In this document: piece after piece, positions 1-64,000 of the stretch
Layout: each line of letters starts with the position of its first letter
Numbering within the stretch: the first letter of the stretch is position 1
Assembly (NCBI GenBank): GCA_001804805.1
Contig: MHBH01000077.1
Coordinates: 87,355-151,354 of the forward strand
DNA length: 64,000 nt
Source: Lentisphaerae bacterium GWF2_49_21
GTDB taxonomy: Bacteria; Verrucomicrobiota; Lentisphaeria; Victivallales; GWF2-50-93
Reading direction: 5' to 3'
Position numbers and translations under genes: made by a program
The notes under the pieces: model-generated
What the model saw: the letters and a program-made list of their open reading frames with translations, nothing else
Told to the model about the DNA's origin: nothing
The model's database searches: none

Positions 1-1
1 G

Positions 2-388
2 AAGACCCACGACAACAGTGTGCTCACCGACATCATGTATCGATGCGGGATGTATTGGATAACAAGCGGAAGTTTCTGGCGTCAGAACTACCCGACTGAA
101 AGGTTCCACCGCCTCGTTTCACCGACAGACGGGCTGACCGTATGCGCATCGGGCTTCACAAACCGTGTACAGTGGTACGAGCTGCATGGCGGCCGCGGGG
201 CCAATCTGTGTCTGGCCGACGGCAGCGCCTTCTGGTTTCCTAAATCGATGTGGACACCGTACTTTCCCAAAACCGTCGACGAATACTACGACAGGTACCG
301 GGTCGACTTCAGCCACTACACTGTGAATAATTTCTCTGCCCGTTACAGGGGATTGAAACCCAAACCGAACGCCTATGGATATCAATAG
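2..388 (+). CDS. C-terminal fragment of a prepilin-type (type II secretion pseudopilin-like, DUF1559-like) protein; 5' end lies outside the window
   Basis: ORF is open to the window edge. HGGRGANLCLADGS resembles the H-X9/10-DG tail also present in the full-length paralog at 10882..11643. Confidence 0.55.
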   Translation, partial: KTHDNSVLTDIMYRCGMYWITSGSFWRQNYPTERFHRLVSPTDGLTVCASGFTNRVQWYELHGGRGANLCLADGSAFWFPKSMWTPYFPKTVDEYYDRYRVDFSHYTVNNFSARYRGLKPKPNAYGYQ

Positions 389-433
389 AAGCGTACTGCG
401 GCACGTCCACGAGGACAAGAATGCCCAATAAAG

Positions 434-1957
434 ATGGATGAGATTATGGCATCAAAAAAGTCTCTAAACGTACTTTTCATCTTCTCCGACCAGCACCGCT
501 GGAGCGCCCTGAACTGCTACGGCAACGCAGAGGTAATTTCACCCGCGTTCGACCGCATGGCCGAGGAGGGAGTGCGCTTCACGCACGCCATGAGCAGTTG
601 TCCGGTCTGTGCGCCCGTGCGCACAACGTTGCAGACGGGTCTGCACGCGCATCAGCACAATGTCCGTGGAAACCAGAGCCCCTGGGTGGGGCAGCATTTC
701 CGCAGCCTGGCCGACTATTTCAACGACGCCGGCTACGAGACCTGCTTCATCGGCAAGGCCCACTGGGGAAAGTACATGTTCTACGACATGAAGTGGAAGG
801 GCGGCTTTGTGCCGCCAGAAAGGCGCCTACGCTGGAAGCACTGGCTCAGCACGGAAGGCCACGTACAGTATGGGGAGAAAGTCTACGACGATGCTGGCGA
901 GGTTCTCTTTGACGGCACTGGCGTTCCCGAGGCAACTTTCGAGACCGGCTTGGCCTTCGACTTCATCCGGCAGTGCGGCGATAAACCATGGATCGCGCAC
1001 CTCGACTGGGGCCCGCCGCACACCATACAGCCGGGGCCGACCGTGAAATACAATGATGAATACTACGCACGTGGAAGACAGTTGAACAGGGATATGGGAT
1101 TCAACCTGCCAGACGAACTGTTCGTGGAAAAGGATCCCCGGCTGAAACTGCTCATGCCGCAGTCGCTCCTATTCGACATAGTGCCGCAGCGGTTCCTGGA
1201 CATGTACGATGTGGATTCAATCACAGTGGATCCAAACGTGCCTGAGCAATACCGGAAGCTTGCACGTTATCATTACCATGAATACTACGCTCTGATCACC
1301 AGCCTGGATGAGGAGCTTGCGCGGATTTTCGAATTCCTCCGGCAGACGGGCCATGATCGGGACACCCTGGTCGTCTACACCTCCGATCATGGGGACCGCA
1401 TCGCCGCACATTGCACGCTGGAAAAGTTCCGCACCAAGTCCAGTCCGCATCAGAACTCACTCCGGGTACCCCTCATGTTCTGGGGTCCGGGGCTTGGCGT
1501 TGGACAGGGCAAGGTGAACCAGACTCCGTTCAGTTCAGTTGATTTCATGCCGACCCTGCTGGACTGCATCGGCGTGCCTGTCGATGTCCACCTGCCTGGC
1601 GAATCCCTGAAAAATTGCTTCATGGGCGAATGCCGGGAGATGGAAAGGCACGTCCTGCTCAGCCTGGATCCGTGGCGCGCAATCACGGACGGACGTTACC
1701 TCTACGCGATCCGGAGCGAGGCGAAGGCCGGCCCGGTCCCGGTCTCGACCAGGAAACATGCCGTTCCGCCCGCGTGGACTCCGATCCATCTGATCGACAT
1801 GCAGGAAGATCCTTACGACATGCAGAACCTCCTGGAAAAACCCGAACTCCAGGCCGTACGCGAACGCCTGCACACGGAACTGGTGCGGCAGCTCATCGCC
1901 ACGTCCGACCATGACTTCGTGCTGCGGACGGGTCTTAAGCAAAGGGAATTGTTCTGA
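434..1957 (+). CDS. sulfatase (arylsulfatase A family)
   Basis: 507 aa. N-terminal LNVLFIFSDQHR and the formylglycine motif C-A-P-V-R (SSCPVCAPVRTTLQTG); C-terminal SDHGD. Confidence 0.9.
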   Translation: MDEIMASKKSLNVLFIFSDQHRWSALNCYGNAEVISPAFDRMAEEGVRFTHAMSSCPVCAPVRTTLQTGLHAHQHNVRGNQSPWVGQHFRSLADYFNDAGYETCFIGKAHWGKYMFYDMKWKGGFVPPERRLRWKHWLSTEGHVQYGEKVYDDAGEVLFDGTGVPEATFETGLAFDFIRQCGDKPWIAHLDWGPPHTIQPGPTVKYNDEYYARGRQLNRDMGFNLPDELFVEKDPRLKLLMPQSLLFDIVPQRFLDMYDVDSITVDPNVPEQYRKLARYHYHEYYALITSLDEELARIFEFLRQTGHDRDTLVVYTSDHGDRIAAHCTLEKFRTKSSPHQNSLRVPLMFWGPGLGVGQGKVNQTPFSSVDFMPTLLDCIGVPVDVHLPGESLKNCFMGECREMERHVLLSLDPWRAITDGRYLYAIRSEAKAGPVPVSTRKHAVPPAWTPIHLIDMQEDPYDMQNLLEKPELQAVRERLHTELVRQLIATSDHDFVLRTGLKQRELF

Positions 1958-1989
1958 ACAAGGGGTGGAAAGAATATGAAGGGCTTTGA

Positions 1990-3564
1990 ATGACGAATCG
2001 TCCCAACATAATATTGATTCTGAATGACGACATGGGGTATTCGGACCTCGGTTGTTATGGCGGTGAAATCCATACGCCCAATCTGGACTCCCTGGCTAAG
2101 GGGGGCTTGCGCTACACGCAGTTCTACAATACGGCTCGTTGCTGTCCTTCCAGGGCATCGCTATTGACCGGCCTATATCCGCATCAGGCCGATGTCGGGC
2201 ACATGATGGGTGATGACAGGATTGATGGCTATCTTGGAGACTTGAATCCAAACACTGTGACCATTGCCGAAGCTCTCAGACTCGGGGGATATGCCACATA
2301 CATGTCCGGCAAATGGCACGTGACAAGACATGTCGCCGGGCCTAAGCACAACTGGCCGGTACAGCGCGGATTCGATGACTATTACGGGATTATTTCAGGA
2401 GCTGCGAACTACTACCAGCCAGGCACCCTGACCCGGAACAATGAGCGCATTGAGCCGGAAGGGAAGGACTATTTCCTTACAGATGAGATCTCCAAGGAGG
2501 CCGTCCGCCAGATCCGCGAGCACGTTTCAAACAGGAAAGATACGCCGTTCTTCCAATATGTGGCGTATACTGCACCGCACTGGCCCTTGCATGCGCATGC
2601 GGAGGATGTTGCGAAATACAAGGGCCGGTTTGACTGCGGCTGGGACGAGATTCGCAGGCAGCGTCTGGATCGGATGATAGGAATGGGGATCATCCATGAG
2701 AACTGGAAATTAAGCGAACGCGACCTGTCGGTCAGGCCCTGGGAAGATGAGAATCACAAGGAGTGGCAGGCGCGGCGGATGGAAGTCTATGCCGCACAGA
2801 TCGACAGGATGGACCAGGGCATAGGCCGCATTCTGGATGCGCTCAGGGAGACGGGACAATGGGAGAACAGTCTGATTGTGTTCCTTTCGGACAACGGAGG
2901 CTGTGCCGAGGAGCTTGGAGAAGATTGCCGGAATTGGATTGCCACGAGCCATGAAAAGGCCGGCCCCCTTCTAACACGCGATGGTCGCAATGTCCGGTTT
3001 GGGAACAGTCCTGACATATTGCCTGGCGGCGAAGACACATATTCCAGCTACGGTGTGCCATGGGCGAATGTGTCCAATACTCCGTTCCGGCTTTACAAGC
3101 ACTGGGTCCACGAGGGAGGAATTTCCACGCCCTTCATCGTTCATTGGCCGGACGGCATCAGGGCGAGGAACGAACTGCGTCATCAGCCGGCGCAACTGCC
3201 CGACGTGATGGCCACTTTCATCGACATCGCATCTGTTGACTATCCCAGGACCTTCAATGGAAGGAGCATCCAGGGAATAGAGGGATTCAGCATGGCGGAT
3301 ACTTTTGAGAATCGTCCTCACAGACGGAAAGTGCTCTACTGGGAACATGAAGGCAACAAGGCAGTGCGTAAAGGGAGATGGAAGCTCGTCTGCAAATATC
3401 CGGGCGGCTGGGAGCTCTACGACATGGAAGCCGGGCGCACGGAATTGGACGATGTTTCCGCCGATCACCCGGATATTGTGCGGGATCTGTCCGGGCTTTA
3501 TGCCGAATGGGCTGGAAGATGCAAGATCGTACCGTGGGAGAAGCTGCTGGAAAGGCGAAAATAA
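1990..3564 (+). CDS. arylsulfatase
   Basis: 524 aa. NIILILNDDMGYSDLGCYG, CxPxR motif (CCPSRASLLTG), LSDNGG. Confidence 0.9.
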   Translation: MTNRPNIILILNDDMGYSDLGCYGGEIHTPNLDSLAKGGLRYTQFYNTARCCPSRASLLTGLYPHQADVGHMMGDDRIDGYLGDLNPNTVTIAEALRLGGYATYMSGKWHVTRHVAGPKHNWPVQRGFDDYYGIISGAANYYQPGTLTRNNERIEPEGKDYFLTDEISKEAVRQIREHVSNRKDTPFFQYVAYTAPHWPLHAHAEDVAKYKGRFDCGWDEIRRQRLDRMIGMGIIHENWKLSERDLSVRPWEDENHKEWQARRMEVYAAQIDRMDQGIGRILDALRETGQWENSLIVFLSDNGGCAEELGEDCRNWIATSHEKAGPLLTRDGRNVRFGNSPDILPGGEDTYSSYGVPWANVSNTPFRLYKHWVHEGGISTPFIVHWPDGIRARNELRHQPAQLPDVMATFIDIASVDYPRTFNGRSIQGIEGFSMADTFENRPHRRKVLYWEHEGNKAVRKGRWKLVCKYPGGWELYDMEAGRTELDDVSADHPDIVRDLSGLYAEWAGRCKIVPWEKLLERRK

Positions 3565-3608
3565 ATCTATGGTGCGGCGGCCAGGCAAAAGGAAGGCACC
3601 GAGAAGAA

Positions 3609-3637
3609 TTGACAGCACTATGGCCTCGGTGTAATAT
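3609..3637 (+). promoter_or_regulatory. sigma70-like promoter TTGACA-N17-TAATAT upstream of the third sulfatase gene
   Basis: TTGACA at 3609-3614, a 17-nt spacer, TAATAT at 3632-3637, about 45 nt before the ATG at 3683. Sequence match only. Confidence 0.4.
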
Positions 3638-3682
3638 GGCACGAAAATCCAATCAACAGGAAGCCGGGAGATAAGTAATAAA

Positions 3683-5005
3683 ATGGTAAAGGATAAAAGA
3701 CCGAACATTCTGGTGATAATGACCGATCAGCAGTCGGCGGCGGCGATGAGCTGCACCGGCAATCCCAATCTCCGGACGCCTGCAATGGATTCGCTTTCAG
3801 CGGGCGGCATGCGTTTTGAGAAGGCATACTCCTGCAATCCTATTTGCGTACCATCGCGGACAAGTATGTTCACAGGGCTGATGTGCCACCAGACGCAGGT
3901 GGAACACAATGATGCAAAAGGAATCGCAGCAGGCATCTGCCTGGGAAAATGCCTCAAGGACGCAGGTTATGATACTGGATATACTGGCAAATGGCATATC
4001 CCGCACAAGCTCCAGGATCAGGAATGGTCCGGCTTCGATTTCCTGTCCGCAACCGGCAACCACAGGATTGATGAAGCCATACCTGGCGCCTGCGGACAGT
4101 TCTTTAAAATCAGGAGGGACCGTCCTTTCTTCCTGGTCGCCTCCTTCCTGAATCCGCACGACACATGCCAGTTCGCACGGCGACTGTCCGGCATCAAGGA
4201 AGAACTTATGGAAGGAGAGATCGGCGAACCGCCGCCGGTGGAATTATGTCCTCCGCTTCCTCCGAATTTTGAGACGCCCTCAGATGAGCCGGAGGCTATC
4301 CGCATACACAAGCAGCATTCGAAGAACTGGGAGCGTGTCTACCCGACACGTAACTGGGATGAGGCCAGCTGGCGCCGCTATCTCTGGGGATACAGCCGCC
4401 TTGTCGAAAAAGTGGACACCCAGGTTGGGAAGGTACTGGCCACCCTCCGGGAAAACGGTCTTGAACAGGATACGGTGGTCATCTTCACCAGCGATCACGG
4501 CGATGGAATGGCATCTCACCGCTGGAACCAGAAGACCATCTTTTACGAGGAAGTTGCGCGTGTACCGTTCATCATTTCCCAGCCGGGAACCATCGCAGGC
4601 GGCGTTGTCGACACACGCATCCTGATCAACACCGGCATCGACCTAGCAACTACGTGCCTGGGCATTGCCGGAGTGCCGGTTCCTGCGGAACTGAAGGGAC
4701 AGGACCTCTACGCCTATGTTCAAGGAAAGACCTCCAATACGCATCCGTTCATCGTAGCCCAGACAGATCTCCTCAAGGCTCCGGACTGTGATCGTCACAT
4801 ACGCGGGCGCATGCTGCGTACCGACAAGTTCAAATACGTTGTTTTCGACCATGGGGCAAATCCCGAACAGCTTTTCAATCTTGAAACAGATCAGGGGGAA
4901 ATGCATAACCTCGCCTATCGGACGGAAGAAGCAGCGACTTTGGCCGCACATAGACAAATGCTTGAAAACTGGCTCAAGGAAAATGGAGATGATTTTATAA
5001 AATGA
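3683..5005 (+). CDS. sulfatase
   Basis: 440 aa. PNILVIMTDQQ, CVPSRTSMFTG (CxPxR), TSDHGD. Confidence 0.9.
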   Translation: MVKDKRPNILVIMTDQQSAAAMSCTGNPNLRTPAMDSLSAGGMRFEKAYSCNPICVPSRTSMFTGLMCHQTQVEHNDAKGIAAGICLGKCLKDAGYDTGYTGKWHIPHKLQDQEWSGFDFLSATGNHRIDEAIPGACGQFFKIRRDRPFFLVASFLNPHDTCQFARRLSGIKEELMEGEIGEPPPVELCPPLPPNFETPSDEPEAIRIHKQHSKNWERVYPTRNWDEASWRRYLWGYSRLVEKVDTQVGKVLATLRENGLEQDTVVIFTSDHGDGMASHRWNQKTIFYEEVARVPFIISQPGTIAGGVVDTRILINTGIDLATTCLGIAGVPVPAELKGQDLYAYVQGKTSNTHPFIVAQTDLLKAPDCDRHIRGRMLRTDKFKYVVFDHGANPEQLFNLETDQGEMHNLAYRTEEAATLAAHRQMLENWLKENGDDFIK

Positions 5006-6009
5006 AGAAAATAACATTGATACTTTCAGACAATCCCGCGAAGATAAGTGAGGTTTTCGGGAAGCAGCACATGGCAAGGCTGAAAAGCCTTGTCGAGCTT
5101 CATCCTGAAATACTTTCCAGATCCTCTCTTGGGAATGCCGGACTCGTGGAACTTTTCGGCAAGACCGAGATCCTTGTTTCGACATGGGGGTTCCCTGCCC
5201 TCACGAAGGAAGAGCTTAATGCTTTCCCGGAACTCAAGATTGTCCTGTATGCGGCGGGAACAGTCAAATATTTTGCAGAACCTTTCCTTGAACGCGGCAT
5301 TACGGTAGTAAGCGCCTGGCAGGCAAATGCAGTACCGGTCGCCGAGTTTTCGCTAGCGCAGATCCTGCTTTCGTGCAAAGGATATTTCAGAAATATCCGC
5401 GAAAGCCGCAATCCTGAGACAAGGCTCAAAGGGAAATGCTTCGCAGGACGCGGGATATATGGAGAGACAGTAGGACTGATTGGATGCGGGGCGATTGCGC
5501 GGGCTCTCATAGGACTTTTGAAAGCCTTCAACCTCAAGGTAGTTGTGTTCGATCCATATCTCTCGGATTCGGACGTGGAAAAACTTGGAGTGGAGAAAGT
5601 CGAACTCCTGGATCTTTTCAAGAGGGCTTATGTTGTCAGCAACCACCTTCCCAACCTGCCTTCGACGAAATCAATGCTGGATCGCCGCTGTTTTGAAAGC
5701 ATGAGGGAATCTGCGACATTCATAAACACAGGAAGAGGTGCACAGGTCGTCGAACAGGATCTGATCGATGAACTCAAGAAAAGGCCTTCCTTGTGCGCAC
5801 TGCTTGACGTGACATTTCCTGAGCCTCCCCCGGCTGATTCTGAAATGTACAGGCTGCCAAATCTGCATCTGAGCTCGCATATCGCCGGCTCTCTCAACGA
5901 CGAACTCGGTAGGATGGCGGAATATGTCATAGGCGATCTTGAAAGATGGCTCGTTGGAAAACCTCTGCAATATCAGATAGCCCCGGAAATGTTCAGGAGC
6001 ATGGCATGA
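5002..6009 (+). CDS. D-isomer-specific 2-hydroxyacid dehydrogenase family protein (NAD-binding)
   Basis: 335 aa. Rossmann motif GLIGCGAIARAL. ATGA overlap with the upstream gene. Confidence 0.8.
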   Translation: MKKITLILSDNPAKISEVFGKQHMARLKSLVELHPEILSRSSLGNAGLVELFGKTEILVSTWGFPALTKEELNAFPELKIVLYAAGTVKYFAEPFLERGITVVSAWQANAVPVAEFSLAQILLSCKGYFRNIRESRNPETRLKGKCFAGRGIYGETVGLIGCGAIARALIGLLKAFNLKVVVFDPYLSDSDVEKLGVEKVELLDLFKRAYVVSNHLPNLPSTKSMLDRRCFESMRESATFINTGRGAQVVEQDLIDELKKRPSLCALLDVTFPEPPPADSEMYRLPNLHLSSHIAGSLNDELGRMAEYVIGDLERWLVGKPLQYQIAPEMFRSMA

Positions 6010-6785
6010 TCAGGACAGGCATAGCCTCAGTAAGTTTCAGGGCCTTGAAGGCTGATGAAATCATATGCCTATCCCAGAAGGCGGGACTGGACGGAATTGA
6101 ATGGGGCGGAGACATACATGTGCCCCATGGAAATATTGTTGTTGCCGAAAAGGTGAAAGAAATGTCACGTGACGCCGGACTCGAATGCCCGTCCTACGGT
6201 TCATACTACAGGGCCGGCGAACTCGTCAAGGAAAAGAAGGTCAGCTTTGACGCTGTGCTTGACAGCGCCCTTGCCTTGGGAGCAAGGACAATACGCATAT
6301 GGGCCGGAGTCCAGTCTTCCGAAAGCTCGGATGACGTGTATTACTCGATTGTTTCAGATGATATAAACAAGGTGTCTGCCGCATCGTCAAGACATAATAT
6401 CAGCATTTCACTGGAGTATCATGGAAAGACCTTGACGGATTCCGTTGCGTCTGCCGACAAGCTTTTCACCATGCTTGATCCGGCAGTCAGGACCTACTGG
6501 CAACCATTGTCCCATCTTTCGGAACTTGAATGGGCGACCGGCCTGGAGAAGGCGCTTCCAAGGCTCTCCAACCTTCATGTGTATTCCTGGGAACCGCTAG
6601 ATGGAAAAAACATAAGGCATCCGCTCCGGCATGGAGCTGAAAACTGGAAAACATTTCTCGGGACGGCATCTGAATTGCCCGGAGAAAGATACGCGCATTT
6701 GGAGTTTTTCAAGGACGATTCTCCTGATCAGTTCCTTGAGGATGCGGCTACCTTGAAAAACATTATATTGTCAGTCCAGCTATGA
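6006..6785 (+). CDS. sugar phosphate isomerase/epimerase (xylose-isomerase-like TIM barrel)
   Basis: Start moved to the ATG at 6006 (ATGA overlap with the upstream stop). Family-typical GLDGIEWGG and IRIWAG motifs. Confidence 0.7.
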   Translation: MIRTGIASVSFRALKADEIICLSQKAGLDGIEWGGDIHVPHGNIVVAEKVKEMSRDAGLECPSYGSYYRAGELVKEKKVSFDAVLDSALALGARTIRIWAGVQSSESSDDVYYSIVSDDINKVSAASSRHNISISLEYHGKTLTDSVASADKLFTMLDPAVRTYWQPLSHLSELEWATGLEKALPRLSNLHVYSWEPLDGKNIRHPLRHGAENWKTFLGTASELPGERYAHLEFFKDDSPDQFLEDAATLKNIILSVQL

Positions 6786-8041
6786 AAAATAACATCTTTA
6801 AATCGGATTACGATGTCATCGTCTGCGGCGGAGGGCCAGCTGGCATAGGTGCGGCGATCGCCGCAGCACGTGGAGGCGTCAGGACACTTCTTGTCGAACA
6901 ACTCGGTCATGTCGGCGGAATGCCGACAAGCGCCGATCTTGTAGCCTTCTGTGATACCATGGGCGGCCCGGTCTACGATGAACTGGTCGACATGCTCATC
7001 AAAATGGACGCTGGCCGCTATGCGTATGATCCAAAAAACCATCACAAGCCGGGAAGGCTTCATTTCCACGCGGAAACGATGAAGGCCGTGGCAATGAAGA
7101 TGCTGCAGGAGGCTGAGGTGGAAGTCCTCCTTCATACAATTGCAACTGGAGCTCATCTGTCAAAAAGAAAAGCCGTTGAAGGTGTTTTTATCGCAAACAA
7201 GTCGGGATATCGTCTAATCCGATCGAAGTTTGTCGTTGACGCTACTGCCGATGGCGACATTGCCGCGAATGCCGGAGCGGAATTCCTGAAGGGAGATCCT
7301 GCCGATGGACGAATACAGCACGTAAACTTCCGCTATTCTATTGGAGGAATTGACAAGAATGCCTTTGGAAAAAGCAGACCGAATCCTGAACAGATGCGCA
7401 GATTATTCCGCAATGCGATAAGGAAAAAGGAGATTAATCCTCCTGATAATATTTTCTCGCCTCTTGGAAAATATTTCCCCTATAACGCAAAAAAGAATCA
7501 GCTTTCGCTGGCATACTGGGAAATAGAAAAGGTCGATCCTTCTGATGCATTTACCTTGAGCAGTACTCTCGCGCAGTGCCATGCTGCCGCATGCGATGTC
7601 GTCAGTTTCTGCAGGAAGCATATTCCCGGACATGAAAATGCGAAGATCGCACATCTTCCCGCGACACTCGGGACAAGGGAGTCAAGAAGAATACTTGGCG
7701 ATTACGTGCTGACAAAGGATGATGTTGTGAAAGGACGGAAGTTCAAGGATGCCGTGGCAAAGGCGAATTTCTGGATTGACCTTCATGACTCTCCGCCTGG
7801 ACAGGATTTCACTACCTACAGCGCCGGACATAAGAAAAACACTCGTCCTGCTGAAGGCGACTGGTTCGATATTCCCCTGAGATGCCTGACACCAAAAGGC
7901 TTCAAAGGAATTCTCGTCGCAGGCAGATGCATTTCCGCCGACAGGGCGGCTCAGGCAGCAACAAGGATGATACCGACATGTTTCTACACGGGACATGCTT
8001 CTGGAAAATATGCCGCAACACAAATTCGAAACAAGAAATGA
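6782..8041 (+). CDS. FAD-dependent oxidoreductase (paralog of 11681..12958)
   Basis: 419 aa. Dinucleotide-binding YDVIVCGGGPAGIGAAIAAARGG; C-terminal GRCIS...A motif shared with the paralog. Confidence 0.8.
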   Translation: MKNNIFKSDYDVIVCGGGPAGIGAAIAAARGGVRTLLVEQLGHVGGMPTSADLVAFCDTMGGPVYDELVDMLIKMDAGRYAYDPKNHHKPGRLHFHAETMKAVAMKMLQEAEVEVLLHTIATGAHLSKRKAVEGVFIANKSGYRLIRSKFVVDATADGDIAANAGAEFLKGDPADGRIQHVNFRYSIGGIDKNAFGKSRPNPEQMRRLFRNAIRKKEINPPDNIFSPLGKYFPYNAKKNQLSLAYWEIEKVDPSDAFTLSSTLAQCHAAACDVVSFCRKHIPGHENAKIAHLPATLGTRESRRILGDYVLTKDDVVKGRKFKDAVAKANFWIDLHDSPPGQDFTTYSAGHKKNTRPAEGDWFDIPLRCLTPKGFKGILVAGRCISADRAAQAATRMIPTCFYTGHASGKYAATQIRNKK

Positions 8042-8048
8042 GGTAAAC

Positions 8049-8510
8049 ATGGAATCAGGCTGTTTCAATAAAGGTAAAATCCACATACTACGGATCGATC
8101 CCGGAGAGGACGTGCTTGTTTCAGTCAGGAAATTCCTGTGTGACAGAAAGATCGCCCAGGCGATTGTCCTTGGTGGATACGGTACTCTCTCAGAATATCA
8201 CTTGCACTGGGTGACAAGAGGCACTCTTCCAAGCAGAAACGCCTTTGGCAAAGGAAAAGGTGGAATAGAAATTCTTGGAATGAATGGACTTATTGTCGGA
8301 GGCGAACCGCATATCCATGTGTCTCTATCCACTAGGAAGGGCGCATTTGGCGGACACATGGAGGATGGATGCAGGGCGTATGTCGTGTGCGAAATCTTCT
8401 TCCTGGAACTGAAAGGCAGGAAGCTTACAAGAAAAAGCACCCCGGTAAATATCCCAGGTATGGGCAGGGGGCAGGTGCAGAGACTCATTTTCGGAAAAGA
8501 AAAACCATAA
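8049..8510 (+). CDS. PPC (DUF296) domain protein
   Basis: Start at the ATG at 8049. GEDVLVSVRKF...GTLSEYHL...PHIHVSLS...GGHM pattern is typical of DUF296. Confidence 0.65.
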   Translation: MESGCFNKGKIHILRIDPGEDVLVSVRKFLCDRKIAQAIVLGGYGTLSEYHLHWVTRGTLPSRNAFGKGKGGIEILGMNGLIVGGEPHIHVSLSTRKGAFGGHMEDGCRAYVVCEIFFLELKGRKLTRKSTPVNIPGMGRGQVQRLIFGKEKP

Positions 8511-8537
8511 AGGGAAAAGAGGATTGGAGTCTAGGAT

Positions 8538-8582
8538 TGTCGGACACGTCAGACATGTCGGACAGGCCTGACACCCGACACC
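8538..8582 (+). repeat. 5 x 9-mer tandem array (TGTCGGACA CGTCAGACA TGTCGGACA GGCCTGACA CCCGACACC)
   Basis: Read directly from the sequence. It begins 28 nt after the stop at 8510. The unit TGTCnGACA is itself palindromic. Confidence 0.7.
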
Positions 8583-8614
8583 ATGAACTCGAAAACTTGA
8601 ATTTGGAGAATAAT

Positions 8615-9985
8615 ATGAATCTACAGGAAATCACAACATGTTCTCTTGAATCACCGATCATCCTCTGCCGGGCTCTGCCGCTCAGGCTTGGTTCCGGCGG
8701 GATTGATGCAGTCCTCCTGGCATATTCCAACAGCGCAGGCTCTAATCCATGGATAGAAATGTTCAGTTTTCCGGCCGACACCTTGAAGCTGGCCGTATTT
8801 GATCTTAAGGGGAAAAAGATCTGGCATCGCGATCTAGGCCCTGGAGTAATCCCGGATGGAAGTTTCTGCCCTATCTTTGCTTTCGACATGGATGGAGACG
8901 GAAAGGATGAGATTTATTTTTTAAACAACACCGATCCTGAACATCCGTTCGCCATCAGCAAATACCGGCTTGAAAGAAGTGATGCTGGCAACGGCAGGAC
9001 AACAGGACAATGGCAATGGCCCGGATACAATTCCGAATGCAACATGAATAATGCCTTCCGCAATACCATCACCGGAGGATATGTCCACGGCAAACCTGTT
9101 CTTGTGACAGCCCAAGGGCTTTATGATGACATGTATCTTCAGGCTTGGAATCCGGACATGTCGCATCGATGGGAGCTAACCATTGCGGCCGGCAGTCCCG
9201 GAGCCCGTGGAAGCCATATGCATCCGATAGTTGATATCAACAGTGATGGCGTCGATGAACTGATGTGGGGGGAAAGGTGCCTCAGTATCGACAATGGAAA
9301 AGAACTTTTTTGTTTCGACAGTGAGAACTACTGCGGGCACTCGGACATCATCCAGCCATTCATCGATCCTGCTTCTGGCCGATGGCTGGTGTTTTCAACC
9401 AGGGAGAAAAAGGGAACCGTTGCACCGCGAATTTCTGTCTTCGATGCGACTGGAAAAATTGTATGGGGCGACTTGGACAGGGGACACATTCACATAGGCT
9501 GGGTCGCGCGTCTGTCACCCGACAAGATGACTGCAATGGCTATACGGATAGGTTCCCAGATACAGACCAAGAAATGCAGGCAGATTTTCGACAGGGAAAT
9601 ATTCGCATATGATGCCAGCAGTGGAAAACACATTGAACTGCCATTTGATCCGTTTCAGACAATTCCTGTTGATTTGAACGGTGACGGAATTCATGAGCTC
9701 GTACGCGGAACGAAACATGATGGAAACTGCAACGGAGAAGTCCTGGACGGCAAGGGACAGGTAACTGGCTCTGTCAAAGGCACAGTATCTCTCGCATCCA
9801 AGATTCTCAACCTACCCGGAGAACAGCTGCTCACTTATGCGGCAGACGGGGCAATCCGGATATGGGCGGATTTAGATGCATGTGATTCTGAGGCCGCAAA
9901 AGAAAGATACCGGAATCCTTTCTATGACTTGAATCAACGATTGAGCGCCTGCGGCAACCATCTGCATGTGCTCGGAGGAATATAG
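8615..9985 (+). CDS. FG-GAP/Ca-binding beta-propeller-like protein (possible polysaccharide lyase-like enzyme)
   Basis: Start moved to the ATG at 8615 (GGAGA 6 nt upstream). Repeated DxDGDGxDE motifs (DMDGDGKDEIYF, DINSDGVDELMW, DLNGDGIHELV). Function is uncertain. Confidence 0.55.
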   Translation: MNLQEITTCSLESPIILCRALPLRLGSGGIDAVLLAYSNSAGSNPWIEMFSFPADTLKLAVFDLKGKKIWHRDLGPGVIPDGSFCPIFAFDMDGDGKDEIYFLNNTDPEHPFAISKYRLERSDAGNGRTTGQWQWPGYNSECNMNNAFRNTITGGYVHGKPVLVTAQGLYDDMYLQAWNPDMSHRWELTIAAGSPGARGSHMHPIVDINSDGVDELMWGERCLSIDNGKELFCFDSENYCGHSDIIQPFIDPASGRWLVFSTREKKGTVAPRISVFDATGKIVWGDLDRGHIHIGWVARLSPDKMTAMAIRIGSQIQTKKCRQIFDREIFAYDASSGKHIELPFDPFQTIPVDLNGDGIHELVRGTKHDGNCNGEVLDGKGQVTGSVKGTVSLASKILNLPGEQLLTYAADGAIRIWADLDACDSEAAKERYRNPFYDLNQRLSACGNHLHVLGGI

Positions 9986-9997
9986 GGTATCAGATTA

Positions 9998-10027
9998 TCG
10001 ACAGGATAACAGGATTAACAGGATAAT
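9998..10027 (+). promoter_or_regulatory. promoter module copy 1: TCGACA-N18-GATAAT, spacer = 3 x ACAGGATWA
   Basis: ACAGGATAACAGGATTAACAGGATAAT differs by 1 nt from the copy at 21497..21523. An inverted partial copy (AAAATCCTGTAATCCAGTC) lies at 10049..10067. Confidence 0.45.
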
Positions 10028-10102
10028 TATGCATAAAGGAAAATCATGAAAATCCTGTAATCCAGTCAAATAATAGATTATTAATAAAAGGAGGAATTGG
10101 AA

Positions 10103-10810
10103 ATGACGAAGAAGAATCTGATCGCTGCGATATTCGCAGCCGCCGTGTGTGTCGTGTCCGGACAGCTCTCAGCGCAGGATGTGACATCCCCGAAGATGAA
10201 GGCCGCTCCGACTATCGACGGCAAGCTTGACGACTGGAAGGGTGTTGCAACCTCAATCGGGATGAGCGACACCAGCAACATCGATGATCTGAAGGTCGAG
10301 AACGCCTACGTCACCTGGGACGACAAGAATCTCTATGTCGCTGTAAAGGTAATGGACAAGAAGATTGTGAACGACCAGCCGATAGAAAGGATGCAGGCCG
10401 CCGACGCCGTCGAGCTTAGGCTTGTGACAAAGAACATAAATCTCGGATCTTTCTACAGGATCGTCATTGCGCCTACTACGAAGGATGGCAAGCCGACATT
10501 CAAGCTGACAGAGCGCGACGCCAATTCCAAGAACGAGACTACTGTGGTGTCGACTACGGAAAACACTGACAAGTCAGGGGTAAAATGGGCCCTGGTGAAG
10601 GATGATACATCATGGACTGTCGAAGCTTCCATTCCTCTTTCATTGATTGCACTTACGGCGCCTGCGGGAAAGAAGATCCCGTTCGTCCTGGTTGTCTGGG
10701 ACAGGGACCGCACCGACATCAATGAATGGGCCGAGTGGAACAAGCGCACCGAGAGCTCGAGCCAGAAGAAGAAGATCGATGAATGGCCGAGTCTGATTCT
10801 GGCTGAATAG
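10103..10810 (+). CDS. secreted CBM9/DOMON-like carbohydrate-binding protein
   Basis: ATG at 10103, 8 nt after AAGGAGG. Signal peptide present; APTIDGKLDDWKG is typical of CBM9-like domains. Confidence 0.6.
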   Translation: MTKKNLIAAIFAAAVCVVSGQLSAQDVTSPKMKAAPTIDGKLDDWKGVATSIGMSDTSNIDDLKVENAYVTWDDKNLYVAVKVMDKKIVNDQPIERMQAADAVELRLVTKNINLGSFYRIVIAPTTKDGKPTFKLTERDANSKNETTVVSTTENTDKSGVKWALVKDDTSWTVEASIPLSLIALTAPAGKKIPFVLVVWDRDRTDINEWAEWNKRTESSSQKKKIDEWPSLILAE

Positions 10811-10839
10811 AATTGCCCTAAAAAGAAGTAGATTAAAAG

Positions 10840-10865
10840 GTTGAGGGAGGAGTCCTCCCCTCAAC
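10840..10865 (+). other. GC-rich hairpin GTTGAGGGAGGA-GT-CCTCCCCTCAAC between two genes
   Basis: About 11 bp of stem and no U-tract, 16 nt upstream of the ATG at 10882. It could be a terminator, a processing site or a 5' structure; undecided. Confidence 0.35.
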
Positions 10866-10881
10866 GCACAAGGGTTCCGAT

Positions 10882-11643
10882 ATGAAATCACGATTTACTT
10901 TGATTGAATTGCTTGTCGTCATTGCGATCATCGCAATTCTCGCTGCGCTGCTCCTTCCTGCATTGAAGCATGCAAAGGAAATGGCGAAAGACGTCGTGTG
11001 CAAAGGCCAGCAGAGGCAGTTAAGTGTCGGAGTGATAAGCTATGTTACCGATTCCGACGCCTGGCTGCCATTCAACGACATGTGGGCCTTTGATCTTTTC
11101 AGAACAGCCGGCACTCCCCCTGTCAGCCCTCCCGTGGGACTTCGGGAACCTTGGCCGGCTCACTACACCGGACTAGGCCTTTTGAAGGAACTTGACTATG
11201 TGAGAGGAGGATTGAATGTGTTCTGGTGTGGAAATGAAAGCGCAAGGCAGGGCGCGGAATGCGGTTCCGGAAACAGTACGAAAGGACTAAAAGGATTTTC
11301 GAAGGAGACACCGACTTCGACCATCCGGAACGACTATTGGTACCGCTGCGGCTGGTTCTATGAGAAGAATCTGAGCGAGAACATCGGCCTTCTGAATGCA
11401 GAAAGCGGACTCCTGATGTGCGGCGCATGGAGGAACTGGAGCGGATCTGCCAGCTATGTTCATTGGCAGGATCTCCATAATACACGAGGTTTCAACCTCG
11501 CGTTCATTGACGGGCATGGGGAATGGTATTCTTACAGTTCAAAGCCCATTCCAGACTTATGGGGTGATCTTTACGGAGACCGCTACAGACCTGATTTCCC
11601 GAAATCCACTTTGAACAAGGCGGTCTCGCTGCTTAGGAACTGA
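10882..11643 (+). CDS. prepilin-type N-terminal cleavage/methylation domain protein (DUF1559-like pseudopilin)
   Basis: N-terminus [28 protein letters not shown]; C-terminal [14 protein letters not shown]. Confidence 0.85.
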
Positions 11644-11680
11644 TATTTATAATTCATTTAAAGGAAAGGTTGAATATAAG

Positions 11681-12958
11681 ATGAAAAGACTTCGCATTTC
11701 TGAACCTGCAAGGAAAATTCCTGTCATGGCCGACGTTGATGCCGTGGTCTGCGGTGGCGGAACCGCAGGTGTCGCCGCCGCCATATGCGCTGCTAGGGAA
11801 GGGCTTTCAGTGGTGCTGATAGAGAAAAGCTCCATTCCAGGCGGCATGGTCACCCATGTTACGCAGTGGTTTTCCGATTTCGCAAACAAGGGTGGATTCC
11901 CTAAGGAGTTCATAACTCATCTGCGGAACAAAGGCATTGACGCGAAACCATATTACAATCCCTGGCTGGTTCTCCCCTATCTTGATTCCCTGCTGAAGGA
12001 TGCGGATGTCCGCGTCATTTATCTTGCCGATGCCGTCGCGCCAATCATCAAGGACAAGAAGCTTCAAGGTGTAATCATAGAATCAAAGTCGGGCAGGACA
12101 GCGATCAGGGCGAAGATTGTGATCGACGCCACTGGCGACGGCGATATCGCAGACCGCGCCGGGGCACGGTTTAAACAGGGACGCGCCGGGGACGGTGCCG
12201 TCCAGGCAATTTCATTGAGCCAGATCCTGATGAACTACACCGCTGGGCACATCAGCCATGATAAGATGAATGAGATATTTGTTGCCGCCGTGAAGAAGTC
12301 CGGCAGAAAATACTGGCAGCCATACAGCAGGTGGCATCCTTTCCCGGTTGTTGGAACCACCAACACCCTGATCCATACGGTTCCACACGCGACAGGATAC
12401 GATCCGACCGATGCTGCACAACTCTCAGATGCGCTCATTGAAATGCGCAGGCAGGCTTATGAGCTTTACGATCTCCTCAAAAACAATTCTGAGGAATTCA
12501 AGGACATTGAGTTCGGGCCTTTCTCCGCCATCCCGGGCGTCCGCGAAAGCCGCAGGATCATCTGCGACAGGATGGTGACGAAGAAAGATCTGCTTTCAGG
12601 TGCGAAATTCGTGGACGGGCTTTTTACAGTGACACAGGGGATCGACATCCACCGGCGCGACAGGAAGGAACCAGCCATAATGTGTGAAAAGATCCAGCCT
12701 TACGAAATCCCATATGGCGCACTTCTGCCGAAAGGACTGGAAAACATCCTCGTCGTCGGACGCTGCATAGGCGGCGACCATGAGGCGATGGCCAGCTACC
12801 GCATCATTGGCGACTGCATGGCCATGGGCGAAGCCGCCGCTCTGGCCGCGAAATCCGCAGTCACAGGCAAATGCTCCCTCAGAAAAATATCTGTCTCCAA
12901 GCTTGTGTCGGAAATGTCCGCAAGAGGATATGAAAGACAAGGCAAATGCAAGAATTGA
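11681..12958 (+). CDS. FAD-dependent oxidoreductase (paralog of 6782..8041)
   Basis: 425 aa. DAVVCGGGTAGVAAAICAAREG. Collinear similarity to 6782..8041 (VRESRRI, GRCIGGD). Confidence 0.8.
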   Translation: MKRLRISEPARKIPVMADVDAVVCGGGTAGVAAAICAAREGLSVVLIEKSSIPGGMVTHVTQWFSDFANKGGFPKEFITHLRNKGIDAKPYYNPWLVLPYLDSLLKDADVRVIYLADAVAPIIKDKKLQGVIIESKSGRTAIRAKIVIDATGDGDIADRAGARFKQGRAGDGAVQAISLSQILMNYTAGHISHDKMNEIFVAAVKKSGRKYWQPYSRWHPFPVVGTTNTLIHTVPHATGYDPTDAAQLSDALIEMRRQAYELYDLLKNNSEEFKDIEFGPFSAIPGVRESRRIICDRMVTKKDLLSGAKFVDGLFTVTQGIDIHRRDRKEPAIMCEKIQPYEIPYGALLPKGLENILVVGRCIGGDHEAMASYRIIGDCMAMGEAAALAAKSAVTGKCSLRKISVSKLVSEMSARGYERQGKCKN

Positions 12959-14397
12959 AACACCGTGGATATCTGGGTCTTGTCAGGTCGCATCTTGACA
13001 GGCAGCTGAAGTACGGTCTTGCAGATTTCGGTCCGTCGCCTTCGCCCATGTGGATGTCGAGCCTTGATACACGCACCGGGAAATATCCCGAGAATGACAG
13101 CAGGCCCGTCCATATTCCGCGCCGCCATTACAGGGCGATAGATGCGCCCAAAGGGTGTTCACTATACTGGGACCAGCCATCATGCGTTGCCGCACATGCG
13201 CTTTCTAAAATCACAGGAGAGAAAAGCTACGGTGCCGCCGTTGATTCATATGTTTCAGCATTTCTTGAACGTTGCATCGCAAAGAACGGAATATTCCTCT
13301 GGGGAAACCATTACTACTGGGATGCCTTCCAGGGCAAAACCCTGAAGTTCAAGGGCGAAGAAGTTCCAAAATCCGTTGACTTTGAAATTGAAAACGGCGA
13401 TTATCACGAAGCCAGGCCGATTCCGCCCGCCTGGGACCTTTTCTGGAAAGTCTCTCCGGAAAAGACGGAAAAGGAAATCCGGGCATACTGCCTGAATTCA
13501 TTCTTTGATCTCAAGACCGGAGGATTCAACCGTCATTCTGACAGGAAGAAAGGATGCGCATTCATCGAATCCGGAGGGATCATCGCTGAATCCCTTGCCT
13601 GGCTTTATGGAAAGACCAATGACAAGTCTCTTCTCGACCAGGCCAATCTAATCATCAATTACAGTTTCACCGAGAAAGGGCTGGAGACTGGTCTCCTCGT
13701 GAACAATCCAACTGTCACCCGCTGGGACAAGTTCGCCAGCACCACCGAGTGCGGGCTCTGGGGCGGATCCCTGCTCCGCGCATCCGCTTGTGCTGGCAGG
13801 AAAACCGAATGGATCGAAAAGGCCTCAAGCGCAGTTTCAGCTTATCTCAAATATGGGTATGACGAGAGCTCAGACAAATATTGGGGTCGGTTACGCGTCG
13901 CCGACGGTTCACCTATAATCGGCAAATCCGAATCTGACAAGCCCAACGACATCTCAGAAAAACACCAACCACTCGACTATGCCGACATATGGCGCCCGCT
14001 GTTTCCGGCCCATGACTATCCCATGCAGTTTGCGGAATGCTGTCTATGCATTTATGAGATCACTGGTGAAGAAATATACCGTGAAGCCTGCGATAGATGG
14101 GTGCGACAGATAAAGGAGTCATTGTCGGATAGAAATCATGGAAAATATGCCGAACATTACGGGCGCTGTATTCATTTCCTCTTGCGTTTTGGAAAAGACT
14201 CAAAGAATTCAGAATATCTGAAACTTGCTCAGACGTTAGCAGATGAAGCTGTGGAAACATTGTTCGACAATGGTATGTTCAGAGGACATCCCGGCGAGCA
14301 CAGATATGACGCGGTCGACGGCGTCGGCTTCCTGATGCTTGCGCTTCTTTGCCTTGAAACCGATAATGAAATTGACATGATGGGGATGGGATGGTAG
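12946..14397 (+). CDS. hypothetical protein (possibly an alpha/alpha-toroid glycan-active enzyme)
   Basis: 483-aa ORF with coding-like composition; overlaps the upstream gene by 13 nt. I recognise no diagnostic motif. Confidence 0.55.
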   Translation: MQELKHRGYLGLVRSHLDRQLKYGLADFGPSPSPMWMSSLDTRTGKYPENDSRPVHIPRRHYRAIDAPKGCSLYWDQPSCVAAHALSKITGEKSYGAAVDSYVSAFLERCIAKNGIFLWGNHYYWDAFQGKTLKFKGEEVPKSVDFEIENGDYHEARPIPPAWDLFWKVSPEKTEKEIRAYCLNSFFDLKTGGFNRHSDRKKGCAFIESGGIIAESLAWLYGKTNDKSLLDQANLIINYSFTEKGLETGLLVNNPTVTRWDKFASTTECGLWGGSLLRASACAGRKTEWIEKASSAVSAYLKYGYDESSDKYWGRLRVADGSPIIGKSESDKPNDISEKHQPLDYADIWRPLFPAHDYPMQFAECCLCIYEITGEEIYREACDRWVRQIKESLSDRNHGKYAEHYGRCIHFLLRFGKDSKNSEYLKLAQTLADEAVETLFDNGMFRGHPGEHRYDAVDGVGFLMLALLCLETDNEIDMMGMGW

Positions 14398-14402
14398 AAT
14401 TA

Positions 14403-14448
14403 GTATGTCGGGTTTTACCTGTACTGAGCATAGTCGAAGTAACCCGAC
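14403..14448 (+). repeat. REP-like hairpin, GTATG head, stem GTCGGGTT/AACCCGAC with a 26-nt loop insert
   Basis: GTATGTCGGGTT[ttacctgtactgagcatagtcgaagt]AACCCGAC. The insert is homologous to the loop inserts at 44880..44910 and 24175..24211. Confidence 0.7.
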
Positions 14449-14456
14449 GTTTAGTT

Positions 14457-14478
14457 GGCGGATTAAAATCCGCCCTAC
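14457..14478 (-). repeat. REP hairpin GTAGGGCGGA-TTTTAA-TCCGCC
   Basis: The plus strand reads GGCGGATTAAAATCCGCCCTAC. An inverted partner lies at 15351..15373 on the other side of the gene. Confidence 0.7.
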
Positions 14479-14511
14479 TTATGCGGTAAACATATATAGG
14501 AGTCGTAATCA

Positions 14512-15354
14512 ATGAAAATTCTTGCGGTCGGAAACAGTTTCTCGGGTAATTCAACGAGATTCTTCAAGGAAATCGTAAAAAGCGCCGGCGGATGCAGGCT
14601 CGTATTCGGTCATGCGTGCATCGGCGGATGTCCTCTTGAGAAACACTACAGGCTTGCGATCAAGCATGAGCGCAACACCAGCGCTCCAGAAGGCAAGCCA
14701 TACTGGCACAATGGCAAGAAGATGAGCCTGAAATCAATGCTCAAGGCGGAGAAATGGGATTATGTGACAATCCAGCAGTACAGCATGCACAGCTTCCAGA
14801 TCGGCACATACAGGCCGTGGGGAAAACGCCTTTACAACTATATAAAGAAATATGCCCCGCAGGCGGAAATCGTCTTCCACCAGACCTGGGCGTACAGGGA
14901 GGATGACAGGGAGCTTTTCAACAAGAAATTCACTCCTGATAAAATGTACAAGGATCTGGCCAAGGCATATCAGATTATCGCTTCCGAGATCGGAATAAAG
15001 AGGATTATTCCTGTCGGCGACGCTTTCCATCTTGCGACGAATTCTCCAAAATGGAAATTCATTCCTGACACTAAATTTTTCTCCAGCAATCCCGGGTTCC
15101 CCGCCCTTCCCAAGGACAAGCACTCAATTCATGGCGGATACCACTGGCGTGACAAGGACGGGATGAAAGTGCTTGGATATGACAGCCATCATGCGAACAA
15201 AGCAGGCGAGTTCATGGGCGGCTGCGTCTGGCTCGAGTTCTTCTTCGGCAAGGATTGCCGCAAGATAAAGTTCAGACCGAAGGAAGTTCCACCCAAAGAT
15301 GCGGAGTTCCTGAAGAAGATTGCGCATAGGGTAATAATTTCCACTCAAAAGTAG
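14512..15354 (+). CDS. DUF4886-like SGNH/GDSL-type hydrolase
   Basis: 280 aa. N-terminal MKILAVGNSFS block. AGGAG ribosome-binding site upstream. Confidence 0.6.
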   Translation: MKILAVGNSFSGNSTRFFKEIVKSAGGCRLVFGHACIGGCPLEKHYRLAIKHERNTSAPEGKPYWHNGKKMSLKSMLKAEKWDYVTIQQYSMHSFQIGTYRPWGKRLYNYIKKYAPQAEIVFHQTWAYREDDRELFNKKFTPDKMYKDLAKAYQIIASEIGIKRIIPVGDAFHLATNSPKWKFIPDTKFFSSNPGFPALPKDKHSIHGGYHWRDKDGMKVLGYDSHHANKAGEFMGGCVWLEFFFGKDCRKIKFRPKEVPPKDAEFLKKIAHRVIISTQK

Positions 15355-15373
15355 GGCGGTTTTTTAAACCGCC
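15351..15373 (+). repeat. REP hairpin GTAGGGCGG-TTTTTTAAA-CCGCC; its GTAG head contains the TAG stop codon
   Basis: Stop codon at 15352-15354 lies inside the GTAG head. Confidence 0.7.
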
Positions 15374-15382
15374 AACAGAATT

Positions 15383-15404
15383 GTCGGGCTAAAGCCCAAC
15401 ATAC
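15383..15404 (-). repeat. REP hairpin GTATGTTGGGC-TTTA-GCCCGAC abutting the stop of the minus-strand AraC gene
   Basis: The minus strand reads TAA|GTATGTTGGGCTTTAGCCCGAC. There is a T-G wobble in the stem. Confidence 0.7.
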
Positions 15405-16253
15405 TTACACCACCAGCCCTTTTGAGATATTTTTACGGAACACGGTCGGCGGGTAGCCGTAGCACTTCTTGAATTCGCGACTGAAGTGGAACTGGTTGCA
15501 GAATCCTGTCTGCTGGGCAATCTCCTCGAGCGATGAACTAGAGCTCCTGAGCATGTCCGAAGCCTTCGAAAGACGCATCTTCCGCACATGGTCCAGCGGC
15601 GAGTCTCCGAAAAGCCTTTTGAATTCGGCATGGAAGCGCGGCACGGACAGGTTGGCCCTTTTTGCGAGATCCGCAACTTCAAGTTTCTGGTCGAGATGAC
15701 GTCTGGCATATTCAAGGACAGGAAGGAGCCTCATGATACTCGGGTTAATATGCGGAACAATCCCTTTGCTCTCCAGGTATTCCAGAAGAAGATGAAGCAC
15801 GGAAAACCCCAGTTCATTGATGCGTGCGACCGACTTGATGGATTTTAAATCCTCCGCACGCTTGAGCAGAAGCATCTTTTCAGCTATCTCCCCGAAACGG
15901 TTCGCCCATCGGGCTTCAACGCACAATGGCAGTTCAAAGAGTTCCGCCAGGTTGATCGCATCAAAAACAGTGAAGTTGAAATGGATAAATCTTATAATCA
16001 TCCTTTTTGTCTTAGAATCGCAGTGATGCGAGATTACCAGAGGTACATTCGGAGCGGTGAGGAAAGCTTCACCTGTCTTTATCTCGGACGAACGACCGTC
16101 TCCGCACTCGATCGTGTATCTGCCCTCCAAGGGCTGGGCAATGATGATATACGGGACGGCCTTCCGGTGTACCCAGCCGTCGTTCGTCATCGTCCCCTTT
16201 CCGGGATCGGCGAAAGTCAACCTGATTGAGTCTGTCGAGAATATCATAAACAA
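15405..16253 (-). CDS. AraC family transcriptional regulator
   Basis: 282 aa. C-terminal double HTH (LEEIAQQTGFCNQFHFSREFKK). Confidence 0.85.
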   Translation of the reverse strand: MFMIFSTDSIRLTFADPGKGTMTNDGWVHRKAVPYIIIAQPLEGRYTIECGDGRSSEIKTGEAFLTAPNVPLVISHHCDSKTKRMIIRFIHFNFTVFDAINLAELFELPLCVEARWANRFGEIAEKMLLLKRAEDLKSIKSVARINELGFSVLHLLLEYLESKGIVPHINPSIMRLLPVLEYARRHLDQKLEVADLAKRANLSVPRFHAEFKRLFGDSPLDHVRKMRLSKASDMLRSSSSSLEEIAQQTGFCNQFHFSREFKKCYGYPPTVFRKNISKGLVV

Positions 16254-16333
16254 TAGTCCTATATATGGATAAGATAATCGTGTAAATTGCCTGATTCAAG
16301 ATGATGGGATATTTTCACGGAAGAAAAATCAAT

Positions 16334-16355
16334 GACGGGCTAAAGCCCATCATAC
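16334..16355 (-). repeat. REP hairpin GTATGATGGGC-TTTA-GCCCGTC
   Basis: Same architecture and the same T-G wobble as 15383..15404. It lies 15 nt upstream of the ATG at 16370. Confidence 0.65.
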
Positions 16356-16369
16356 TTAAAGGAGGAAAT

Positions 16370-17203
16370 ATGAGATTAGGCGGACCAGTGCATGGAAAAC
16401 ATGAAAGTCCGGAAGCCTGGGTGAAATTGGTCAAGGCGGCCGGATACCGTGCGGCATATTGTCCGGTAGGTGTGGAAACTGATATAAACCTCATCAAGGC
16501 ATACGAGTCTGCCGCTAAGAAGGCTGACATCGTGATCGCAGAGTGCGGTGCATGGAGCAATCCGATAAGCCCGGATGCAAAAATCCGGGAAGAAGCAATG
16601 TCCAAATGCAAGAAACAGCTCGCGCTTGCCGACGAGATCGGCGCATTGTGCTGTGTCAATATCGCAGGCTCACGAGGGGCGAAGTGGGACGGGCCTGACA
16701 AGAACGACTTCACTAAATCTACATTTGACCTGATAGTCGAATCCGTCAGGCAGATAATCGATGCCGTGAAGCCCAAGCGCGCTTTCTACACTCTTGAGAC
16801 CATGCCCTGGATGTATCCGGATTCCCCGGACTCCTATCTTGATCTGATCAAGGCGATCGACCGGAAGGCCTTTGCCGTACACCTGGATCCCGTGAATATC
16901 ATCTGCAGCCCCCAGAGGTATTTTAGCAACACCGACATTTTGAAGGAGTGCTTCAAAAAACTCGGTCCGTACATCAAATCCTGCCATGTAAAGGACATCA
17001 TCCTCAGGGACAAGCTGACAGTGCATCTCGACGAGTGCAGGCCTGGGACTGGAGGAATTGACTATGCGACTTATCTGAAGGAAGCAGGCAAATTGAACCA
17101 GGACGTGCCGTTGATGATAGAACATCTTCCGAACGGAGAGGAATACAGGCTGGCCGCGGAACACATGAGGTCTGTAGCGAAGAAGGAAGGACTGGAAATA
17201 TGA
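16370..17203 (+). CDS. sugar phosphate isomerase/epimerase (TIM barrel)
   Basis: Start at the ATG at 16370, after AAGGAGG. Family-like pattern HLDPVN...CHVKD. Confidence 0.75.
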   Translation: MRLGGPVHGKHESPEAWVKLVKAAGYRAAYCPVGVETDINLIKAYESAAKKADIVIAECGAWSNPISPDAKIREEAMSKCKKQLALADEIGALCCVNIAGSRGAKWDGPDKNDFTKSTFDLIVESVRQIIDAVKPKRAFYTLETMPWMYPDSPDSYLDLIKAIDRKAFAVHLDPVNIICSPQRYFSNTDILKECFKKLGPYIKSCHVKDIILRDKLTVHLDECRPGTGGIDYATYLKEAGKLNQDVPLMIEHLPNGEEYRLAAEHMRSVAKKEGLEI

Positions 17204-18171
17204 AGCATTATGCAGTCACTATTACCGCAAAGGAAAAGGCCGAACTCCGTGAGGTCGCTGAGCCTCCTGCCTTGAAGCCAAATGAGGTCAGAGGCAGGAC
17301 GCTCTGCACGTTGATCAGCCCCGGGACCGAACTCGCGTGGAACTATTGCGGAAAGAGTTTCCCGTCAAATCCGGGCTATGCCGCCGTATTCTCGGCCGAG
17401 GAGATGGGCACAGATGTCAAGGATATTAAAAAGGGGGATGTCTTTTTCTGCAAGAGCGGCCACAGGAGCATACAGCAGTGCGATGCCGGAGATGCCGTCA
17501 GGGTCCCGGAAGGTCTTGCCCCTGAGAAGGCGGTCATTGCAAGACTGATTGGTGTTTCATTGACGACATTGATCACGACTACAGCCAGACCGGGAGACAT
17601 TGTGATTGTCACCGGTGCCGGCCCTGTCGGATATCTTGCGTCCCAGATTTTCTCAATATCCGGCTATGAGGTTTTAATAGTCGAGCCGGATGCAGGCAGG
17701 AGGGATCTTGTAAAGAAGACATGCGGGCTCAAGGCGGTTGAAAAAATTCCATTTGAGGACAAATCAATTTGCGGAAATGTCGCGCTTGTCGTCGAATGTT
17801 CAGGCCATGAACAGGCTGTTCTCGAAGCATGCAAGGCGGTGAGGAAGCGCGGTGAAGTTGTGATGGTAGGCGTCCCATGGCAGAAAAAGACGGATCTTTG
17901 CGCTCACGAACTCCTCCATGCAGTCTTCCACAAGTATGTCGTCCTTAGAAGCGGATGGGAATGGGAGATTCCTCTTCATTCATCGGATTTCCGTCCGCAC
18001 AGCATATATTCAGGATATCAGACGGCGCTGAAATGGCTGGCTGAAGGGAAGGTCAAGCTTGACGGGCTGAGCACGCTGCTTGATCCGCGAAATCCGCAGG
18101 AGGCGTACCAGGATCTGCTGAACAAGCGCGCCAAAGGGCTTTTCTCGATCTTCGACTGGAGGATGATTTGA
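17200..18171 (+). CDS. zinc-type alcohol dehydrogenase (MDR) family oxidoreductase
   Basis: 323 aa. Rossmann VTGAGPVGYLASQ. ATGA overlap with the upstream gene. Confidence 0.75.
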   Translation: MKHYAVTITAKEKAELREVAEPPALKPNEVRGRTLCTLISPGTELAWNYCGKSFPSNPGYAAVFSAEEMGTDVKDIKKGDVFFCKSGHRSIQQCDAGDAVRVPEGLAPEKAVIARLIGVSLTTLITTTARPGDIVIVTGAGPVGYLASQIFSISGYEVLIVEPDAGRRDLVKKTCGLKAVEKIPFEDKSICGNVALVVECSGHEQAVLEACKAVRKRGEVVMVGVPWQKKTDLCAHELLHAVFHKYVVLRSGWEWEIPLHSSDFRPHSIYSGYQTALKWLAEGKVKLDGLSTLLDPRNPQEAYQDLLNKRAKGLFSIFDWRMI

Positions 18172-18205
18172 GGAACGTCTTATTGTAATATTGAACCTGA
18201 AACTT

Positions 18206-18342
18206 GTTGGTAGTTAAGCCCGTAAGGACTGTTTCTGGGAGTAGGTACGTGCTTCAGCATGTACCATCTTAATATTCAGGATTGGGACAGGCTAAAGCCC
18301 GTCCCTACTTTAAGAACATGTCTTGCGACATTAACTACAAAC
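18206..18342. repeat. two-shell composite REP element (137 bp)
   Basis: Outer shell: GTTGGTAGTTAA+hairpin (18206-18230) and hairpin+TTAACTACAAAC (18318-18342). Inner REPIN: GTAGGTACGTGCTTCAGCATGTACC (18241-18265) and GGGACAGGCTAAAGCCCGTCCCTAC (18284-18308). Confidence 0.8.
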
Positions 18343-18390
18343 GAATTCAAATAGGCGATTTAAAAACCGCCAGACCTGGGAGGAAATACT

Positions 18391-18756
18391 ATGATCATTC
18401 GCAAATTCGAAGCTGCCGTGAAGGAGTTCGACAAGTGCCATGACGGCAAGGGTGTTCTGCTCTGCACCGAGATGCTTGCGGAGTACCAGAGGAAGGAACC
18501 TGGAGTCAAGTTTTACCATGACAATATTCTTCAGCCGGGCGACAGCATAGGAGAGCATCTGCACAAGGACGACGAGGAGGTCTATATAATTATTGAAGGC
18601 ACTGGCATCATGAAAGTCGACGGAAAAGAGGAAAGGGTCCAGTCCGGAGATGTCTGCATCACCCGCAAAGGGCACAGCCATTCGCTTGTGAACACCGGGA
18701 AGACACCGATGCATTTCCTGGTGGTGGGAGTGGTGCTGCAAAAGGCAGGATATTAG
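18391..18756 (+). CDS. cupin domain protein
   Basis: 121 aa. GEHLHKDDEEVYIIIEGTG...GHSHSLVNTG, the two cupin motifs. Confidence 0.8.
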   Translation: MIIRKFEAAVKEFDKCHDGKGVLLCTEMLAEYQRKEPGVKFYHDNILQPGDSIGEHLHKDDEEVYIIIEGTGIMKVDGKEERVQSGDVCITRKGHSHSLVNTGKTPMHFLVVGVVLQKAGY

Positions 18757-18802
18757 AAGCGGCTATAAGAATACATTGCTAACTTGCTGCAGATATATTC
18801 CT

Positions 18803-18898
18803 GTTGGAGTTCACAGCTTTAGCGTGTGCATTTTTTTATTTTTTCATCCAGAAATTTCCCGGAATTACAAAGAACACGCTAAAGCTGTGAACTCCAAC
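18803..18898. repeat. GTTGGAG-headed REPIN doublet (perfect 25-bp inverted repeat)
   Basis: GTTGGAGTTCACAGCTTTAGCGTGT at 18803-18827 and its exact reverse complement at 18874-18898. Confidence 0.8.
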
Positions 18899-19024
18899 CT
18901 AATGATTTTACTAAGCGAAATATTTTCCCTGAATATCTCAATTGCCCTGCATCCCATGGCATGCTTTATGCTCCGTGACAATTAGATTCACTATGTTTGC
19001 ACAACGAAATTTTGGAGATGGCAA

Positions 19025-19405
19025 ATGATTCTTATCTTCGAAGACAACATGGATATCGGGCTCGTTCTGAAACGCATGCTAACCCACATGTTCCATGAGA
19101 ATGCCGTAGTGACATCCAATTTCGTTGATGCGGAAAATATGGTATTGGCCGGAGAAGTTGAACTTGTTCTGAGCGACCTGAATATTGAAGGCCACAAGGA
19201 ACAGGGGCTTGACCTCATTAAGAAAATAAGGAGGATCAAACCCCATACTTCTCCGCCAATCGTCGTCTATACCGGGGTGAACTGCAATGACACCTTGTAT
19301 GCCGAGGCGGAAAGGTTCTCCGACGAGATCTTCGAGAAGAGCGAAATCTCCCTGCCTCAGCTCTGCAAGGAGATGTACCGTCTGCTGAACCTCAGAAAAC
19401 GCTGA
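19025..19405 (+). CDS. stand-alone response regulator receiver domain protein
   Basis: 126 aa. CheY-like pattern (MILIFEDN..., LVLSDLNIEG, ...K). Confidence 0.7.
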   Translation: MILIFEDNMDIGLVLKRMLTHMFHENAVVTSNFVDAENMVLAGEVELVLSDLNIEGHKEQGLDLIKKIRRIKPHTSPPIVVYTGVNCNDTLYAEAERFSDEIFEKSEISLPQLCKEMYRLLNLRKR

Positions 19406-19410
19406 ATTCC

Positions 19411-19542
19411 AACCACGAAACACACGAAATAAAACTCTCTTAACCTCCCTGTTTTTTCTTAATCACAAAATCAATTGTTAATTTTTTGCGCAGCAAAACC
19501 TAAACAATGGTATTTTTCGTGTGATTAGTGTGTTTCGTGGTT
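19411..19542. repeat. inverted repeat built from tandem CACGAAA-type units
   Basis: AACCACGAAACACACGAAAT (19411-19430) against ATTTTTCGTGTGATTAGTGTGTTTCGTGGTT (19512-19542). A 15-bp perfect core. It starts 6 nt after the stop codon. Confidence 0.7.
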
Positions 19543-19614
19543 AATTCTTATCCCTTGCATTTAAAATCATTCCTAATATATTTAAAAACAAAACCAATTA
19601 AGGAATTATATCCC

Positions 19615-20619
19615 ATGCCACGCAAAAACGTCAAGATAAACAAACCGCCGGTGCTCATCAGGCAGACCCAGAAAAGCATCCAGAAGATCGAAAAGATGCT
19701 CGACGGGACTTTCCTATCATACTGGAATTCGCCCGGAGGATCCGTCTGCCACAACGATGTGATGGCGTTCTACGAGATCCTCAAATACATGAAGACCGGG
19801 AAGAATCTCTACCTCTTCATAAAGTCCAACGGCGGAGATGGAGAGGCTTCACTGCGAATCGTGAACCTGCTCAGGAAGCATTTCAACAAGATCATCGCGA
19901 TCCTCCCTCTTGAATGCGCGTCAGCGGCAACTATGATCGCCCTCGGCGCCGACGAGGTCCAGATGGGCCCCCTCGCCTACCTCACAGCAATCGACACCTC
20001 CCTCTGCCACAGTTTGTCGCCAGTCGACAAGAACAACCAGACGGTAAGCGTCAGCCAGGACGAGCTCACCCGCGTGATCCGCCTCTGGCACGAATATAAA
20101 CAGGGAGCCGGCGAAAATCCTTACAAATCGCTCTATCCGCACATACATCCCCTGGTTTTCGGGGCGATTGACAGGGCGAGTTCGCTTTCAATCAAGCTCT
20201 GCAAGGAAATTCTCTCGTACCACATAAAGGACGCCAAGGTTTCCGACAAGATAAGCCAGCACCTCAATTCGAACTATCCTTCGCACGAATATCCGATCAC
20301 CCTCCGCGAAGCCCAGAGGATCGGGCTGAAGGTCAAGGCGATAGATCCCGCCCTCAACGATCTGCTGATCGAACTGAACTCATATTATTCTGAGATGGGA
20401 CAGCGGGCCCTGACCGACTACGACGAGGAGAACTACCACAACAACGAGATCCTGAACATCCTCGAAGGCGACCGCATCCAGATCTACTACCAGAACGACA
20501 AGGACTGGCACTACAGGAAAGAGGAAAGGCGCTGGGTGCCTCTGAACGACATAAGCCTCTGGTACAGGCAGGTAGTCTCAGGGAAGAAGATCGTCTCTTC
20601 GAAGTTCCATATCAGATAA
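19615..20619 (+). CDS. ClpP-fold serine protease (SDH/SppA-like family)
   Basis: Start at the ATG at 19615. IKSNGGDGEASLRIVNLL...ECASAATMIALGADEV resembles serine dehydrogenase proteinase family proteins. Confidence 0.65.
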   Translation: MPRKNVKINKPPVLIRQTQKSIQKIEKMLDGTFLSYWNSPGGSVCHNDVMAFYEILKYMKTGKNLYLFIKSNGGDGEASLRIVNLLRKHFNKIIAILPLECASAATMIALGADEVQMGPLAYLTAIDTSLCHSLSPVDKNNQTVSVSQDELTRVIRLWHEYKQGAGENPYKSLYPHIHPLVFGAIDRASSLSIKLCKEILSYHIKDAKVSDKISQHLNSNYPSHEYPITLREAQRIGLKVKAIDPALNDLLIELNSYYSEMGQRALTDYDEENYHNNEILNILEGDRIQIYYQNDKDWHYRKEERRWVPLNDISLWYRQVVSGKKIVSSKFHIR

Positions 20620-20645
20620 ATTTCCGGACGGAAATTTATATTTTG
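20617..20645 (+). terminator. stop-codon-embedded palindrome TAAATTTCCG-GA-CGGAAATTTA followed by TATTTTG
   Basis: 10-bp stem whose first three bases are the TAA stop codon; a T-rich tail follows. Confidence 0.5.
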
Positions 20646-20649
20646 ATTT

Positions 20650-20787
20650 GCTTGTAGTAGTGCAATTTATTGCACATTCTAGAAGTAGGGACGGGCTTTA
20701 GCCTGTCCCACTCTTATAATCAAGATGGTACATGCTGAAGCACGTACCTACTTGGAATAACGGCGTATAAATTCGCCTACTACAAAC
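20650..20787. repeat. two-shell composite REP element (138 bp)
   Basis: Outer shell: GCTTGTAGTAG+TGCAATTTATTGCA and GGCGTATAAATTCGCC+TACTACAAAC. Inner REPIN at 20685-20751, same as the 18241 unit in opposite orientation with a diverged spacer. Confidence 0.8.
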
Positions 20788-20811
20788 ATGATCTGCGTGA
20801 AACTTGAACTC

Positions 20812-20879
20812 GTTGGAGTACAAACTTTAGTTTGTCTTCAGGATCAAAAAAATACGCAAGCTAAAGCTTGTACTCCAAC
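20812..20879. repeat. GTTGGAG-headed REPIN doublet with non-identical stems
   Basis: GTTGGAGTACAAACTTTAGTTTGTC (20812-20836) and CAAGCTAAAGCTTGTACTCCAAC (20857-20879). Confidence 0.75.
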
Positions 20880-20883
20880 CTAA

Positions 20884-21477
20884 TCAATTGGATCGGCGCA
20901 GGTCTTCTTGTAATTTTTTAACGGCCTTATACTCCTCCGAATCTGATTCCGTGCCGGCGACTACCGCCTTCACTATCGCCGAAATCTTCTCCTGCTGCTC
21001 CGGATTTATCCCGGCTTTTCCAAGTATTTCAGAAACTCCATCGATATATTTTTTTCCGCTGGCGGAAAAAAATATTATGACAAGAGAAGTCTTCACGACA
21101 CACGGATCACACTTGGTTCCGCCAAGGACATTGTCCGCCAGCTTGCACGCCTTTTCAAGATCCTTCTGGGCTTTGTCATCCAGCTTGAACTGACTGGAAA
21201 GAAGCGCCTTGACCTTCTCGATTACAGGTGATGCTGATTCGTCCTTTGAAGCCCTTCCGAGGCACTGGTCGGCGAACTTGCACCATTTGGCGCAGCCAAG
21301 ATCTATTCTGGGATTCTTGATCTCATTGCTGCATTTTTTGCAGATAAGGAAAGGTTCATCTTTCCAGAATTCCATCTCATTGCCGCAGTGCGGACATTTC
21401 AGCGTGAATATGTCCTCCGGCTTCCAGAATCTCATGTCCTGCCCCGGACACCTTGGCCTTGCGTTGTCGGATTTCAT
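20884..21477 (-). CDS. zinc-ribbon domain hypothetical protein
   Basis: 197 aa. N-terminal CPHCG...CKKC plus further Cys pairs. I recognise no family. Confidence 0.55.
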   Translation of the reverse strand: MKSDNARPRCPGQDMRFWKPEDIFTLKCPHCGNEMEFWKDEPFLICKKCSNEIKNPRIDLGCAKWCKFADQCLGRASKDESASPVIEKVKALLSSQFKLDDKAQKDLEKACKLADNVLGGTKCDPCVVKTSLVIIFFSASGKKYIDGVSEILGKAGINPEQQEKISAIVKAVVAGTESDSEEYKAVKKLQEDLRRSN

Positions 21478-21493
21478 TTATCAAAACCTTTTT

Positions 21494-21523
21494 TTGACAG
21501 GATAACAGGATTTACAGGATAAT
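21494..21523 (+). promoter_or_regulatory. promoter module copy 2: TTGACA-N18-GATAAT, spacer = 3 x ACAGGATWA; candidate promoter of the C1 operon
   Basis: Perfect -35 at 21494-21499 and GATAAT at 21518-21523. The next plus-strand gene starts at 21985, implying a leader of about 450 nt. Confidence 0.5.
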
Positions 21524-21600
21524 AATATTGTATGCCTTAGCATGCGGAAATCAAGCTTAATATTTTCATGTAACCGCCGGACTCGCAACGTTCCTATTTC

Positions 21601-21740
21601 GCTTGCAGTAGTCCGCCTAGGCGGATTTGCGCGTTAAGTAGGTACGTGCTTTAGCATGTACCATCTTAGTTTCCAGGAATGGGACAGGCTAAAGCCCGTC
21701 CCTACTTTAAAAAAACGCGCAAACATGCGCTACTACGAAC
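21601..21740. repeat. two-shell composite REP element (140 bp) with an extra 10-bp stem
   Basis: Outer shell: GCTTGCAGTAG+TCCGCCTAGGCGGA and GCGCAAACATGCGC+TACTACGAAC. Extra stem TTTGCGCGTT/AACGCGCAAA. Inner REPIN at 21638-21705. Confidence 0.8.
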
Positions 21741-21771
21741 GGAATCCTTTATTTTGCCAAGTCAGATGCTT

Positions 21772-21795
21772 TTGCCGGCGAGACGCCAGCGCTCC
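21772..21795 (+). repeat. left copy of a 24-bp perfect inverted repeat bracketing the homocysteine methyltransferase gene
   Basis: TTGCCGGCGAGACGCCAGCGCTCC. Its exact reverse complement is at 22925-22948. It contains a local GGCG-AGA-CGCC hairpin. Confidence 0.8.
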
Positions 21796-21805
21796 CTTAT
21801 TGATA

Positions 21806-21856
21806 ATAATGCCAATATGCCTTGCCATTTCTCAGGGCAAAGCATATTGGCATTAT
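21806..21856 (+). other. long hairpin (about 20 bp) in the putative operon leader
   Basis: ATAATGCCAATATGC-C-TTGCC[atttctcag]GGCAA-A-GCATATTGGCATTAT. No U-tract follows. Confidence 0.6.
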
Positions 21857-21984
21857 CCTGCAATATACTTGAAGTTTGCTATAAAGCTGCAAAACCCGGC
21901 TTTTATTTATTCGGGTGTATAATTATTGTTTGGCGTTTACTTGAGCGATGCAATATTTTACCAAAATTATTTTAGGAGGCTGAT

Positions 21985-22881
21985 ATGGGCAGGGGAAAAA
22001 TTGTTGACGCGCTGAAGAGCGGAAAAATCCTGGTTTCCGACGGGGCATGGGGGACTTTCCTTCAGAAAAAAGGACTTAAGCCGGGCGAGTGTCCGGAACT
22101 CTGGTGCATAGACCGTCCGGACGATGTCTATGATGTCGCCAAGAACTACATCGATGCCGGTGCGGACATGGTCGAATCCGACAGTTTCGGCGGAACCTGC
22201 TTCAAGCTCGAGCACTACCACCTCGCGGAAAGGACCGCCGAGATCAACATTGCCTCCGCCAAAATCTCCCGCAAGGCCGCCGGTGACAATAAATGGGTCA
22301 TAGCGTCAATTGGACCGACAGGAAAAATGCTTGTCATGGGGGATGTCACCGAAGACGATCTCTACAAGGCCTTCAAGGAACAGGCTGTCGCGCTGGAAAA
22401 AGGTGGAGCCGACGCCATCTGCATCGAGACAATGAGCGCGACCGACGAGGCTGCAATAGCCATCAAGGCCGTCAAGGAAAACACAAAATGCGAAGTCATC
22501 TGCACGTTCACCTTCGAACTGACCGCGCACGGCGGATACAGGACCATGATGGGCGTCACTCCTGCCGATGCCGCAAAGGCCGCGCTTGAAGCAGGCGCCG
22601 ACATAATCGGTCCGAACTGCGGGAACGGCATTGAACGAATGATCGAGATCGTCAGGGAAATAAAGAAAGCCGCTCCTAAGTCATTTATCCTCGTCCATGC
22701 GAACGCCGGACTTCCGAAAAACGTCAACGGCGTTGACATATTCCCGGAGACGCCAGAAGAAATGGCGAAGAGGGTTCCTGAACTTATCAAAGCCGGCGCA
22801 AACATCATCGGCGGCTGCTGCGGAACGACACCGGCACATATAAAGGCGATAAAGCAGGCGGTGGAAACCTGCAAGAAGTAA
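21985..22881 (+). CDS. stand-alone homocysteine S-methyltransferase domain protein (MetH N-terminal module type)
   Basis: 298 aa. LVSDGAWGT, IGPTG, ETMSA, GPNCG, HANAGLP and GGCCGTTPAHIK align with the MetH Hcy-binding domain, including the Zn-ligand cysteines. Confidence 0.85.
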   Translation: MGRGKIVDALKSGKILVSDGAWGTFLQKKGLKPGECPELWCIDRPDDVYDVAKNYIDAGADMVESDSFGGTCFKLEHYHLAERTAEINIASAKISRKAAGDNKWVIASIGPTGKMLVMGDVTEDDLYKAFKEQAVALEKGGADAICIETMSATDEAAIAIKAVKENTKCEVICTFTFELTAHGGYRTMMGVTPADAAKAALEAGADIIGPNCGNGIERMIEIVREIKKAAPKSFILVHANAGLPKNVNGVDIFPETPEEMAKRVPELIKAGANIIGGCCGTTPAHIKAIKQAVETCKK

Positions 22882-22882
22882 T

Positions 22883-22917
22883 TTGATACTTGATACTCGT
22901 AACTTGAAATTGGAAAT
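22883..22917 (+). repeat. 5 x 7-mer tandem array (TTGATAC TTGATAC TCGTAAC TTGAAAT TGGAAAT)
   Basis: Begins 2 nt after the stop codon at 22879-22881. Confidence 0.65.
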
Positions 22918-22924
22918 TATTATC

Positions 22925-22948
22925 GGAGCGCTGGCGTCTCGCCGGCAA
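22925..22948 (-). repeat. right copy of the 24-bp inverted repeat (GGAGCGCTGGCGTCTCGCCGGCAA)
   Basis: Exact reverse complement of 21772-21795. Confidence 0.8.
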
Positions 22949-22970
22949 TTGATTTAGAAATTCGAAATTA

Positions 22971-22995
22971 GTTGGAGTTCACAGCTTTAGCGTGT
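22971..22995 (+). repeat. single GTTGGAG-headed REP
   Basis: GTTGGAGTTCACAGCTTTAGCGTGT, identical to 18803-18827. Confidence 0.75.
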
Positions 22996-23038
22996 TCTTT
23001 AATTATCGATAAATAATATAATTGGAGGAATTGTTAAT

Positions 23039-24106
23039 ATGAAAACCAAATTCACCGCCACAGGCATTGGCAGTATGCCATTTCCGGATCCCGACTACGC
23101 AGTAAAGGTATCCCTCTCGAAGATGTGCAACGCCCCGATCTGGCCCCAGCTCCCGAAGCTCGGCCTGCATGAACAGATGGAGATCCAGTATTCCGAAGGC
23201 ATGCCCTGCACAGTGATCGATGAGGAGAAGCACAGGATGTATTTCGACACGTCAAAGGATTATTCCGAATCTTTTGCGCAACTCTACGAAGGCTACATTG
23301 CCGCATCCGAGGAAGGTGGAACCAGGGATTTCTCAAAGATGGCGATAAGCCCGGATTTCTCAAAGGGGATATACGCGCTCGAAAAGGCGCTCCAGGCAAA
23401 AGGCGGAGCAAAACTCCCGTTCGTGAAAGTGCAGACGACCGGTCCGTGCAGTTTCGCCCTGACACTCGTCGACGAGAACAAGCGCGCCATCTACTACAAC
23501 GAAGAGTTCCGCGACATGATCCTCAAGGCTCTTGCCATGAAATCCCGCTGGCAGATCCAGATGTTCCAGCCCTATGCTGAAAAGATCATCTGCTTCATCG
23601 ACGAACCCATCCTCTCGGCTTTCGGAAGCTCGACATATGTATCGGTCAAACGCGATGACGTTGTCATACTCGTAAACGAAGTCTCGGAAGCCATCCATGC
23701 GGAAAAAGCCCTTTCCGGAGTCCATTGCTGTGGAAATACAGAATGGAGCATACTCATCGACGCCGGCGTCGATATCGTAAACTTCGACGCATTCGGTTTC
23801 GGCGAGACGATCGCAATGTATCCGGAAGCTGTAAAGATGCATCTCGAACGCGGTGGAATCCTCGCATGGGGCGTTGTGCCTACATCGACCGCGATAAGGG
23901 ATCAGACCGTCGAGAAGCTTGCCGCGCATCTCGAGAAAATGATGGACAATCTGGCTTCAAAGGGAATCAACAAAAAGCTTATCGCGGAACAGGCGATGAT
24001 CACACCGTCATGCGGAACTGGCTCGATGGAACCGGCTGATGCGGAAAAAGTCTTCGAGACATTGTTCCAGCTCTCGAACACAATGAAAGCTAAGTATGGT
24101 TTTTAA
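23039..24106 (+). CDS. core-MetE-like (cobalamin-independent methionine synthase catalytic-domain family) zinc methyltransferase; candidate corrinoid-protein-dependent methionine synthase
   Basis: 355 aa. TATGIGSMP (compare MetE TTTIGSFP), IDEPIL, GVHCCGN and ITPSCGTG (MetE-type His/Cys/Cys zinc ligands). No N-terminal MetE domain. Confidence 0.65.
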   Translation: MKTKFTATGIGSMPFPDPDYAVKVSLSKMCNAPIWPQLPKLGLHEQMEIQYSEGMPCTVIDEEKHRMYFDTSKDYSESFAQLYEGYIAASEEGGTRDFSKMAISPDFSKGIYALEKALQAKGGAKLPFVKVQTTGPCSFALTLVDENKRAIYYNEEFRDMILKALAMKSRWQIQMFQPYAEKIICFIDEPILSAFGSSTYVSVKRDDVVILVNEVSEAIHAEKALSGVHCCGNTEWSILIDAGVDIVNFDAFGFGETIAMYPEAVKMHLERGGILAWGVVPTSTAIRDQTVEKLAAHLEKMMDNLASKGINKKLIAEQAMITPSCGTGSMEPADAEKVFETLFQLSNTMKAKYGF

Positions 24107-24262
24107 GTAGGTACGGGCTTTAGCCTGTACCATTGGTACACCCTAAAGGGCATACCTAAGAAGTAGGGACGGCCTTTCTGTGTCCGGCGTAGCCTTTTGG
24201 CGAAGTCGGAAGGCTGTCCCAATCAAGAACGTAGAATGGTACAGGCTAAAGCCCGTACCTAC
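24107..24262. repeat. compound REPIN filling the whole intergenic gap (4 REPs)
   Basis: GTAGGTACGGGCTTTAGCCTGTACC at 24107-24131, directly after the TAA stop. Its perfect inverse is at 24238-24262. Inside are a degenerate REP (24135-24160) and GTAGGGACGGCC[37-nt insert]GGCTGTCCC (24163-24220). Confidence 0.85.
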
Positions 24263-24278
24263 TTTAAGAAGATAAACT

Positions 24279-25058
24279 ATGAAAATCGCAATATCAGGGA
24301 AAGGGGGGGTGGGCAAATCGACACTTGCCGCCGCCCTCGCCCTGCTCATGGCGGAGAAGAAGAGAAAAGTGCTTGCGCTAGACACGGATCCGGCTGCGAA
24401 TCTCGCAAACGCCATCGGCATTCCTGCAGACATCAGGAACAAGATTATCCCAATTTCCAAACAAAAATCCCTGATCGAAGAGCGCACCGGCGCAAAAGTG
24501 AAACAATACGGACAGATGTTCAAGCTGAATCCTGAAGTCTCTGACATCGCCGACAAGTACGCCGTCAATTACAATGGAGTCTCCCTCATCGTGGTTGGCG
24601 CGATCGAAAAAGGCGGGAGCGGCTGTGCGTGTCCGGAGAGCGTCCTGATCAGGGCACTTGTGACAAACCTCGTGCTCCACAGGAACGAGGCGCTGATAAT
24701 GGACATGGAGGCCGGTGTCGAACATCTCGGCAGGGCGACCGCCAGCGGTGTCGACGGCATGATCATAGTCGTGGAGCCCGGACAGCGTTCCATCGACTGC
24801 GCAAAGGCGATAATCGGGATGGCCCATGACATCGGACTGAAGAAGCTGCATATCGTCGCAAACAGGGTGACCTGCCATGAAGACGAAACTTTTGTCAAGA
24901 ATTCTTTTCCTGACCAGGAACTGCTTGGATCTATCCCATTCTCGGAGAAGGTCCGCAAGTCCGATATGAACGAGGTTTCCGTCCTTGAGAAGATAGAACC
25001 GGAGACAAGAAAGGCTTTTGAATCAATTCTAAATAATGTTGAGAGGCTTTTAAAATGA
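24279..25058 (+). CDS. cooC: CODH/ACS nickel-insertion ATPase (CooC/AcsF family)
   Basis: 259 aa. P-loop GKGGVGKST; CooC CxC motif (GSGCACPES). Confidence 0.85.
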   Translation: MKIAISGKGGVGKSTLAAALALLMAEKKRKVLALDTDPAANLANAIGIPADIRNKIIPISKQKSLIEERTGAKVKQYGQMFKLNPEVSDIADKYAVNYNGVSLIVVGAIEKGGSGCACPESVLIRALVTNLVLHRNEALIMDMEAGVEHLGRATASGVDGMIIVVEPGQRSIDCAKAIIGMAHDIGLKKLHIVANRVTCHEDETFVKNSFPDQELLGSIPFSEKVRKSDMNEVSVLEKIEPETRKAFESILNNVERLLK

Positions 25059-25267
25059 AAACGGATGTCGTGCGTGAAAAATATGTCCGTCTCATGACGG
25101 AAATCGAGGATCTCGAGGACAAGATCGAGAAAGCTGAGAAAAAAGTTTCAAAGAAGGCCGGAAAGAAGGCTGAAAAGGAGCTTGAGCTGATGAAAGAACA
25201 GCTTGCGGCGAAAAGGAACGAGCTCGCAAGGATCAGCGACGGCTGCGGAAAACCGCATGCGCATTAG
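25055..25267 (+). CDS. small coiled-coil protein with a C-terminal Cys/His tail (hypothetical)
   Basis: 70 aa. ATGA overlap with cooC (translational coupling). Lys/Glu-rich heptad-like sequence ending in DGCGKPHAH. Confidence 0.45.
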   Translation: MKTDVVREKYVRLMTEIEDLEDKIEKAEKKVSKKAGKKAEKELELMKEQLAAKRNELARISDGCGKPHAH

Positions 25268-25269
25268 AA

Positions 25270-25439
25270 GTAGGGACGGCCTTTCTGTGTCCGGCGTAGC
25301 CTTTTGGCGAAGTCGGAAGGCTGTCCCAAGCAAGAAAGCAGAATGGTACAGGCTAAAGCCCGTACCTAAGAAGTAGGGACGGCCTTTAGGCTGTCCCAAG
25401 TAAGAATGTAGAATGGTACAGGCTAAAGCCCGTACCTAC
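25270..25439. repeat. two tandem REPIN doublets
   Basis: 25270-25327 is identical to 24163-24220 (the insert-bearing REP). Paired REP at 25345-25366. GTAGGGACGGCCTTTAGGCTGTCCC at 25373-25397 is the insert-free version. GGTACAGGCTAAAGCCCGTACCTAC at 25415-25439. Confidence 0.85.
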
Positions 25440-25448
25440 TTAAACAAA

Positions 25449-26279
25449 ATGTCCTACACAATAGCAGTGACAGGCAAAGGCGGGGTCGGCAAGACGACAG
25501 TGACCGGGCTTATCATCAACCGGCTCCTGGCGAACGGACGGACGCCTGTGCTTGCCGTAGACGCGGATGCAAATTCATGCCTGCATTCCGTTCTCGGGGT
25601 GACGGTTGAGAATTCTGTCGGCAAAATCCGTGAAGAAGCACGAGAGGAAGCGTCGAAGGGAAAAGTCACGGGAATCGCAAAACAGCAGATGCTCGAAATG
25701 AAGATAGCAGAATGTCTTGTCGAAGCGAAGGATTTCGATCTTATCGCGATGGGCAGGCCCGAAGGACCGGGCTGCTACTGCTACGCGAACAATGTATTGA
25801 GGGACGTAATCCGGAAACTTTCATCGAGCTATCCATACGTGGTAATCGACAACGAGGCGGGACTTGAAAACCTTTCGCGGCGTATTGTCCAGAAGGTCGA
25901 TCTTCTTGTGATGGTCGCGGATCCTTCGAAGAACGGAATCGAGACTATCAGGCGTCTTCACAAGCTTGCCTTTGAGATGAAAATAGATTTCAAGAAGCTC
26001 TGCATCTTCATCAACAGGACCAGGGACGGCAAGATTCCTGAAGAGGCGAAATATCTGAAGAATGAGACTGAAGCTGATTTTATCATACCTCTACCCGACA
26101 ACAAGGAAATTGCATCATTCTCGGAAAAGGGAACTTCACTGTTCGAGCTTTCCGTTGAGAACGAAGTGTCCAAGATAGTAGATGAATTTGTAGGACAATT
26201 GGATTGCATATTTGGCTGCGCCAAATCTGCAAAAGCAACTGCGTTGCAGGAGAAAATGGCAGCGAAGCTGCACATATAG
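25449..26279 (+). CDS. cooC: CODH nickel-insertion ATPase (CooC family), second copy
   Basis: Start at the ATG at 25449 (the upstream part of the ORF is REP sequence). GKGGVGKTT P-loop and GPGCYCY CxC motif. Confidence 0.8.
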   Translation: MSYTIAVTGKGGVGKTTVTGLIINRLLANGRTPVLAVDADANSCLHSVLGVTVENSVGKIREEAREEASKGKVTGIAKQQMLEMKIAECLVEAKDFDLIAMGRPEGPGCYCYANNVLRDVIRKLSSSYPYVVIDNEAGLENLSRRIVQKVDLLVMVADPSKNGIETIRRLHKLAFEMKIDFKKLCIFINRTRDGKIPEEAKYLKNETEADFIIPLPDNKEIASFSEKGTSLFELSVENEVSKIVDEFVGQLDCIFGCAKSAKATALQEKMAAKLHI

Positions 26280-26311
26280 ACTGCGAAGCAGGATATATAA
26301 GGAGAATATAA

Positions 26312-28261
26312 ATGGCCAAGGAAGCTAAAAGACCGGAAGAGCTGGTTTCCGACCAGGCGTCGATCGAGACGATATTGAAAGCTCAGCTCGACTGCGTCGA
26401 AACTTGTTTCGTCAGGGCTGAAGCCCAGGGGATGCCCTGCAAGTTCGGAACACTCGGAGTATGCTGCAAGATATGCCACATGGGACCGTGCAAGATAACT
26501 CCGAAGTCTCCGCGCGGCGTCTGCGGAGCCGATGCCGACACGATTGTCGCCAGGAATTTCCTGCGCGAAACAGCTGCCGGAACTGCAGCCCATTCTGACC
26601 ATGGGCGCCATCTCGCCCTACGTTTCAAGAAGATTGCCGAAGGCAAGGAACCGGACTACAAGATCACCGATGTCAAGGCACTCCACAGGATAGCCGGAAA
26701 ATATGGAATAAAGACCGAAGGACGCGCTCAGAATGAAATAGCCCTTGAACTTGCGAATACGTTCATGTCCGAATTCACATCCCAGGAGGAACCGCTCAAG
26801 ACATTGAATCTAGCGCCGGAAAAGACCCGGGCCGTATGGAAAAAGACCAAAATCGAACCATACGGGGCAGACAGGATGGTGGTCGAGGCGATGCACCGTA
26901 CACATATGGGAGTTGATCATGATTACAGGAATCTTCTCGACATGGCCTTCAGGACTTCACTTGCAGACGGCTGGGGCGGAGCGCATGTTGCAACGCAGAT
27001 TTCCGACATAATGTTCGGAACGCCTGAACCTGTCAAAAGCAGTGCCAATCTCGGTGTGCTCGAAGAGAAGAAGGTAAATATAATTGTTCATGGACACGAG
27101 CCTGCTCTTTCGGAAATGCTCGCAACTGCGGTCTATGATCCGGAGATAATTGAATATGCGAAGAAGGCTGGAGCTGAAGGAGTGAACCTTGCAGGGCTCT
27201 GCTGCACTGCGAATGAGATCCTCATGCGCCGCGGAATAAATGTCGCCGGAAACTTCCTCCAGCAGGAACTTGCAATCATCACCGGCGCCGTTGAAATGAT
27301 GGTGGTCGATGTGCAGTGTGTGATGCCGAGCCTTCCGTCGGTCGCCGCGTCATATCATACATTGGTTGTTTCTACAACGGACATCGCAAAGACCATCGGA
27401 GCAATCCACATGGAGTTCGACGAGGATCACGCCTATCTTTCGGCAAAAAACTTAATTAAGAAGGCTATCGACAATTTCAAGAACCGCGATCCGAAGAAAA
27501 TGCAGATCCCGAAAGTCAAGGAACCTCTCATCGCAGGATTCAGCGTTGAAGCGATAAGATACATGCTCGGTGGATCATTCAGGGCTTCATTCCGCCCTCT
27601 CAACGACGCCATAATCCAGGGCAGGATCCGCGGAATCGCCGGAATCGTCGGCTGCAACAACATCAAGACTAAAACAGATTCGTATATCAACTCTATTACA
27701 AGAGAACTTATTAAACGGAACGTCCTAATTCTTAAGACGGGATGCGCCGCACAGGCCTCAGGCAAGGCTGGAAAACTTACTCCTGAAACCGCTCTGGGAG
27801 AGGCCGGACAGGGACTGCGCGAAGTCTGCGAGGCCGTAGGAATTCCGCCGATCCTCCACATGGGGAGCTGTGTCGACAACACGCGCATCCTCGAGGCTGC
27901 TTCTGAAATCGTCTATGAAGGCGGACTCGGTGACAGCATCGCGAAAGTTCCCGCAGTGGGCGTCGCCCCCGAATGGATGAGCGAGAAGGCCGTCGCGATC
28001 GGTTGTTATTTTGTGGCGTCAGGAGTCGATGTGATCCTTGGACAGCCTTTCCATATTTCCGGTTCGGAGAACGTGGTGAAATATCTCGACGAAGGGGCGA
28101 GGGAGAAGTACGGCGGGGGTTTCATATATATTCCTGATCCTATGGAGGCCGTCGAGAAGATCATGTCGCTCATCGAGGCAAAGCGTGAGAAGCTCGGTAT
28201 CAACAAGAAGGCCGAACGCAAGCTGCTCGACATGAAAGATAGGAGATCTACCAATGTCTAA
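26312..28261 (+). CDS. cooS: anaerobic Ni-Fe carbon monoxide dehydrogenase catalytic subunit
   Basis: 649 aa. N-terminal Cys clusters (CKFGTLGVCCKICHMGPC...CGA), AHSDHGRHL, GCNN, HMGSCVDN. Confidence 0.92.
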   Translation: MAKEAKRPEELVSDQASIETILKAQLDCVETCFVRAEAQGMPCKFGTLGVCCKICHMGPCKITPKSPRGVCGADADTIVARNFLRETAAGTAAHSDHGRHLALRFKKIAEGKEPDYKITDVKALHRIAGKYGIKTEGRAQNEIALELANTFMSEFTSQEEPLKTLNLAPEKTRAVWKKTKIEPYGADRMVVEAMHRTHMGVDHDYRNLLDMAFRTSLADGWGGAHVATQISDIMFGTPEPVKSSANLGVLEEKKVNIIVHGHEPALSEMLATAVYDPEIIEYAKKAGAEGVNLAGLCCTANEILMRRGINVAGNFLQQELAIITGAVEMMVVDVQCVMPSLPSVAASYHTLVVSTTDIAKTIGAIHMEFDEDHAYLSAKNLIKKAIDNFKNRDPKKMQIPKVKEPLIAGFSVEAIRYMLGGSFRASFRPLNDAIIQGRIRGIAGIVGCNNIKTKTDSYINSITRELIKRNVLILKTGCAAQASGKAGKLTPETALGEAGQGLREVCEAVGIPPILHMGSCVDNTRILEAASEIVYEGGLGDSIAKVPAVGVAPEWMSEKAVAIGCYFVASGVDVILGQPFHISGSENVVKYLDEGAREKYGGGFIYIPDPMEAVEKIMSLIEAKREKLGINKKAERKLLDMKDRRSTNV

Positions 28262-31200
28262 GATAATCTGCGGAAGCGCAATTGACGGAGCTATCGAATG
28301 GGTGGCGAAAGCCGAGGCCATACTCGACAAGGCTGTAAAGCTAAAAGGCGAATCAAGTCCGGTCGCATTTCCGAACACTGCCTATTACCTGCCTGTGATC
28401 TATTCGTTCACCGGCGAGAAGATGGAGAAGCTCTCGGATTTAAGAAGGATACTCAAGCTGGCTAAAAGCCTTCTTCCGGCGCGCCCAACCGACAAAGTTT
28501 GGCTGCCGTATCTCGGAAAGGCGCTTGATGCGGGCGCAGCAGCACTTTTCGCCTGTGAAGTGATCGAGGCGTGCAAATATCTCATCGGCCCAAATCCGGT
28601 CGACGGTATCTGGCTCGGTGCGGCGAACGATGTCATCATGCGTGAACGCGGAATTGAATTCGTCGACGGCACTGCTCCAGGATTCGCCGCCATCACCGGC
28701 GCGGCTCCGAACAGCAAGATAGCCGTAAAGATCGCGCGCGAACTCCAGGAAAAGAACCTTTATGTGTTCATGGCCGGCTGCACCAATGGCAAGCAGTTCG
28801 CCGAACAGCTCGCAGAAGAAGGCGTACAGCTCGGATGGGAGACACGGCTTGTTCCTTTCGGACGCGATGTGTCCGCTCTTATCTACGCACTTGGATTTGC
28901 GAACCGCGCAGCCCTTTCGTTCGGAGGAGTAAAACCCGGCGACTTCAAAGGAAACCTTAAATACAACAAGGAAAGAATATTTGCATTCGTCCTCGCATTG
29001 GGCGAAGTCACGGCCGACAAATATGCGGCGGCCGCAGGAGCGATCAACTACGGATTCCCTGTTATCGCCGACACCGCGATCCCGGAAATCCTACCGACCG
29101 GCGTCTGCACATACGAACATGTAGTCTCAAAAATCCCGCATGAGACGATGGTCGAGAAGGCGCTTGAAGTCAGAGGCTGCAAGATCAGGATAACAAAAGT
29201 TCCGATCCCGGTACCGTATGGCCCGGCGTTCGAGGGCGAACGCATCCGCAAGGCCGATGTCCATGTCGAATTCGGCGGGAACAAGACACCTGCATTCGAG
29301 TTTGTGACATCCGTAGATCTGGAAAGCATCAACGACGGCGAGATCGAGATCATAGGCCCTGACATTGACAAGGTAAAGGAAGGAGAAGCACTTCCTTTCG
29401 GAATCTGGGTCGAGGCCGCAGGCCGCAAGATGCAGTCCGACTTCGAACCCATCCTCGAACGCCAGATCCATCACCTGGTGAACGGCGCCGAGGGAATCTG
29501 GCACATGGGCCAGCGCGACATCATCTGGACGCGTGTCTCGAAAAACGGCTTCGCAAAAGGCCTTCGGTTGCGCCATTACGGCGAAATCCTTCATGCAAAA
29601 CTGCTTTCGGATTATCCGGCAATCGTAGACAAGGTGAAGGTCACACTAATAACCGATCTCAAGGAAGTTGAGAAACGCCTTGCCATAGCGAGGAAAGTCT
29701 ATGACGAACGCAACCGCCGTCTTGAATCCATGACAGACGAATCGGTCGACACCTTCTATTCATGCCTGCTCTGCCAGTCATTCGCGCCGAACCACGTCTG
29801 CATAATCACACCAGAACGACTCGGACTTTGCGGCGCATACAACTGGCTCGATGGAAAGGCCGCGTTTGAAATCGACGAGACCGGGCCCAACCAGCCTGTC
29901 AAGAAAGGCGAATGCCTCGATCCGGTCAAGGGCATATGGAAAGGCATCAACGATTATGTGTTCCCTAACAGCCATAAGACCGTGGATACGTTCTGCGCAT
30001 ATTCGATCATGGACAGGCCGATGACAAGCTGCGGATGCTTCGAAGTCATCTGTGCATATCTGCCGGAATGCAACGGAGTCATGGTAGTCAACCGCGAATT
30101 CCAGGGCGATACGCCTGTAGGAATGACGTTCTCCACCCTTGCCGGAAACGTCGGAGGCGGACAGCAGACGCCGGGATTCATGGGCTGTGGAAAAGTATTC
30201 CTGACTTCAAGGAAATTCCTCGGTGCCGAAGGAGGATTCAGAAGACTTGTCTGGATGCCGAAGGAGCTCAAGGAGCTTCTCGCGGCCGATCTCAAGCTGC
30301 GCTTCAAGGAACAGGGGGTTACTGATCTCATGGACAAAATAGCAGACGAGACGGTCGCGACCGAAGCCGGCGAAGTCCGCAAATATCTTGAGAAAATCGG
30401 CCATCCCGCGATCAAGATGGAGGACATGGGAGTATATGCGCATTCAGGAACCGCCGAAGCTGCTAGCCAGCCCGAGCAGGCTCCTGTCGAAATAAAACCT
30501 GTTGAGAAATTAGATGCTCCTGCCACAGACAGGAAACCGGAGGAGGAGGAAATGAAGATAACGCCTGAACTGATAAACCAGATCAAGAATCAGATCTCAA
30601 AAGAGATTTCCGATGAGCTCAAATCGACAATCGCCAAAGACATTGTCAAGGATATCATCGGAACACTGAGCGAGAAATATCTCAGGGAGAAGATCACGCA
30701 GGAACCTGCGGCGAAACCAGAGGTTCCCAAAACTGAACCAGTTCCTGTAAAGACTGTTGAAGCTCCGGTTGAAAAACCCCTCGCACAACAGGCCCCTGCC
30801 CCTACGCCAGTTGAAAGATTATCCTCGCTGAAGACCTTCAAGATCAGGAAGGACAAATGCGAGGTTCCGGTCTGGACCGTCAAGCTTGGCGCTGGCAAGA
30901 AGGAAGGCGGAACTAGAGGAAAGACCTATTCCGTCGGAGGTGCGACCTGCATGCCGTTCCATCTCTGGGAAGGTGAAATGCCAAACAGGCCTCTTGTAGC
31001 AATGGAAGTGTTCGATGTAGTCAACGATAAATATCCGCAGGTCCTCAGAAACACCTACGGCGATCTTCTTGCGAATCCCGCAAAGATGGCGAAGGCCTGC
31101 GTCGAGAAATACGGCGCGGATCTCATAAGCATCCGGCTCGAGGGGACTCATCCGGAAAAGGGCAACCGTTCACCTGAAGATTCAGTTAAACTCGTCAAGT

Positions 31201-31796
31201 CAGTTCTTGAAGCCGTCGATGTTCCGCTGATCATAACCGGGCACAACAACTTCGACAGGAACAACGAAGTGATGAAAGCTGTCGCACAGGCTTGCGCCGG
31301 AGAGAACCTGCTCCTCAACTGGGTAGAACAGAACAACTACCGCACCATCGCCGGAGCCGCGCTCGGTTACGGGCATTCGCTCGTTGCGCAGTCCCCGATC
31401 GACGTGAACATTGGCAAGCAGTTGAACATCCTCCTGACCAACATGGATGTGAAGATCGAACAGATCGTGATGGATCCGATGACAGGTTCCGTCGGCTACG
31501 GGATCGAATACACATACTCCGTGATGGAGCGCGTGAGATACACCGGACTGACCGGCGATAAGATGCTTGCAGGACCGATGATCGTCTCACCCGGACAGGA
31601 ATGCGCCAAGGTGAAGGAAGCCAAGGCCGAGGAGAAGGACTTCCCGGCATGGGGTGATCTCAAGAAACGCGCCGCCCTCTGGGAATACACGACTGCGGCG
31701 AATTTGCTTTATTCCGGCGCCGACATCCTGATCATGTACAGCCCGGAAGCGGCCGTAGCAATAAGGAAGTTAATAACAAAATTAATTAATAAATAA
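28254..31796 (+). CDS. acsB: acetyl-CoA synthase (AcsB) fused to the corrinoid Fe-S protein small subunit (AcsD)
   Basis: 1180 aa. Residues 1-725 are AcsB-like (CLLCQSFAPNHVC...LCGA and the A-cluster motif SCGCFE). Residues 726-859 form a Pro/Glu/Lys-rich linker with an amphipathic helix. Residues 860-1180 are AcsD/CdhD-like (VGGATCMPFH..., TIM-barrel type). Confidence 0.85.
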   Translation: MSKIICGSAIDGAIEWVAKAEAILDKAVKLKGESSPVAFPNTAYYLPVIYSFTGEKMEKLSDLRRILKLAKSLLPARPTDKVWLPYLGKALDAGAAALFACEVIEACKYLIGPNPVDGIWLGAANDVIMRERGIEFVDGTAPGFAAITGAAPNSKIAVKIARELQEKNLYVFMAGCTNGKQFAEQLAEEGVQLGWETRLVPFGRDVSALIYALGFANRAALSFGGVKPGDFKGNLKYNKERIFAFVLALGEVTADKYAAAAGAINYGFPVIADTAIPEILPTGVCTYEHVVSKIPHETMVEKALEVRGCKIRITKVPIPVPYGPAFEGERIRKADVHVEFGGNKTPAFEFVTSVDLESINDGEIEIIGPDIDKVKEGEALPFGIWVEAAGRKMQSDFEPILERQIHHLVNGAEGIWHMGQRDIIWTRVSKNGFAKGLRLRHYGEILHAKLLSDYPAIVDKVKVTLITDLKEVEKRLAIARKVYDERNRRLESMTDESVDTFYSCLLCQSFAPNHVCIITPERLGLCGAYNWLDGKAAFEIDETGPNQPVKKGECLDPVKGIWKGINDYVFPNSHKTVDTFCAYSIMDRPMTSCGCFEVICAYLPECNGVMVVNREFQGDTPVGMTFSTLAGNVGGGQQTPGFMGCGKVFLTSRKFLGAEGGFRRLVWMPKELKELLAADLKLRFKEQGVTDLMDKIADETVATEAGEVRKYLEKIGHPAIKMEDMGVYAHSGTAEAASQPEQAPVEIKPVEKLDAPATDRKPEEEEMKITPELINQIKNQISKEISDELKSTIAKDIVKDIIGTLSEKYLREKITQEPAAKPEVPKTEPVPVKTVEAPVEKPLAQQAPAPTPVERLSSLKTFKIRKDKCEVPVWTVKLGAGKKEGGTRGKTYSVGGATCMPFHLWEGEMPNRPLVAMEVFDVVNDKYPQVLRNTYGDLLANPAKMAKACVEKYGADLISIRLEGTHPEKGNRSPEDSVKLVKSVLEAVDVPLIITGHNNFDRNNEVMKAVAQACAGENLLLNWVEQNNYRTIAGAALGYGHSLVAQSPIDVNIGKQLNILLTNMDVKIEQIVMDPMTGSVGYGIEYTYSVMERVRYTGLTGDKMLAGPMIVSPGQECAKVKEAKAEEKDFPAWGDLKKRAALWEYTTAANLLYSGADILIMYSPEAAVAIRKLITKLINK

Positions 31797-31797
31797 T

Positions 31798-31878
31798 CTC
31801 GCACTAAGGCACAAAGGCTCTAAGTATTATGAAATTCAAAATAGATGAAACTTCGTGGCTTTGTGACTTTGTGAGAGG
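31798..31878. repeat. inverted repeat of tandem CACAAAGG-type units between acsB-D and acsC
   Basis: CTCGCACTAAGGCACAAAGGCTCTAAG against CTTCGTGGCTTTGTGACTTTGTGAGAGG. It begins 2 nt after the stop codon. Confidence 0.6.
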
Positions 31879-31902
31879 ATAAAGTTCAAGGAGGTATTCA
31901 CC

Positions 31903-33240
31903 ATGGCATTGACAGGATTACAGATACAGAAACTTCTACCGAAGACGAACTGCAAGGAATGCGGTTCGAACACGTGTCTCGCGTTTGCGATGAAGCTTGC
32001 AGCGAAAAAAGCGGAACTTTCACAATGCCCGTACGCGTCAGAAGAGGCGAAGAAAGTACTCGGTGCGGCAAGTGAACCACCGGTGAAATCAATCGTACTC
32101 GGACCCGACAAGAAACTCAAACTCGGTGAGGAGACTGTCCTTTACAGGCACGAAAAGACTTTTGTCAACCAGACCGCCCTCGCTGTCAACATAAACGACA
32201 CCGACAAGCCGGAGTCGATTGAAAAGACGCTCCGCGCGGTCGGCAGCTACCTGCTCGAGCGTGTCGGCGAAAAGCTCATCGTCGACATGGTCTGCATAAC
32301 CTGCAAGAGCGGAGATCCTGCGAAGTTCGCAAACATCTGCTCCAAGGCGTATGAGATCGCAAAGCGCCCGATCGTGATGCGCAGTTCCAGCGTCCAGGAA
32401 ATCTCAGCCGCGGCGAAGGCGGTGAAAGGTTCGAACAGCGTTATCGCATCGGCGAATCCAAAGACAGCCGATGAACTGAAAAAAATCGCCGAGGAGAACG
32501 GTCATGCGCTCGCATTGACAGCTCCTAACCTCGATGAGCTTTCAGCGCTGACTTCAAGGATCAAGGAGTCCGGCTTCAACAACATCATCCTCAATTTCGA
32601 GACGTTCTCGCTTTCAGAGCAGTTCCAGGTGAATTCAATCGCACGCAGGGCGGCGCTGAAGGACTCGTTCAAGCCTCTCGGATATCCTTCGATCAAATTC
32701 ATCGATGGAGGAGAAATGTTCGACATCGCCGGCGAGGCGATAAACGAGATCACAAAATACGGGGGGATCTGCGTGCTTCCATACTTCGATTCGGCAATGC
32801 TGGTTTCCCTGATGACGCTCCGTCTGAACATCTATACGGATCCTCAGAAGCCAATCCAGGTTGAGCCGAAAGTATATTCTATCGGCGAACCGGACAAGAA
32901 CTCCCCGGTATTCGTCACGACAAACTTCTCGCTCACATATTTTATTGTATCGGGCGAGATCGAGAACAGCGGGACAAACGCGTGGCTCGTGGTTCCAGAG
33001 TGCGAAGGCATGAGCGTCCTGACCGCCTGGGCTGCCGGTAAGTTCTCCGGCGCGTCGATCGCGAAGTTCATAAAGGGGATCGGGCTCGAGGAGCAGGTCG
33101 CCACGCGTCAGATCATAATCCCCGGCTACGTCGCGCAGATCAGCGGTGAACTCGAGGAAAGCCTTCCGGGATGGAAGGTCGTCGTAGGGCCGCAGGAAGC
33201 CGCCGACATTGAAAGCTTCGTGAAGGCGAGGATTAAGTAA
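31903..33240 (+). CDS. acsC: corrinoid iron-sulfur protein large subunit
   Basis: 445 aa. N-terminal 4Fe-4S motif CKECGSNTCLAF...C. AAGGAGG ribosome-binding site. Confidence 0.9.
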   Translation: MALTGLQIQKLLPKTNCKECGSNTCLAFAMKLAAKKAELSQCPYASEEAKKVLGAASEPPVKSIVLGPDKKLKLGEETVLYRHEKTFVNQTALAVNINDTDKPESIEKTLRAVGSYLLERVGEKLIVDMVCITCKSGDPAKFANICSKAYEIAKRPIVMRSSSVQEISAAAKAVKGSNSVIASANPKTADELKKIAEENGHALALTAPNLDELSALTSRIKESGFNNIILNFETFSLSEQFQVNSIARRAALKDSFKPLGYPSIKFIDGGEMFDIAGEAINEITKYGGICVLPYFDSAMLVSLMTLRLNIYTDPQKPIQVEPKVYSIGEPDKNSPVFVTTNFSLTYFIVSGEIENSGTNAWLVVPECEGMSVLTAWAAGKFSGASIAKFIKGIGLEEQVATRQIIIPGYVAQISGELEESLPGWKVVVGPQEAADIESFVKARIK

Positions 33241-33262
33241 TAAATTTTGCAGGCAAAATTTA
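33241..33262 (+). promoter_or_regulatory. 22-nt palindrome TAAATTTTGC-AG-GCAAAATTTA filling the acsC/RACo intergenic gap
   Basis: It starts right after the TAA stop and ends 1 nt before the ATG at 33264. No Shine-Dalgarno sequence is visible. Same outer arms as the palindrome at 20617. Confidence 0.5.
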
Positions 33263-33263
33263 T

Positions 33264-35195
33264 ATGCCACTCATCACATTCAAACCATCCGGCAAGACGA
33301 TTGATGTTCCAGCGGGAACAGAACTCCTCGAAGCCGCTAGAAAAGCAGGGATAAAGATCGACTCCCCCTGCGGGGGGAAGGGTTCCTGCGGAAAATGCAT
33401 TGTGCATGTGCTTTCCGGAATTGTCGATTCCGACAGCCTCGGTGTTCTTCCGCAGACCGCGGTCGCCGACGGCTATGTGCTTGCATGCAAGACAAAAGTT
33501 CTTGATGGTCAGATAACTGTAGACATACCGGAACAGGTCGGCAGGACCGGCGGAAAATTCACAAAGGCGACCACCGAGGATTTCAACCTGATCCGCCAGG
33601 AACTTCTTCCGGAACGATGGGAATACGAACCGCTGGCGATAAAATGGATGATCAAGGTTCCCCCTGCAAAGATCGAGGACGGACTTTCCGACCTCGACCG
33701 ACTCTCACGTGCGCTTAAAAGGGAATGGGGCGAATGCGAGATCATATATAGCCTTCCCGTCCTGAGAAAAATCCCCGACACGCTCCGCGAAAAGGATGGA
33801 ATGGTCACTTTCACGTTGGTCAATGACGCCAAGCGCTGCTATGTGATCAACATCCAGCCGGGGGATACGACAGTCAATCATTATGGTGTCGCCATCGATG
33901 TCGGGACGACAACAGTCGCCGTGGAACTCGTCTATCTCTTCCTCGGTGAAGTCGTGGCGGTGAGAAGCGACTACAACGACCAGATAGACTGCGGACTCGA
34001 CGTGATAAGCAGGATAAACTACGCAAAGAATCCAGAACGACTGGAAGAGCTCAGGAAAAGAGTATTGAATTCCGTCAACCGGCTGATAAAACAGGCCGCT
34101 GAAAGCCATAATATTGATCTGAACGACATTTCGAGCGGTGTTATTTCCGGCAATACTGCGATGATCCATCTGATGCTCGGGATCAATTCAGAATATCTGC
34201 GTTTGGAACCTTATACTCCGACCATCCGCGAATCTCCATTCCTGACCGCCGCCGAAGTCGGACTGGACATCAACCCGCAGTCATGGCTTTATTTCTCCCC
34301 CCATGTAGGAAGCTATGTCGGAGGTGACATCACTGCCGGGATACTCTGCACGGATCTTGCGACTGACAGCAAGGACATCAGCCTTTTCATCGACATCGGA
34401 ACCAACGGAGAACTTGTGATAGGAAATTCTGATTTCATGCTGACATGTGCGTGTTCCGCAGGACCGGCGTTCGAAGGCGGCGGCATCGAGTTCGGGATGA
34501 GGGCCGCACTTGGAGCAGTCGAAAAAGCCGAGGTCGATCCGAAGACTGGACGCGCGCATTACTGGACAATAGGAAATGTGAAGGCGAAAGGAATTTGCGG
34601 ATCGGGAATGATCTCTCTTCTTGCCAATCTCTATCTGACGGGATGGATCGATGCATCCGGCAAGTTCAACCGCCAGATGAAATCAAAGTATATCATCGTA
34701 GAAGGACGTTTTGCAAAATATATCATCGTGCCGGCAAAGGAAAGTGCGACAGGCAAAGACATTACCATCAGCGAGATGGACATCGAGAACATTGTCCGTG
34801 CAAAAGCCGCGATCTACTCTGCGTGCAACCTGATGCTCGAACAGGTCGGGATGAAGTTCGAGGATCTCTCTACAGTATATATAGCGGGTGGATTCGGAAG
34901 GTCGCTCGATCTTGAAAAGGCGATTGTCATCGGACTCGTGCCCGACCTGCCACGCGAAAAATTCCATTATATCGGCAACTCGTCCCTGATGGGCACATAC
35001 ATGGTGCTTCTTTCAAAGGAGTTCAGGGAGAAGCAGCTCGAGCTTGCACGGAAGATGACCTATGTCGAACTCAACACCGCCCCGGCATACATGGACCAGT
35101 ACATAGGCGCCCTATTCCTCCCGCACACCGACATCAACAGGTTCCCGACAGTTAAGAAAATGAAAGATGATTTCACCACGAAGGGCACGAAGTAA
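33264..35195 (+). CDS. corrinoid activation/regeneration protein (RACo-type; 2Fe-2S ferredoxin + ASKHA ATPase)
   Basis: 643 aa. N-terminal plant-type ferredoxin motif (CGGKGSCGKC...C) followed by an ASKHA-like domain (AIDVGTTT, DIGTNGE). Confidence 0.85.
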   Translation: MPLITFKPSGKTIDVPAGTELLEAARKAGIKIDSPCGGKGSCGKCIVHVLSGIVDSDSLGVLPQTAVADGYVLACKTKVLDGQITVDIPEQVGRTGGKFTKATTEDFNLIRQELLPERWEYEPLAIKWMIKVPPAKIEDGLSDLDRLSRALKREWGECEIIYSLPVLRKIPDTLREKDGMVTFTLVNDAKRCYVINIQPGDTTVNHYGVAIDVGTTTVAVELVYLFLGEVVAVRSDYNDQIDCGLDVISRINYAKNPERLEELRKRVLNSVNRLIKQAAESHNIDLNDISSGVISGNTAMIHLMLGINSEYLRLEPYTPTIRESPFLTAAEVGLDINPQSWLYFSPHVGSYVGGDITAGILCTDLATDSKDISLFIDIGTNGELVIGNSDFMLTCACSAGPAFEGGGIEFGMRAALGAVEKAEVDPKTGRAHYWTIGNVKAKGICGSGMISLLANLYLTGWIDASGKFNRQMKSKYIIVEGRFAKYIIVPAKESATGKDITISEMDIENIVRAKAAIYSACNLMLEQVGMKFEDLSTVYIAGGFGRSLDLEKAIVIGLVPDLPREKFHYIGNSSLMGTYMVLLSKEFREKQLELARKMTYVELNTAPAYMDQYIGALFLPHTDINRFPTVKKMKDDFTTKGTK

Positions 35196-35198
35196 TAA

Positions 35199-35228
35199 CG
35201 GACTGGATAACGGAATTTACAGGATTAT
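35199..35228 (+). promoter_or_regulatory. promoter module copy 3 (diverged): CGGACT-N18-GATTAT
   Basis: ACTGGATAACGGAATTTACAGGATTAT aligns with the 27-mers at 10001 and 21497. The -35 is weak. Confidence 0.3.
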
Positions 35229-35314
35229 TTTATGGTTATAATTCCCACAAAGAAAAAGTAATCTCTAGTCTGTGAAAGTCTGTGGCAAAATAATCTCAAA
35301 GGATTCTATATCTG

Positions 35315-35914
35315 ATGTCCAAGACCGAAGGGCAGAACGAGGCGATCAGGATTGCGGCTGCGAAACTCGCAGGGGCGGATATGTCCAGGCGTGCGGACAA
35401 CCTCGGGTTCAGCTTCATGGACAAGGGAACAATCCTAATACGTGCCTTCGGGGCCGACTACACGGTTGATTTGAAAAGTTTCGATGTCAGGAATAAAAAG
35501 GCAGGTCAGCCGGTGAGACCCGACCTGAAGATCATAATTCTCCATTATCTGCTCTTCGATAATAAATTTTCCGAAACCGGAAAATTTATAACTTTCAGGG
35601 ATCTGCCTGGCGGACAGTTCTATCTTGAGCCTTACAAATCCAGGAGTGTCAACATCTTGTCCAGCGTGATAAAGGACGACGTTGCCCGATTGAAGAAGAA
35701 TCTTGGCCGTCTTGACTGGAAGGATAAGACTCCCGGCGACATCGGGGCGGAAATCCACGTTATTGGGAAAATCAAAGTGAACCTGATCTATTACAAGAGC
35801 GACGAAGAAATGCCGGCGACCGCAGATTTCGTATATGATTCGTCCATAAAGAACGTATTCAGCACGGAAGATGTGGTTGTAATGGCCTCATTGATATGCA
35901 GGATGCTGTTGTAA
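35315..35914 (+). CDS. hypothetical protein, DUF3786-like (a family I recall as co-occurring with acs clusters)
   Basis: 199-aa ORF, last gene of the cluster. The family assignment is from memory of its general character, not from a motif. Confidence 0.45.
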   Translation: MSKTEGQNEAIRIAAAKLAGADMSRRADNLGFSFMDKGTILIRAFGADYTVDLKSFDVRNKKAGQPVRPDLKIIILHYLLFDNKFSETGKFITFRDLPGGQFYLEPYKSRSVNILSSVIKDDVARLKKNLGRLDWKDKTPGDIGAEIHVIGKIKVNLIYYKSDEEMPATADFVYDSSIKNVFSTEDVVVMASLICRMLL

Positions 35915-35920
35915 TAGAGC

Positions 35921-35955
35921 CGTCGGTCGTCAGTGGTCAGTCGTCAGTTGTCAGT
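35921..35955 (+). repeat. 5 x 7-mer tandem array (CGTCGGT CGTCAGT GGTCAGT CGTCAGT TGTCAGT)
   Basis: Begins 7 nt after the stop codon at 35912-35914. Confidence 0.7.
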
Positions 35956-36011
35956 AGCTGATGTCATATCTACCAGTAAAGCAAGTTTTTTACAACCATA
36001 TTCCAATTTGA

Positions 36012-36049
36012 CTTGCCATTCGAAGCTAGCAAAGCGATAGCGAAGAATG
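36012..36049 (+). repeat. direct repeat 1 flanking the GIY-YIG gene
   Basis: CTTGCCATTCGAAGC...GAAGAATG. An imperfect copy lies at 36392-36432. Confidence 0.6.
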
Positions 36050-36316
36050 TTAAAATTCTAACTTCTTGAGTAAGTGCTTGCTGATGAATGCCTTTCCTGA
36101 AGAAGATTTAAGATATTTCTCGAAGTTGAAGGCTGTAGCGGAGTCGGAAAACACAGTATATGTTTCTAGCTCCCACGGAGCATATCTTTTAGTGTATATC
36201 TGTGACTCTGAGTTATGTTCCTGTATTCTTCTTGAAAGATTTTCAGTGCAACCAACATAAACTTTATCTGGGGATTTAACACTTCTTAGGATATATACAT
36301 AATATTTTTCATTCAT
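36050..36316 (-). CDS. GIY-YIG nuclease family protein (small, stand-alone)
   Basis: 88 aa. YYVYIL...VYVGCT...R..EH motif series of the GIY-YIG domain. Confidence 0.8.
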   Translation of the reverse strand: MNEKYYVYILRSVKSPDKVYVGCTENLSRRIQEHNSESQIYTKRYAPWELETYTVFSDSATAFNFEKYLKSSSGKAFISKHLLKKLEF

Positions 36317-36391
36317 AGATATATTCTCCTGGAATTATTATCCTTGCATGTCTAAAGTAGAATCAAGATATCAAGCATATTCAATATCCGG

Positions 36392-36432
36392 CTTGCCATT
36401 CGAAGCCACGAACGGAGTGAGGGTGAAGAATG
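36392..36432 (+). repeat. direct repeat 2 flanking the GIY-YIG gene, abutting the tRNA 3' end
   Basis: CTTGCCATTCGAAGC...GAAGAATG. It ends at the CCA end of tRNA-Pro. Confidence 0.6.
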
Positions 36433-36508
36433 GTCGGGACGGTGAGATTCGAACTCACGGCCTACAGACCCCCAGTCTGACGCGCTAACCAGGCTGCGCT
36501 ACGTCCCG
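36431..36508 (-). tRNA. tRNA-Pro (anticodon GGG), CCA encoded
   Basis: Manual cloverleaf fold: acceptor CGGGACG/CGTCCCG, D stem GCGC/GCGC, anticodon loop CTGGGGG, T arm GTGAG-TTCGAAT-CTCAC, discriminator A plus CCA. Confidence 0.9.
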
Positions 36509-36518
36509 ACGACGCCCC

Positions 36519-36548
36519 TTAAAATGTAACAAAGGTTGTTTTTTTCAA
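36519..36548 (-). promoter_or_regulatory. candidate tRNA promoter TTGAAA-N18-TTTTAA
   Basis: Minus-strand reading. The -10 ends 10 nt before the mature tRNA 5' end. Sequence match only. Confidence 0.3.
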
Positions 36549-36678
36549 GGACGACAACAGAATATTTCAATTTTTAAGAAAATTTCATTTTTTATTTGAA
36601 AGAATGGATTATTTGCAATAGATTAATGGAATTGTTAAATAATTTTATTTCCTAAGTATCAGAGAAAGGACGCTAAAG

Positions 36679-37239
36679 ATGAAAAAAATTGTTGCTCTGG
36701 TGGTGATTGTATTTGCCATGACGGCCGGGACTGTAACTCAGGCTACGGTGCTGGACAAGATTGTGATGTACATCCCGAACAGGATCGTCGATGTGACGGA
36801 TATAATCTCGCTTTCACTTGGATTCGGACCATGCGCAAGAGCTGAAATGTGGTGCACAAGGCCGTTTTCCTTCGGAGCCGGTACAGGCGTCGAAGCCAAG
36901 ATGATAAAGGGTTACAACCGCCAGTACGGTTTCGGTCTTGAATCCGGATGGGATACCAGTTTCGTGATGATTTCCGCCGAAGGCAAGGAACTCCAGTCAA
37001 CTATCGGAACTGTAAAGACCGTTGAATACTATGCCTCAGGCGTTCCGGATCTCAGGAAGAAGGACTACAGCTATTCCGAAGGTTCAAGGGACTACTGGTC
37101 AGTAGGCGTCCAGGCTGGCTGCGGAATCGCCGAAGTCGACGCTGAATTCCATGCCATCGAACTCTTCGACTTTTTTGCCGGCTTCATTTTCTTTGATCTC
37201 AAGGATGACGATATAACAATGAATGACCTGAGCAACTGA
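36679..37239 (+). CDS. secreted hypothetical protein
   Basis: 186 aa. Signal peptide MKKIVALVVIVFAMTAGTVTQA. A strong terminator lies downstream. Confidence 0.55.
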   Translation: MKKIVALVVIVFAMTAGTVTQATVLDKIVMYIPNRIVDVTDIISLSLGFGPCARAEMWCTRPFSFGAGTGVEAKMIKGYNRQYGFGLESGWDTSFVMISAEGKELQSTIGTVKTVEYYASGVPDLRKKDYSYSEGSRDYWSVGVQAGCGIAEVDAEFHAIELFDFFAGFIFFDLKDDDITMNDLSN

Positions 37240-37261
37240 TACTTGATTGAATGATACTGAA

Positions 37262-37291
37262 GGGCGCGGAAAAATCCGCGCCCTTTTTTTT
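37262..37291 (+). terminator. rho-independent terminator
   Basis: GGGCGCGGA-AAAA-TCCGCGCCC followed by T8. Confidence 0.85.
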
Positions 37292-37323
37292 CGACATAGC
37301 AGAAAGCCGGCCAATGATAATAG

Positions 37324-37511
37324 CTGCAGGTTGACGCAATAGTGAACGCCGCGAACTGCTCCCTCCTCGGGGGTGGCAGGGTTGACAGAGCAATTCAAAG
37401 GGCCGCAGGCCCGGAGCTTCTCGAGGAATGCAGGAAGTCATATTTACTGCGTTCAGCACTGATGCTGAAGATATCTACAAGTCGCTCATCAAAGAAATTT
37501 CCCCGAAATAA
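37324..37511 (+). pseudogene. macro domain (O-acetyl-ADP-ribose deacetylase-like) gene remnant
   Basis: [38 protein letters not shown] is the macro-domain N-terminal motif, but no start codon is present. In another frame, after a frame shift at about 37440, there is a C-terminal-like tail [23 protein letters not shown]. Roughly 110 internal codons are missing. Confidence 0.65.
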
Positions 37512-37578
37512 AAATTTTTTATTTGACAATTCGCCTATTTATATTTAATTGCGATTGTCATAATAAACGGAGAAATTA

Positions 37579-38688
37579 ATGGGCGACACGGAAAATCTCA
37601 AGCTGACTCCTCTCTATAACAGGCATCTGGCCCTCGGAGCTAAAATGGTTCCCTTTGCCGGCTGGAACATGCCTGTCCAGTATTCCGAAGGAATCATCGC
37701 CGAGCACAGGCACACCAGGACCCACGTTTCCATATTCGACATATTCCACATGGGCGAGTTCCGCGTAAAAGGTTCAGGAGCTGCCGCCGCACTCGACAAG
37801 CTTCTCGCCAGGGCGGTAGCCGACCAGAAGACAGGAACCTGCAGATATAATTTCCTGCTAAATGAAAAAGGTACCGTGATCGACGACCTTATTGTATACA
37901 GGATGGATGAAAATGAGTTTTTCATTGTCGTCAATGCTGGAACAAGGGGGAACGATGCGGCAAGATTCCGCAAGCTCCTTCCCTCTGATGTATCATTCGC
38001 GGATGAATCCGACTCAACTGCCAAGCTTGATCTCCAGGGACCTGAAAGCGCGGATGTGCTCATTGGCCTGGGATTCAAAAAGGAAAACCTTCCGCTTTAC
38101 TACAAATGGATCAAGACGCAGATCAATGGCATTCCATGCATCCTGAGCCGGACCGGATACACCGGGGAACTCGGTTTCGAGATTTATTTCCCGGCCGACA
38201 AATCCGAAACTATGTGGGATCTCCTGCTGAAACAGAAGAATGTCAAGCCCGCCGGCCTTGGCGCACGCGACACGCTCCGCCTTGAAATGGGCTATCCCCT
38301 CTACGGACATGAGCTCAATCTCGAAACAACTCTGGTGGAGGCTGGATTCGCACCTATCCTCAAGCTTGGAGAAAAACGCGATTTCATAGGTTCCGACGTG
38401 CTGCGGAATTCGCATCCTGCAAAAAGACTCGCAGGAATAGTCCTGGACGGGCGCCGCGCCGCAAGGGAGGGGACTCCTGTGTTCATCTCCGGAAAGGAGG
38501 CCGGCAAGGTTTCTTCAGGCACTTTCTCTCCTTCGCTTGAAAAAGCAGTGGCCATGGCGTTTATTGGATCCGTATTCAAAATAGAAGACGGAACTCCGGT
38601 GGAGCTTGCAACTGACAGATTCAAGATAACGGGCAGAATTGCATCTGTTCCATTCTATAAGAACGGGACGGCACGGATTAAAATTTAA
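37579..38688 (+). CDS. gcvT: glycine cleavage system aminomethyltransferase T
   Basis: 369 aa. TPLYNRHLALGAKMVPFAGWNMPVQY, SRTGYTGELGFEI. Confidence 0.92.
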   Translation: MGDTENLKLTPLYNRHLALGAKMVPFAGWNMPVQYSEGIIAEHRHTRTHVSIFDIFHMGEFRVKGSGAAAALDKLLARAVADQKTGTCRYNFLLNEKGTVIDDLIVYRMDENEFFIVVNAGTRGNDAARFRKLLPSDVSFADESDSTAKLDLQGPESADVLIGLGFKKENLPLYYKWIKTQINGIPCILSRTGYTGELGFEIYFPADKSETMWDLLLKQKNVKPAGLGARDTLRLEMGYPLYGHELNLETTLVEAGFAPILKLGEKRDFIGSDVLRNSHPAKRLAGIVLDGRRAAREGTPVFISGKEAGKVSSGTFSPSLEKAVAMAFIGSVFKIEDGTPVELATDRFKITGRIASVPFYKNGTARIKI

Positions 38689-38779
38689 AAAAACTATAAA
38701 AAATATTTTTTTCGCCCTATTATTTTTAAAAAAACAAATTATATAAAAACATTCTTTCGAAATTCACTTGGAGGCTTAG

Positions 38780-39166
38780 ATGAAAAAATACACTAAAGAA
38801 CATGAATGGGTGGAGATAAAAGGCCGGGAGGCAGTCATAGGCATCACCGCCTATGCCGCCAAGGAGCTTGGAGATATCACTTTTGTCGAAGTCCATCCGG
38901 AGGGGACAGATGTGATCGTCGGAGATGTGATAGGGACTATTGAGTCCGTCAAAGCCGCGTCCGACGTATATTCCCCGATAAGCGGAACTATCTCCGCGAC
39001 CAACACGGAGCTCGAGGAGGAACCGGCGATAGTGAACAATTCCCCCGAGGAGAAGGGCTGGGTCTGCAAGCTTGACAACATAGACCTTGTCGAACTTGAA
39101 GAGCTCATGACAAAGGAGCAATACGACAAATTCCTCAAGGAGTCCGCTTCCTCGTCCAAGAAGTAA
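38780..39166 (+). CDS. gcvH: glycine cleavage system H protein
   Basis: 128 aa. YTKEHEWV and the lipoyl-lysine context ESVKAASD. Confidence 0.92.
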   Translation: MKKYTKEHEWVEIKGREAVIGITAYAAKELGDITFVEVHPEGTDVIVGDVIGTIESVKAASDVYSPISGTISATNTELEEEPAIVNNSPEEKGWVCKLDNIDLVELEELMTKEQYDKFLKESASSSKK

Positions 39167-39202
39167 TTCTCAAAATGCCAGCAGTTGATTGAAAAGGGAA
39201 CA

Positions 39203-40549
39203 ATGCCTTATATTCCGAATACTGATGCCGATAGGAAGGAGATGCTTGAAGCCATAGAATGCAAAAGCATCGATGAACTCTGGCAGAAGGCTCAGATAAG
39301 GACCCCTCCGCCAGCTCTTGAAAACATCCCCGCCGGCATGTCTGAATACGAAGTCACGCGCCATCTGAACTCCCTCGCCTCCCAGAATGCAACTCATCTT
39401 GTGAATTTTGTCGGAAGCGGATATTACGATCATCTGATACCGGCAGCTGTGGGGACAATGGTCGGTCGTTCAGAATTCTATACCGCATATACCCCATACC
39501 AGCCTGAAGCCTCGCAGGGTACCCTCCAGGCAATCTATGAATATCAGTCCGCAATATGCCGCCTGACATCCATGCCGATGTCAAACGCCTCCCTCTACGA
39601 CGGTGGAACTGCTCTGTTCGAGGCAATCATGATGGCTGTCAGGATCACAAACCGCCGCCAGGCCGTGATCTCCGGAGCAGTCTCCCCGATATTCCGCGAA
39701 ATGATCAGATGCTACAGCAGCAATCTTGACATCGAACTTATCGTCGTGCCTGTCAAATCTTCAAAGACAGATTCCTCGCAGGGCGCCCTGGTTGACGCTG
39801 TAACCGACAAGACCGCCTGCGTCCTCGTCCAATACCCGAATGTCTTTGGAACTGTCGAAGAATGGTCTGACACCGTTGAAAAGATCCATGCAAAGGGCGC
39901 CATCGCCGTCTGTTCCGTCTATCCAATCGCCCTCGCCATGCTTAAAACCCCAGGTGAAATGGGATTTGACATTGTCACCGGCGAAGGACAGAGCCTTGGA
40001 ATTCCGCTCAGCTTCGGCGGTCCGTACCTCGGATTCATGGCAGTCAAGGAAAAACTGGTCCGCAAAATGCCGGGAAGGATTGTCGGCAGGACCGTCGATC
40101 TCGACGGGAAACCTGGATTCGTACTGACTCTCCAGGCCCGCGAGCAGCATATCCGCCGCGAAAACGCGATGTCGAACATCTGCTCCAATGAAAGTCTCTG
40201 TGCACTGACCGCCCTCGCCTATCTCACATGCATCGGAAAGGAAGGACTCCTTCAGGTCGCCAACCTTTGTGCTGCAAAAGCGAATTTCGCAAGGGATCTC
40301 CTCCTTCAGATAAAAGGCATCGAACCTGTCGGTGAAAAGGCGTTCTTCAACGAATTCGTGATAAAGCTGCCCGGCGACTCATCTGAGATCGTCGGAAACA
40401 TGATCGACAAGGGCTTCGCCGCCGGATTTCCTCTTGGAAGATATTACAGCGACAGGAAGAACCAGCTGCTCGTGGCTGTCACCGAGAAAAGGACCCGCGA
40501 GGAGATCAAGGCGTTTGCAAACGCAATGGAGGCCGTGCTGTGGAGCTGA
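39203..40549 (+). CDS. gcvPA: glycine dehydrogenase (decarboxylating) subunit 1
   Basis: ATG at 39203 (MPYIPNTD). FLGAGxYxH-like GSGYYDH, YTPYQPEASQGTLQ. Confidence 0.9.
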   Translation: MPYIPNTDADRKEMLEAIECKSIDELWQKAQIRTPPPALENIPAGMSEYEVTRHLNSLASQNATHLVNFVGSGYYDHLIPAAVGTMVGRSEFYTAYTPYQPEASQGTLQAIYEYQSAICRLTSMPMSNASLYDGGTALFEAIMMAVRITNRRQAVISGAVSPIFREMIRCYSSNLDIELIVVPVKSSKTDSSQGALVDAVTDKTACVLVQYPNVFGTVEEWSDTVEKIHAKGAIAVCSVYPIALAMLKTPGEMGFDIVTGEGQSLGIPLSFGGPYLGFMAVKEKLVRKMPGRIVGRTVDLDGKPGFVLTLQAREQHIRRENAMSNICSNESLCALTALAYLTCIGKEGLLQVANLCAAKANFARDLLLQIKGIEPVGEKAFFNEFVIKLPGDSSEIVGNMIDKGFAAGFPLGRYYSDRKNQLLVAVTEKRTREEIKAFANAMEAVLWS

Positions 40550-41991
40550 TCTATTCAAAAGGCAAATCTGGAAGACGCGGTTCATCGCTGCCGAAGCTTG
40601 ATGTTCCGGACGCCAACTCAATTCCATCCTCTCTCAGGAGGAAAAAGGCCGCACAGATGCCTGAAGTTTCAGAGCTCGAAGCCGTAAGACATTTCACACT
40701 TCTCAGCAGGAAGAACATGGGCGTGGACTCGAACTTCTATCCTCTCGGTTCCTGCACGATGAAATACAATCCGAAGGTGAATGAGAAGATTGCCGCAATG
40801 CCGGGATTTGCCGACCTTCATCCACTTCTCCCCCAGCTCAGGCGCGGGGGAGCCCTCACTCAGGGTGCGCTGGCCGTAATATATGAAACTGAACGCATGC
40901 TCAGCGAACTTCTCGGTTTCTCCCAGACGACGATGCAGCCACTGGCCGGAGCACATGGCGAACTTACCGGTGTCATGCTCATCGCCGCTTATCACAAGGC
41001 GCATGGAGACACGAAAAGAAAGATCATGCTCATTCCCGATGCCGCCCATGGGACAAATCCGGCAAGCGCGGCAATGGCGGGATTCGATACAGTGACAATC
41101 CCTTCCGATCCGGACGGAAATGTCGATTTGGACGCTCTCAAGAAAGAACTGAACGAGAATGTCGCCGGAATCATGCTCACATGTCCGAACACTCTCGGAA
41201 TGTTCGACAAGAATGTCAAAGAAATCTGTGAACTCATCCATAAGGCCGGCGCTTTAGCCTACTGCGACGGTGCAAACTTCAATGCGATCATCGGCAGGCT
41301 ACGTCCGGGCGACATCGGATTCGACGTGATGCACGTCAATCTCCACAAGACGTTCTCCACTCCTCACGGCGCCGGCGGCCCCGGTTCGGGTCCTGTCGGA
41401 GTCTGCGAGAAGCTTGTTCCATATCTGCCGGTTTCATGCGTTGCAAAACGCAGCGATGGAACATATGCGCTTGAGTACCATCATAAGGAAAGCATCGGAT
41501 ATATTGCACCGTTCTACGGAAATTTCGGAATCATCCTCAGGGCCTATGCCTATCTTCTTACTCTCGGAAAAGAAGGTCTTGTGAGAGTCAGCGAAAATGC
41601 CGTGCTCAACGCCAATTATATCCGGGCAAAACTCATTCCATACTATGACCAGCAACATCCCGGCTACTGCATGCATGAATGCGTATTCTCCGCGACACGC
41701 CAGTCTGAAAAAGGTGTCCATGCCCTGGATATCGCAAAGGCCCTGATCGACCGCGGAATCCATCCGCCAACCATCTACTTTCCTCTGATAGTCAAGGAAG
41801 CTCTCATGATCGAGCCTACGGAGACTGAGTCCATTGAGGATATCAATAAGTTCATCCAGGTGATGATCGACATTGCGAAACTCGCAGACGAGAATCCCGA
41901 AGCGATCAAGCAGTGCCCGCTGACGACTCCCATCAAACGCCTAGACGAAACCCAGGCCGCCCGGAAACTGGATCTGGCTTCGCTGGAATAA
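40540..41991 (+). CDS. gcvPB: glycine dehydrogenase (decarboxylating) subunit 2
   Basis: GTG start overlapping the gcvPA stop. PLGSCTMKYNP; PLP-lysine context NLHKTFSTPHGGGGPG. Confidence 0.9.
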   Translation: MELIYSKGKSGRRGSSLPKLDVPDANSIPSSLRRKKAAQMPEVSELEAVRHFTLLSRKNMGVDSNFYPLGSCTMKYNPKVNEKIAAMPGFADLHPLLPQLRRGGALTQGALAVIYETERMLSELLGFSQTTMQPLAGAHGELTGVMLIAAYHKAHGDTKRKIMLIPDAAHGTNPASAAMAGFDTVTIPSDPDGNVDLDALKKELNENVAGIMLTCPNTLGMFDKNVKEICELIHKAGALAYCDGANFNAIIGRLRPGDIGFDVMHVNLHKTFSTPHGAGGPGSGPVGVCEKLVPYLPVSCVAKRSDGTYALEYHHKESIGYIAPFYGNFGIILRAYAYLLTLGKEGLVRVSENAVLNANYIRAKLIPYYDQQHPGYCMHECVFSATRQSEKGVHALDIAKALIDRGIHPPTIYFPLIVKEALMIEPTETESIEDINKFIQVMIDIAKLADENPEAIKQCPLTTPIKRLDETQAARKLDLASLE

Positions 41992-42033
41992 ATGTAACAT
42001 CCGCCTTCGCTGAGATGCCTCTGCAACTTCCCC

Positions 42034-43770
42034 CTACGGATTCTTCGACAGGATCTTCCGAATCTTCTTCATGTCGAATTTTTCCGAGCGGTCATAGTTG
42101 TAGATGCCATTCTGTTCCTGCTCGACATCAGTCAACTGGGTATAGCAGTATCCCTTGATATGTTTGTGGCTCAGCAGTGCATTGACCTGTCCTTCCAGAC
42201 GGTTGTAGACTTCTTCTAGAGATTTCGGAGCATCTCCATATCCCCATGTATTGTCCGCAAAGGCTGCGCCCACAACCCATTTGATCCCACCGAATTCATC
42301 TACAAAGTAAGGCTGTCCCTGATACTTCACTTCCTTTTCCGGATGGTTTCTCCAGACGCCTTTTTCTCTGTCAGGAGTAAGCTGAGCCTTGAGCTTTTCA
42401 GGATTCTGCTCATAGTTGTGGACTGTCCAGAGATCCGTTTTCACATGGACATAGCCGCTTGCCTCGTTGACAGGTCTTGTCGGATCAAGAGATTTTGTAA
42501 TATCATAAAGGTCCGCGTGGAATCTTGAGTGTTGCACCCCGTCTCCAGTATCCCATGTCTCATTAAGAGGTGTCCATGCTATTATGGAAGGATGGTTCAG
42601 GTCACGGGCTACGACTTCAGCCCATTCCGTGATGAAATTCCTGGCGGCGACAGGATCCTTCACATCGGTACCCCAACTCGGGAACTCGCCCCAGGTAAGA
42701 TAACCAAGCTTGTCCGCCCAGTAATGGAATCTTTCCTCGAATACTTTCTGATGGAGCCTTGCACCATTGAATCCGGCCTTCATGGAAAGTTCAATGTCCT
42801 TTTTCAAGGCTGAATCGCTTGGCGCGGTCCAGATACCGTCAGGATAGAATCCCTGGTCGAGGACGAGTCGCAGATAATAAGGTTTGTTGTTGAGATAGAG
42901 AGTGTCCCCCTCGATATGCACCTTCCTTATTCCAGCATAGCTTTTCACGGAATCCACCACTTTCCCTCCGTCAACAACTTCAAACAGGATGCTGTAGAGG
43001 AATGGACTTTCCGGAGACCAGACCTTCGGATTGCCGACTGCGAGTTGGACTGGCACTCCGCTTTGTGCGGGAAATTCACCCTTTGCTGCAATTTTTTCTC
43101 CATCTTTCACAGCAATCCTCACCTTTAAATTTCTTTTCATACCGCGGAAGAGCGGTGTGAAAAGAAATTTATTACCGTCAAGATCGGGGAGAATTCTACA
43201 AGACTGGAGGGAGAACTCCGATACTGCTTCTAGCCAGACGGTCTGCCAGATCCCGGTAGTACGGGTGTAATGACAACCAGCCGACTTGAATCCGAAGGAT
43301 TGTTTTCCGCCTGGCTGCTTCCCGTGGCGCGTGTCGTCGGAAACATGTAGGACCAGTGAATGCTTCTTGCCAGCTTCCACATAATCCGAAATGTCATAGT
43401 CAAAAGAGGAACTTCCTCCGAAATGCCTGCCGACGTACCTGCCATCAACGAAGATTTCAGCTATATAGTCTACGGCACCGAAATGGAGAATGACTTTACT
43501 TCCCCGCCAATCCTTTGGAATCTGGATGTCTTTCTGATACCACATCATCTCGATGAAGTCCTTGTACCCGACGCCGGAGAGTTCGCTTTCCGGGCAGAAT
43601 GGAACGGTGATCTTACCAGCAAAACCTTTGCTGTCCTTGAATCCTCTTTCGGCTCCCGACTTGCCGAAATCAAAAGCATAGGTCCACTGTCCGTTAAGGT
43701 TGATCCAGCTTTCCCTTTCAAACTGGGGCTTGGGATGTTCAGGACGGGGAATCGTTGAATTCTTAGCCAT
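42034..43770 (-). CDS. glycoside hydrolase family 2 (beta-galactosidase/beta-glucuronidase-like)
   Basis: 578 aa. Sugar-binding domain, Ig-like domain and TIM barrel order; NGARLHQ and WGEFPSWG motifs. Confidence 0.85.
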   Translation of the reverse strand: MAKNSTIPRPEHPKPQFERESWINLNGQWTYAFDFGKSGAERGFKDSKGFAGKITVPFCPESELSGVGYKDFIEMMWYQKDIQIPKDWRGSKVILHFGAVDYIAEIFVDGRYVGRHFGGSSSFDYDISDYVEAGKKHSLVLHVSDDTRHGKQPGGKQSFGFKSAGCHYTRTTGIWQTVWLEAVSEFSLQSCRILPDLDGNKFLFTPLFRGMKRNLKVRIAVKDGEKIAAKGEFPAQSGVPVQLAVGNPKVWSPESPFLYSILFEVVDGGKVVDSVKSYAGIRKVHIEGDTLYLNNKPYYLRLVLDQGFYPDGIWTAPSDSALKKDIELSMKAGFNGARLHQKVFEERFHYWADKLGYLTWGEFPSWGTDVKDPVAARNFITEWAEVVARDLNHPSIIAWTPLNETWDTGDGVQHSRFHADLYDITKSLDPTRPVNEASGYVHVKTDLWTVHNYEQNPEKLKAQLTPDREKGVWRNHPEKEVKYQGQPYFVDEFGGIKWVVGAAFADNTWGYGDAPKSLEEVYNRLEGQVNALLSHKHIKGYCYTQLTDVEQEQNGIYNYDRSEKFDMKKIRKILSKNP

Positions 43771-43790
43771 TTGAAACTCCTTATAAAAAT

Positions 43791-43873
43791 TGGATTAATG
43801 GATTGCTGGATTTATGGATTAATGGTTTTGGATATTAACCCAGTCATCCAACCATCCATCAATCCAATCATCC
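43791..43873. repeat. inverted repeat built from tandem TGGATTWA 8-mers
   Basis: TGGATTAA TGGATTGC TGGATTTA TGGATTAA TGGTTT TGGATATT (43791-43836), followed by inverted ATCCA units (43841-43873). Confidence 0.65.
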
Positions 43874-43966
43874 TTGCTCCACTTACTTTAATGTGCTATA
43901 TTATCACTTCAAGAGAATATGCCATGCGTATAATTTGCATTTTAATGAGGTATATGCGCATTATAA

Positions 43967-44034
43967 GTAGATACGCCCTTCAGGGTGTATCATTCTTAAA
44001 TATTAAGATGGTACATGCTAAAGCACGTACCTAC
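43967..44034. repeat. REPIN doublet upstream of araC
   Basis: GTAGATACGCCCTTCAGGGTGTATC (43967-43991) and GGTACATGCTAAAGCACGTACCTAC (44010-44034). Confidence 0.8.
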
Positions 44035-44046
44035 TTTAGGAGCACC

Positions 44047-44859
44047 ATGCGCGAAGACATCATAAATTTCTCAGGATTGAAGGCGGAAGAGTCGAATTTC
44101 CATCTGGACTTGGCTGGAATTTCATACTGCGATGGAAGCTACCGCATAGCCAGGAAAAACTCACCAATTTTCGTTTTCGAATATGTGATCGAAGGAAGTG
44201 GGACGCTTATCCATAGCGGGATGAAGCTGTATCCTGAAAGAGGAGATGTATATATTGTCCACAAGGGAACCGATCACTCATATTTTTCAAGTGCGGACAA
44301 TCCCTGGACCAAGATTTGGTTCAATGTTGGAGGAGTTCTTGTTGAAAGACTTGTCGAGGCATATGGCCTCAATGTCGTCTGGCTTGTGAAAAACTGCGAA
44401 ATTCGCAGACTTTTTGAAGACGGACTTGCCTATGCCAGGAAAAAGCCAACGGACGTCCATGAGAAGACCGCAATTGTAATCCACAGGATAATCCAGGCCA
44501 TTTCCAATGAACTGAAAAAACGCGAGGACATCCACCATTCAGAAGAAGGGTTGAAACTCAAAAACTTCATTGATGCGAACTTCGCAGAAATCAAGGAGCT
44601 TGACAAGCTGTCCGGGCTCATAGGCCGTTCCCCGTCGCAGACGATCAGGATCTTCAAGCGTGAATGGAAGCGGACCCCCTACGACTACGTACTGGAGAAA
44701 CGGATCGGCGCAGCAAAATCATTGCTGCTGGGAACGACGTTCACGGTCAAGGAGATCTCTTCGAGGACCGGCTTCAAGGACCAGTTCTACTTCTCCAACA
44801 TCTTCAAGAGGAAGACTGGAACCGCACCGGAAAACTACAGGAAGGCGAATTCTCAATAA
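44047..44859 (+). CDS. AraC family transcriptional regulator (cupin N-domain)
   Basis: Start at the ATG at 44047, after AGGAG (the upstream part of the ORF is REP sequence). C-terminal HTH VKEISSRTGFKDQFYFSNIFKR. Confidence 0.8.
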   Translation: MREDIINFSGLKAEESNFHLDLAGISYCDGSYRIARKNSPIFVFEYVIEGSGTLIHSGMKLYPERGDVYIVHKGTDHSYFSSADNPWTKIWFNVGGVLVERLVEAYGLNVVWLVKNCEIRRLFEDGLAYARKKPTDVHEKTAIVIHRIIQAISNELKKREDIHHSEEGLKLKNFIDANFAEIKELDKLSGLIGRSPSQTIRIFKREWKRTPYDYVLEKRIGAAKSLLLGTTFTVKEISSRTGFKDQFYFSNIFKRKTGTAPENYRKANSQ

Positions 44860-44867
44860 AATTTCCA

Positions 44868-44991
44868 GTAGGTACGTGCTTTCCTGTCCTGAGCTTATCG
44901 AAGGGAGAATGTACCATCTTTTCTCAATAATGGTACACCCTGAAGGGCGTACCTACTTTTAAGAACATCCCTTACGGGATTAACTATAAAC
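44868..44991. repeat. REPIN doublet (left unit carries a loop insert) plus a right-hand outer-shell arm only
   Basis: GTAGGTACGTGC[tttcctgtcctgagcttatcgaagggagaat]GTACC (44868-44915); GGTACACCCTGAAGGGCGTACCTAC (44932-44956); ATCCCTTACGGGAT+TAACTATAAAC (44967-44991). Confidence 0.75.
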
Positions 44992-45136
44992 AAATTCAAA
45001 TCTCGTAGCTCTTCAACTTAAAATGGCCAATTTTATGCTCTGAAAAGATTGATTTCAGGTATCTCTTAGTGTAATTAATGCAAATGAATTTTGCAGTAAA
45101 ATTAAATCCTGAACCAATAACCTCAGAGAGACTACC

Positions 45137-46084
45137 ATGAACATAGATCTTGAGAAATCCTCCGGCCTTATAAAGAAGATAAAGGACAATGTGACAAAAG
45201 TCTTCCTCGGGAAGGATGATGTCACCGAAAAAGTAATCAAGGCGATGCTTTCAGGAGGGCATATCCTTCTTGAAGACATTCCCGGAGTCGGAAAGACACT
45301 GCTGGCAAAAGCTGTCGCCAGGTCGGTCTCCGGCGAATACCGCAGAATCCAGTTCACAGCCGATCTTCTTCCCACGGACGTAACAGGCGTCACCGTATAC
45401 CAGCAGAAGGATGGAAGTTTTGTATTCAGGCCCGGTCCGGTATTCTGCAATGTCCTGCTTGCCGATGAAATAAACAGGGCCACCCCGAGAACCCAGTCGA
45501 GTCTGCTCGAAGCTATGGAGGAACTGCAAGTGACGGTTGAAGGGCAGCTTCATAAGCTCAACGAGCCGTTTTTCGTCATTGCGACACAGAATCCGATCGA
45601 GTTGGAGGGGACGTATCCCCTTCCCTTCTCGCAGATGGACCGTTTCATGGTCAGATTGAAAATAGGTTATCCGGACTTCACAAATGAAAAGAGGATACTT
45701 GCCGAACAACGGGTTCTGGATCCGATTGACACGCTAACCTCAGTGATCGAAATAGAAGAACTCCTGAAACTGCAGGATACTGTAAGAAACCTTAAAGTTT
45801 CCGATCCGGTCTCAGAATATATTGTAAAAATAGCGCGCCGGTCAAGAGACATAGAAAGCGCTGAATACGGAGTGAGCCCGCGATGCTGCCTTGATCTGAT
45901 GCGATACAGCCAGGCAGCGGCATTGTGCGCCGGAAGAGACTTCGTCACGCCCGATGACGTCAAATCCTCCGCAGAGGCCGTAATGGGGCACAGGATCATC
46001 GTCCGCAAGGGAAGCCGTCTCGCCACTTCATCGGAAACAGAAGCGGTTGACAGCATTGTCGAATCGGTGGAAGTACCGCTTTAA
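45137..46084 (+). CDS. MoxR-family AAA+ ATPase
   Basis: 315 aa. Walker A GVGKT; LLADEINRATPRTQSSLLEAM; ATQNPIE. Confidence 0.9.
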   Translation: MNIDLEKSSGLIKKIKDNVTKVFLGKDDVTEKVIKAMLSGGHILLEDIPGVGKTLLAKAVARSVSGEYRRIQFTADLLPTDVTGVTVYQQKDGSFVFRPGPVFCNVLLADEINRATPRTQSSLLEAMEELQVTVEGQLHKLNEPFFVIATQNPIELEGTYPLPFSQMDRFMVRLKIGYPDFTNEKRILAEQRVLDPIDTLTSVIEIEELLKLQDTVRNLKVSDPVSEYIVKIARRSRDIESAEYGVSPRCCLDLMRYSQAAALCAGRDFVTPDDVKSSAEAVMGHRIIVRKGSRLATSSETEAVDSIVESVEVPL

Positions 46085-46124
46085 CAGTTCTATCAACTTT
46101 GAGATTGAAAATCTTTTCAGGCAA

Positions 46125-46192
46125 GTTTGTAGTTAAGCCATTTTTGGCTGTGAATATAAACACGAAGAAACACGCAAGAATGCGTTAACTAC
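46125..46192. repeat. empty outer-shell element (no inner REPIN)
   Basis: GTTTGTAGTTAA+GCCA-TTTT-TGGC ... ACGCA-AGAA-TGCGT+TAACTAC. Confidence 0.7.
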
Positions 46193-46277
46193 CAGCAAAT
46201 AAACATACGATATTTTGACTGCAGCAGTTATTAACAGAGGCAATTTCAAAATTGCCTCTTTTGAGCTGATTGCTAAA

Positions 46278-46346
46278 GTAGGAGTTCACAGCTTTAGATG
46301 TGCATCCAATTGATGATAAGACACAACTGAAGTTGTGAACTCCAAC
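46278..46346. repeat. GT[A/T]GGAG-headed REPIN doublet
   Basis: GTAGGAGTTCACAGCTTTAGATGTG (46278-46302) and ACACAACTGAAGTTGTGAACTCCAAC (46321-46346). Confidence 0.75.
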
Positions 46347-46414
46347 AGGGGTATTGCCATAACAAGCGTTTCCCTGCATTTTGCAATCAGCTCAGCAAAT
46401 AGAATAAGGTCTCC

Positions 46415-47551
46415 ATGCAAAGGCTTTTCAACATTCCTGTGATCGCACCGACCAAGAAAGGCATTGTCTTCCTCTGCCTATGCGCCCTCATATATCTTTC
46501 CGCTACACAGTCCCAGTCAGGACTTCTCTTCCTCGTCCTCGGCATCATTGTAGGAGCATTAGTCCTTAATATCTTCCTGGCATTCCAGCTGATCAGGAAA
46601 GTCAAAGTGGACATGGACGAGATCATCAAGGCCACGGAAGGATGTCCTGTCCCGTCACCCATGAAAATAACCAACAGGTCCAAGTTCAGCCTTGGTCTCA
46701 TCGAAATCAGCTCACAGCACGGAATCCTGACAAAGATATATTCGCTGCCGGCAGTCACTGATTCGCATGTGATGCCGGAAATAGTTTTCCCGCGGCGCGG
46801 GATCTATCCTCTGAAGAAGCTGCTTTTGAAATCCACCTATCCCTTCGGTCTTGTAAAGGCAACCCTGAACCTTTCTGGCTCAGGAGAGGCGGTAGTGTTC
46901 CCCGACATATACAAATGCCTTCCTGCACAGGCTTCGGGATTTGAACCGATGGTCGGGGGAAGCTGCAGCGACAGGCACACTAGCCCTTCAGGATTCGACT
47001 TCTCCGGGGTACGCCCCATGCAGAGCGGTGATTCGTTCCGCCACATCCACTGGAAGTCATCTGCAAAAGGCACGGGCATAATGATAAAGGAGTTCAGCGA
47101 GGAACTTTCGGGACGGCTTACGATAATACTCGACAACAGGGCTTCCGCCGGGATGGAGCTCTGCGACATAGCCGCACGTGCGGCCGGATCCCTGGCCTTC
47201 TCATCATTGGATGCCGGACATCATGTTGAAATGGTCGATCCTTCGCGTGCGGACACGCTTGTCGTCCCTCCGTTTTCCACCGGTGATGCACTGCTTGAGT
47301 TCATAGCCAGGACGGAACTATCTGCGGATTTCAATCTTCTGGAAAAAATAAAAGATATACTCGGTAAGATCTCAAGCCGCTCATCAGTCGTCATCGTAGC
47401 CGTGAAGAGGGAGGGGCTGGATGAAGCGGTTGAATATCTTTTATCACAGAACAGGAAAGTCTCATTGTATATCCCTGAAACAATGAAGGAAGACTCATTC
47501 CCGGCAAACATCAAGGTACACAAATATGCAAGGAACACCATATACCAGTAA
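46415..47551 (+). CDS. DUF58 domain protein (MoxR partner)
   Basis: 378 aa. Two N-terminal TM helices. FDFSGVRPMQSGDSFRHIHWKSSAKG is the DUF58 signature. Confidence 0.75.
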   Translation: MQRLFNIPVIAPTKKGIVFLCLCALIYLSATQSQSGLLFLVLGIIVGALVLNIFLAFQLIRKVKVDMDEIIKATEGCPVPSPMKITNRSKFSLGLIEISSQHGILTKIYSLPAVTDSHVMPEIVFPRRGIYPLKKLLLKSTYPFGLVKATLNLSGSGEAVVFPDIYKCLPAQASGFEPMVGGSCSDRHTSPSGFDFSGVRPMQSGDSFRHIHWKSSAKGTGIMIKEFSEELSGRLTIILDNRASAGMELCDIAARAAGSLAFSSLDAGHHVEMVDPSRADTLVVPPFSTGDALLEFIARTELSADFNLLEKIKDILGKISSRSSVVIVAVKREGLDEAVEYLLSQNRKVSLYIPETMKEDSFPANIKVHKYARNTIYQ

Positions 47552-49622
47552 TGCGAAGGCTGGCACAGCCGGATACGGAACCAGCGGTTCCTGGTTCGGA
47601 CGCATACTCCTGCCGCTTATGGGCCGCCAGCGGGAGAAGTTCAAGGATCCATTCTATCTCCTGATACTTCTTGGTTTCATTTCCCAGGGTTTCTTCTGGG
47701 AAAATGCCATAATGCCGGTGGTGCTTGCGATCCTCTGGTTCCTGCTGATACATCTCTCAGGTAAAAAATACGCTGTAAATGAGACCACTGAAATCCTTAT
47801 TCTCCTCCTTGGACTTCTGGTGTCGATACATTTCGGACGGACAGCATTCATGAGATCCCTGTCATTTGGTAACGGGCTCCTCGTCCTGCAGTGCATGAGA
47901 ATGCTCAGACCTCTCACACCGAGGGAGAAATGTCTTTCCGCCGGAATAGCGATTGTCAATATCGCGGTCGGCAGCCAGATGATGCTTGAATACAGCTACA
48001 TACTTGTGCTTATGGCCGCACTTGTGCTCATCCTGCAGACTTTCCACAAGCTGGAAGCGGAGGTATGCGGATTTGCCGAATCCAAGTTCCTGCCTTCCGC
48101 AAAATGGAAGGAATTCACTTTTGTATTCATTGCAATGATTGTCTTTTTCATGATCTTCCCTAGGTACAAGGCGTTTTCTTCAGTGACAACAAACCTCTCC
48201 ATAGGACGGAACGCGCCAATAGCACCGACCCTTGATCCTGCTTCAGGAGGCATGGAGGGTTCAGGACGCCTGATAATGCAGATTTCAGGAGATGATGTCG
48301 GTTATCTTAAGACTTTCACCCTCGACACATTCGACGGGACAAGATGGAATCCAGGAAAACATGCAACAGCCTACAGAAGGAATTTGCGGCTCGAACCGAG
48401 GACGGAACTCAAATACCGCAAAGTAACTGTCAAGGAGATCACTCTTCTCAACGGTTCTCTTCCGACCGATGGATATCCGGTCGCCCTGAAAGGGAATTTC
48501 TTCCAGGACGAATATGTCTCCTGGCAGGGAAGCGTCCGTGTCTCGCGCTACTGGCCTGCAGACACCAACATCTACGAATACTGGACGGATCTCACTAAAA
48601 TCCAGGAGGCTGACAGCCGCGAGACGGCATCATGCCTCAAGATTCCTGAACTTTCAGCTAGAACGGTTAAATTCATAACGGACGCCACCGCCGGAGCTGT
48701 CGGGGAATACAACAAGGCCCGCGCGCTGGAAAAGCATTTCCGCGACAATTTCACCTATGAACTCGGTACCTATGACCTGAACCGCCTGAATCCGTTGGAG
48801 GATTTCCTTTTCAACGAGAAGAACGGGCACTGTGAACGTTACGCCTCGGCGCTCGCGCTCCTTTTCAGGCAGATGGGAATCCCCTCGAGAATAGCCATCG
48901 GCTTCGTACCAACTGAAAAAAATGAGATCGGAGGATTCTACAATATAAGGGATACCAACGCCCACGCCTGGACAGAGGCCTATCTCCCAGAACGCGGATG
49001 GATCATCTTTGACGCGACACCTGTTTCAGACAGGATATTGCAGAGGCAGACCGGCGGGATTGCGCTGACGATGCGCGACTGGATTGAATTTTTATGGTAC
49101 CAGAAGATTGTCGGTTTCACCTCCAACGACCAGGTAATGCTATATAAATTCACAGTTGGAAGCATAGATGTCGCTACAGAGAAAATTTCCCGGAATTCAG
49201 GAATTGCTATACTGCTGGTCACAGGACTGCTAATGCTCATCGGCGCGATGGTATTGCTGAAAAGATATTCGGCGAGGAAGGCCTACCGGCTTGAATCCAT
49301 CACGTATGCGGAAGTGTATGCCGAACATTTCTACCGCGACCTCCTCAGGGAACTTGCTTCCGCCGGGATCAGGAGATCTCCATTCGAAACTCCCGGGGAA
49401 ATCCTCAAAAGAGCCTCTGTGAAAATCCCTTCGGCCTCTCCTGAAATAAGCTTCATTACCGATGAGTTCTGCAAAATCAGATACGGCGGACGGAAACCGG
49501 AGGAAAATTTGCATGACAGAGTGAAGAAAGCACTGTATGCTGTGAAATCGGCAATAAGGGGAAGAATTGTTCAACCACAGAACACACTGAAAACACAGAA
49601 AATGATGGATGGTATAGACTAA
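47526..49622 (+). CDS. transglutaminase-like membrane protein
   Basis: 698 aa. Multiple TM helices. Cys-His-Asp core (NGHCERYASALALL...NAHAWTEAY...FDAT). The start is uncertain (alternative ATG at 47619). Confidence 0.8.
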   Translation: MQGTPYTSNAKAGTAGYGTSGSWFGRILLPLMGRQREKFKDPFYLLILLGFISQGFFWENAIMPVVLAILWFLLIHLSGKKYAVNETTEILILLLGLLVSIHFGRTAFMRSLSFGNGLLVLQCMRMLRPLTPREKCLSAGIAIVNIAVGSQMMLEYSYILVLMAALVLILQTFHKLEAEVCGFAESKFLPSAKWKEFTFVFIAMIVFFMIFPRYKAFSSVTTNLSIGRNAPIAPTLDPASGGMEGSGRLIMQISGDDVGYLKTFTLDTFDGTRWNPGKHATAYRRNLRLEPRTELKYRKVTVKEITLLNGSLPTDGYPVALKGNFFQDEYVSWQGSVRVSRYWPADTNIYEYWTDLTKIQEADSRETASCLKIPELSARTVKFITDATAGAVGEYNKARALEKHFRDNFTYELGTYDLNRLNPLEDFLFNEKNGHCERYASALALLFRQMGIPSRIAIGFVPTEKNEIGGFYNIRDTNAHAWTEAYLPERGWIIFDATPVSDRILQRQTGGIALTMRDWIEFLWYQKIVGFTSNDQVMLYKFTVGSIDVATEKISRNSGIAILLVTGLLMLIGAMVLLKRYSARKAYRLESITYAEVYAEHFYRDLLRELASAGIRRSPFETPGEILKRASVKIPSASPEISFITDEFCKIRYGGRKPEENLHDRVKKALYAVKSAIRGRIVQPQNTLKTQKMMDGID

Positions 49623-49649
49623 ACGGAAAATCTAATTTCTTTGATACTC

Positions 49650-49674
49650 GTTTGTAGTTAAGCTCGCAAGAGCT
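49650..49674 (+). repeat. single outer-shell-type REP GTTTGTAGTTA+AGCTC-GCAA-GAGCT
   Basis: Same 11-nt head as at 46125 and 18206. GNRA-type loop. Confidence 0.7.
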
Positions 49675-49717
49675 GTTCTCCTCCCACTCCCTCTTTTTTT
49701 TATTATTTGATTTCATC

Positions 49718-49741
49718 CCCCAGCCTAACTGCTGGGGCTAC
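49718..49741 (-). repeat. REP hairpin GTAG+CCCCAGC-AGTTAG-GCTGGGG
   Basis: The plus strand reads CCCCAGCCTAACTGCTGGGGCTAC. Confidence 0.6.
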
Positions 49742-49810
49742 AATATGCCACCCTCTGCGAGGGCTGTGGAAAAATTGTTAATGGCTGCATAATTGACTTG
49801 AAATTCCAAA

Positions 49811-49983
49811 GGAGCGCGGGTTTGACACTTCGCTGCCATCCCGTTGGGCTGCCCTAATTCGCAGGCTCATTTTCCAACCCGCGAGGCGGACTGGAAATAA
49901 ATCAATATAAGATGAAGACGGAAGCCGCTTAGCCGAGCAAAGCGACGCTTGCCGAAGGCAAAACGGCGTCCCTCCATGGCTTC
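49811..49983 (+). other. GC-rich multi-hairpin non-coding block upstream of cstA
   Basis: GGAG+CGCGGGTT[53 nt]AACCCGCG (49811-49883) and nested stems GAAGCC/GGCTTC, GACGC/GCGTC, TTGCC/GGCAA (49921-49983). No ORF. Confidence 0.4.
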
Positions 49984-50051
49984 GCCATTATCAAAATTAG
50001 CTTCACAAACAAGTTGAGAATGCGATATTATATGATAAATTTTTTATTCCC

Positions 50052-52085
50052 ATGAAAAATTTATTGAAAATACTGTTCTGGGTTTCACTCAGTCTTCTTG
50101 GTGCGATATCGCTTGCGATAGTCGCATTCAAGCGGGGTGAATCTGTAAATGCGTTATGGCTGATCACGGCATCAATCTGCGTTTTCGCCGTCAGCTACCG
50201 CTTCTACAGCAAATGGCTATTCACGAAAGTCTTCGTGCTCGATCTCAAGCGCGCCACTCCTGCGTGCGTGAAGGAGGACGGCAAGGACTATGTCAAGACT
50301 AATTCCTGGATAGTCTTCGGGCATCATTTCGCGGCAATTGCCGGACCCGGACCGCTCGTCGGACCGGTGCTTGCGGCACAGTTCGGATATCTTCCCGGCG
50401 CATTATGGATACTTGTCGGTGCGGCGCTTGGCGGAGCCGTCCATGATTCCATGATCCTTTTCTGCTCGATGCGCCGCAACGGAAAATCACTAGGACAGAT
50501 GGTCAAGGAGGAAATAAACTCGTTTGCTGGAAGGATCGCACTTGTCGGCATAATCTCAATACTTGTAATACTCATAGCATTTCTCTCGCTGGTGGTGGTG
50601 AAAGCCCTGGCGGAAAGTCCCTGGGGCGTCTTTACAATCGCGATGACAATCCCGATCGCCATTGTGATGGGCTCTGCTCTCAGGTACATCTGCCCGAAGA
50701 ATATCGGATATATTACCGCTTTCGGAGTCATAGCCCTTCTGCTTTCAGTCTATCTCGGCCAGTATCTGACACATTTTCCGACAATTGAAAATCTTTTTAC
50801 CTTGGATGGAAAATTTCTTGCCATAACGATCATCATCTATGGTTTTGCCGCCTCGACCCTGCCTGTCTGGCTCCTTCTCGCGCCGCGAGATTACCTGAGC
50901 ACGTTCATGAAAGTCGGGACGGTTGCCTTCCTCGCCCTTGCGATCATCGCAATCGCCCCATCTTTCCAGATGCCGGCGGTGACAAAATTCATCGACGGGT
51001 CCGGACTCGTACTCGCGGGGACAGTCTTCCCATTCTGCTTCATCACCATAGCCTGTGGCGCCATGTCAGGTTTCCACGCCCTGATCTCCTCCGGGACCAG
51101 TCCGAAGATGATCACCAGCGAATCCTGCGTGAAGACCATCGGCTACGGCGCAATGCTTGTAGAAATGATGGTCGCAATAATGGCGCTTATTGCCGCAAGC
51201 ACCATGAAACCCGGAGTCTACTTCAGCATCAACATGAAAGGTGAACCGGCGGCAGTTGTCCAAAAAGCTACAGACGCCGGATTTGCGGTAACGGAACAGG
51301 AGATGAAGGATCTCGCGGAACTCCTTGGGGAAAAGACAATGATCGGCAGGACAGGTGGAGCTCCGACATTCGCCGTCGGCATGGCGGAAATGCTCTCAAA
51401 GATCTTCGGCACTTCGGCGCTCGCGCTCTGGTATCATTTCGCGATCATGTTCGAGGCGCTGTTCATACTCACGACCATTGACGCCGGCACCCGCGTCGGA
51501 CGATTCCTCATGCAGGACCTCCTTGGACAAATCACGCCCGTGCTCGGAAATACAGGCACAATTTTTTCAAATGTCATTGCAAGCGTCCTCTTCTGCGGCG
51601 CCTGGGGATGGTTCCTCGTACAAGGCGTAATTGATCCCCGCGGAGGAGTCAACAGCCTTCTTCCTATTTTTGGAATTGCGAACCAGCTCCTTGCCGTCAT
51701 CGCACTTTCACTTGGAACTACAATCATGATCAAGATGGGCAAGGCAAAGTACATATGGGTGACACTGGTTCCCCTGATCTGGCTTTTCGCCGTGACAATG
51801 TCCGCTGGATTCCTGAAGATCTTCAGCGCAGATCCCCGGATAGGATTCATTGCAGAGACGAAATCGTATTCAGCCCAAATCGCCGCAGGCGCAGCAGGTG
51901 AAAATCTCATACGCCTCAAGGATCTCATTGTGAACGACTACATCAACATTACTGTATGTGCCGTATTTATGATTCTTGTCCTGCTGATCGTGTGCGCCTG
52001 CATCAGGGAATGGTATCTGCTGCTGTCAAAGAAGAAGGCCCCGGTACTCCACGAATCTGAATATGTCGTGCTGGAGACGGCGTGA
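50052..52085 (+). CDS. cstA: carbon starvation protein A family transporter
   Basis: 677 aa, polytopic. FGHHFAAIAGPGPLVGPVLAAQFGYLPG is the CstA signature region. Confidence 0.9.
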   Translation: MKNLLKILFWVSLSLLGAISLAIVAFKRGESVNALWLITASICVFAVSYRFYSKWLFTKVFVLDLKRATPACVKEDGKDYVKTNSWIVFGHHFAAIAGPGPLVGPVLAAQFGYLPGALWILVGAALGGAVHDSMILFCSMRRNGKSLGQMVKEEINSFAGRIALVGIISILVILIAFLSLVVVKALAESPWGVFTIAMTIPIAIVMGSALRYICPKNIGYITAFGVIALLLSVYLGQYLTHFPTIENLFTLDGKFLAITIIIYGFAASTLPVWLLLAPRDYLSTFMKVGTVAFLALAIIAIAPSFQMPAVTKFIDGSGLVLAGTVFPFCFITIACGAMSGFHALISSGTSPKMITSESCVKTIGYGAMLVEMMVAIMALIAASTMKPGVYFSINMKGEPAAVVQKATDAGFAVTEQEMKDLAELLGEKTMIGRTGGAPTFAVGMAEMLSKIFGTSALALWYHFAIMFEALFILTTIDAGTRVGRFLMQDLLGQITPVLGNTGTIFSNVIASVLFCGAWGWFLVQGVIDPRGGVNSLLPIFGIANQLLAVIALSLGTTIMIKMGKAKYIWVTLVPLIWLFAVTMSAGFLKIFSADPRIGFIAETKSYSAQIAAGAAGENLIRLKDLIVNDYINITVCAVFMILVLLIVCACIREWYLLLSKKKAPVLHESEYVVLETA

Positions 52086-52102
52086 GGAAGAACGTATCGG
52101 GG

Positions 52103-52126
52103 TAATGGCGTAACGGCGTGTCGGCG
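52103..52126 (+). repeat. 3 x 8-mer tandem array (TAATGGCG TAACGGCG TGTCGGCG)
   Basis: Begins 18 nt after the cstA stop. Further CGGCG units lie at about 52153-52176. Confidence 0.55.
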
Positions 52127-52200
52127 TATTGGAGAATCCGCCTTCACAAAATAAGAGCTACGGCGGACACAGTCGGCGAAAAAACTCACCAGCTAAAAAA

Positions 52201-52593
52201 TCAGCCTCCCAAGCTGACCATCTGTAAAAAAGGTGCCAGCATTCCATATATTATGAATTGATGCATCAGCAGTAAAGCCAGAAGAGTTGTCAGGAACAAA
52301 AGTATTGGGAAGATATTATTCGTCGTCCTCATATTAAGCAGAGCCAGAGCAAATAAAACGAGAATAAATGGAATGATCCAAAGGAATCTATATGTGGAAA
52401 TCAACCACTGTGTAACTAGTGGCACCTTCTCACCTTCAAACAACTCAGAAAGCAGTTTTTCAAGTTTTGGAATTTCTATAAAAGCCGCAACAGAAAGATA
52501 TAACTGATATAGAATAAATATCAACAAGCATACAAGTAATTGCTTTTTTGAGATTTTATAAAATTTTGATTCCTCCACAAAAGCTCCCTTCAA
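52201..52593 (-). CDS. hypothetical membrane protein
   Basis: 130 aa, 3-4 predicted TM helices, AT-rich. Start lies 4 nt after the upstream gene's stop. Confidence 0.5.
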   Translation of the reverse strand: MKGAFVEESKFYKISKKQLLVCLLIFILYQLYLSVAAFIEIPKLEKLLSELFEGEKVPLVTQWLISTYRFLWIIPFILVLFALALLNMRTTNNIFPILLFLTTLLALLLMHQFIIYGMLAPFLQMVSLGG

Positions 52594-52596
52594 ATT

Positions 52597-53853
52597 TTAC
52601 TGGTTTACAGGCTCCACCGGTTTTTCCTGTATGGGCTGTGCGGGTTCCGCCGGAATTTCAGGTTTCTTCAGTTCTTCAGGTTTTTCAGCGGGAGCTGGCT
52701 GGACCGGTTCTGCAGGTTTTATCTCTGGATTTTCAACTTTAATTTCCTGCGGAGGTTGCTCTATTTTCGGCTGGGCATCTTTGTTTTCCAGAATCATCTG
52801 AGGAGTTTCTCCAGGCTGTTCAAGCTTCTGCTGCAGGCTCTCTTGAGCAGGCTGGTCGACAGGCTTGGGTTGTTCGATCTTCTCGGGTGGCTGGACTGGT
52901 TGTTTCGCCGTCTCATCCGGTTTCTTCTCCTGGGGAGTTTTGGCAGGTTCAGCGGGCTTCTTGGCGGTATCTGTCTTCTTATCCTTGTTAGCCGGCTTGG
53001 GTGGTGGTGGCTTGAACATCGGGTGATCAGGATTCAGTGTCTTGAAAATCGCCTTGTTATATGCGGAAGCATAACTCCCTTCATCCTTCTGGAACTTCTT
53101 CGGATCGACATCAGGCTTCTTCTCGACCTTTATCCTTTCAGGATATTTCTCAAGGAGTTCCTTCCCTATCTCCTTGGCGAAATAGACTTCCCATTTCCCG
53201 GATCCCGGCTTCTTCGAATCCTCCCTGTAGACCTCTATGAATCTTATCTTGCCGCGTTCTATATCAGTTTTAGCGAGATCCTGCGCCTTCACCTTGTCCA
53301 TGGGAATGTCGCCAGTGTCGATAATCACCGGCGGAGGAGGTGGTGGCTTTGCAGCAACAGGCTTGCTGTCCTTCTTCTTATTATCCTTGGCTTCCAGCTT
53401 GGCGTCCTTTTTCGCGGGTGCATCCTTCTGTGAAGCATCAACTTTCTGGGGCGGGGGATTCTTGGCAATCAGGCTTTTCTCCCTCTCATTTACAAAGCCA
53501 CCCATTGTCTTATTATAGGAATTTGCAAAACTCGATTCGTTTTTCCTAAATGTATTTATGTCAAGATCAGGATCTTTTTCAATACGTATCTTGGATCCAT
53601 ATTTATCTACAATCTTCTGTCCTACCGAAGGAACCTCCCATTTGCTGTTCGCAGGCTCCTTCGTGTCCTCCTTGTATACTTCAATGAATCTTATCCTGCC
53701 GGCGTCAAAATCTGATTTGGCCAGTTCTCCCGCCTTGACATTCTTCATTGATATCTCGTTGGAGAATGCTGGAAGATTCATGATATAGGTTGCAAGAACA
53801 AGAATGCCGATTACACCGGCAACTATTCCAATCACCTTCAATTTGGCCATCAT
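52597..53853 (-). CDS. membrane-anchored protein with two internal domain repeats and Pro/Lys/Glu-rich linkers
   Basis: 418 aa. N-terminal TM helix. Two homologous modules of about 80 aa (KVKAGELAKSDFDAGRIRFIEVYKED... and KVKAQDLAKTDIERGKIRFIEVYRED...). PE/KP-rich tail. Confidence 0.6.
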   Translation of the reverse strand: MMAKLKVIGIVAGVIGILVLATYIMNLPAFSNEISMKNVKAGELAKSDFDAGRIRFIEVYKEDTKEPANSKWEVPSVGQKIVDKYGSKIRIEKDPDLDINTFRKNESSFANSYNKTMGGFVNEREKSLIAKNPPPQKVDASQKDAPAKKDAKLEAKDNKKKDSKPVAAKPPPPPPVIIDTGDIPMDKVKAQDLAKTDIERGKIRFIEVYREDSKKPGSGKWEVYFAKEIGKELLEKYPERIKVEKKPDVDPKKFQKDEGSYASAYNKAIFKTLNPDHPMFKPPPPKPANKDKKTDTAKKPAEPAKTPQEKKPDETAKQPVQPPEKIEQPKPVDQPAQESLQQKLEQPGETPQMILENKDAQPKIEQPPQEIKVENPEIKPAEPVQPAPAEKPEELKKPEIPAEPAQPIQEKPVEPVNQ

Positions 53854-53928
53854 GACCGGCCCCCCTTTTTAACAGGTTCCAGAATCTATTTTTCAAACCT
53901 AATATATCCTATATACCAGAAAAGGAAA

Positions 53929-53954
53929 ATAAATTTTCCCGCAGGAAAATTTAT
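53929..53954 (-). terminator. stop-codon-embedded palindrome ATAAATTTTCC-NNNN-GGAAAATTTAT after pmm
   Basis: 11-bp stem that includes the TAA stop codon (53951-53953, minus strand). T-rich sequence follows on the minus strand. Confidence 0.5.
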
Positions 53955-55267
53955 CCCCTGATTATTTTAAGAAGCTCGTCTCGCCTGGCTTCCATCGTCT
54001 TCTTGTCCCTGGCCTCGGTGATCAGCCTCAGGAGCGGCTCGGTGTTGGATGCCCTCACATTGAACCACCAGTCCTTGTACTCCACGGAGATCCCGTCAAG
54101 CTCGAACATCCTGCCGTCGGAATATTTCTCCTTGATCTTTTCCAGTACCGTCTTCACGTCGGCCACCTTGGAATTGATCTCGCCGCTGGAGCAATATATC
54201 CTGAGAGGGGCGACAAGTTCGCTTACCTTCTTCTTCGTCTTGCACACAAGGTTTGCAAGCTTCAGCATCGCGAGCCCCTGCGATTCCGTCGTGTAGTTCT
54301 GCTTGAAATAGTAATGCCCTGAGAGCTCCCCTGCGAAAACCGCACCATATTCGCGCATCTGCGCCTTGATGAAGGCGTGCCCTACCCTGGACATGATAGC
54401 CTTGCCTCCGTTCTTCTCGATGCACTCCTTGACCGCCCAGCTGCTCCTTAGATCATATAGGATTGTCGCCGGTCCTTCGGAAAGGATGTCCTGGGCGATG
54501 AGGGCCGTGAAAAGATCCATGGGGATGATTTCGCCTTTGTCGTCTATAAAACCGCAGCGGTCGGCATCGCCGTCGAAGCCTGCTCCGAAATCCGCTCCGA
54601 CCTCCTTGACCTTGGCGCGAAGGGCGTCAAGCGTATGTGTCTCCAGCGGATTCGCCTCGTGGTTGGGGAAAGTGCCATCAAGTTTTTCATACAGTGGAAT
54701 AAGTTCGAACATGTCCCTGATCCCGGCGATCTCGTAAGAGCCCATGGCGTTTGCGAAATCCGCAACAACTTTAAGCTTCCGGTCGAGTTTCGCATACTTC
54801 CTCAGGAATTCACCATATTCCTTGGAAATGTCATATGTTGATTTCTTTCCTTTGACCGCGCAGTTCTTCCAGAGCCTGTCATGCACGATCTTCTCGATGT
54901 CGGCTATGCCTGTCGCGCCGCTGATCGGAATAGCCTGGTTGCGGCAGAGCTTGAACCCGTTCCACTGCCCGGGATTGTGAGAGGCGGTGATCATGACGCT
55001 GCCGTCGGCACCGAGTTTTCCGTTCGCGTAATATGACATCGGCGTCGAGCAGAGCCCGATGTCGATCACGTCCGCCCCCTGCCCTGTCATGCCTTTCGCG
55101 AGCGCCTCGAAAAGAGGGACCGAGTGCGGGCGCATGTCGCGTCCGACGACGACTTTTCTTGCACCTGTGAAATGAATGAATGCGCGTCCTATGTTTTCAG
55201 CCGTCTGTTCGTTGAGCTGATCCGGATATATTCCTCTGATATCATAAGCCTTGAAGATTCCAGCCAT
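53951..55267 (-). CDS. phosphomannomutase/phosphoglucomutase
   Basis: 438 aa. Active-site TASHNPGQWNGFK; metal loop DGDADR. Confidence 0.9.
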   Translation of the reverse strand: MAGIFKAYDIRGIYPDQLNEQTAENIGRAFIHFTGARKVVVGRDMRPHSVPLFEALAKGMTGQGADVIDIGLCSTPMSYYANGKLGADGSVMITASHNPGQWNGFKLCRNQAIPISGATGIADIEKIVHDRLWKNCAVKGKKSTYDISKEYGEFLRKYAKLDRKLKVVADFANAMGSYEIAGIRDMFELIPLYEKLDGTFPNHEANPLETHTLDALRAKVKEVGADFGAGFDGDADRCGFIDDKGEIIPMDLFTALIAQDILSEGPATILYDLRSSWAVKECIEKNGGKAIMSRVGHAFIKAQMREYGAVFAGELSGHYYFKQNYTTESQGLAMLKLANLVCKTKKKVSELVAPLRIYCSSGEINSKVADVKTVLEKIKEKYSDGRMFELDGISVEYKDWWFNVRASNTEPLLRLITEARDKKTMEARRDELLKIIRG

Positions 55268-55331
55268 TGTCGATCTCCTGATAATTAATTTTGAATGTTT
55301 CCTATATTGTATTGTCTTTTTACATTATGTC

Positions 55332-55353
55332 AAAAATCCGACGCCGGATTTTT
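55332..55353. terminator. bidirectional terminator-like hairpin AAAAATCCG-ACGC-CGGATTTTT
   Basis: 5-bp GC/AT stem flanked by an A-run and a T-run. No annotated gene ends here. Confidence 0.45.
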
Positions 55354-55355
55354 CA

Positions 55356-55620
55356 TCCGTAAATAAAGAATCTCCTGACGGCCATCCTATCCCCGCCGCA
55401 TCCGGCTTCGCAAGACTACGCCGTGACAAGAGCAGCGGGGTATTACGGACGCCCTCCCTCGCCTCGCGGCGGGCCGGATATTCTTTATAACAAAAGAAAT
55501 TCTAAGCCGACCCAAGGGTTCGGGGAATTTGACCCAACTAAGATTAATGGGTATGCCTCCCCTTTTGGCACAAATACCGCATCCCGCTTGGAAATAGCAG
55601 TTCCCCGCGTGTATTTTACT
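55356..55620. other. GC-rich structured non-coding region (candidate small RNA; strand unknown)
   Basis: No ORF. Complementary blocks CCCGCCGC/GCGGCGGG and ATCCGG/CCGGAT in mutually exclusive order. Hairpins at 55507-55524 and 55550-55578. Confidence 0.3.
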
Positions 55621-55656
55621 GGTTTTATTTTATAGAAGCAACTTTAAAGAGACCTG

Positions 55657-56931
55657 ATGAACCATTTCCTGACAGATCTGTTCCTGGCATGGCGCTACCT
55701 GAAGCCCAAGCGAAATGCAGTTTCCCTTATAACCTGCATGTCCGTCATGGGAGTCACGCTCGGTGTCGCCGTCCTCATTGTCGTCCTGGCGGTCATGACC
55801 GGCTTTACAGACGAGATGAAGGAGAAGATGATCGACACGATGGCGCACATACAGATCCAGGACGTGAGGAGAGGATACATTTCCAATCCCGGAAAGGTGC
55901 TGAAGGAGGTCAAGGCGCTAGGCTGCGAAGCTTCGCCAGTGGTATACAGGTACGGACTCCTGCAGAAGGGCGAAAGCCTGATTCCGCGCACAGTGATCGG
56001 GATCCGGCCGGAAGAGCAGAACTCCGGCATAGATGTGAAGAGATACATGTTCATCGGCAAGTTCTCCCTCGCCAAGGGTGAAGCCCTCATCAGCGACATC
56101 ACCGCCCAGGAGCTCAACCTCAGGATCGGCGACAAGATAATCCTCCATTCGCCTTCGAAGATAACCAGGATGTTCAAATACGAGGAGGGAAAGGGCTTCA
56201 AGTTCAACGAGGACAAGGCGAAGGTCTTCCTCCCTGACGAATACAGGATTTCCGGAATATTCTCCTTCGGAAAATACGACTTCGACAATTCAGTCCTCTT
56301 CATAAACATCGACGACGCCGCCGAACTCTTCGACCTTCCATGGGATTCTGCAACGGCAGTATATGTACGCACAAAGGATCCCTTCAATCTCAACGACACC
56401 TTGACATCGCTCGAGAAGAGCCTGCCTGAACTCCAGATATACTCCTGGCAGCAGCTCAACAGGCAGTTCCTCGGAGTGCTGGCGGTTGAAAAGAACATGA
56501 TGTTCTTCCTGCTGATATTCATAGTGCTGGTCGCTGCGTTCAGCATATCGAACACACTCATCACGGTCGTTCTCCAGAAGACCCGCGAGATAGGGCTGAT
56601 CAAGGCCCTGGGCGCCTCCCCTCTCGCCATACTCCGCACATTCGTCCTCCAAGGTTTCATTGTCGGAATACTTGGCACGTTCTGCGGAACATTGCTTGGA
56701 ATCGCGGTGATACACTGGCGGAATGGAATCATGCATGCCGTAAGCAGTCTCACGGGCATGGAACTTTTCCCGAAGAAGTTTTATTTCTTCAGCGAACTGC
56801 CGGCCAGGATTGTGACAGGAGATCTCGTGCTGATATGCGTTGTCTCAATCATTCTTTGCACCATAGGCGCACTGATTCCGGCATGGAGGGCGGCCAGGTT
56901 GGATCCGGCCAAGGCGCTGAGATACGAGTGA
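55657..56931 (+). CDS. lolC: lipoprotein-releasing system permease (LolC/E, FtsX family)
   Basis: 424 aa. N-terminal FLAWRYLKPKR; 4 TM helices plus a periplasmic domain. Confidence 0.85.
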   Translation: MNHFLTDLFLAWRYLKPKRNAVSLITCMSVMGVTLGVAVLIVVLAVMTGFTDEMKEKMIDTMAHIQIQDVRRGYISNPGKVLKEVKALGCEASPVVYRYGLLQKGESLIPRTVIGIRPEEQNSGIDVKRYMFIGKFSLAKGEALISDITAQELNLRIGDKIILHSPSKITRMFKYEEGKGFKFNEDKAKVFLPDEYRISGIFSFGKYDFDNSVLFINIDDAAELFDLPWDSATAVYVRTKDPFNLNDTLTSLEKSLPELQIYSWQQLNRQFLGVLAVEKNMMFFLLIFIVLVAAFSISNTLITVVLQKTREIGLIKALGASPLAILRTFVLQGFIVGILGTFCGTLLGIAVIHWRNGIMHAVSSLTGMELFPKKFYFFSELPARIVTGDLVLICVVSIILCTIGALIPAWRAARLDPAKALRYE

Positions 56932-56980
56932 TACGCAGCGGACGCTGCGTATATATAAAATAAGGGATGATAATTTTATC

Positions 56981-57670
56981 ATGAGTGAAGGCTTCATACA
57001 GGCAAGGGGTATATACAAGGACTACAAGATCGAGAAGACCAAGATCTCGGTCCTGCGCGGCGCCAATCTGGATGTCCGGAAAGGTGAATGGATCGCCCTT
57101 CTGGGAGCCTCAGGCAGCGGCAAGACCACCCTGCTCAATATCATCGGCGCCCTTGAAAGCCCCGACCAGGGGGATATTACTTTCGACGGATTCAAGTATT
57201 CCTCGATGTCCAGGGAGAAGTCGTCCGACTTCCGTCTCAACAAGGTCGGTTTCATTTTCCAGGCATATCACATGCTGCCGGAACTTACCATCCTTGAGAA
57301 TGTAAAGCTCCCGGCGATGCTCAAGGGACGCCACGGGGAGGCCGTCTCGGTGGAAGCGCGGGAACTTCTCGACAAGGTCGGACTCGGCCACCGTCTCAAA
57401 CACAAGCCGGCGGAGCTTTCCGGAGGTGAACAGCAGAGGGCGGCTATTGCAAGGGCCCTGATAAACTCCCCTCTCCTCGTGCTGGCCGATGAGCCGACGG
57501 GCAACCTGGACTCCAAAACCGGCTCCGAGATACTTGAAATTTTCAAAAAACTGCATAGTAGTGATTCAGGCAAGACGATGATCATGGTCACCCACGATCC
57601 GGATGTCGCAACGCTTGCAGACAGGATCGTCCACATGAAAGACGGGATAATCGTTGAGTCCGCTCAATGA
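56981..57670 (+). CDS. lolD: lipoprotein-releasing system ATP-binding protein
   Basis: 229 aa. Walker A GASGSGKTT, signature LSGGEQQR, Walker B LVLADEP. Confidence 0.88.
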   Translation: MSEGFIQARGIYKDYKIEKTKISVLRGANLDVRKGEWIALLGASGSGKTTLLNIIGALESPDQGDITFDGFKYSSMSREKSSDFRLNKVGFIFQAYHMLPELTILENVKLPAMLKGRHGEAVSVEARELLDKVGLGHRLKHKPAELSGGEQQRAAIARALINSPLLVLADEPTGNLDSKTGSEILEIFKKLHSSDSGKTMIMVTHDPDVATLADRIVHMKDGIIVESAQ

Positions 57671-57682
57671 TGGAGGGATAAA

Positions 57683-58234
57683 ATGCTTTGCGAAATCTGC
57701 CATAAGAATGAAGCCACGATACATATACAGGAAATCATAAATTCCCAGAAGAAGGCCCTTCACATCTGCCAGGACTGCGCATCAAAGAAAAATACCGGCA
57801 ACGGCATATTCAACGGCCTCAATCTTGCGGACATCCTCTATAATATCTCATCAAATATCTCCAGTACTGCGCCCGATGCGGAAAAAATACAGGATAAGAC
57901 AGTCACACCGGTACCGGTGATAACCTGCGGCAAATGCGGCTGGACCACGGCCAAGTTCAGTGAAAAGGGGAGGATCGGATGCGCCAACTGCTACAATGTC
58001 TTCAGGGATATCCTCTCCCTGGCGTTGAAAAACATGCACAAGGGCACATTGCATGTGGGGAAACGCCCGGGTGCGCGGCGTCCCGAGGATGAGGAGGCAG
58101 GAAGGAACGCCATCGAGATCATGAAGCTCCAGAAACAGCTCGAAGAGCATGTCATCAGGGAGGAATATGAGAAGGCCGCCCAGATCAGGGACAGGATATC
58201 CACTCTGAAGAGCAAGAATAAAAAAAGCAGATAG
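57683..58234 (+). CDS. mcsA: McsA-like protein (zinc fingers + UVR motif), arginine kinase activator
   Basis: 183 aa. CEIC...CQDC and CGKC...CANC; C-terminal EEYEKAAQIRDRI UVR motif. Confidence 0.75.
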   Translation: MLCEICHKNEATIHIQEIINSQKKALHICQDCASKKNTGNGIFNGLNLADILYNISSNISSTAPDAEKIQDKTVTPVPVITCGKCGWTTAKFSEKGRIGCANCYNVFRDILSLALKNMHKGTLHVGKRPGARRPEDEEAGRNAIEIMKLQKQLEEHVIREEYEKAAQIRDRISTLKSKNKKSR

Positions 58235-58248
58235 GACTCAGCGGAACC

Positions 58249-59319
58249 ATGCAGGACAATCCGGTAAACAAACTTTTTGAAAAACGTGTAAGCTGGCTCG
58301 CGGACAGCGGCCCCGAGGACGACATAGCCATAAGCTCAAGGATACGTCTCGCGAGAAACCTGTGCGATCTGCCTTTTCCTTCGAATGCAAGCACGGAACA
58401 TCTTGATTCCTCCACCGCCGCGGTCCTCCTGGCCGTGGAAAAATTGAAGATCTTCAAGAAATTCTACGAGATCGACATGTCCAAGCTGAGCGCCCTCGAC
58501 AGGCAGGTCCTCCTTGAAAGAAGGCTCATAAGCAGGGAGTTCTACGCGAAGAAGCAGAACACCGCCCTTATAATGACGGATGATGAGATATGCGCCATCA
58601 TGATCAACGAGGAGGACCACCTGAGGATGCAGGCGATACTCTCGGGACTGCGCCTCGGCGAAGTCTGGAAGATCATTGACAGGATGGATGACAGGCTCTC
58701 GACCGAGCTTCCTTTCGCCTTCGATGTGAACCTTGGATACCTGACATCCTGTCCTACAAATGTCGGAACGGGAATCAGGGCTTCGGTAATGCTGCATCTC
58801 CCGGGACTTGTCCTTTGCGAACAGATAAACGCCGTCATCCAGGCGGTAAACAAGCTCGGACTTGCCGTCAGGGGTATTTTCGGAGAGGGAACTGAAAGCC
58901 TTGGAAACCTTTTCCAGATCTCGAACCAGAGCACTCTCGGCGAAACGGAGGTTCAGATCATCGACAGGCTCGAATCGGTCATCAGGCAGATAATCAACCA
59001 TGAGAAGAACTCCCGCCAGAAGCTCCTGCATAACCGCAGGGAATTCCTGATGAACCACATTGGAAGGGCATTTGGAATACTGAGGCATTCATACATCGTA
59101 TCGAGCGAGGAGACACTGAACTCCCTTTCCGCGCTGAGACTCGGCGTTGACATGGGCATGTTCTCGTCAGTAGACATTCATACGGTAAATGAGCTGTTCG
59201 TGACAGTACAGCCCGGACATCTGCAGAAATACGCCGGCAAGGAGATCGATCCCTCCGAGCGCGATATTTTCCGGGCCACTCTAATAAGGGAGAGGTTGAA
59301 GTCTTCGGAAAAGAAATGA
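58249..59319 (+). CDS. mcsB: protein arginine kinase (ATP:guanido phosphotransferase)
   Basis: 356 aa. CPTNVGTGIRASVMLHLPGL signature. Confidence 0.88.
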   Translation: MQDNPVNKLFEKRVSWLADSGPEDDIAISSRIRLARNLCDLPFPSNASTEHLDSSTAAVLLAVEKLKIFKKFYEIDMSKLSALDRQVLLERRLISREFYAKKQNTALIMTDDEICAIMINEEDHLRMQAILSGLRLGEVWKIIDRMDDRLSTELPFAFDVNLGYLTSCPTNVGTGIRASVMLHLPGLVLCEQINAVIQAVNKLGLAVRGIFGEGTESLGNLFQISNQSTLGETEVQIIDRLESVIRQIINHEKNSRQKLLHNRREFLMNHIGRAFGILRHSYIVSSEETLNSLSALRLGVDMGMFSSVDIHTVNELFVTVQPGHLQKYAGKEIDPSERDIFRATLIRERLKSSEKK

Positions 59320-59320
59320 A

Positions 59321-59430
59321 TGTCCAATATCGAACAAGGAATGTCGAATGTTGAAGTAAATTTCCCGGAAAATGATTTTGATTCCACTTGGATATTGGAA
59401 ATTCCTTGTTGGATATTGGTTATTCAAGGA
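59321..59430. repeat. heptamer-periodic inverted repeat between mcsB and the kinase gene
   Basis: TGTCCAA TATCGAA CAAGGAA TGTCGAA TGTTGAA (59321-59355) against TTCCACT TGGATAT TGGAAAT TCCTTGT TGGATAT TGGTTAT (59382-59423). A 19-nt core matches with 1 mismatch. Confidence 0.65.
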
Positions 59431-59441
59431 AAGATGTTTTA

Positions 59442-61415
59442 ATGGAAACAACGATAACATGCGTACTGGCCCTTCTTGAGATGACTTTCATCTTCGTGGG
59501 GCTCCTTATACTCCACGGCCTCAGGAAGGAGATCGGAAGTTCGGCCTTCTATATTGCCATCGGGCTCCTGCTTATTTTCACCCAGCTGGTGAGTGCAACC
59601 GAATTGAAGGTCATAATCGGATTCCAGGGCGCTGATTTCTATATTGCTCAAAGCGTGCTTTTCCTTCCATATCTCGCAGCCCTGATGGTCATCTATATAA
59701 CAGAGGGGACGCTCACCACCCACAGGTTCATAATCGGCGCCATGGCGACCCTCGGCCTCTACGTCTACCTGAGCTACATCACGGGAATGCAATGCGGCTG
59801 GGCCGGCATGACCATATCCCAGGGCGCATCTGCAAGCTCCTTTGAAAACCTCCTCTCCAACAGCCAGAGGACCATGGCAAGTTCCATCCTCGCGCAGACA
59901 CTGGACCTCTTCCTGATTCCAATCTTCTTCCAGAGACTGAGAAACCTAGGATGCAGAATGTTCTTCTCGGTGCTCGGTTCGCTGATGCTGACGCAGCTTG
60001 TCGACACCTTCGTCTATTCCTTCGTATGCTTCTGGGGCGAACCGCAGCTCTGGGTCTACCTGAGATCCTCATATATCGCAAAAGCCGTCTTCACGATTGT
60101 GCTCAGCGTGATCGCCACAATATATCTAACCAAGATCGAGACCGAGATCCCCGGCGAAAAACGCAGGACGCTCGATATCATAGTCGCATTCCTTGAAAGC
60201 TACAGCAAGACTAAGATCCTCGAAAGGAACCTGCAGGAATCGGAAGGCAGATACCGTACCGTGATTGAAAACGCAAGCGACATGATACTGCTCCTGAACC
60301 GGGATGGAAAGATCCTCGATGCAAACAACACCGCACTCTCCCTGCTCCATATGAAAGCCAAGAAGGAGATCATCGGAAAATCATTCCCCGAAATGCTCAC
60401 GGACACTTCCGAATTCCCGTTCAACATAGACTCCTACTGGGATGAGACTGTCAGAAAGACAAAACTTGGCGAACCCCACATCCACAATTTCCAGCTCCAC
60501 GCTCTTTCCCCGAACGGAAAGAAAATCGAACTCGATGTGGCCCTCAACGTCATGGAAGTGGAGAACGTGCAGGTGCTGATAGTGTTTGGCAGGGATGTCA
60601 CCGAACAGAACAGGCTCAACCGGGAACAGGAGGAGCTCCGCGAGGAACTCGCGCACGCACAGAGGCTGGAATCAGTCGGACAGCTCGCCGGCGGCGTCGC
60701 GCACGACTTCAACAACTACCTCCACGCCATCCAGGGCAATCTCGACATCCTTCTTTATATGCACGAAATCGAGGACAAGAAGGTCATCAAGCACCTGAAC
60801 AGGATTACTGACATCACCGGACAGGCATCCAAGCTGACAGGGGAGCTGCTCGGTTTCGCACGCAAGGGCAAATACCGCGAAGAGATACTGGACCTTTCAA
60901 AGCTCATGCGCGAAACTATCGAGCTCTTCAGTCCGCCGTCTCTCGGAAACATTGAACTGGCAATTGACATCGACAAGGGCAAAATGACTGTCAAGGGCGA
61001 TGCCGTCCAGCTCAAGCAGGTCTTCCTGAACATACTGATAAACGCCAGGGACGCCGTTGAATCCAAGGCCGGAAAGAACGCCAGGATATCGCTGGAAGCC
61101 AAAAACGCCGAAGTCTTCATAGAAAAATATTTCCCGCCTCCAGAAAAGGAGAACATGAAAATATCGTCGTTCTTCTGCGTCAGGATACAGGACAATGGAA
61201 TCGGGATGGACAAGGAGACGCTGAGCCGCATCTATGATCCTTTCTTCACGACCAAGCCCATAGGGAAAGGCACCGGCATGGGGCTCGCGATGGCCTATGG
61301 CGCAATCTCCAACCATCATGGATGGATGTACGTAGAAAGCAATGAGGGCGAAGGCTCCGCCTTCTACATATTCCTGCCCCGATACGATGGAAAGGAAGAA
61401 TTGCAACATGCTTAA
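59442..61415 (+). CDS. membrane PAS sensor histidine kinase
   Basis: Polytopic N-terminus, PAS domain (SEGRYRTVIENASD), H-box VAHDFNNYL, HATPase GTGMGLAMAYG. Start could instead be the TTG at 59388. Confidence 0.85.
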   Translation: METTITCVLALLEMTFIFVGLLILHGLRKEIGSSAFYIAIGLLLIFTQLVSATELKVIIGFQGADFYIAQSVLFLPYLAALMVIYITEGTLTTHRFIIGAMATLGLYVYLSYITGMQCGWAGMTISQGASASSFENLLSNSQRTMASSILAQTLDLFLIPIFFQRLRNLGCRMFFSVLGSLMLTQLVDTFVYSFVCFWGEPQLWVYLRSSYIAKAVFTIVLSVIATIYLTKIETEIPGEKRRTLDIIVAFLESYSKTKILERNLQESEGRYRTVIENASDMILLLNRDGKILDANNTALSLLHMKAKKEIIGKSFPEMLTDTSEFPFNIDSYWDETVRKTKLGEPHIHNFQLHALSPNGKKIELDVALNVMEVENVQVLIVFGRDVTEQNRLNREQEELREELAHAQRLESVGQLAGGVAHDFNNYLHAIQGNLDILLYMHEIEDKKVIKHLNRITDITGQASKLTGELLGFARKGKYREEILDLSKLMRETIELFSPPSLGNIELAIDIDKGKMTVKGDAVQLKQVFLNILINARDAVESKAGKNARISLEAKNAEVFIEKYFPPPEKENMKISSFFCVRIQDNGIGMDKETLSRIYDPFFTTKPIGKGTGMGLAMAYGAISNHHGWMYVESNEGEGSAFYIFLPRYDGKEELQHA

Positions 61416-62304
61416 AAATCCATTTCCTGGAAACATCAAACATATCGCCATCGTATCACTGGCGGGAAAACCCAAGAAAGAGGCGGTATCGGCAACGTGC
61501 AAGCTTCTGAAGGAGCTCGGTATAAGGATTACTGTCATGCCTAACGTCTTCGCCCCCGAGCATGGACCACAACTTCCTTCCGGCTGCGAGCTCCGCATTT
61601 CTGACCTGCACAGGGCGCTGAAGGACAAATCCGTCGATCTCATCCTTTGTTCACGTGGAGGACATGGTTCGGCACATCTTCTTGACAAGGTTGACTGGGC
61701 GCTACTGAAAAAAAGGAATATTCCTGTCCTCGGATACAGCGACATCACCACCTTCCATCTTGCGATGTTCGCAAAAAAGGCCGGAACCGCCATCTCGTCC
61801 CCCATGCCTTTTGAACTTCCAAGGGCGCTGAAACATCCTCTTACATGGGATTCCCTGCATCACTCCTTTGATGATGATTCAAAGAAAAATTTTCCGCTCG
61901 CGGAAAAATTTAAAATTAACGTGATAAGAAGAGGCAAGGCCTCCGGAAGGATAATCCCAGTAAACCTCACAGTTCTTACGACCATGCTCGGGACTCCATA
62001 CCTGCCCGATTTTAAAGGTGCTGTACTTCTTATAGAGGATCTCAATGAGCCCGTCTACAAACTCGACCGTTACCTCACACATCTTAGGCTTGCCGGGGTG
62101 TTGAAGGATATTTCAGCATTGCTTTTCGGAAATTTCCGGCGATGTGGGAATGAGAAGGAAAGGAAGAGAATCTTTGCGAAATTCGCAGAAGATGTCAAGG
62201 GCCCGGTAATCTCCGGCATTCCCTTCGGCCACATCAAGCGCCGCCTCTGCCTGCGCTTCGGCTCCAAAGTCAAAATTGACAACGATAAAATATCCTATCT
62301 ATGA
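61408..62304 (+). CDS. ldcA: LD-carboxypeptidase (peptidase S66)
   Basis: Start at the ATG at 61408 (8-nt overlap with the kinase gene). Nucleophile motif GYSDITTFH. Confidence 0.8.
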   Translation: MLKNPFPGNIKHIAIVSLAGKPKKEAVSATCKLLKELGIRITVMPNVFAPEHGPQLPSGCELRISDLHRALKDKSVDLILCSRGGHGSAHLLDKVDWALLKKRNIPVLGYSDITTFHLAMFAKKAGTAISSPMPFELPRALKHPLTWDSLHHSFDDDSKKNFPLAEKFKINVIRRGKASGRIIPVNLTVLTTMLGTPYLPDFKGAVLLIEDLNEPVYKLDRYLTHLRLAGVLKDISALLFGNFRRCGNEKERKRIFAKFAEDVKGPVISGIPFGHIKRRLCLRFGSKVKIDNDKISYL

Positions 62305-62903
62305 TCTCGACTCCAGTATTAGTGCTGAGGAAGACTCCTTACAGCGAGACAAGCATCATTGCCGCAACGCTGAGCCCTGAGCATGGCCGTCTGGACTTCA
62401 TGATCAAGGGGGCGAGACAGATCTCCAGGAAAAAATTTCCACAGGTAGATCTTTTCCGTGAGCTTGAAGTCCATTTCCACCATAATAATTCCGGCCTCAA
62501 CAACATACATTCCGTTGAACTTATAAGCTCCTTTGACAACATAGCATCCTTTCCATCAAACTATCTGAGTGGATGCGAGATCGCGACATTCGTCCTGCGG
62601 AATTCGCAGAGCATGATCCCTTCGCCAGAGGTCTATTCTGCTTTAAAGACATCATTCTCGGCTTTGAGCAGTTCTAAGACGGATATTCCATGGACAGCTC
62701 TTTTGAAGCTTGTCTATCTTGATGAACATGGTTTCCTACCGGAAGACATGGATTTGAGCGGTGATTCAAAAAAACAGGAAGTGATGGAAAACCTGCTCGA
62801 TGCTGTGATCCTAGGTTCACCCCTGCCCGATTTCCCCAGTAAAACCTGGCAGAAACTCGCCGAATGGGCCGACAAGCTCTGCAAGTACCATGAACTAGAG
62901 TAA
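62301..62903 (+). CDS. recO: DNA repair protein RecO (short form)
   Basis: 200 aa. N-terminal OB-fold pattern VLVLRKTPYSETSIIAATLSPEHGRLDFMIKGAR. Confidence 0.7.
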   Translation: MISTPVLVLRKTPYSETSIIAATLSPEHGRLDFMIKGARQISRKKFPQVDLFRELEVHFHHNNSGLNNIHSVELISSFDNIASFPSNYLSGCEIATFVLRNSQSMIPSPEVYSALKTSFSALSSSKTDIPWTALLKLVYLDEHGFLPEDMDLSGDSKKQEVMENLLDAVILGSPLPDFPSKTWQKLAEWADKLCKYHELE

Positions 62904-62945
62904 GATTGAGTCGGAGAACCGACCATAAAGAGAGTCTTGTGCATT

Positions 62946-63087
62946 GCTGTAGCCGCGTCACTCTGATGACGCGTCTAGTATTGAAGAACACGCCAACAGA
63001 GTGGCGTGGCTACAGCAGAGCAATTATAGAAAAACAAATCATTAGAAACAGAAGGGACGCGTCAGCAGAGTGACGCGGCTACAGTGG
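62946..63087 (+). repeat. REP cluster (3 REPs), left direct repeat of the RAYT cassette
   Basis: GTAGCCGCGTCACTCTGATGACGCGTC (62949-62975, forward), GTAGCCACGCCACTCTGTTGGCGTG (62989-63013, reverse), GTAGCCGCGTCACTCTGCTGACGCGTC (63056-63082, reverse). Confidence 0.85.
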
Positions 63088-63113
63088 AAATAATTATATA
63101 AGGAGCATGCGAT

Positions 63114-63593
63114 ATGGAGGAATATCCTAAGAGACCGCCCCGCCTTACGACATTGTTCAGCGGCGTAAAACCATTTTATTTCGTAACGTTCAACACTCGC
63201 AACAGGAAAAGCGTTCTTGCAAATGACAAGATCTATGAACGTTTTCTATCCTTCTGCAATGAAGCGAAAGAACATGGAGTCTTCGTCGGGACATTCGTAA
63301 TCATGCCAGATCACATTCACTTGTACGTCTGGATAAATCTTGAAAGCTGTGGCCTCAAGAAATGGATTAAATCCTTGAAATGCTTTTTAAGCGTCAGTCT
63401 GGATGAAATGAACGTCAAAAGACCTCATTGGCAAGAAGGATTTTTCGACCATATCCTACGAAGCTCCGACAGCTACAGGGAGAAGAGCATTTACATGATG
63501 AATAATCCTGCAAGGGCAGGTTTATGTAAACCACCTGATGAATGGAAGTACAAAGGGACAATGAAAGACATCTACTGGTCTGACTACGATTAA
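63114..63593 (+). CDS. REP-associated tyrosine transposase (IS200/IS605-like Y1 HUH enzyme)
   Basis: 159 aa. HUH motif (MPDHIHLYV) and catalytic Tyr context (SIYMMNNP). Flanked by GTAG-headed REPs. Confidence 0.85.
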   Translation: MEEYPKRPPRLTTLFSGVKPFYFVTFNTRNRKSVLANDKIYERFLSFCNEAKEHGVFVGTFVIMPDHIHLYVWINLESCGLKKWIKSLKCFLSVSLDEMNVKRPHWQEGFFDHILRSSDSYREKSIYMMNNPARAGLCKPPDEWKYKGTMKDIYWSDYD

Positions 63594-63610
63594 ATTGATC
63601 TCTCGGCTTC

Positions 63611-63753
63611 GCTGTAGCCGCGTCACTCTGCTGACGCGTCTTGTATTGAAGAACACGCCAACAGAGTGGCGTGGCTACAGCAGAGCAATTATAGAAAAAA
63701 CAAATCATTAGAAACAGAAAGGACGCGTCAGCAGAGTGACGCGGCTACAGCGG
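63611..63753 (+). repeat. REP cluster (3 REPs), right direct repeat of the RAYT cassette
   Basis: REPs at 63614-63640 (forward), 63654-63678 (reverse) and 63722-63748 (reverse). Confidence 0.85.
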
Positions 63754-63755
63754 AA

Positions 63756-64000
63756 TCAACAAAGAGGGCAATTTTTCAGGCACCCGCCCTTCCTGCAATG
63801 TTCCTTCGCCATGCGGACGAAAAGGGCATGGAATTCGTTGAAGATCTTTGGCTCATTCGGCAGATTGTCCATGAAATATTTCCTGAGTTCATGGTAGTCG
63901 ATGTCAGGCTTGAATCCGAAATGCCTCGACATGATCCTCTTCGTATATGCATCGATCACGAATGTCGGAAGATTGAAGCTGTACAGGAGGATGCTGTCCG
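63756..64000 (-). CDS. endonuclease III-like (HhH-GPD) protein, C-terminal part; 5' end lies outside the window
   Basis: ORF is open to the window edge. IDAYTKRIMSRHF... and the C-terminal Cys cluster (HCRKGGCLKNCPLC). Confidence 0.55.
   Translation of the reverse strand, partial: DSILLYSFNLPTFVIDAYTKRIMSRHFGFKPDIDYHELRKYFMDNLPNEPKIFNEFHALFVRMAKEHCRKGGCLKNCPLC

Follow-up and report, generated by a model that had tools for sequence, protein, structure and literature searches.

The hairpin repeats in the intergenic gaps between 18172 and 25448 of the 64,000-nucleotide stretch analysed here (the window), two of these gaps lying inside the CO-dehydrogenase/acetyl-CoA synthase operon, are real GTAG-headed REP and REPIN elements of a Victivallales bacterium. 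It is very likely that several co-resident GTAG-tagged REP families fill these gaps, mostly as inverted doublets with their heads outside (REPINs) and as BIME-like mosaics, in which doublets are nested between other small GTAG hairpins, and that the repeats are non-autonomous elements copied by a REP-associated tyrosine transposase (RAYT). An earlier note had called the repeats REPs and REPINs, and the identification was correct: GTAG heads, covarying hairpins, extragenic location, dispersal in relatives and a REP-flanked RAYT in the window all agree with it. The note had also placed REPs, REPINs or tandem-unit inverted repeats in every gap above 10 nt between 18172 and 25448, and structured repeats do occupy all eight, with GTAG-headed REPs in seven and a tandem-unit inverted repeat alone in one. 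The overlap that it described between cooC1 (ending at 25058) and the small 70-aa ORF (starting at 25055) exists, and consists of ATGA. Pfam supports the gene identities of this stretch, whose gaps contain the following.

18172-18390: nested composite 18210-18375, with outer GTAGTTAA hairpins 18210-18231 (+) and 18316-18338 (-) flanking a class A REPIN, 18240-18310 (arms 18241-18267, +, and 18282-18308, -), and a degenerate class D hairpin, 18350-18375, at the 3' end
18757-19024: class B inverted pair 18803-18898, with GTTGGAG heads, GTTGGAGTTCACAGCTTTAGCGTGTGC arms of 93% complementarity and a 36-nt spacer
19406-19614: tandem-unit inverted repeat 19407-19546, of CACGAAA units, the sole repeat of this gap and not a GTAG REP
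20620-20883: nested composite 20654-20783, with outer GTAGTAG hairpins 20654-20675 (+) and 20762-20783 (-) around a class A REPIN, 20683-20753; class B-like inverted pair 20812-20879 (GTTGGAGTACAAAC...), its end 4 nt away from the Zn-ribbon gene's TGA stop
21478-21984: nested composite 21608-21736, made of GTAG hairpin 21608-21625 (+), class A REPIN 21636-21707 and GTAGTAG hairpin 21716-21736 (-); GC hairpin arm 21772-21804 (GCCGGCGAGACGCCAGC), whose inverted partner is 22916-22948
22882-23038: GC hairpin 22916-22948 and, beside it, a lone class B unit, 22971-23000 (+)
24107-24278, from the 355-aa methyltransferase gene to cooC1: two tandem REPINs, 24105-24264, with REPs at 24105-24133 (+, flush with TAA), 24135-24160 (-), 24161-24221 (+, class A-long) and 24236-24264 (-)
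25268-25448, from the 70-aa ORF to cooC2: two tandem REPINs, 25268-25441, with REPs at 25268-25328 (+, class A-long, right after TAG), 25343-25368 (-), 25371-25399 (+) and 25413-25441 (-); 25266-25368 shows 97% identity to 24159-24261 of the gap before

The two GC hairpins bracket the S-methyltransferase gene. Class B units are weak as single hairpins (z = -0.65), and a lone arm of the 18803-18898 pair forms no stable hairpin by itself. They mostly have GTTGGAG heads in place of GTAG and could represent another, MITE-like type of element.

The REP families of this region are also found at 14.4, 15.4, 16.3, 44.0, 44.9, 46.2, 49.7 and 63 kb of the window. Inside 18172-25448, 7 of 8 gaps are REP-positive; for the rest of the window the figure is 9 of 22 (one-sided Fisher p = 0.03). 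The local excess is only modest because the same families recur elsewhere. The 6.7 kb of intergenic DNA contains 23 GTAG-tagged hairpins with a stem of at least 7 bp, the 57 kb of coding DNA not one; in the window these repeats are strictly extragenic. Those mapped outside the region, together with the RAYT gene, are as follows.

14402-14452 (+): class C-long REP with a GTATG head
14454-14483 (-): class D REP, AAGTAGGGCGG..CCGCC
15349-15409: class D REP (+), its GTAG holding the TAG stop of the DUF4886 gene, and class C REP (-), flush with the TAA of the AraC gene
16331-16360 (-): lone class C REP in a divergent gap, immediately 5' of the RBS of the gene starting at 16370
43964-44036: class A REPIN in a divergent gap, adjoining the AGGAG Shine-Dalgarno sequence of an AraC-type gene (ATG 44047)
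44866-44990: class A REPIN, with long arm 44868-44916 (+) and arm 44930-44957 (-), then a GTAGTTAA-type hairpin
46129-46350: GTAGTTAA hairpin pair at 46129-46192, then at 46279-46350 a class B pair whose head is GTAGGAG in this case
62946-63085: class F REP triplet (GTAGCCGCGTCAC.. +, GTAGCCACGCCAC.. -, GTAGCCGCGTCAC.. -), 5' of the RAYT gene
63114-63593 (+): RAYT gene, 159 aa, between recO and an HhH-GPD glycosylase gene
63611-63751: second class F REP triplet, 3' of the RAYT gene

The DUF4886 and AraC genes converge on the gap that holds the 15349-15409 REPs.

The main family, class A, has the consensus AAGTAGGKACGKGC-TTTA-GCMTGTMCCAT. Searching the window with this pattern at up to three mismatches gives 25 strand-hits, corresponding to 14 sites, against 0.06 expected. 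In a consensus of 87 copies drawn from the window and from Victivallales loci, the AAGTAGG head is conserved at 77-98% per position and the CCAT tail is present. Across 63 distinct class A copies, 98.4% of stem cells are paired and stem changes are double-sided 59 times, compared with 18.3 in shuffles, none of 500 of which scored as high. A G·T pair, at positions left free by the search pattern, is conserved in 58 of these 63 copies, and the DNA hairpin is more stable on the GTAG strand (-8.7 kcal/mol) than on the complement (-6.3 kcal/mol). Some copies carry a second small GTAG hairpin within the loop, a difference from the GTAG REPs as described in the available text of PMC3733652.

The heads were said to abut stop codons at four sites, and all four are exact: TAA at 24104-24106 is followed directly by GTAGG at 24107; GTAG at 15351-15354 includes the TAG stop at 15352-15354; on the minus strand TAA (the reverse complement of 15405-15407) is followed by GTATG; and TAG at 25265-25267 is separated by AA from GTAGG at 25270. 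TAA and TAG triplets are part of the (T)AAGTAGG sequence that is conserved 5' in the main family, so the head is able to overlap or supply a stop codon.

Hairpins in such places could also be ordinary host signals, intrinsic terminators or protein-binding palindromes, that are alike by convergence and not by copying. A lax terminator scan does return 23 sites, where 12.7 ± 3.5 are expected, and several of these are REP hairpins. However, near-identical composites of 70-135 nt lie at non-orthologous loci and in other species, with a similarity exceeding that of coding DNA: a 115-nt composite from 21608-21736 has a non-orthologous copy with 94.8% identity in Lentisphaerae bacterium GWF2_50_93 (L031), while orthologous genes are ~83% identical. 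The GTAG heads and CCAT tails are conserved outside the stem, many copies are antisense or in divergent gaps, and a RAYT is present, all of which make convergence scarcely credible. The class A pattern recurs at more than 20 loci, in Lentisphaerae bacterium GWF2_50_93 and in several MAGs of Victivallales and Victivallis, and the REP families of the window are dispersed in related Victivallales/Lentisphaerota MAGs.

The gene product at 63114-63593 matches PF01797 (Y1_Tnp, E = 1.8e-7) and the REP-associated tyrosine transposase profile NF047646 (85.1 bits, cut-off 80), with a weak match to the IS200 profile NF033573 (23.9 bits, cut-off 55). Some of its homologues are named RayT in their source annotation, and the recO/HhH-GPD context is found in three assemblies. 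The two class F triplets, composed of GTAGCC REPs, are 96.6% identical to each other, and RAYT paralogues in Victivallaceae are also flanked by GTAGCC REPs. By its sequence, this is a bona fide REP-associated tyrosine transposase. A RAYT with class A flanks was not found, the window RAYT and three paralogues all having GTAGCC REPs. Among the best 120 hits of a search that started from a RAYT with GCTTTAGC-loop hairpins on its flanks, none was named as Victivallales. REPs would be non-autonomous single-strand-DNA elements, copied in trans by such (HUH/Y1) enzymes, and would accumulate where insertion is tolerated: between genes, beside or inside existing hairpins, and right after stop codons.

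The small genes at 18-21 kb had been suggested to turn over like cassettes, each delimited by repeats. Such repeats would act as in an integron or another site-specific cassette system. The genes are indeed functionally unrelated with repeats on each side, the upstream neighbours of the CO-dehydrogenase/acetyl-CoA synthase operon vary in more distant relatives (REP boundaries have no visible part in this), and the class B pairs are ~70-96-bp imperfect palindromes with GTTGGAG...CTCCAAC ends. These ends, GTT...AAC, are however the reverse of attC (RYYYAAC...GTTRRRY) and one base off the consensus at each end, the genes do not all point the same way, with Zn-ribbon on the minus strand, and no integrase was found among the Pfam-scanned or annotated genes. 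In the relative L114 the gene order is the same as here (receiver, protease, Zn-ribbon, S-methyltransferase, 355-aa gene, cooC, small ORF, cooC, CODH, ACS), the 355-aa proteins are 94% identical, and there is not one GTAG-tagged hairpin in 9.6 kb. The composite 20654-20783 is missing there, its orthologous gap being 28 nt long. The right arm of the 19407-19546 repeat is kept in L114 and L136 with altered unit sequence. For three of the four genes, receiver, protease and Zn-ribbon, this conservation without REPs contradicts turnover; only the cupin gene is replaced, by a membrane-protein gene in L136. Single-gene cassettes are largely refuted and highly improbable.

A third possibility is a selected regulatory function of the REP blocks in the C1 operon, by which they would set different levels of the methyltransferase, CooC1, CooC2 and CODH/ACS via stabilisation of upstream mRNA segments, attenuation, or ribosome stalling at the stop. 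Precedents from E. coli are a stabilising effect of REPs on upstream mRNA, transcriptional attenuation by BIMEs, and reduced translation, through trans-translation, where a REP lies within ~15 nt of a stop codon. The predicted RNA folds of the two operon gaps are very stable, at -100.4 kcal/mol (z = -10.5) for the first and -82 kcal/mol (z = -6.0) for the second. Heads are 0-2 nt away from stop codons, 7 nt separate the final REP from the start codon of cooC2, and single REPINs occupy the same two positions in the relative L053. Against this, no REPs lie at the orthologous sites in L114 (syntenic), L113, L107, L109 and L111, where the operons are intact, so the REPIN blocks are not a conserved part of operon control. 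The elements also occur at many unrelated loci, divergent promoter gaps included, and the terminator scan found no U-tract hairpin on the sense strand of either operon gap. Any expression effect may be a by-product, which would leave the presence of the elements unexplained. A selected regulatory role is thus unlikely, though less so than the two readings above. The operon REPINs are lineage-specific, one relative alone having them too; they would be insertions and not core operon signals, with the direction, insertion or loss, read from an unrooted comparison.

Returning to the RAYT-copied REP families, their closest counterparts are the GTAG REPs of Di Nocera, De Gregorio and Rocco (2013, PMC3733652) and Nunvar et al. 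(2010), which are likewise 22-nt stem-loops, tagged with GTAG at one end and with G·T pairs in the stem. In the available text of PMC3733652, these form dimers with the heads outside (HH), which often combine two stem variants as heterodimers, as well as clusters and insertions in other palindromes, with several families per genome; their GTAG ends overlap and supply TAG stops, and their hosts include the PVC bacteria O. terrae and R. baltica. Stop-codon supply, G·T pairs, heterodimers, clusters and palindrome nesting have thus all been described already, while Victivallales/Lentisphaerota are absent from that survey text. The survey defines 24 families; the stem and loop here read GGKACGKGC-TTTA-GCMTGTMCC. 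As in the REPIN-RAYT systems of Pseudomonas and Enterobacteria (Bertels and Rainey 2011, PMC3116915), the repeated unit is an inverted REP doublet with a short spacer, the RAYT has its own REPs on both sides and a constant housekeeping neighbourhood (here recO/glycosylase, in three assemblies), and between-species similarity of the repeats exceeds that of coding DNA; the RAYT here is, however, paired with the GTAGCC family and not with the one filling 18-25 kb. E. coli BIMEs are likewise mosaics in which REPs alternate in orientation and linker motifs recur, and they too sit within operons, between genes, and behind stop codons, but the likeness is one of arrangement, with no sequence similarity (BIME features being IHF, gyrase and Pol I binding, and attenuation). 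The HUH/Y1 catalytic domain is shared with IS200/IS605 transposases such as IS608 TnpA, as is the presumed recognition of sub-terminal hairpins on one DNA strand; unlike in those systems, the RAYT scores far below the IS200 cut-off while passing that of NF047646, and the repeats do not form the termini of an insertion sequence with the RAYT gene as cargo.

The operon blocks would have inserted at gaps held by other repeat classes in relatives. If transcribed, they would form very stable hairpins that lack U-tracts on the sense strand, and transcription termination by them seems unlikely. Their likeliest side-effect would be 3'-exonuclease protection or processing of the upstream message, together with hindered cooC2 initiation. 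Differential expression inside the operon is possible. The hairpin repeats are not a gene-cassette system; they belong to a known kind of bacterial repeat, of which they are an ordinary case.

Structured repeats occupy all eight intergenic gaps between 18172 and 25448, as the earlier note had claimed, although the sole element of the gap at 19406-19614, a tandem-unit inverted repeat, is of another kind. The four junctions of REP heads with stop codons that were described there are exact to the base, and the overlap between cooC1 and the small ORF after it (ATGA, in the region 25055-25058) is confirmed. The gene map, based on reading the sequence of 15000-26000 together with the ORF list and Pfam, is as follows.

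Genes of the stretch and the start of the CODH/ACS operon
14512-15354, DUF4886 gene
15405-16253, minus strand, AraC-type regulator gene
16370-17203, sugar-phosphate isomerase-like TIM barrel gene
17200-18171, Zn-dehydrogenase gene
18391-18756, cupin gene
19025-19405, receiver gene
19615-20619, SDH/ClpP-like protease gene
20884-21477, minus strand, Zn-ribbon protein gene
21985-22881, homocysteine S-methyltransferase family gene
23039-24106, 355-aa MetE-like methyltransferase gene
24279-25058, cooC1
25055-25267, 70-aa coiled-coil ORF
25449-26279, cooC2
from 26312, CODH, ACS (with fused CdhD domain), CdhD, RACo and DUF3786 genes

The ACS gene (28254-31796) encodes a 1180-aa fusion of CODH_A_N, CdhC, the ACS C-terminal domain and a CdhD-like domain. 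The fusion is conserved in three relatives (L107, L109 and L111; 1169-1191 aa), and a separate full-length CdhD gene follows it. Just downstream of the operon, at 36050-36508, a GIY-YIG nuclease gene (88 aa, minus strand) adjoins a tRNA gene (36434-36508, minus strand).

The gap elements are GTAG-tagged REPs, that is, short imperfect palindromes with GTAG at one end that are dispersed and extragenic. The earlier note had named REPs and REPINs (inverted REP doublets with heads outside), and the GTAG heads, the covarying hairpins, the extragenic location and the presence in the window of a RAYT (REP-associated tyrosine transposase) gene bear this out. The core of class A, the main GTAGG-headed family in this stretch (GGKACNNGCTTTAGCNNGTMCC), has 25 strand-hits (14 sites) with at most 3 mismatches, against 0.06 expected. 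A family-agnostic scan for stems of at least 7 bp, with GTAG within the 8 bases preceding the stem, places 23 hairpins in the 6.7 kb of intergenic DNA in the window and none in its 57.3 kb of coding DNA; hairpins that lack the tag are distributed over both. Gaps with REPs make up seven of eight inside the 7-kb stretch and 9 of 22 in the rest of the window (Fisher test, one-sided, p = 0.03), and the stretch is a local hot spot without being unique. The 10 kb past the window end have a single match to the searched repeat-head patterns, and Rfam at gathering thresholds reports only one tRNA in the whole window.

Class A has a 9-bp stem and a 4-nt loop. Across 63 distinct copies from the window and from Victivallales/Lentisphaerota loci, 98.4% of the stem cells are paired, and shifting the partner along the stem lowers pairing to 29-49%. 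Three stem pairs have compensatory changes, alternating between G-C, U-A and C-G. Double-sided changes number 59 cells versus 18.3 ± 3.0 in shuffled sets (none of 500 shuffles as high), where the copies of a replicating family are non-independent events. Stem position 6 has a G·T pair in 58 of the 63 copies, at positions left free in the search pattern, and since this pair is conserved the hairpin of the GTAG strand is stronger than that of its complement: folded as DNA, the two give -8.7 vs -6.3 and -6.9 vs -4.9 kcal/mol, with z-scores of -4.1 and -4.5 for class A folds. In a larger set of 87 copies, each position of G-T-A-G is 94-98% conserved.

At least six classes of hairpin repeat are co-resident, several of them GTAG-tagged, even within the gaps of the Wood-Ljungdahl (CODH/ACS) operon. 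The GTAG head is also found in classes D, E and F; those of classes B (GTTGGAG) and C (GTATG) deviate.

Repeat classes
Class A: ttNAAGTAGGKACGKGC-TTTA-GCMTGTMCCAT
Class B: GTTGGAGTTCACAGCTTTAGCGTGTGC, found as inverted pairs; a lone unit forms no stable hairpin
Class C: AAGTATGTTGGGCTTTAGCCCGACA
Class D: AAGTAGGGCGG, T/A-rich loop, CCGCC
Class E/E': GTAGTTAA or GTAGTAG, then a variable small hairpin
Class F: GCTGTAGCCGCGTCAC-TCTG-NTGACGCG

The elements form a BIME-like mosaic of REP clusters with alternating orientation and recurrent linkers. Class A REPINs, heads outside, typically join a GGTACGTGC arm to a GGGACGGGC arm over a spacer of about 14-24 nt, and this doublet of T-arm and G-arm is repeated as a unit at 12 or more loci, where matches of 70-115 nt are 87-95% identical. 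Two class E/E' hairpins enclose it at 18210-18338, 20654-20783 and 21608-21736, and these nested composites have the linker GTTCTTAAAGTAGG in common. In another species (L031), a locus that is not orthologous carries a copy of the composite at 21626-21740 with 94.8% identity; orthologous coding DNA of the two genomes has only about 83% identity. The two operon gaps, 24107-24278 between the 355-aa methyltransferase gene and cooC1 (gap 1) and 25268-25448 between the 70-aa ORF and cooC2 (gap 2), each carry two tandem doublets as +/-/+/- arrays with the common linker CCTAAGAAGTAGG, and one 103-nt REPIN is 97% identical between them (24159-24261 and 25266-25368). Each also has a long class A unit (24161-24221 and 25268-25328) whose TTTA loop bears an extra small GTAG hairpin; the same long variants occur in Lentisphaerae bacterium GWF2_50_93 (L099 and L067).

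Counting those at 44868-44916 and 14402-14452 in the window, at 2213-2283 of L099 and at 5775-5835 of L067, such long REPs have a 25-35-nt insert in place of the TTTA loop. Several inserts are themselves small GTAG-headed hairpins (GTAGCC-TTTT-GGC; GTAGTTAAAGC...), and those at 44868 and 14402 both have CCTGTNCTGAGCNTA..CGAAG despite host REPs of different classes. A 33-nt inverted repeat (21772-21804 and 22916-22948, 88% complementary, arms 1.1 kb apart) brackets the S-methyltransferase gene. Its second arm contains a GC hairpin from the terminator scan, the first arm being the complementary sequence, and a related hairpin, ACAGGCGAGACACCTGT, lies 3' of the same gene in a relative (L114).

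The RAYT ORF (63114-63593) has PF01797 at 31.8 bits and NF047646, "REP-associated tyrosine transposase", at 85.1 bits (cut-off 80), and is far below the cut-off of the IS200 model NF033573 (23.9 bits; cut-off 55). It has the HIH and Y..NP motifs, and several sources name its homologues RayT. On each side of the gene stands a 140-bp block with a triplet of class F REPs (GTAGCC-headed), the two blocks having 96.6% identity, and class F REPs also occupy a RAYT-free position in a related genome (L099). Three independent assemblies, ENA ERZ27254744, NCBI GCA_003488745.1 and JGI 3300025154, agree with the window in having recO and an HhH-GPD glycosylase gene as neighbours, and match it at 100% over the compared parts (4-10 kb). 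Three Victivallaceae paralogues (46-52% identity) also have GTAGCC-headed REPs alongside, with different stems, as is usual for RAYT and REP pairs. The pairing of a REP family with the RAYT it flanks holds for class F and its GTAGCC triplets.

A search of the window, the 10 kb beyond it, about 100 loci and the RAYT homologues gave no RAYT with class A REPs at its sides, and this missing RAYT is the main gap in the argument. A regex and phmmer search of all ORFs of about 110 loci returned only the RAYT of the window and that of one Ca. Kapaibacterium contig (L022), and the 10 kb beyond the window end have no second RAYT. The Kapaibacterium RAYT (211 aa) has GGGGCATGCTTTAGCTTGCCCC hairpins on both sides (3240-3300 and 3935-3965) with the class A loop (GCTTTAGC) but with a GGTGT head instead of GTAG; a database search with it gave Bacteroidota and Chloroflexota names, with no Victivallales among the best 120. 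In L107 a different Y1_Tnp gene (19017-19306) comes immediately after CdhD, and ahead of it lies an inverted pair headed by TTGGAGT (TTTGGAGTGCGCAGGCTTGACTGCGC ... GCGGTGTCAAGCCACCGCAGTCCAAAG). The class B repeats (GTTGGAG) may be served by a transposase of this type.

The conserved part of class A extends beyond the GTAG head. Over the 87 copies it reaches AA at -5 (77%) and -4 (95%), T is over-represented at -6 to -8, and the commonest heads are TTAAAGTAGG or TTTAAGTAGG. At 24104-24106 both A residues of the stop codon TAA fall on those positions. The 70-aa ORF ends with TAG in the two REP-bearing genomes and with TAA (L113) or TGA (L107 and L114) in REP-free ones. A REP can therefore overlap or supply the stop; stop codons provided by GTAG REPs have already been described (PMC3733652). 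An insertion preference 3' of TAA/TTAA may lie behind this. It is unlikely that the series of orthologous gaps, empty in L107/L114, singly filled in L053 and multiply filled in the window, the REPs with another small GTAG hairpin in their loop or the heads that start on the AA of TAA record where a RAYT integrates REPINs, with single-stranded hairpin loops and the 3' side of TAA/TTAA as preferred targets. If true, REPIN insertion would for the first time have a target-site rule taken from nature, and the closeness of GTAG REPs to stop codons would have a mechanistic reason.

The orthologous gaps range from empty or singly filled in relatives to multiply filled in the window, which is presence and absence between species.

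State of the operon gaps in relatives (identity is that of the 355-aa protein)
L114 (JGI contig): 94%, DNA about 83%; one and the same block of about 125 nt, made of tandem units and not of REPs, in both cooC gaps (4505-4640 and 5627-5752)
L053: 89.6%; gap 1, one class A REPIN at the same position with the same TAA/GTAGG junction; gap 2, one class A REPIN at the same position with a TAG-CA-GTAGG junction
L113: 87%; gap 1, tandem units; gap 2, small plain hairpin
L107/L108: 85%; gap 1, 2 nt only (TAAGTATG); gap 2, tandem-unit inverted repeats surrounding a PF05635 gene
L109: 80%; gap 1, unrelated spacer; gap 2, rearranged locus
L111: 77%; unrelated spacers in both gaps

Since the gaps of relatives differ in this way, the operon REPINs are lineage-specific occupants of gaps repeatedly colonised by different repeats. 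The earlier note had also suggested that the small genes between the repeats may turn over like cassettes. L114 argues against this: its gene order matches that of the window from receiver through ACS, and it has no GTAG-tagged hairpin in 9.6 kb. Its gap between the protease and Zn-ribbon genes is 28 nt vs 264 nt in the window and retains just a small shared hairpin (ATTTCCG..GGAAAT), and its gap between the Zn-ribbon and methyltransferase genes is without the nested REPIN. The receiver, protease and Zn-ribbon genes keep a stable linkage to the operon without REPs. For these three, turnover is contradicted by the outcome that the earlier note itself had named as refuting it; the cupin gene alone differs, a membrane-protein gene being in its place in L136.

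A related reading, that class B pairs are integron attC sites, is rejected. Their ends (GTTGGAG...CTCCAAC) stand in the wrong order against RYYYAAC...GTTRRRY and are one base off this consensus, the inverted Zn-ribbon gene breaks the common orientation of the genes, L114 retains the synteny, and no integrase is found among the Pfam-scanned genes or the annotated assembly neighbours. An artefact of assembly is ruled out by the 100% identity of the window to independent NCBI and JGI assemblies over the overlaps, and is countered also by L053, a different species with REPINs at the same positions. The RNA of gap 1 folds at -100.4 kcal/mol (z = -10.5) and that of gap 2 at -82 kcal/mol (z = -6.0). 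An intrinsic terminator would be a GC-rich hairpin with a U-run after it on the transcribed strand; the REP tails are ATTCT or ATCTT, and rejection of the terminator reading comes from the lack of a U-tract on the sense strand. Because the plus-strand scan finds no hairpin with a U-run in either 24107-24278 or 25268-25448, read-through is expected.

Inferences about RNA effects draw on the biology of E. coli REPs and BIMEs; E. coli work on REPs near stop codons reportedly involves trans-translation. By this analogy, a plausible by-product of the REPs in the operon gaps would be 3'-exonuclease barriers or RNase processing sites, through which the message for the upstream methyltransferase would have its stability uncoupled. 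In gap 2 the final REP ends 7 nt ahead of the cooC2 start codon, and because it is so close, it may hinder initiation at cooC2.

Beyond the window, the class A pattern was found, among the matches listed, in more than 20 separate 8-kb stretches of GWF2_50_93 and in several stretches of Victivallales MFD12006 and an uncultured Victivallis MAG, with more than 70 copies in the loci of related MAGs. Lone matches in other phyla are mostly unrelated palindromes with the same fixed bases. A few have a GTAGG head, and GTAGG hairpins with a GCTTTAGC centre are seen in a Nitrospinota MAG (JACQEX01; L008 353-374 and L058 580-601), in Acidobacteriaceae (L035, L071 and L102) and in Ktedonobacter (L028, L085 and L103). 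The Nitrospinota MAG has an identical 25-mer, GTAGGTACGGGCTTTAGCCTGTACC, G·T position included. These hairpins could reflect horizontal spread of a REP with its RAYT, mis-binning or convergence.

A second intergenic filler without a GTAG tag consists of runs of 6-8-nt tandem units (e.g. CACGAAA, ACAGGAT and GTCAGT), often as inverted arms. Such runs fill the operon gaps of relatives without REPs, and we know of no named family for them.

Further positions of tandem-unit runs
Window: 9997-10075, 19407-19546, 21490-21525, 22884-22912, 31797-31890, 35200-35232, 35918-35960, 43790-43885, 52090-52140, 59320-59360
Relatives, besides the two L114 blocks: L113 1962-2050; L109 9905-9995

A consensus fold of 19400-19560 with L114 and L136 has a misaligned left arm. 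The relative with 85% identity has PF05635 genes (23S rRNA intervening-sequence or Avd-like four-helix bundle) within its CODH/ACS operon (L107 10282-10860 and 17087-17680; L108 10006-10584 and 16811-17363), and the one before cooC2 has tandem-unit repeats in inverted orientation on its two sides (TTATAGGTTATAAG... / ...CTTATAACCAATAAC). Such flanking suggests that repeats of this kind may be what is left of IVS-like insertions.

REPs break short-read assemblies, and one public contig of the same operon (L002, Logan SRR6488021, independent short reads), whose position 1 is window 25417, terminates within the final REP of gap 2. They would also confound the prediction of operons and terminators in these MAGs, and spurious upstream start codons arise, as in the mechanical ORFs 25413-26279 and 43771-44859, which start within REPs or ahead of them; judging by homologues and Shine-Dalgarno motifs, the real start codons are those at 25449 and 44047.

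For GTAG REPs, the traits on record include the GTAG tag, G·T pairs, head-outside heterodimers, hybrid clusters, insertion into palindromes, multiple families per genome, the supply of stop codons and presence in the PVC group (PMC3733652), alongside the REPIN trait catalogue (PMC3116915). Every structural trait noted here is catalogued for GTAG REPs, REPINs and BIMEs in these two sources, and the survey text (PMC3733652) does not mention Lentisphaerota. The elements leave the understanding of REPs unchanged and extend known REP/REPIN-RAYT biology to the Victivallales (Lentisphaerota), where the graded series of orthologous gaps is a natural data set on the gain, loss and clustering of REPINs.

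Follow-up and report, generated by a model that had tools for sequence, protein, structure and literature searches.

Family A in the window

What are the short GTAG-headed hairpins that recur along this stretch of the Lentisphaerae bacterium GWF2_49_21 genome, and what keeps their shape while their sequence varies? In the window (the whole stretch of DNA analysed, 64,000 nucleotides), a first-pass annotation had described about 20 such hairpins. The repeat, here called family A, is confirmed to be real and lies where it had been placed; that count was slightly generous, as the window holds 18 units of the 25-nt type, 15 intact and three with loop insertions. The unit plan is GTAG, a 9-bp stem and a TTYA loop (25 nt). 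The exact pattern GTAGGKACGNNNTTYANNNTGTMCC matches 12 times in the window, 13 times when one mismatch is allowed, and never in shuffled sequences. A covariance model trained on the family A copies of the window detected the 15 intact units at 38.7–55.4 bits, and the units with large loop insertions at 24163-24220, 25270-25327 and 44868-44915. The GTAG-first strand of family A units scores 46–55 bits, versus only 9–11 bits for the opposite strand. The head is GTAG in 16 of the 18 units and TTAG in the remaining two. The arrangement as doublets is borne out: the units form inverted pairs with their GTAG ends pointing outward, and the spacers are 16–18 nt with the single exception of a 3-nt gap (24132-24134).

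Family A units (coordinates, strand, description):
18241..18265, plus: class GGTAC-G-TGC, loop TTCA; left half of doublet 18241-18308
18284..18308, minus: class GGGAC-G-GGC, loop TTTA; right half of this heterotypic doublet, 18-nt spacer
20685..20709, plus: class GGGAC-G-GGC
20727..20751, minus: class GGTAC-G-TGC, loop TTCA, 17-nt spacer
21638..21662, plus: class GGTAC-G-TGC
21681..21705, minus: class GGGAC-G-GGC, 18-nt spacer
24107..24131, plus: class GGTAC-G-GGC; its orthologue in CAZDNQ (L010) is of class CCC
24135..24159, minus: degenerate head TTAG, stem GGTATGCCC/GGGTGTACC with T·G at pair 5, 38.7 bits; just 3 nt from the preceding unit
24163..24220, plus: class GGGAC-G-GCC, 33-nt module between TTT and A of the loop, 36.1 bits
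24238..24262, minus: class GGTAC-G-GGC; pairs with 24163-24220
25270..25327, plus: class GGGAC-G-GCC; 33-nt loop insertion of identical type to that in 24163-24220
25345..25369, minus: class GGTAC-G-GGC, head TTAG
25373..25397, plus: class GGGAC-G-GCC; its orthologues in L010 and L027 are of class GGTAC-G-CCC
25415..25439, minus: class GGTAC-G-GGC
43967..43991, plus: class GATAC-G-CCC (outer pair A:T)
44010..44034, minus: class GGTAC-G-TGC
44868..44915, plus: class GGTAC-G-TGC, 23-nt loop insertion, 26.8 bits
44932..44956, minus: class GGTAC-G-CCC

Stem covariation and the G·T wobble

The stem variants had been described as fully compensated. Every stem position of the intact window copies indeed carries a standard pair, and four of the nine pairs vary on both sides; the inner triplet occurs as TGC/GCA, GGC/GCC, GCC/GGC and CCC/GGG, and the outer stem as GGTAC, GGGAC and GATAC. 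Unit 44868-44915, one of those with a loop insertion, carries one uncompensated change (TGC opposite GAA), and its orthologue in GWF2_50_93 is intact. Standard pairs are also found at every stem position, and the same number of pairs vary on both sides, among the best 150 covariance-model hits (75 distinct sequences), for which the covariation score is 0.323; shuffling gives 0.068, and sliding the partners gives no more than 0.057. At the third pair, T and G are each found with inner GGC and with inner GCC, and TGC/TCC likewise with GGC/GCC. The occurrence of all combinations of variants at pair 3 and the inner pairs suggests recurrent compensated change or recombination. The covariation is real but shallow, the independent events being few and amplified by copying. 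These results support the view that the shape of the hairpin is kept rather than the sequence of its stem.

The fourth pair from the loop, said to be always G opposite T, is G·T in all intact window copies; over 331 non-redundant units it is G·T in 316 (95.5%), hence not invariant. The 3' T of the wobble is unchanged in all 331. The exceptions, 10 A:T and five T·T, are low-copy, and the rare G-to-A copies remain singletons. Among rare variants, the 5' G of the wobble is the position mutated most often. The G·T could perhaps be an inherited trait of a young, fast-copying family, and not a selected determinant.

A probable dedicated transposase for family A

That family A is served by a RAYT-type transposase, as had been proposed, is supported by physical association: in related Lentisphaerae genomes, three orthologous genes, here called RAYT-A, are each bracketed by family A units. 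The gene at L166:6579-7181 (A2X48_02340 of GWF2_49_21) matches NF047646 at 85.7 bits (cutoff 80) and carries the HVH and Y..NNP motifs (MPNHVH, RYIMNNP). On the upstream side, family A units reach to within 10 nt of its ATG; on the downstream side they resume right after its stop codon. The two orthologues (81% identity; L199-L203 and L211) show the same bracketing by family A doublets. RAYT-A is a protein of about 200 aa (NCBIfam REP_Tyr_transpos, HUH/Y1 type); it is unlike TnpA-REP of E. coli in this length, in its N-terminal extension ("RRKLPHW...YFVTFRL"), and in that a comparison with solved structures gave no sequence-level match. Its gene is absent from the window and from the 10 kb past the right end of the window, so that a RAYT gene flanked by the same REPs is seen in the relatives and not in the window itself. 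A search of GWF2_50_93 for a RAYT found only one of another family.

Family A is a short (25 nt), high-copy, mainly intergenic palindrome with a GTAG head, and its inverted pairs with a short spacer, into which most units fall, resemble REPINs or BIME-like "HH dimers". Very probably, then, it is a REP family of the Lentisphaerae/Victivallales lineage, of the classical REP/REPIN type and served by RAYT-A; it adds one more instance to a familiar type of bacterial repeat and is not a new type. Its units would be non-autonomous mobile DNA, most likely copied and homogenised by a single-strand-specific RAYT-A. RAYTs bind and act strand-specifically on folded single-stranded REPs, depending on irregularities in the stem, and repair of the conserved mismatches in the E. 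coli REP abolishes activity (PMC8266576). The strand-specific folded form put forward for the hairpins is consistent with such binding, and the substrate is likely the form folded on one specific strand. By analogy with TnpA-REP, RAYT-A may recognise the GTAG-first strand folded as a hairpin, with the GTAG head, the geometry of the stem and the G·T irregularity, notably its invariant 3' T, as putative determinants of binding and cleavage. If so, stem changes would be tolerated only when compensated, and variants that repair the wobble would fail to spread.

Spread, turnover and location

Run on 603 kb from related genomes, the covariance model gave 213 hits, and GWF2_50_93 is the richest source of copies. 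Eighty-seven doublets were found, with spacers of 13–31 nt (mode 18) and conserved spacer ends (CCATCTTA...AAGAATGG); the commonest doublet (36/87) is heterotypic, joining two classes. In the consensus context, AA-GTAG precedes the stem and ATYYTT follows the unit. The doublet at 18241-18308 is conserved in GWF2_50_93 (L029), spacer included, at 66 of 68 positions. Within the window, 25270-25327 together with 25345-25369 is a second copy, at 97% identity, of the 103-nt doublet at 24159-24261, and at two orthologous sites the class has been replaced, with four compensated and no uncompensated changes. High identity at orthologous sites could also be explained by gene conversion or re-insertion, and not by purifying selection. 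The single-strand fold predicted for a doublet is a long imperfect hairpin (−14.7 and −16.8 kcal/mol), and doublets are probably copied as one unit, as REPINs are.

The doublet at 43967-44034 is present in the window and absent at the orthologous site of GWF2_50_93; a target-site duplication was looked for at this presence/absence site and none was seen. Family A fits the definition of neither a MITE nor an IS200-IS605 element, and derivation from one was rejected on this result, on the IS200 score of the window's RAYT, which at 23.9 falls short of the cutoff of 55, and on the presence of just one RAYT-like ORF in the 64-kb window plus 563 kb of loci.

Family A is extragenic, with just nine of 174 clusters overlapping long ORFs. 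Its location is biased toward gene 3' ends, with 79 co-directional, 27 convergent and seven divergent.

Single-stranded DNA or RNA

The folded form had been left as single-stranded DNA or RNA, and of these the DNA alternative has stood better. The hairpins might instead be kept for a function in RNA, whether 3' end protection, attenuation or termination, or as a small RNA, with the G·U selected in the transcript. E. coli REPs stabilise upstream mRNA. Such stabilisation is discussed for REPs in PMC3733652, and the bias toward gene 3' ends described above, the fact that the G·T pairs legitimately in the transcript of one strand only, and a T-rich tail after a few units are in line with this reading. 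Nevertheless, heterotypic doublets are split evenly between the two orientations with respect to neighbouring genes (6/6 and 9/7), and each doublet presents to any transcript one unit in each orientation. A search of Rfam with family A matched no family, and a dedicated transposase gene is flanked by the same sequences. Intrinsic terminators were considered and rejected: the tails are ATCTTAAT or ACTTTAAG instead of a T-run, terminator-like hits stay within background (14 versus 8.8±3.4 expected) with no real U-run, and there is no orientation bias. Given the lack of orientation bias of the doublets relative to transcription, a transposase that recognises single-stranded DNA is favoured over a role in RNA, which we regard as unlikely. 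In DNA folding, the GTAG-first strand reaches −6.9 and −8.7 kcal/mol, compared with −4.9 and −6.3 kcal/mol for the complement.

Clonal classes and selection on shape

Alternatively, there may be no selection on shape, and the apparent compensation may reflect a handful of amplified founders, in a repeat that expanded recently into a few clonal subfamilies. Eleven master 25-mers account for 279 of the 331 units, and the stem variants form about 7–9 discrete classes, common to at least five related genomes, between which single-step intermediates are rare singletons; pairs changed on both sides are marginally in excess (4 versus 3.0, equalled in 21 of 500 shuffles). The first-pass annotation had set selection on the folded form against recent copying, a false opposition given these master sequences and shared classes; the collapse into a few clonal subfamilies that it had named as evidence against its reading is partly seen. 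However, apart from the G·T that they share, the amplified founders are all perfectly paired, uncompensated stems occur in none of the amplified classes, and all four variant combinations occur. Moreover, classes of identical sequence persist in genomes whose genes are only 77–86% identical, and the conserved doublet noted above lies beside genes at 78–81% identity. Clonal founders as the whole explanation are therefore very improbable.

The RAYT of the window and other REP families

The RAYT encoded at 63114-63593, which had been suggested as the enzyme of family A, is a bona fide RAYT (NF047646 85.1 bits, Pfam Y1_Tnp) in the same genome as family A copies, and a GTAG head is common to both repeat families, but it is rejected as the partner and almost certainly does not mobilise family A: its flanks belong to a different family (GTAGCCGCGTCAC.../GTAGCCACGCCAC..., GTAGCC with a GC-rich stem), its orthologues and paralogues (46–88% identity) are always flanked by GTAGCC and GC-stem repeats, the RAYTs truly bracketed by family A form another clade only 27% identical to it, and the pattern of the lineage is one REP family per RAYT. 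The other RAYT paralogues of the lineage likewise each have their own REP family. The GTATG-headed hairpins at 15382-15404 and 16333-16355, previously grouped with family A, score only 20–22 bits with its covariance model and are members of a third family, which has a RAYT of its own. In total, the 64-kb window contains at least five GTAG-type families, and the relatives carry at least four RAYT lineages, each paired with its own repeat.

Comparison with known REP systems

Family A shares with the E. coli REP/BIME and TnpA-REP system (RAYT group 2; Messing 2012 PMC3479197; Corneloup 2021 PMC8266576) a GTAG head followed by an imperfect palindrome, an irregularity of the stem that is conserved and confined to one strand, a transposase gene flanked by its own REPs, and a location mostly at gene 3' ends. 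As E. coli pairs y with z1/z2, family A pairs T-type with G-type units. It differs in unit length (25 nt with a 9-bp stem, against 29–37 nt) and in having a single G·T wobble in place of a two-base AA/GC bulge. With the REPINs and group 3 RAYTs of Pseudomonas fluorescens (Bertels & Rainey 2011 PMC3116915; PMC5581495) are shared short REPs paired in inverted orientation around a spacer (with copying of the pair as one unit probable for family A), the assignment of a single REP family to each RAYT in genomes that carry several RAYT/REP systems, and long vertical persistence of the same sequence classes across related species. Group 3 REPs, however, are generally perfect palindromes and their REPIN halves alike, whereas every family A class retains the G·T and the commonest doublet is heterotypic. 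The GTAG REPs in the survey of Di Nocera et al. 2013 (PMC3733652), which covers Opitutus terrae (PVC superphylum), share the GTAG terminus and a predominance of HH dimers, and among them homo- and heterodimers, subsets of stem variants and nesting in other palindromic repeats are described, as in family A. That survey contains no mention of a Lentisphaerae or Victivallales REP family, and neither the sequence of family A nor its G·T or RAYT clade appears in it.

Family A extends the REP/RAYT world to Lentisphaerota, a lineage unusually rich in such systems. The strict pairing of one family per enzyme offers a natural panel for how RAYTs discriminate REPs, and this panel gains further value from stem classes that are discrete and compensated, from a nearly fixed G·T and from heterotypic doublets. 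For annotation, proximity alone does not make a RAYT the partner of a REP; what counts is the repeat that flanks the gene.

A 33-nt module in the loop

The 33-nt module interrupts the GCTTTAGC loop precisely between TTT and A, and is present in five family A classes as well as in another family (family D). Possibly, though doubtfully, the module is a tiny mobile element targeting REP loops, a parasite of a parasite. A second possible, though doubtful, reading is that the wobble is the determinant in a so far unstudied RAYT clade. If this were true, a single G·T with an invariant 3' T would discriminate strand and family in place of the enterobacterial two-base bulge, and would do so in a REP comparable in its shortness to the "perfect" group 3 type.

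Family A in the window and its relatives

Family A, the 25-nt GTAG-headed REP described in the first-pass annotation, was confirmed with the consensus GTAG-G[T/G]AC-G-NNN-TTYA-NNN-T-GT[A/C]CC by direct reading of the hairpins and by a pattern scan of the window, which returned 12 exact matches, or 13 with one mismatch allowed, and none across 100 shuffles. A covariance model trained on 15 window copies scores these intact copies at 38.7-55.4 bits, against only 9-11 bits when their sites are read on the other strand. With default filters, the model also finds three extra units with large loop insertions (24163-24220, 25270-25327 and 44868-44915), and the one at 44868 carries one uncompensated stem change. 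In total the window has 18 members, arranged as nine inverted pairs whose GTAG ends point outward; spacers are 16-18 nt long, with a single exception of 3 nt. Intact copies have a standard pair at every stem position, with changes on both sides in four of the nine pairs, and all carry G·T at the pair fourth from the loop. By pattern and covariance model, the original hairpin description is correct apart from three small deviations, namely two TTAG heads, one T·G at pair 5 and the uncompensated change at 44868. The observation is therefore confirmed, and its interpretation is partly supported, as discussed below.

When species-representative genomes were scanned with a doublet pattern leaving all variable stem positions free, at least 75 loci were found, the majority, among the matches listed, in the MAG "Lentisphaerae bacterium GWF2_50_93" and three other Victivallales MAGs; the identical pattern gave 114 further loci in metagenomes. 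Because syntenic stretches of these MAGs are 77-86% identical to the window, they represent related species, not the same organism. A looser scan, for GTAG followed by any hairpin of 9-bp stem and 4-nt loop in which 7 or more positions pair, gathered 331 family-A units from the lineage once duplicates had been removed by their context.

Stem classes and the G·T pair

Among the best 150 model hits (75 distinct sequences), pairing is kept at all positions and four of nine pairs are altered on both sides; covariation scores 0.323, compared with 0.068 after shuffling and no more than 0.057 with partners slid. The variation is discrete, with no continuum: of the 331 units, 279 match one of eleven master 25-mers, and these reduce to seven stem classes. 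Five have the outer stem GGTAC, with loop-proximal TGC, GGC, CCC, GCC or TCC, and two have GGGAC, with GGC or GCC. Other compensated classes, e.g., GATAC/GTATC and GGAAC/GTTCC, are few and rare. Identical classes occur in the window, GWF2_50_93, GWF2_49_21 and other MAGs, and where enough units were sampled their proportions are roughly alike.

Conserved shape had been taken to argue for selection on a folded form and against recent copying. The second half of that claim is weakened, since eleven masters cover most units, the classes recur in all these genomes, and the variants do partly collapse into a few subfamilies, the outcome that the first-pass annotation had itself named as refuting. 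Selection on shape is still argued for, because every amplified class is perfectly paired except for the common G·T, all four combinations of outer stem (T/G) with inner triplet (GGC/GCC, TGC/TCC) are present, and intermediates without compensation turn up only as rare singletons.

The G·T itself falls short of the invariance first ascribed to it, being present in 316 of 331 units (95.5%); the others have A:T (10 units) or T·T (5 units). Its 3' T shows zero changes in the 331 units, at a position unconstrained in the scan, and its 5' G is the most often altered position among rare variants. Copies with G→A, which would make the stem perfect, stay low-copy, and several of them have a new T·T mismatch at the adjacent pair. 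The complementary strand carries A·C in place of G·T, with predicted DNA hairpins of -4.9 and -6.3 kcal/mol versus -6.9 and -8.7 kcal/mol for the GTAG-first strand. The G·T looks like a constraint acting at the amplification step rather than an absolute invariant.

The probable transposase of family A

ORF 63114-63593 encodes a genuine RAYT (Pfam Y1_Tnp, E 1.8e-7; NCBIfam REP_Tyr_transpos, 85.1 bits, cutoff 80). Its protein is also encoded on NCBI contig DNKO01000089.1 (GCA_003488745.1) and by two metagenome assemblies; where checked, the DNA of these loci matches the window exactly. Its flanks hold family B, GTAGCCGCGTCACTCTGMTGACGCG paired with GTAGCCACGCCACTCTGTTGGCGTG, in two direct copies of about 140 nt:

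62949-63082, family B, one side of the RAYT gene 63114-63593
63614-63748, family B, other side of the gene

All relatives of this RAYT at 46-88% identity have doublets of GTAGCC plus a GC-rich stem on their flanks, and the stems around orthologues and paralogues differ completely between lineages. The relatives P0006-P0009, P0066 and P0121 were rejected as family-A enzymes, their flanks being all GTAGCC-type without family A. The window RAYT, proposed earlier as the partner of family A, is the wrong enzyme: family B lies on its flanks, and another transposase, RAYT-A, was found in relatives.

No cognate RAYT was found in the first 75 loci by tblastn or profile HMM, and the genes between family-A clusters are ordinary (a deacetylase-like protein, a BirA-like protein and a secreted protein). 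A metagenome search for MPDHxH and NP motifs with a downstream family-A unit gave zero matches; the actual enzyme has MPNHVH and a greater length. Its locus was caught by plain resampling of family-A doublets in metagenomes. A profile search found three further, more distant RAYTs among the metagenome loci, RAYT-A being one of them.

RAYT-A (L166:6579-7181) is a 200-aa protein with 85.7 bits on REP_Tyr_transpos and the motifs MPNHVH and RYIMNNP. The RAYT of locus L123 is identical, and GWF2_49_21 holds a shorter annotated form (99% match over 69% of the length). Upstream of the L166 gene, three forward family-A units stand in tandem, together with one reverse unit, up to a point 10 nt short of the ATG; a forward unit directly follows the stop codon, then its reverse partner. 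Two orthologues at 81% identity are bracketed in the same way, and the bracket units at L211 are GTAGGGACGGGCTTCAGCCTGTCCC and GTAGGTACGCCCTTCAGGGTGTACC, classes present in the window too. RAYT-A is only 27% identical to the window RAYT, has no sequence-level match in the PDB, and was not found in the window, in 10 kb beyond or in the searched parts of GWF2_50_93. RAYT-A, identified in relatives, is most likely the right family-A enzyme.

Other RAYT paralogues whose flanks were inspected have their own repeat each: that of L153 pairs with GTAGCGCAGACA..., that of L151 with GTAACACAGGCATCTTGCCTGTG, and P0157 (GWF2_50_93, L198) and P0155 (L206/L207) are bracketed by a GTATG/GTAGGRCGG family (family G: GTAGGGCGG...CCGCC and GTATG(T/A)TGGGCTTTAGCCCG(A/T)CA). 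P0157, P0155 and P0172 were rejected as the RAYT-A of GWF2_50_93, as each serves another family. Family G in the window comprises:

14457-14478, minus strand
15351-15373, plus strand
15382-15404, minus strand
16333-16355, minus strand

The last two had been counted as GTATG-headed members of family A; they belong to family G, with its own RAYT, and 15382-15404, first described as a single, forms a doublet with 15351-15373.

Turnover and the transcript question

Doublet 18241-18308 is identical in GWF2_50_93 at 66 of 68 positions, and the adjoining genes are 78-81% identical. Doublet 43967-44034 is missing at the orthologous site; doublet 44868-44956 is shared, with the loop insertion in the window copy only. 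Forward units at 24107 and 25373 differ in class from relatives by four substitutions, all compensated, and a 103-nt doublet including a loop insertion is present twice (97% identity), flanking gene 24279-25058. Judged from these comparisons, family A behaves as a mobile repeat that is kept homogeneous, with one class giving way only to another allowed class.

A terminator reading was rejected, as family-A hairpins have no U-run and a terminator scan gave background. Only 9 of 174 family-A clusters overlap long ORFs, and those that can be classified lie between co-directional (79), convergent (27) or divergent (7) genes. Heterotypic doublets show no orientation bias relative to flanking genes (6 vs 6, 9 vs 7), and Rfam finds only a tRNA in the window. 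This lack of bias, of a U-run and of Rfam matches other than the tRNA does not favour selection on transcripts as the source of the strand asymmetry; family A may have a secondary effect on mRNA ends.

Comparison with known REPs

Catalogued GTAG-tagged REPs include dimers with GTAG outside, homo- and heterodimers, stem-variant subsets and dimers nested in other palindromes, with no Lentisphaerae in that survey (PMC3733652). In E. coli, TnpA-REP is strand-specific, works on REPs that are single-stranded and folded, and requires GTAG and conserved stem mismatches, whose repair abolishes activity (PMC8266576). With both a short format and a conserved irregularity, family A varies the known REP/RAYT scheme without leaving it.

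Other repeats

Family C, TTYGTAGT(A/Y)(G/A) plus a hairpin whose stem occurs in discrete, compensated variants, often encloses a family-A doublet as an outer inverted pair. Its head lies at most 40 nt upstream of 26% of family-A units versus 2.3% at random, and the stem of 44958-44988 differs from the orthologous GWF2_50_93 site with compensation. Family D, GT(T/A)GGAGTTCACAGCTTTAGCGTGT, occurs in inverted pairs, has the GCTTTAGC loop region in common with family A, and has several G·T pairs in its proposed stem.

Family C and D units in the window
18208-18236, plus, C
18312-18340, minus, C
20652-20680, plus, C
20757-20785, minus, C
21604-21634, plus, C
21710-21738, minus, C
44958-44988, minus, C
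46127-46194, doublet, C
49652-49680, plus, C
18803-18830, plus, D
18871-18898, minus, D
20857-20882, minus, D
22971-22998, plus, D
46278-46305, plus, D
46319-46346, minus, D

Some copies of the GCTTTAGC loop carry a 33-nt module, CTGTGTCC-NNNN-TAGC-N6-GCGA-NNNN-GGA, inserted precisely between TTT and A:

24178-24210, 33-nt module, family-A loop
25285-25317, 33-nt module, family-A loop

It also occurs in family-A loops at L016, L099, L091, L123, L155, L159 and L199 and in family-D loops at L044 and L163; several genomes have it, in five classes of family A as well as in family D. The module lengthens the hairpin and has its own compensated stem, and at L199-L201 it is contained in the unit immediately past the stop codon of RAYT-A. 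The module may be a mini-element that targets loops. A shorter insertion, CCTGTCCTGAGCTTRTCGAAGGGA, at the same loop position (44882-44906 in the window; L192, L035 and L075) has with it a common frame, CTGT..TCC...CGAAG..GGA.

A perfect AT-rich palindrome, ATAAATTTTCC-N2-8-GGAAAATTTAT, recurs between genes, except for one copy inside an ORF, and resembles an operator for a dimeric regulator:

20616-20639, AT-rich palindrome
21046-21075, AT-rich palindrome
33240-33263, AT-rich palindrome
35562-35589, AT-rich palindrome, inside an ORF
50033-50066, AT-rich palindrome
53925-53958, AT-rich palindrome
61887-61911, AT-rich palindrome

The 36-nt direct repeat TTGACAGGATAACAGGATTTACAGGATAAT is present three times (9995-10030, 21491-21526 and 35196-35231) and may be a shared promoter module; at 21494-21523 it gives the best sigma-70-like match of its region (11 of 12 positions). 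A hairpin with a 20-bp stem (TAAATTTCTTTTCATACCGC...GCGGTGTGAAAAGAAATTTA) lies at 43126-43171 within the long minus-strand ORF 42034-43770.

Doublets with a common outer frame, GTAGGGAC....TT.A....GTCCC, were also seen in unrelated phyla, with other inner stems and no G·T (e.g., GTAGGGACGCGATTAATCGCGTCCC), at L054 (Ktedonobacterales), L062 (Chloroflexia), L064 (Sangeribacter), L095, L189 and L124. Either these doublets arose by convergence, or a RAYT specificity for GTAGGGAC is widespread.

Follow-up and report, generated by a model that had tools for sequence, protein, structure and literature searches.

Three intergenic elements of about 138 nt in the DNA of the uncultured Lentisphaerae bacterium GWF2_49_21 (Victivallales, Lentisphaerota) are confirmed to consist of a REP hairpin pair of one family centred in the hairpin pair of a second family. 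They lie in a stretch of 64,000 nt, here called the window, and share the single architecture that an earlier note on this DNA had ascribed to them: an arm of the outer family (REP-T) and a unit of the inner family (REP-G), both pointing right, followed by a REP-G unit and a REP-T arm, both pointing left (Table 1). The inner doublet occurs in either orientation, that of composite 2 being inverted relative to composites 1 and 3. All copies of both families in the window are intergenic, in tandem, convergent and divergent gene contexts. These elements are probably BIME-like nested mosaics of two GTAG-tagged REP families in a Victivallales bacterium, and their nesting is an unusually orderly case of the REP clustering familiar in bacteria.

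Table 1. Repeat elements and RAYT gene of the window, with positions counted from its first nucleotide; hairpins are given as stem/loop/stem.
Feature	Position	Strand	Description
Composite 1	18206-18342		between ADH-like gene and cupin gene
Left REP-T arm	18206-18230	+	GTTGGTAGTTA + AGCCC/GTAA/GGACT; one stem mismatch; tail and linker to 18240
REP-G, T-type	18241-18265	+	GTAGGTACGTGCTTCAGCATGTACC
REP-G, G-type	18284-18308	-	GTAGGGACGGGCTTTAGCCTGTCCC; separated from T-type unit by a spacer
Right REP-T arm	18318-18342	-	ATGTC/GCAA/GACAT
Composite 2	20650-20787		between convergent genes; plan of composite 1, inner doublet inverted; arm hairpins GTGCAA/TTTA/TTGCAC and GGCG/AATTTATA/CGCC
REP-T arm	20650-20675	+	
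REP-G, G-type	20685-20709	+	
REP-G, T-type	20727-20751	-	
REP-T arm	20762-20787	-	
Composite 3	21601-21740		divergent promoter region upstream of homocysteine S-methyltransferase gene
Left REP-T arm	21601-21625	+	TCCGC/CTAG/GCGGA, then TTTGCGCGTTAA
REP-G, T-type	21638-21662	+	
REP-G, G-type	21681-21705	-	
Right REP-T arm	21717-21740	-	GCGCA/TGTT/TGCGC
REP-G cluster without arms	24107-24262		four units, alternating orientation; 33-nt loop insertion at 24178-24210
REP-G cluster without arms	25270-25439		four units, alternating orientation; same 33-nt loop insertion at 25285-25317
REP-G doublet without arms	43967-44034		GTAG ends outward; just upstream of ribosome-binding site of AraC-type gene
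Half composite	44868-44991		
REP-G with 26-nt loop insertion	44868-44915	+	part of half composite
Second REP-G	44932-44956	-	part of half composite
REP-T arm	44967-44991	-	part of half composite; ATCCC/GTAA/GGGAT
Empty head-out shell, TTA class	46125-46196		arms AGCCA/TTTT/TGGCT (+) and ACGCA/TTCT/TGCGT (-), 22 nt apart
Lone REP-T arm	49650-49680	+	GTTTGTAGTTA + AGCTC/GCAA/GAGCT + GTTCTC; arm proper 49650-49674
Third REP family, cluster of ~150 nt	62941-63089		flanks RAYT gene; GCTGTAGCC + GCGTCA or ACGCCA stems
RAYT-type Y1 transposase gene	63114-63593	+	tblastn lead; Pfam PF01797, E = 1.8e-7; homologues annotated RayT
Third REP family, cluster of ~150 nt	63606-63755		flanks RAYT gene; GCTGTAGCC + GCGTCA or ACGCCA stems

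Our data support the outer arm as a GTAG-tagged REP family existing independently of the inner repeat. Its consensus, GTTYGTAGTWR followed by a 5-bp stem with a tetraloop and then GTTCTT, is present in GWF2_49_21 and in related Victivallales MAGs, and it has the makings of a REP: a 5-7-bp stem, a tetraloop and a GTAGT end whose TAGT is invariant in 39 aligned arms. The window contains 14 matches to the head GTTYGTAGTWR with at most one mismatch, where 2.7 ± 1.7 would be expected, and no shuffle out of 100 gave as many; nine of the 14 matches are arms already described. Among at least 66 curated arms there are singletons, eight head-in dimers, empty head-out shells and tandems, and the head-in dimers never contain REP-G among the matches listed. 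The half composite and the lone arm lie where the earlier note had placed them, as does the empty shell except for its right end, which is at 46196 and not at 46192.

The arm stems covary strongly, with double changes in four of five pairs (46 cells), and all four variable pairs were perfect in 38 of 50 arms picked by head and frame only. GNRA-type loops, reported earlier for four window copies and found there as GTAA, GCAA, GTAA and GCAA, are carried by 27 of the 29 C-G-closed arm hairpins of the TTA class. The arm hairpins had been described as private to each copy; they do differ from copy to copy inside the window, but the same stems recur often in related genomes as covarying subfamilies (GCGCA/TGTT, AGCCC/GYAA, ATGCC, ATGTC, AGCTC, ACGCA and AGCCA). 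One such subfamily is shared by the T-side arm of composite 2 (GGCGAATTTATACGCC) and L067:3754-3779.

The inner GTAGG doublet is the REPIN-like unit it had been taken for, and is mostly found without arms. REP-G (consensus TTAAAGTAGGKACGNNCTTYAGNNTGTMCC) is 25 nt long and has the GTAGG end of a REP; a conserved, strand-specific G.T pair lies in its 9-bp stem, and its REPIN-like dimers span 64-69 nt. The REPIN arrangement, GTAG outward, is seen in at least 52-54 doublets of 63-93 nt among at least 172 units, and most REP-G doublets among the matches listed show no trace of arms. L102 and L106 retain the armless doublet of 43967-44034 in the orthologous position, with differing stems, which makes at least three genomes that have it. 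Where the window has the 24107-24262 cluster, the relatives L023, L083 and L095 carry a simple doublet of 64 nt, and the 33-nt mini-insert occupies one fixed position in REP-G loops. Several repeat families share the intergenic regions of these genomes.

The combination of the two families was followed in two censuses of listed matches in MAG and metagenome contigs, where assemblies of one organism are to some extent redundant. The first drew on 685 kb around REP-G matches and comprised at least 172 REP-G units and at least 66 arms; the second, sampled independently of the inner repeat, comprised at least 134 arms of one subfamily, which more than 118 metagenome stretches carry. Both filled and empty shells were found. 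Canonical empty shells account for 28 of the 134 listed arms (21%) and have a conserved spacer of ~20 nt, the stems being exactly 31 nt apart in 27 of the 28 empty shells listed. Shells with a GTAGG-type REPIN account for 12 of the 134 (~10%), two more with loop-inserted REP-G being classed as other cargo, and shells with an unrelated GGAGCGCC-type hairpin pair for 16, or up to 20 with unclassified cases (12-15%). A REP-G neighbour without a partner arm was found for 17 arms (13%), and 53 (40%) were lone. The earlier note had held that outer heads without preferred association with inner REPINs would speak against its proposal; among the matches listed about 60-75% of arms lack an inner REP, and this objection therefore stands by half, the arms not being dedicated to the REPIN.

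Where the families do meet, polarity and spacing are fixed. Within 25 nt of an arm, REP-G lies on the tail side and in the same orientation in 23 of 23 listed cases (head side, 0), usually 9-11 nt from the stem, in a stem-GTTCTTAAA-GTAGG junction whose GTTCTTAAA is an overlap of the arm tail (GTTCTT) with the REP-G leader (CTTAAA). The stems are 79-81 nt apart in all nine intact filled shells listed, and in a strict census of listed matches arms accompanied 10 of 27 REP-G heterodimers versus 2 of 25 homodimers (Fisher p = 0.02). The same arm pair can be empty in one place and filled in another (L006:2212-2290 versus L003:2515-2644; L012 versus L010, L036 and L044). The idea that one REP family uses another as its insertion target is upheld as far as the independent families, the coexisting empty and filled shells and the fixed polarity go. 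Against it, whole composites are copied as units, and the ~20-nt spacer conserved in empty shells is missing from filled ones, so that the latter are not simply empty shells with an insert. The second, unrelated cargo fits the shell centre as a landing site.

Comparison of orthologous loci, a check proposed with the original observation, reveals presence and absence: in sister species the site may be without an element, hold a single arm, or hold a composite with one arm missing. All three composites are absent from the syntenic loci of L088. In L200 the orthologue of composite 1 keeps the REPIN and right arm, 96.5% identical, while the flanking genes of the two species are only 81-86% identical; the missing left-arm stretch lies between CTGGAG and CTGGGAG microhomologies. 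The composite 3 site holds an orthologous lone left arm with a compensatory stem change in L097, L100 and L101, no arm in L099 and L088, and arms with other contents in GWF2_50_93 (L095). The half composite is absent in L102 and L106, and its orthologue L045:255-361 shares head and flank but has another arm stem (ATTCTCC/ATT/GGAGAAT). The lone arm, too, is missing from the orthologous sites in L102 and L106, and the empty shell, which L056:7059-7131 resembles within unrelated flanking sequence, is missing from those in L102, L105, L106 and L107. A search for an empty-site allele found none, and no clean before-and-after insertion was seen at the loci compared. The flanks of the three composites (gaaactt/gaattca, ttgattt/atgatct, ctatttc/ggaatcc) contain no direct target-site duplication, and a MITE, or cut-down DDE transposon, was rejected on this ground, although the heads are inverted repeats.

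Copying of whole units and exchange of modules are both evident. One whole composite is nearly mismatch-free across three contigs of one genome (L010, L036 and L044), the similarity ending at the heads, and window positions 21626-21740, the REPIN and right arm of composite 3, are 94.8% identical to a paralogue at L010:957-1067. One REPIN occurs with different arms, one arm with different REP-G variants, and orthologous arms carry different hairpins. Between species, non-orthologous copies share ~90-95% identity, compared with 80-86% for the genes. Composites with GCGCA arms have a consistent junction asymmetry, GTTAA on the T side and GTTCTTAAA on the G side, which a single origin followed by unit copying would explain equally well.

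Folded as single-stranded DNA, the composites give strong z-scores (-4.2 to -8.2), with a head-head stem around the arm hairpins and a long central hairpin in composites 2 and 3 and on the minus strand of composite 1. The head-head stem is not matched by covariation: at the two variable head positions, the two heads of one element agree at chance level (0.55 vs 0.48 expected; 0.36 vs 0.40 expected), and a closing helix, and with it the 3- or 4-way junction once suggested as the functional unit, is therefore unsupported. In Rfam no family scored above threshold, the matches being weak ones to models of generic hairpins.

A REP/RAYT system is present in the genome, but the repeats belonging to the window RAYT are neither REP-G nor REP-T. 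Both this RAYT and a Victivallaceae homologue of it (L094, 52% identical) are flanked by GTAGCC-type REPs, with which this RAYT clade goes; a RAYT flanked by REP-G or REP-T was not found, and no RAYT other than that of the window was present in the ~0.74 Mb searched.

GTAG-tagged REPs have been described singly and in pairs that carry GTAG outside (HH) or inside (TT) and include heterodimers of unlike stems and hybrids of different families, and REP dimers inside longer palindromes are reported from Anabaena variabilis, Halothiobacillus neapolitanus and Thermomicrobium roseum (Di Nocera, De Gregorio & Rocco 2013, BMC Genomics 14:522, PMC3733652). REP-T and REP-G agree with the sections of that paper cited here in being short stem-loops with terminal GTAG and in their types of arrangement. 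They differ from the palindromes described there in that the outer palindrome belongs to a GTAG-tagged REP family in its own right, with singleton, HH, TT and canonical empty dimer forms, and in that its shell takes up two or more cargo families; those sections name no member of Lentisphaerota. As in REPIN/RAYT systems (Bertels & Rainey 2011, PMC3116915; Nunvar et al. 2010, PMC2817692), the inner unit is an inverted REP pair with a short spacer, its copies are highly similar and mostly doublets, and a REP-flanked RAYT gene lies in the window, but none flanked by REP-G or REP-T was found. Mixed REP clusters in Pseudomonas fluorescens SBW25 are a handful of irregular cases (PMC3116915; PMC2817692), whereas nesting here is regular, with fixed geometry in many copies. 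Enterobacterial BIMEs (PMC2817692) likewise mix REP classes in extragenic DNA with conserved linker motifs and fixed spacing; their REPs alternate in orientation, whereas the composites are concentric, and BIME-like alternation appears in the two armless REP-G clusters. Palindromic repeats also serve as landing sites for REP-targeting insertion sequences (Tobes & Pareja 2006, PMC1525189), but here the cargo is non-coding (a REPIN of 64-69 nt, a hairpin pair of ~70 nt or a mini-insert of 33 nt) and not a transposase-encoding IS.

In the nested-mosaic reading that we favour, REP-T forms GTAG-outward dimers, the shells, whose canonical form is empty with the 31-nt stem distance and ~20-nt spacer. 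In a composite a REP-G REPIN stands in place of that spacer, its polarity and its distance to either arm being fixed, and the centre of one palindromic element would be a preferred site for another, whether REP-G, the GGAGCGCC-type pair or the 33-nt mini-insert. Composites, once formed, would be copied as whole units; recombination or gene conversion among dispersed copies, together with small deletions, would also reshuffle them. We infer that the moves may take place on single-stranded DNA through a RAYT or IS200-like Y1 transposase recognising GTAG and a hairpin, with hairpin loops and spacers as targets.

It is unlikely that mobility resides primarily in the ~138-nt composite, as a long REPIN or MITE with two hairpins per arm, and that armless REP-G doublets, lone arms and half elements are its decay products. 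Empty shells, with their invariant geometry and conserved spacer, outnumber filled ones and cannot be deletion products; shells also hold an unrelated cargo, arms leave no trace at most REP-G doublets, head-in dimers exist and never with REP-G, and the orthologous site of composite 3 holds a lone arm. In its favour are paralogous composites that are similar only up to the heads, junction lengths specific to each composite lineage, spacer variants that correlate with arm type, the overlap of arm tail and REP-G leader, and one half element (L200) produced by arm deletion. Covarying stems, GNRA-type loops, strong folding z-scores and the armless REPIN kept beside a ribosome-binding site would suit a nucleic acid whose structure is under selection and whose functional unit is the multi-branch fold, whether as RNA (such as an mRNA stabiliser, a terminator or a riboregulator) or as DNA (a cruciform or a site for protein binding). 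So would the high identity of composite 1 between species, but continued copying or gene conversion also yields this. We judge such a structure improbable: the heads that would close the junction do not covary, all three gene contexts are occupied, the inner doublet sits in both orientations, every module is also found alone, close relatives lack the elements at the same loci, and Rfam gave no above-threshold match. Mere crowding of two abundant repeat families in limited intergenic space, although several families share such regions and most arms and REP-G units are unassociated, is contradicted by the polarity and spacing statistics and is very improbable: every adjacent pair takes the same one of four possible configurations, every intact filled shell the same stem distance to within 2 nt, and heterodimer doublets are favoured beside arms.

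A further reading, which we hold to be possible but doubtful, goes beyond the nested mosaic in taking REP-T shells as dedicated landing pads, with GTAGG- and GGAGCGCC-type REPINs inserted site-specifically in the spacer and the 33-nt mini-element in REP-G loops by a Y1 transposase that would choose its target by the hairpins flanking it. The fixed geometry, the two or more cargo types and the stepwise orthologous states are compatible with this reading but no proof of it. If it is true, these genomes would harbour a hierarchy of non-coding replicators parasitising one another, up to three levels deep.

The outer shell of the composite elements is an element in its own right, and its centre hosts at least two different cargo families. 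Inspection of the sequence bore out the three elements of about 138 nt that the earlier note had described (elements 1, 2 and 3), and its half element, empty shell and lone arm are all present. Read inwards, each composite has a GYTTGTAGTWR head and a short hairpin; a linker follows, in most cases GTTCTTAAA, and then a 25-nt palindrome (GTAGGKACGNNCTTYAGNNTGTMCC) and a spacer of 17-18 nt, after which everything is mirrored. We refer to the outer arm as REP-T, to a head-out REP-T dimer as a shell, to the inner GTAGG-type repeat as REP-G, and to whatever lies between two arms as cargo. The window holds 14 copies of the head motif where 2.7 would be expected, and 0 of 100 shuffles had as many. 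With Rfam at the gathering threshold tRNA alone was matched and no known RNA family fits the elements; at E <= 1, the interval 18100-21900 gave sub-threshold matches only, to models of eukaryotic miRNA hairpins and of a single lncRNA. The window belongs to a metagenome contig of 264.5 kb, and its proteins match the MAG 'Lentisphaerae bacterium GWF2_49_21' at full identity.

Positions of the repeats and associated genes (window coordinates unless a fetched locus, L, of a related genome or metagenome is named)
Feature	Position	Remark
Element 1, composite	18206-18342	
Element 2, composite	20650-20787	
Element 3, composite	21601-21740	
Half element	44868-44991	
Empty shell	46125-46196	
Lone arm	49650-49674	
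Arm-less REP-G doublet	43967-44034; L102:2553-2619; L106:~2455-2538	in the window, immediately 5' of an AraC-type gene's ribosome-binding site
33-nt insert CTGTGTCCGGCGTAGCCTTTTGGCGAAGTCGGA	24178-24210; 25285-25317; L095:6397-6497; L106:~2455-2538	
33-nt insert, variant	44883-44908	
Long palindromes, GTTGGAGTTCACAGCTTTAGCGTGTTCTTT ... mirror image	18802-18898; 20813-20877; 22970-23000; 46277-46345	often less than 100 nt from composites or shell
GCCGGCGAGACGCCAGCGCTCC inverted repeat	21772-21804 and 22916-22948	brackets homocysteine S-methyltransferase gene
GACAGGATAACNGGATT(T/G)ACAGGAT motif	9995-10030; 21491-21526; 35196-35231	recurs upstream of genes
41-nt inverted repeat	59317-59426	80% complementarity across a 28-nt gap, TCGAA- and TGTCC-rich; just upstream of ORF starting 59388
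RAYT-type Y1 transposase gene	63114-63593	
RAYT-type gene with flanking REPs	62941-63755	
~110-nt repeat CGGTGTAACGGAGTATAGGTGTACCGGTG...	L088:13900-14020; L088:15030-15140	two sites holding REP-G clusters in the window
Orthologue of window 18150-18350	L200:~1660-1800	stop codon, intergenic DNA and left arm deleted
Three tandem GGGTCTTTGAGCGGGGTCACACCCCCGCTATTAATTT copies	L014:7340-7500	GWF2_50_93; a second Y1_Tnp gene, of larger size, lies downstream

REP-T is a REP family separate from REP-G. Its consensus reads (C/T)GYTYGTAGT, then TA or A, then a hairpin with a 5-bp stem and a tetraloop, then GTTCTT, and it falls into two classes. The TTA class comprises seven recurring stems, AGCCC (13 copies), ATGCC (6), AGCCA (5), AGCTC (4) and ATGTC, ACGTC and ACGCA (3 each), plus the single-copy ATCCC, while the TAG class is dominated by GCGCA/TGTT/TGCGC (17/19). 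The hairpins, said in the earlier note to be private to each copy, are not: stems recur across copies and the window merely samples several subfamilies. Where a C-G pair closes the stem of a TTA-class arm, the loop is strict GNRA (GYAA or GCGA) in 27 of 29 cases and GTGA in the other two. Compensatory double changes at four of the five stem pairs, together with perfect pairing at all four variable pairs in 38/50 arms selected by head and reading frame alone, establish the REP-T hairpin as a conserved structure. Arms occur in five arrangements, namely as singletons, head-in dimers (8 cases, ATGCC/AGCCC heterodimers with a spacer of ~22 nt), head-out dimers, tandems and beside REP-G. Arms were detected with a regex-plus-hairpin scan; since its relaxed form was uninformative (170 matches against about 100 in shuffles), matches were kept if they had a stem of at least 5 bp and a GT tail. 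A single covariance model covering all arms was dropped when MAFFT failed to register the two classes structurally, the interval from GTAGT to the stem being 1 nt longer in one than in the other.

REP-G, the inner unit, is a GTAG-tagged REP of the classic kind. It comes in two types (T and G), and a G.T pair (ACG...TGT) is always part of its 9-bp stem, so the GTAG strand folds better. When one genome per species was scanned for the exact pattern, REP-G was nearly confined, among the matches listed, to Victivallales/Lentisphaerae MAGs, chiefly GWF2_50_93, whose syntenic genes share ~77-86% nucleotide identity with the window. The window and fetched loci (685 kb) hold at least 172 REP-G units and at least 52-54 GTAG-outward doublets, mostly of 63-93 nt, the majority of which lack arms. 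All three window composites contain the same heterodimer, a GGTACGTGC-type plus a GGGACGGGC-type unit, which constitutes a widespread 66-69-nt subfamily. At least three genomes keep the doublet upstream of the AraC-type gene in the orthologous position, with differing stems, which suggests co-option or else local gene conversion. REP-G itself is entered at one fixed loop point (CTTT^AG) by a 33-nt insert in units of both types and at several loci and genomes, a third level of nesting. The insert folds as a small hairpin, includes GTAGC and looks like a mini-element targeting REP loops.

The association between arms and REP-G is real. In all 23 arms that have a REP-G no more than 25 nt away, it sits on the tail side and in the same orientation, mostly at 9-11 nt from the stem; on the head side none comes within 25 nt in this sample. 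Under strict detection, arms accompany 10/27 heterodimer versus 2/25 homodimer doublets (Fisher p = 0.02), a contrast that is larger by eye because many arms are degenerate. As this sample was selected on REP-G, a second was selected on the arm by scanning JGI metagenomes for the GCGCA arm, and 134 unique arms were classified among the matches listed. Canonical empty shells account for 28 arms, with stems 31 nt apart in 27/28 and a conserved spacer (CAGTCTTTTGAGATTCCGTT or its complement). Shells with REP-G account for 12; the 9 with intact doublets have their stems at a distance of 79-81 nt, and two more shells with loop-inserted REP-G were counted as 'other'. Shells with an unrelated pair (GGAGCGCCGGTCTCCAGACCGGC...GCCGACCTGGAGGTCGGCGTTCC) account for 16, or up to 20, with stems mostly 77-111 nt apart. 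A further 8 have a partner arm and unclassified cargo (stems 58-177 nt apart), 17 have REP-G without a partner arm, and 53 stand alone. It is these states and their geometry that define the shell as an element whose centre holds more than one cargo family. In related genomes the second common cargo is a GGAGCGCC-type hairpin pair (L114, L116, L117, L140, L141 and others), to which the GCCGGCGAGACGCCAGCGCTCC inverted repeat of the window is related.

Orthologous loci differ in what they hold. At the element 3 site, nothing is present in L099 and L088; three other loci (L097, L100, L101) have the left arm alone, GTTTGTAGTAG-TCCTCC-TGC-GGAGGA-TTTGCGCGTTCT; in GWF2_50_93, arms with GGAGCGCC-type cargo stand next to an empty shell; and the window has the full composite. 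Measured from a conserved anchor, the lone left arm is as far away as the window left arm, TCCGCC..GGCGGA-TTTGCGCGTTAA, and their stems differ by a compensatory G-C to T-A change. In L088, a syntenic relative with ~80% nucleotide identity, arms and REPINs are wholly missing at all three composite sites. At the element 1 site, L200 retains the REPIN and right arm at 96.5% identity, against 81-86% for the flanking genes, and lacks the left arm and 50 nt upstream. The gap falls exactly between CTGGAG and CTGGGAG, which suggests a microhomology deletion; as a result, the reading frame of the dehydrogenase extends into the REP, where a TAG in the loop terminates it. No allele of this site without the element was found in the JGI metagenomes searched. 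The half element is common to the window and GWF2_50_93, where its arm stem differs, and the empty shell and lone arm have no filled counterpart, both being missing altogether at the orthologous loci of the relatives examined. Species with genes about 80-85% identical thus already differ in the repeats found at a given intergenic site, which indicates turnover. The two L088 sites with a repeat of their own are repeat hot spots in different lineages, and a palindromic version of the GACAGGATAACNGGATT(T/G)ACAGGAT motif occupies the window's empty-shell site in L105, L106 and L107 (MoxR-DUF58 spacer).

The earlier note offered two readings of the nesting, that one REP family uses another as its insertion target or that a three- or four-way junction is the functional unit. 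The first stands in part: shell centres do hold REP-G, and a second cargo as well, but arms and tails are common to empty and filled paralogues with the centre replaced rather than interrupted. Whole composites are copied too: three loci on separate GWF2_50_93 contigs (L010, L036, L044) align nearly without mismatch across the entire composite and the alignment ends at the heads. Spacer variants track arm type, L010 grouping with W21638 of the window, L036 with L044 and W18241 with L020, and junction lengths are lineage-specific, GCGCA composites having GTTAA at the T-side junction and GTTCTTAAA at the G-side junction. The modules are also shuffled by recombination: one REPIN is seen with TTA-class arms, TAG-class arms or none, and the GGCGTA arm is paired with differing REP-G variants. 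The junction reading is unsupported. In predicted ssDNA folds a head-head stem closes element 2, element 3 and, for element 1, the minus strand, a trivial consequence of the inverted repeat. In 11 complete composites, the two heads of an element agreed at the two variable positions at the rate expected under independence (0.55 observed versus 0.48 expected, and 0.36 versus 0.40), and no sign of selection on a closing helix emerged.

Mobilisation of the repeats would be the work of a Y1 transposase that acts on hairpins in single-stranded DNA, judging from their GTAG-plus-hairpin anatomy and from what is known of RAYT and IS200/IS605 enzymes. The RAYT-type gene of the window was reached by tblastn with an E. 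coli RayT sequence and then confirmed by Pfam (PF01797; homologues annotated RayT). On each side lie ~150 nt with three REPs of a third family, GCTGTAGCC followed by a hairpin with GCGTCA or ACGCCA stems (compensatory variants), and the flanks of a Victivallaceae homologue (P0128, 52% identical) carry GTAGCC-type REPs of the same type. REP/RAYT systems are therefore present in the lineage. The ~0.74 Mb searched yielded no RAYT with REP-G or REP-T on its flanks, and none of the ORFs examined between closely spaced REP-G doublets (L039, L050) qualified as a RAYT. The larger Y1 gene of L014 has tandem hairpin repeats, the GGGTCTTTGAGCGGGGTCACACCCCCGCTATTAATTT copies, that are probably its own, and it is probably unrelated to both families.

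GTAG REPs are described as singletons, HH, TT, rare HT and hybrid dimers, and in three species as dimers inside longer palindromes, by Di Nocera et al. 2013 (PMC3733652). REPINs inserting into or beside REPINs form clusters (Bertels & Rainey 2011, PMC3116915), and BIMEs are REP mosaics of alternating orientation (PMC2817692). The nested elements are a variation on such clustering and not new in kind; unlike in those systems, a GTAG REP family that has its own canonical empty dimer supplies the outer palindrome here, the nesting is both frequent and regular, and there are several cargo families. Lentisphaerota is not named in the portions of the REP literature compared here; at least three REP families are now defined in this phylum, with leads to two more repeat families. 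If the arrangement is ordered clustering only, the known BIMEs and REPINs gain one further well-documented example. Should one REPIN indeed choose the centre of another as its target, these genomes would provide a natural system for studying target choice by RAYT-type transposases and would show the coexistence of several non-coding replicator populations within one genome.
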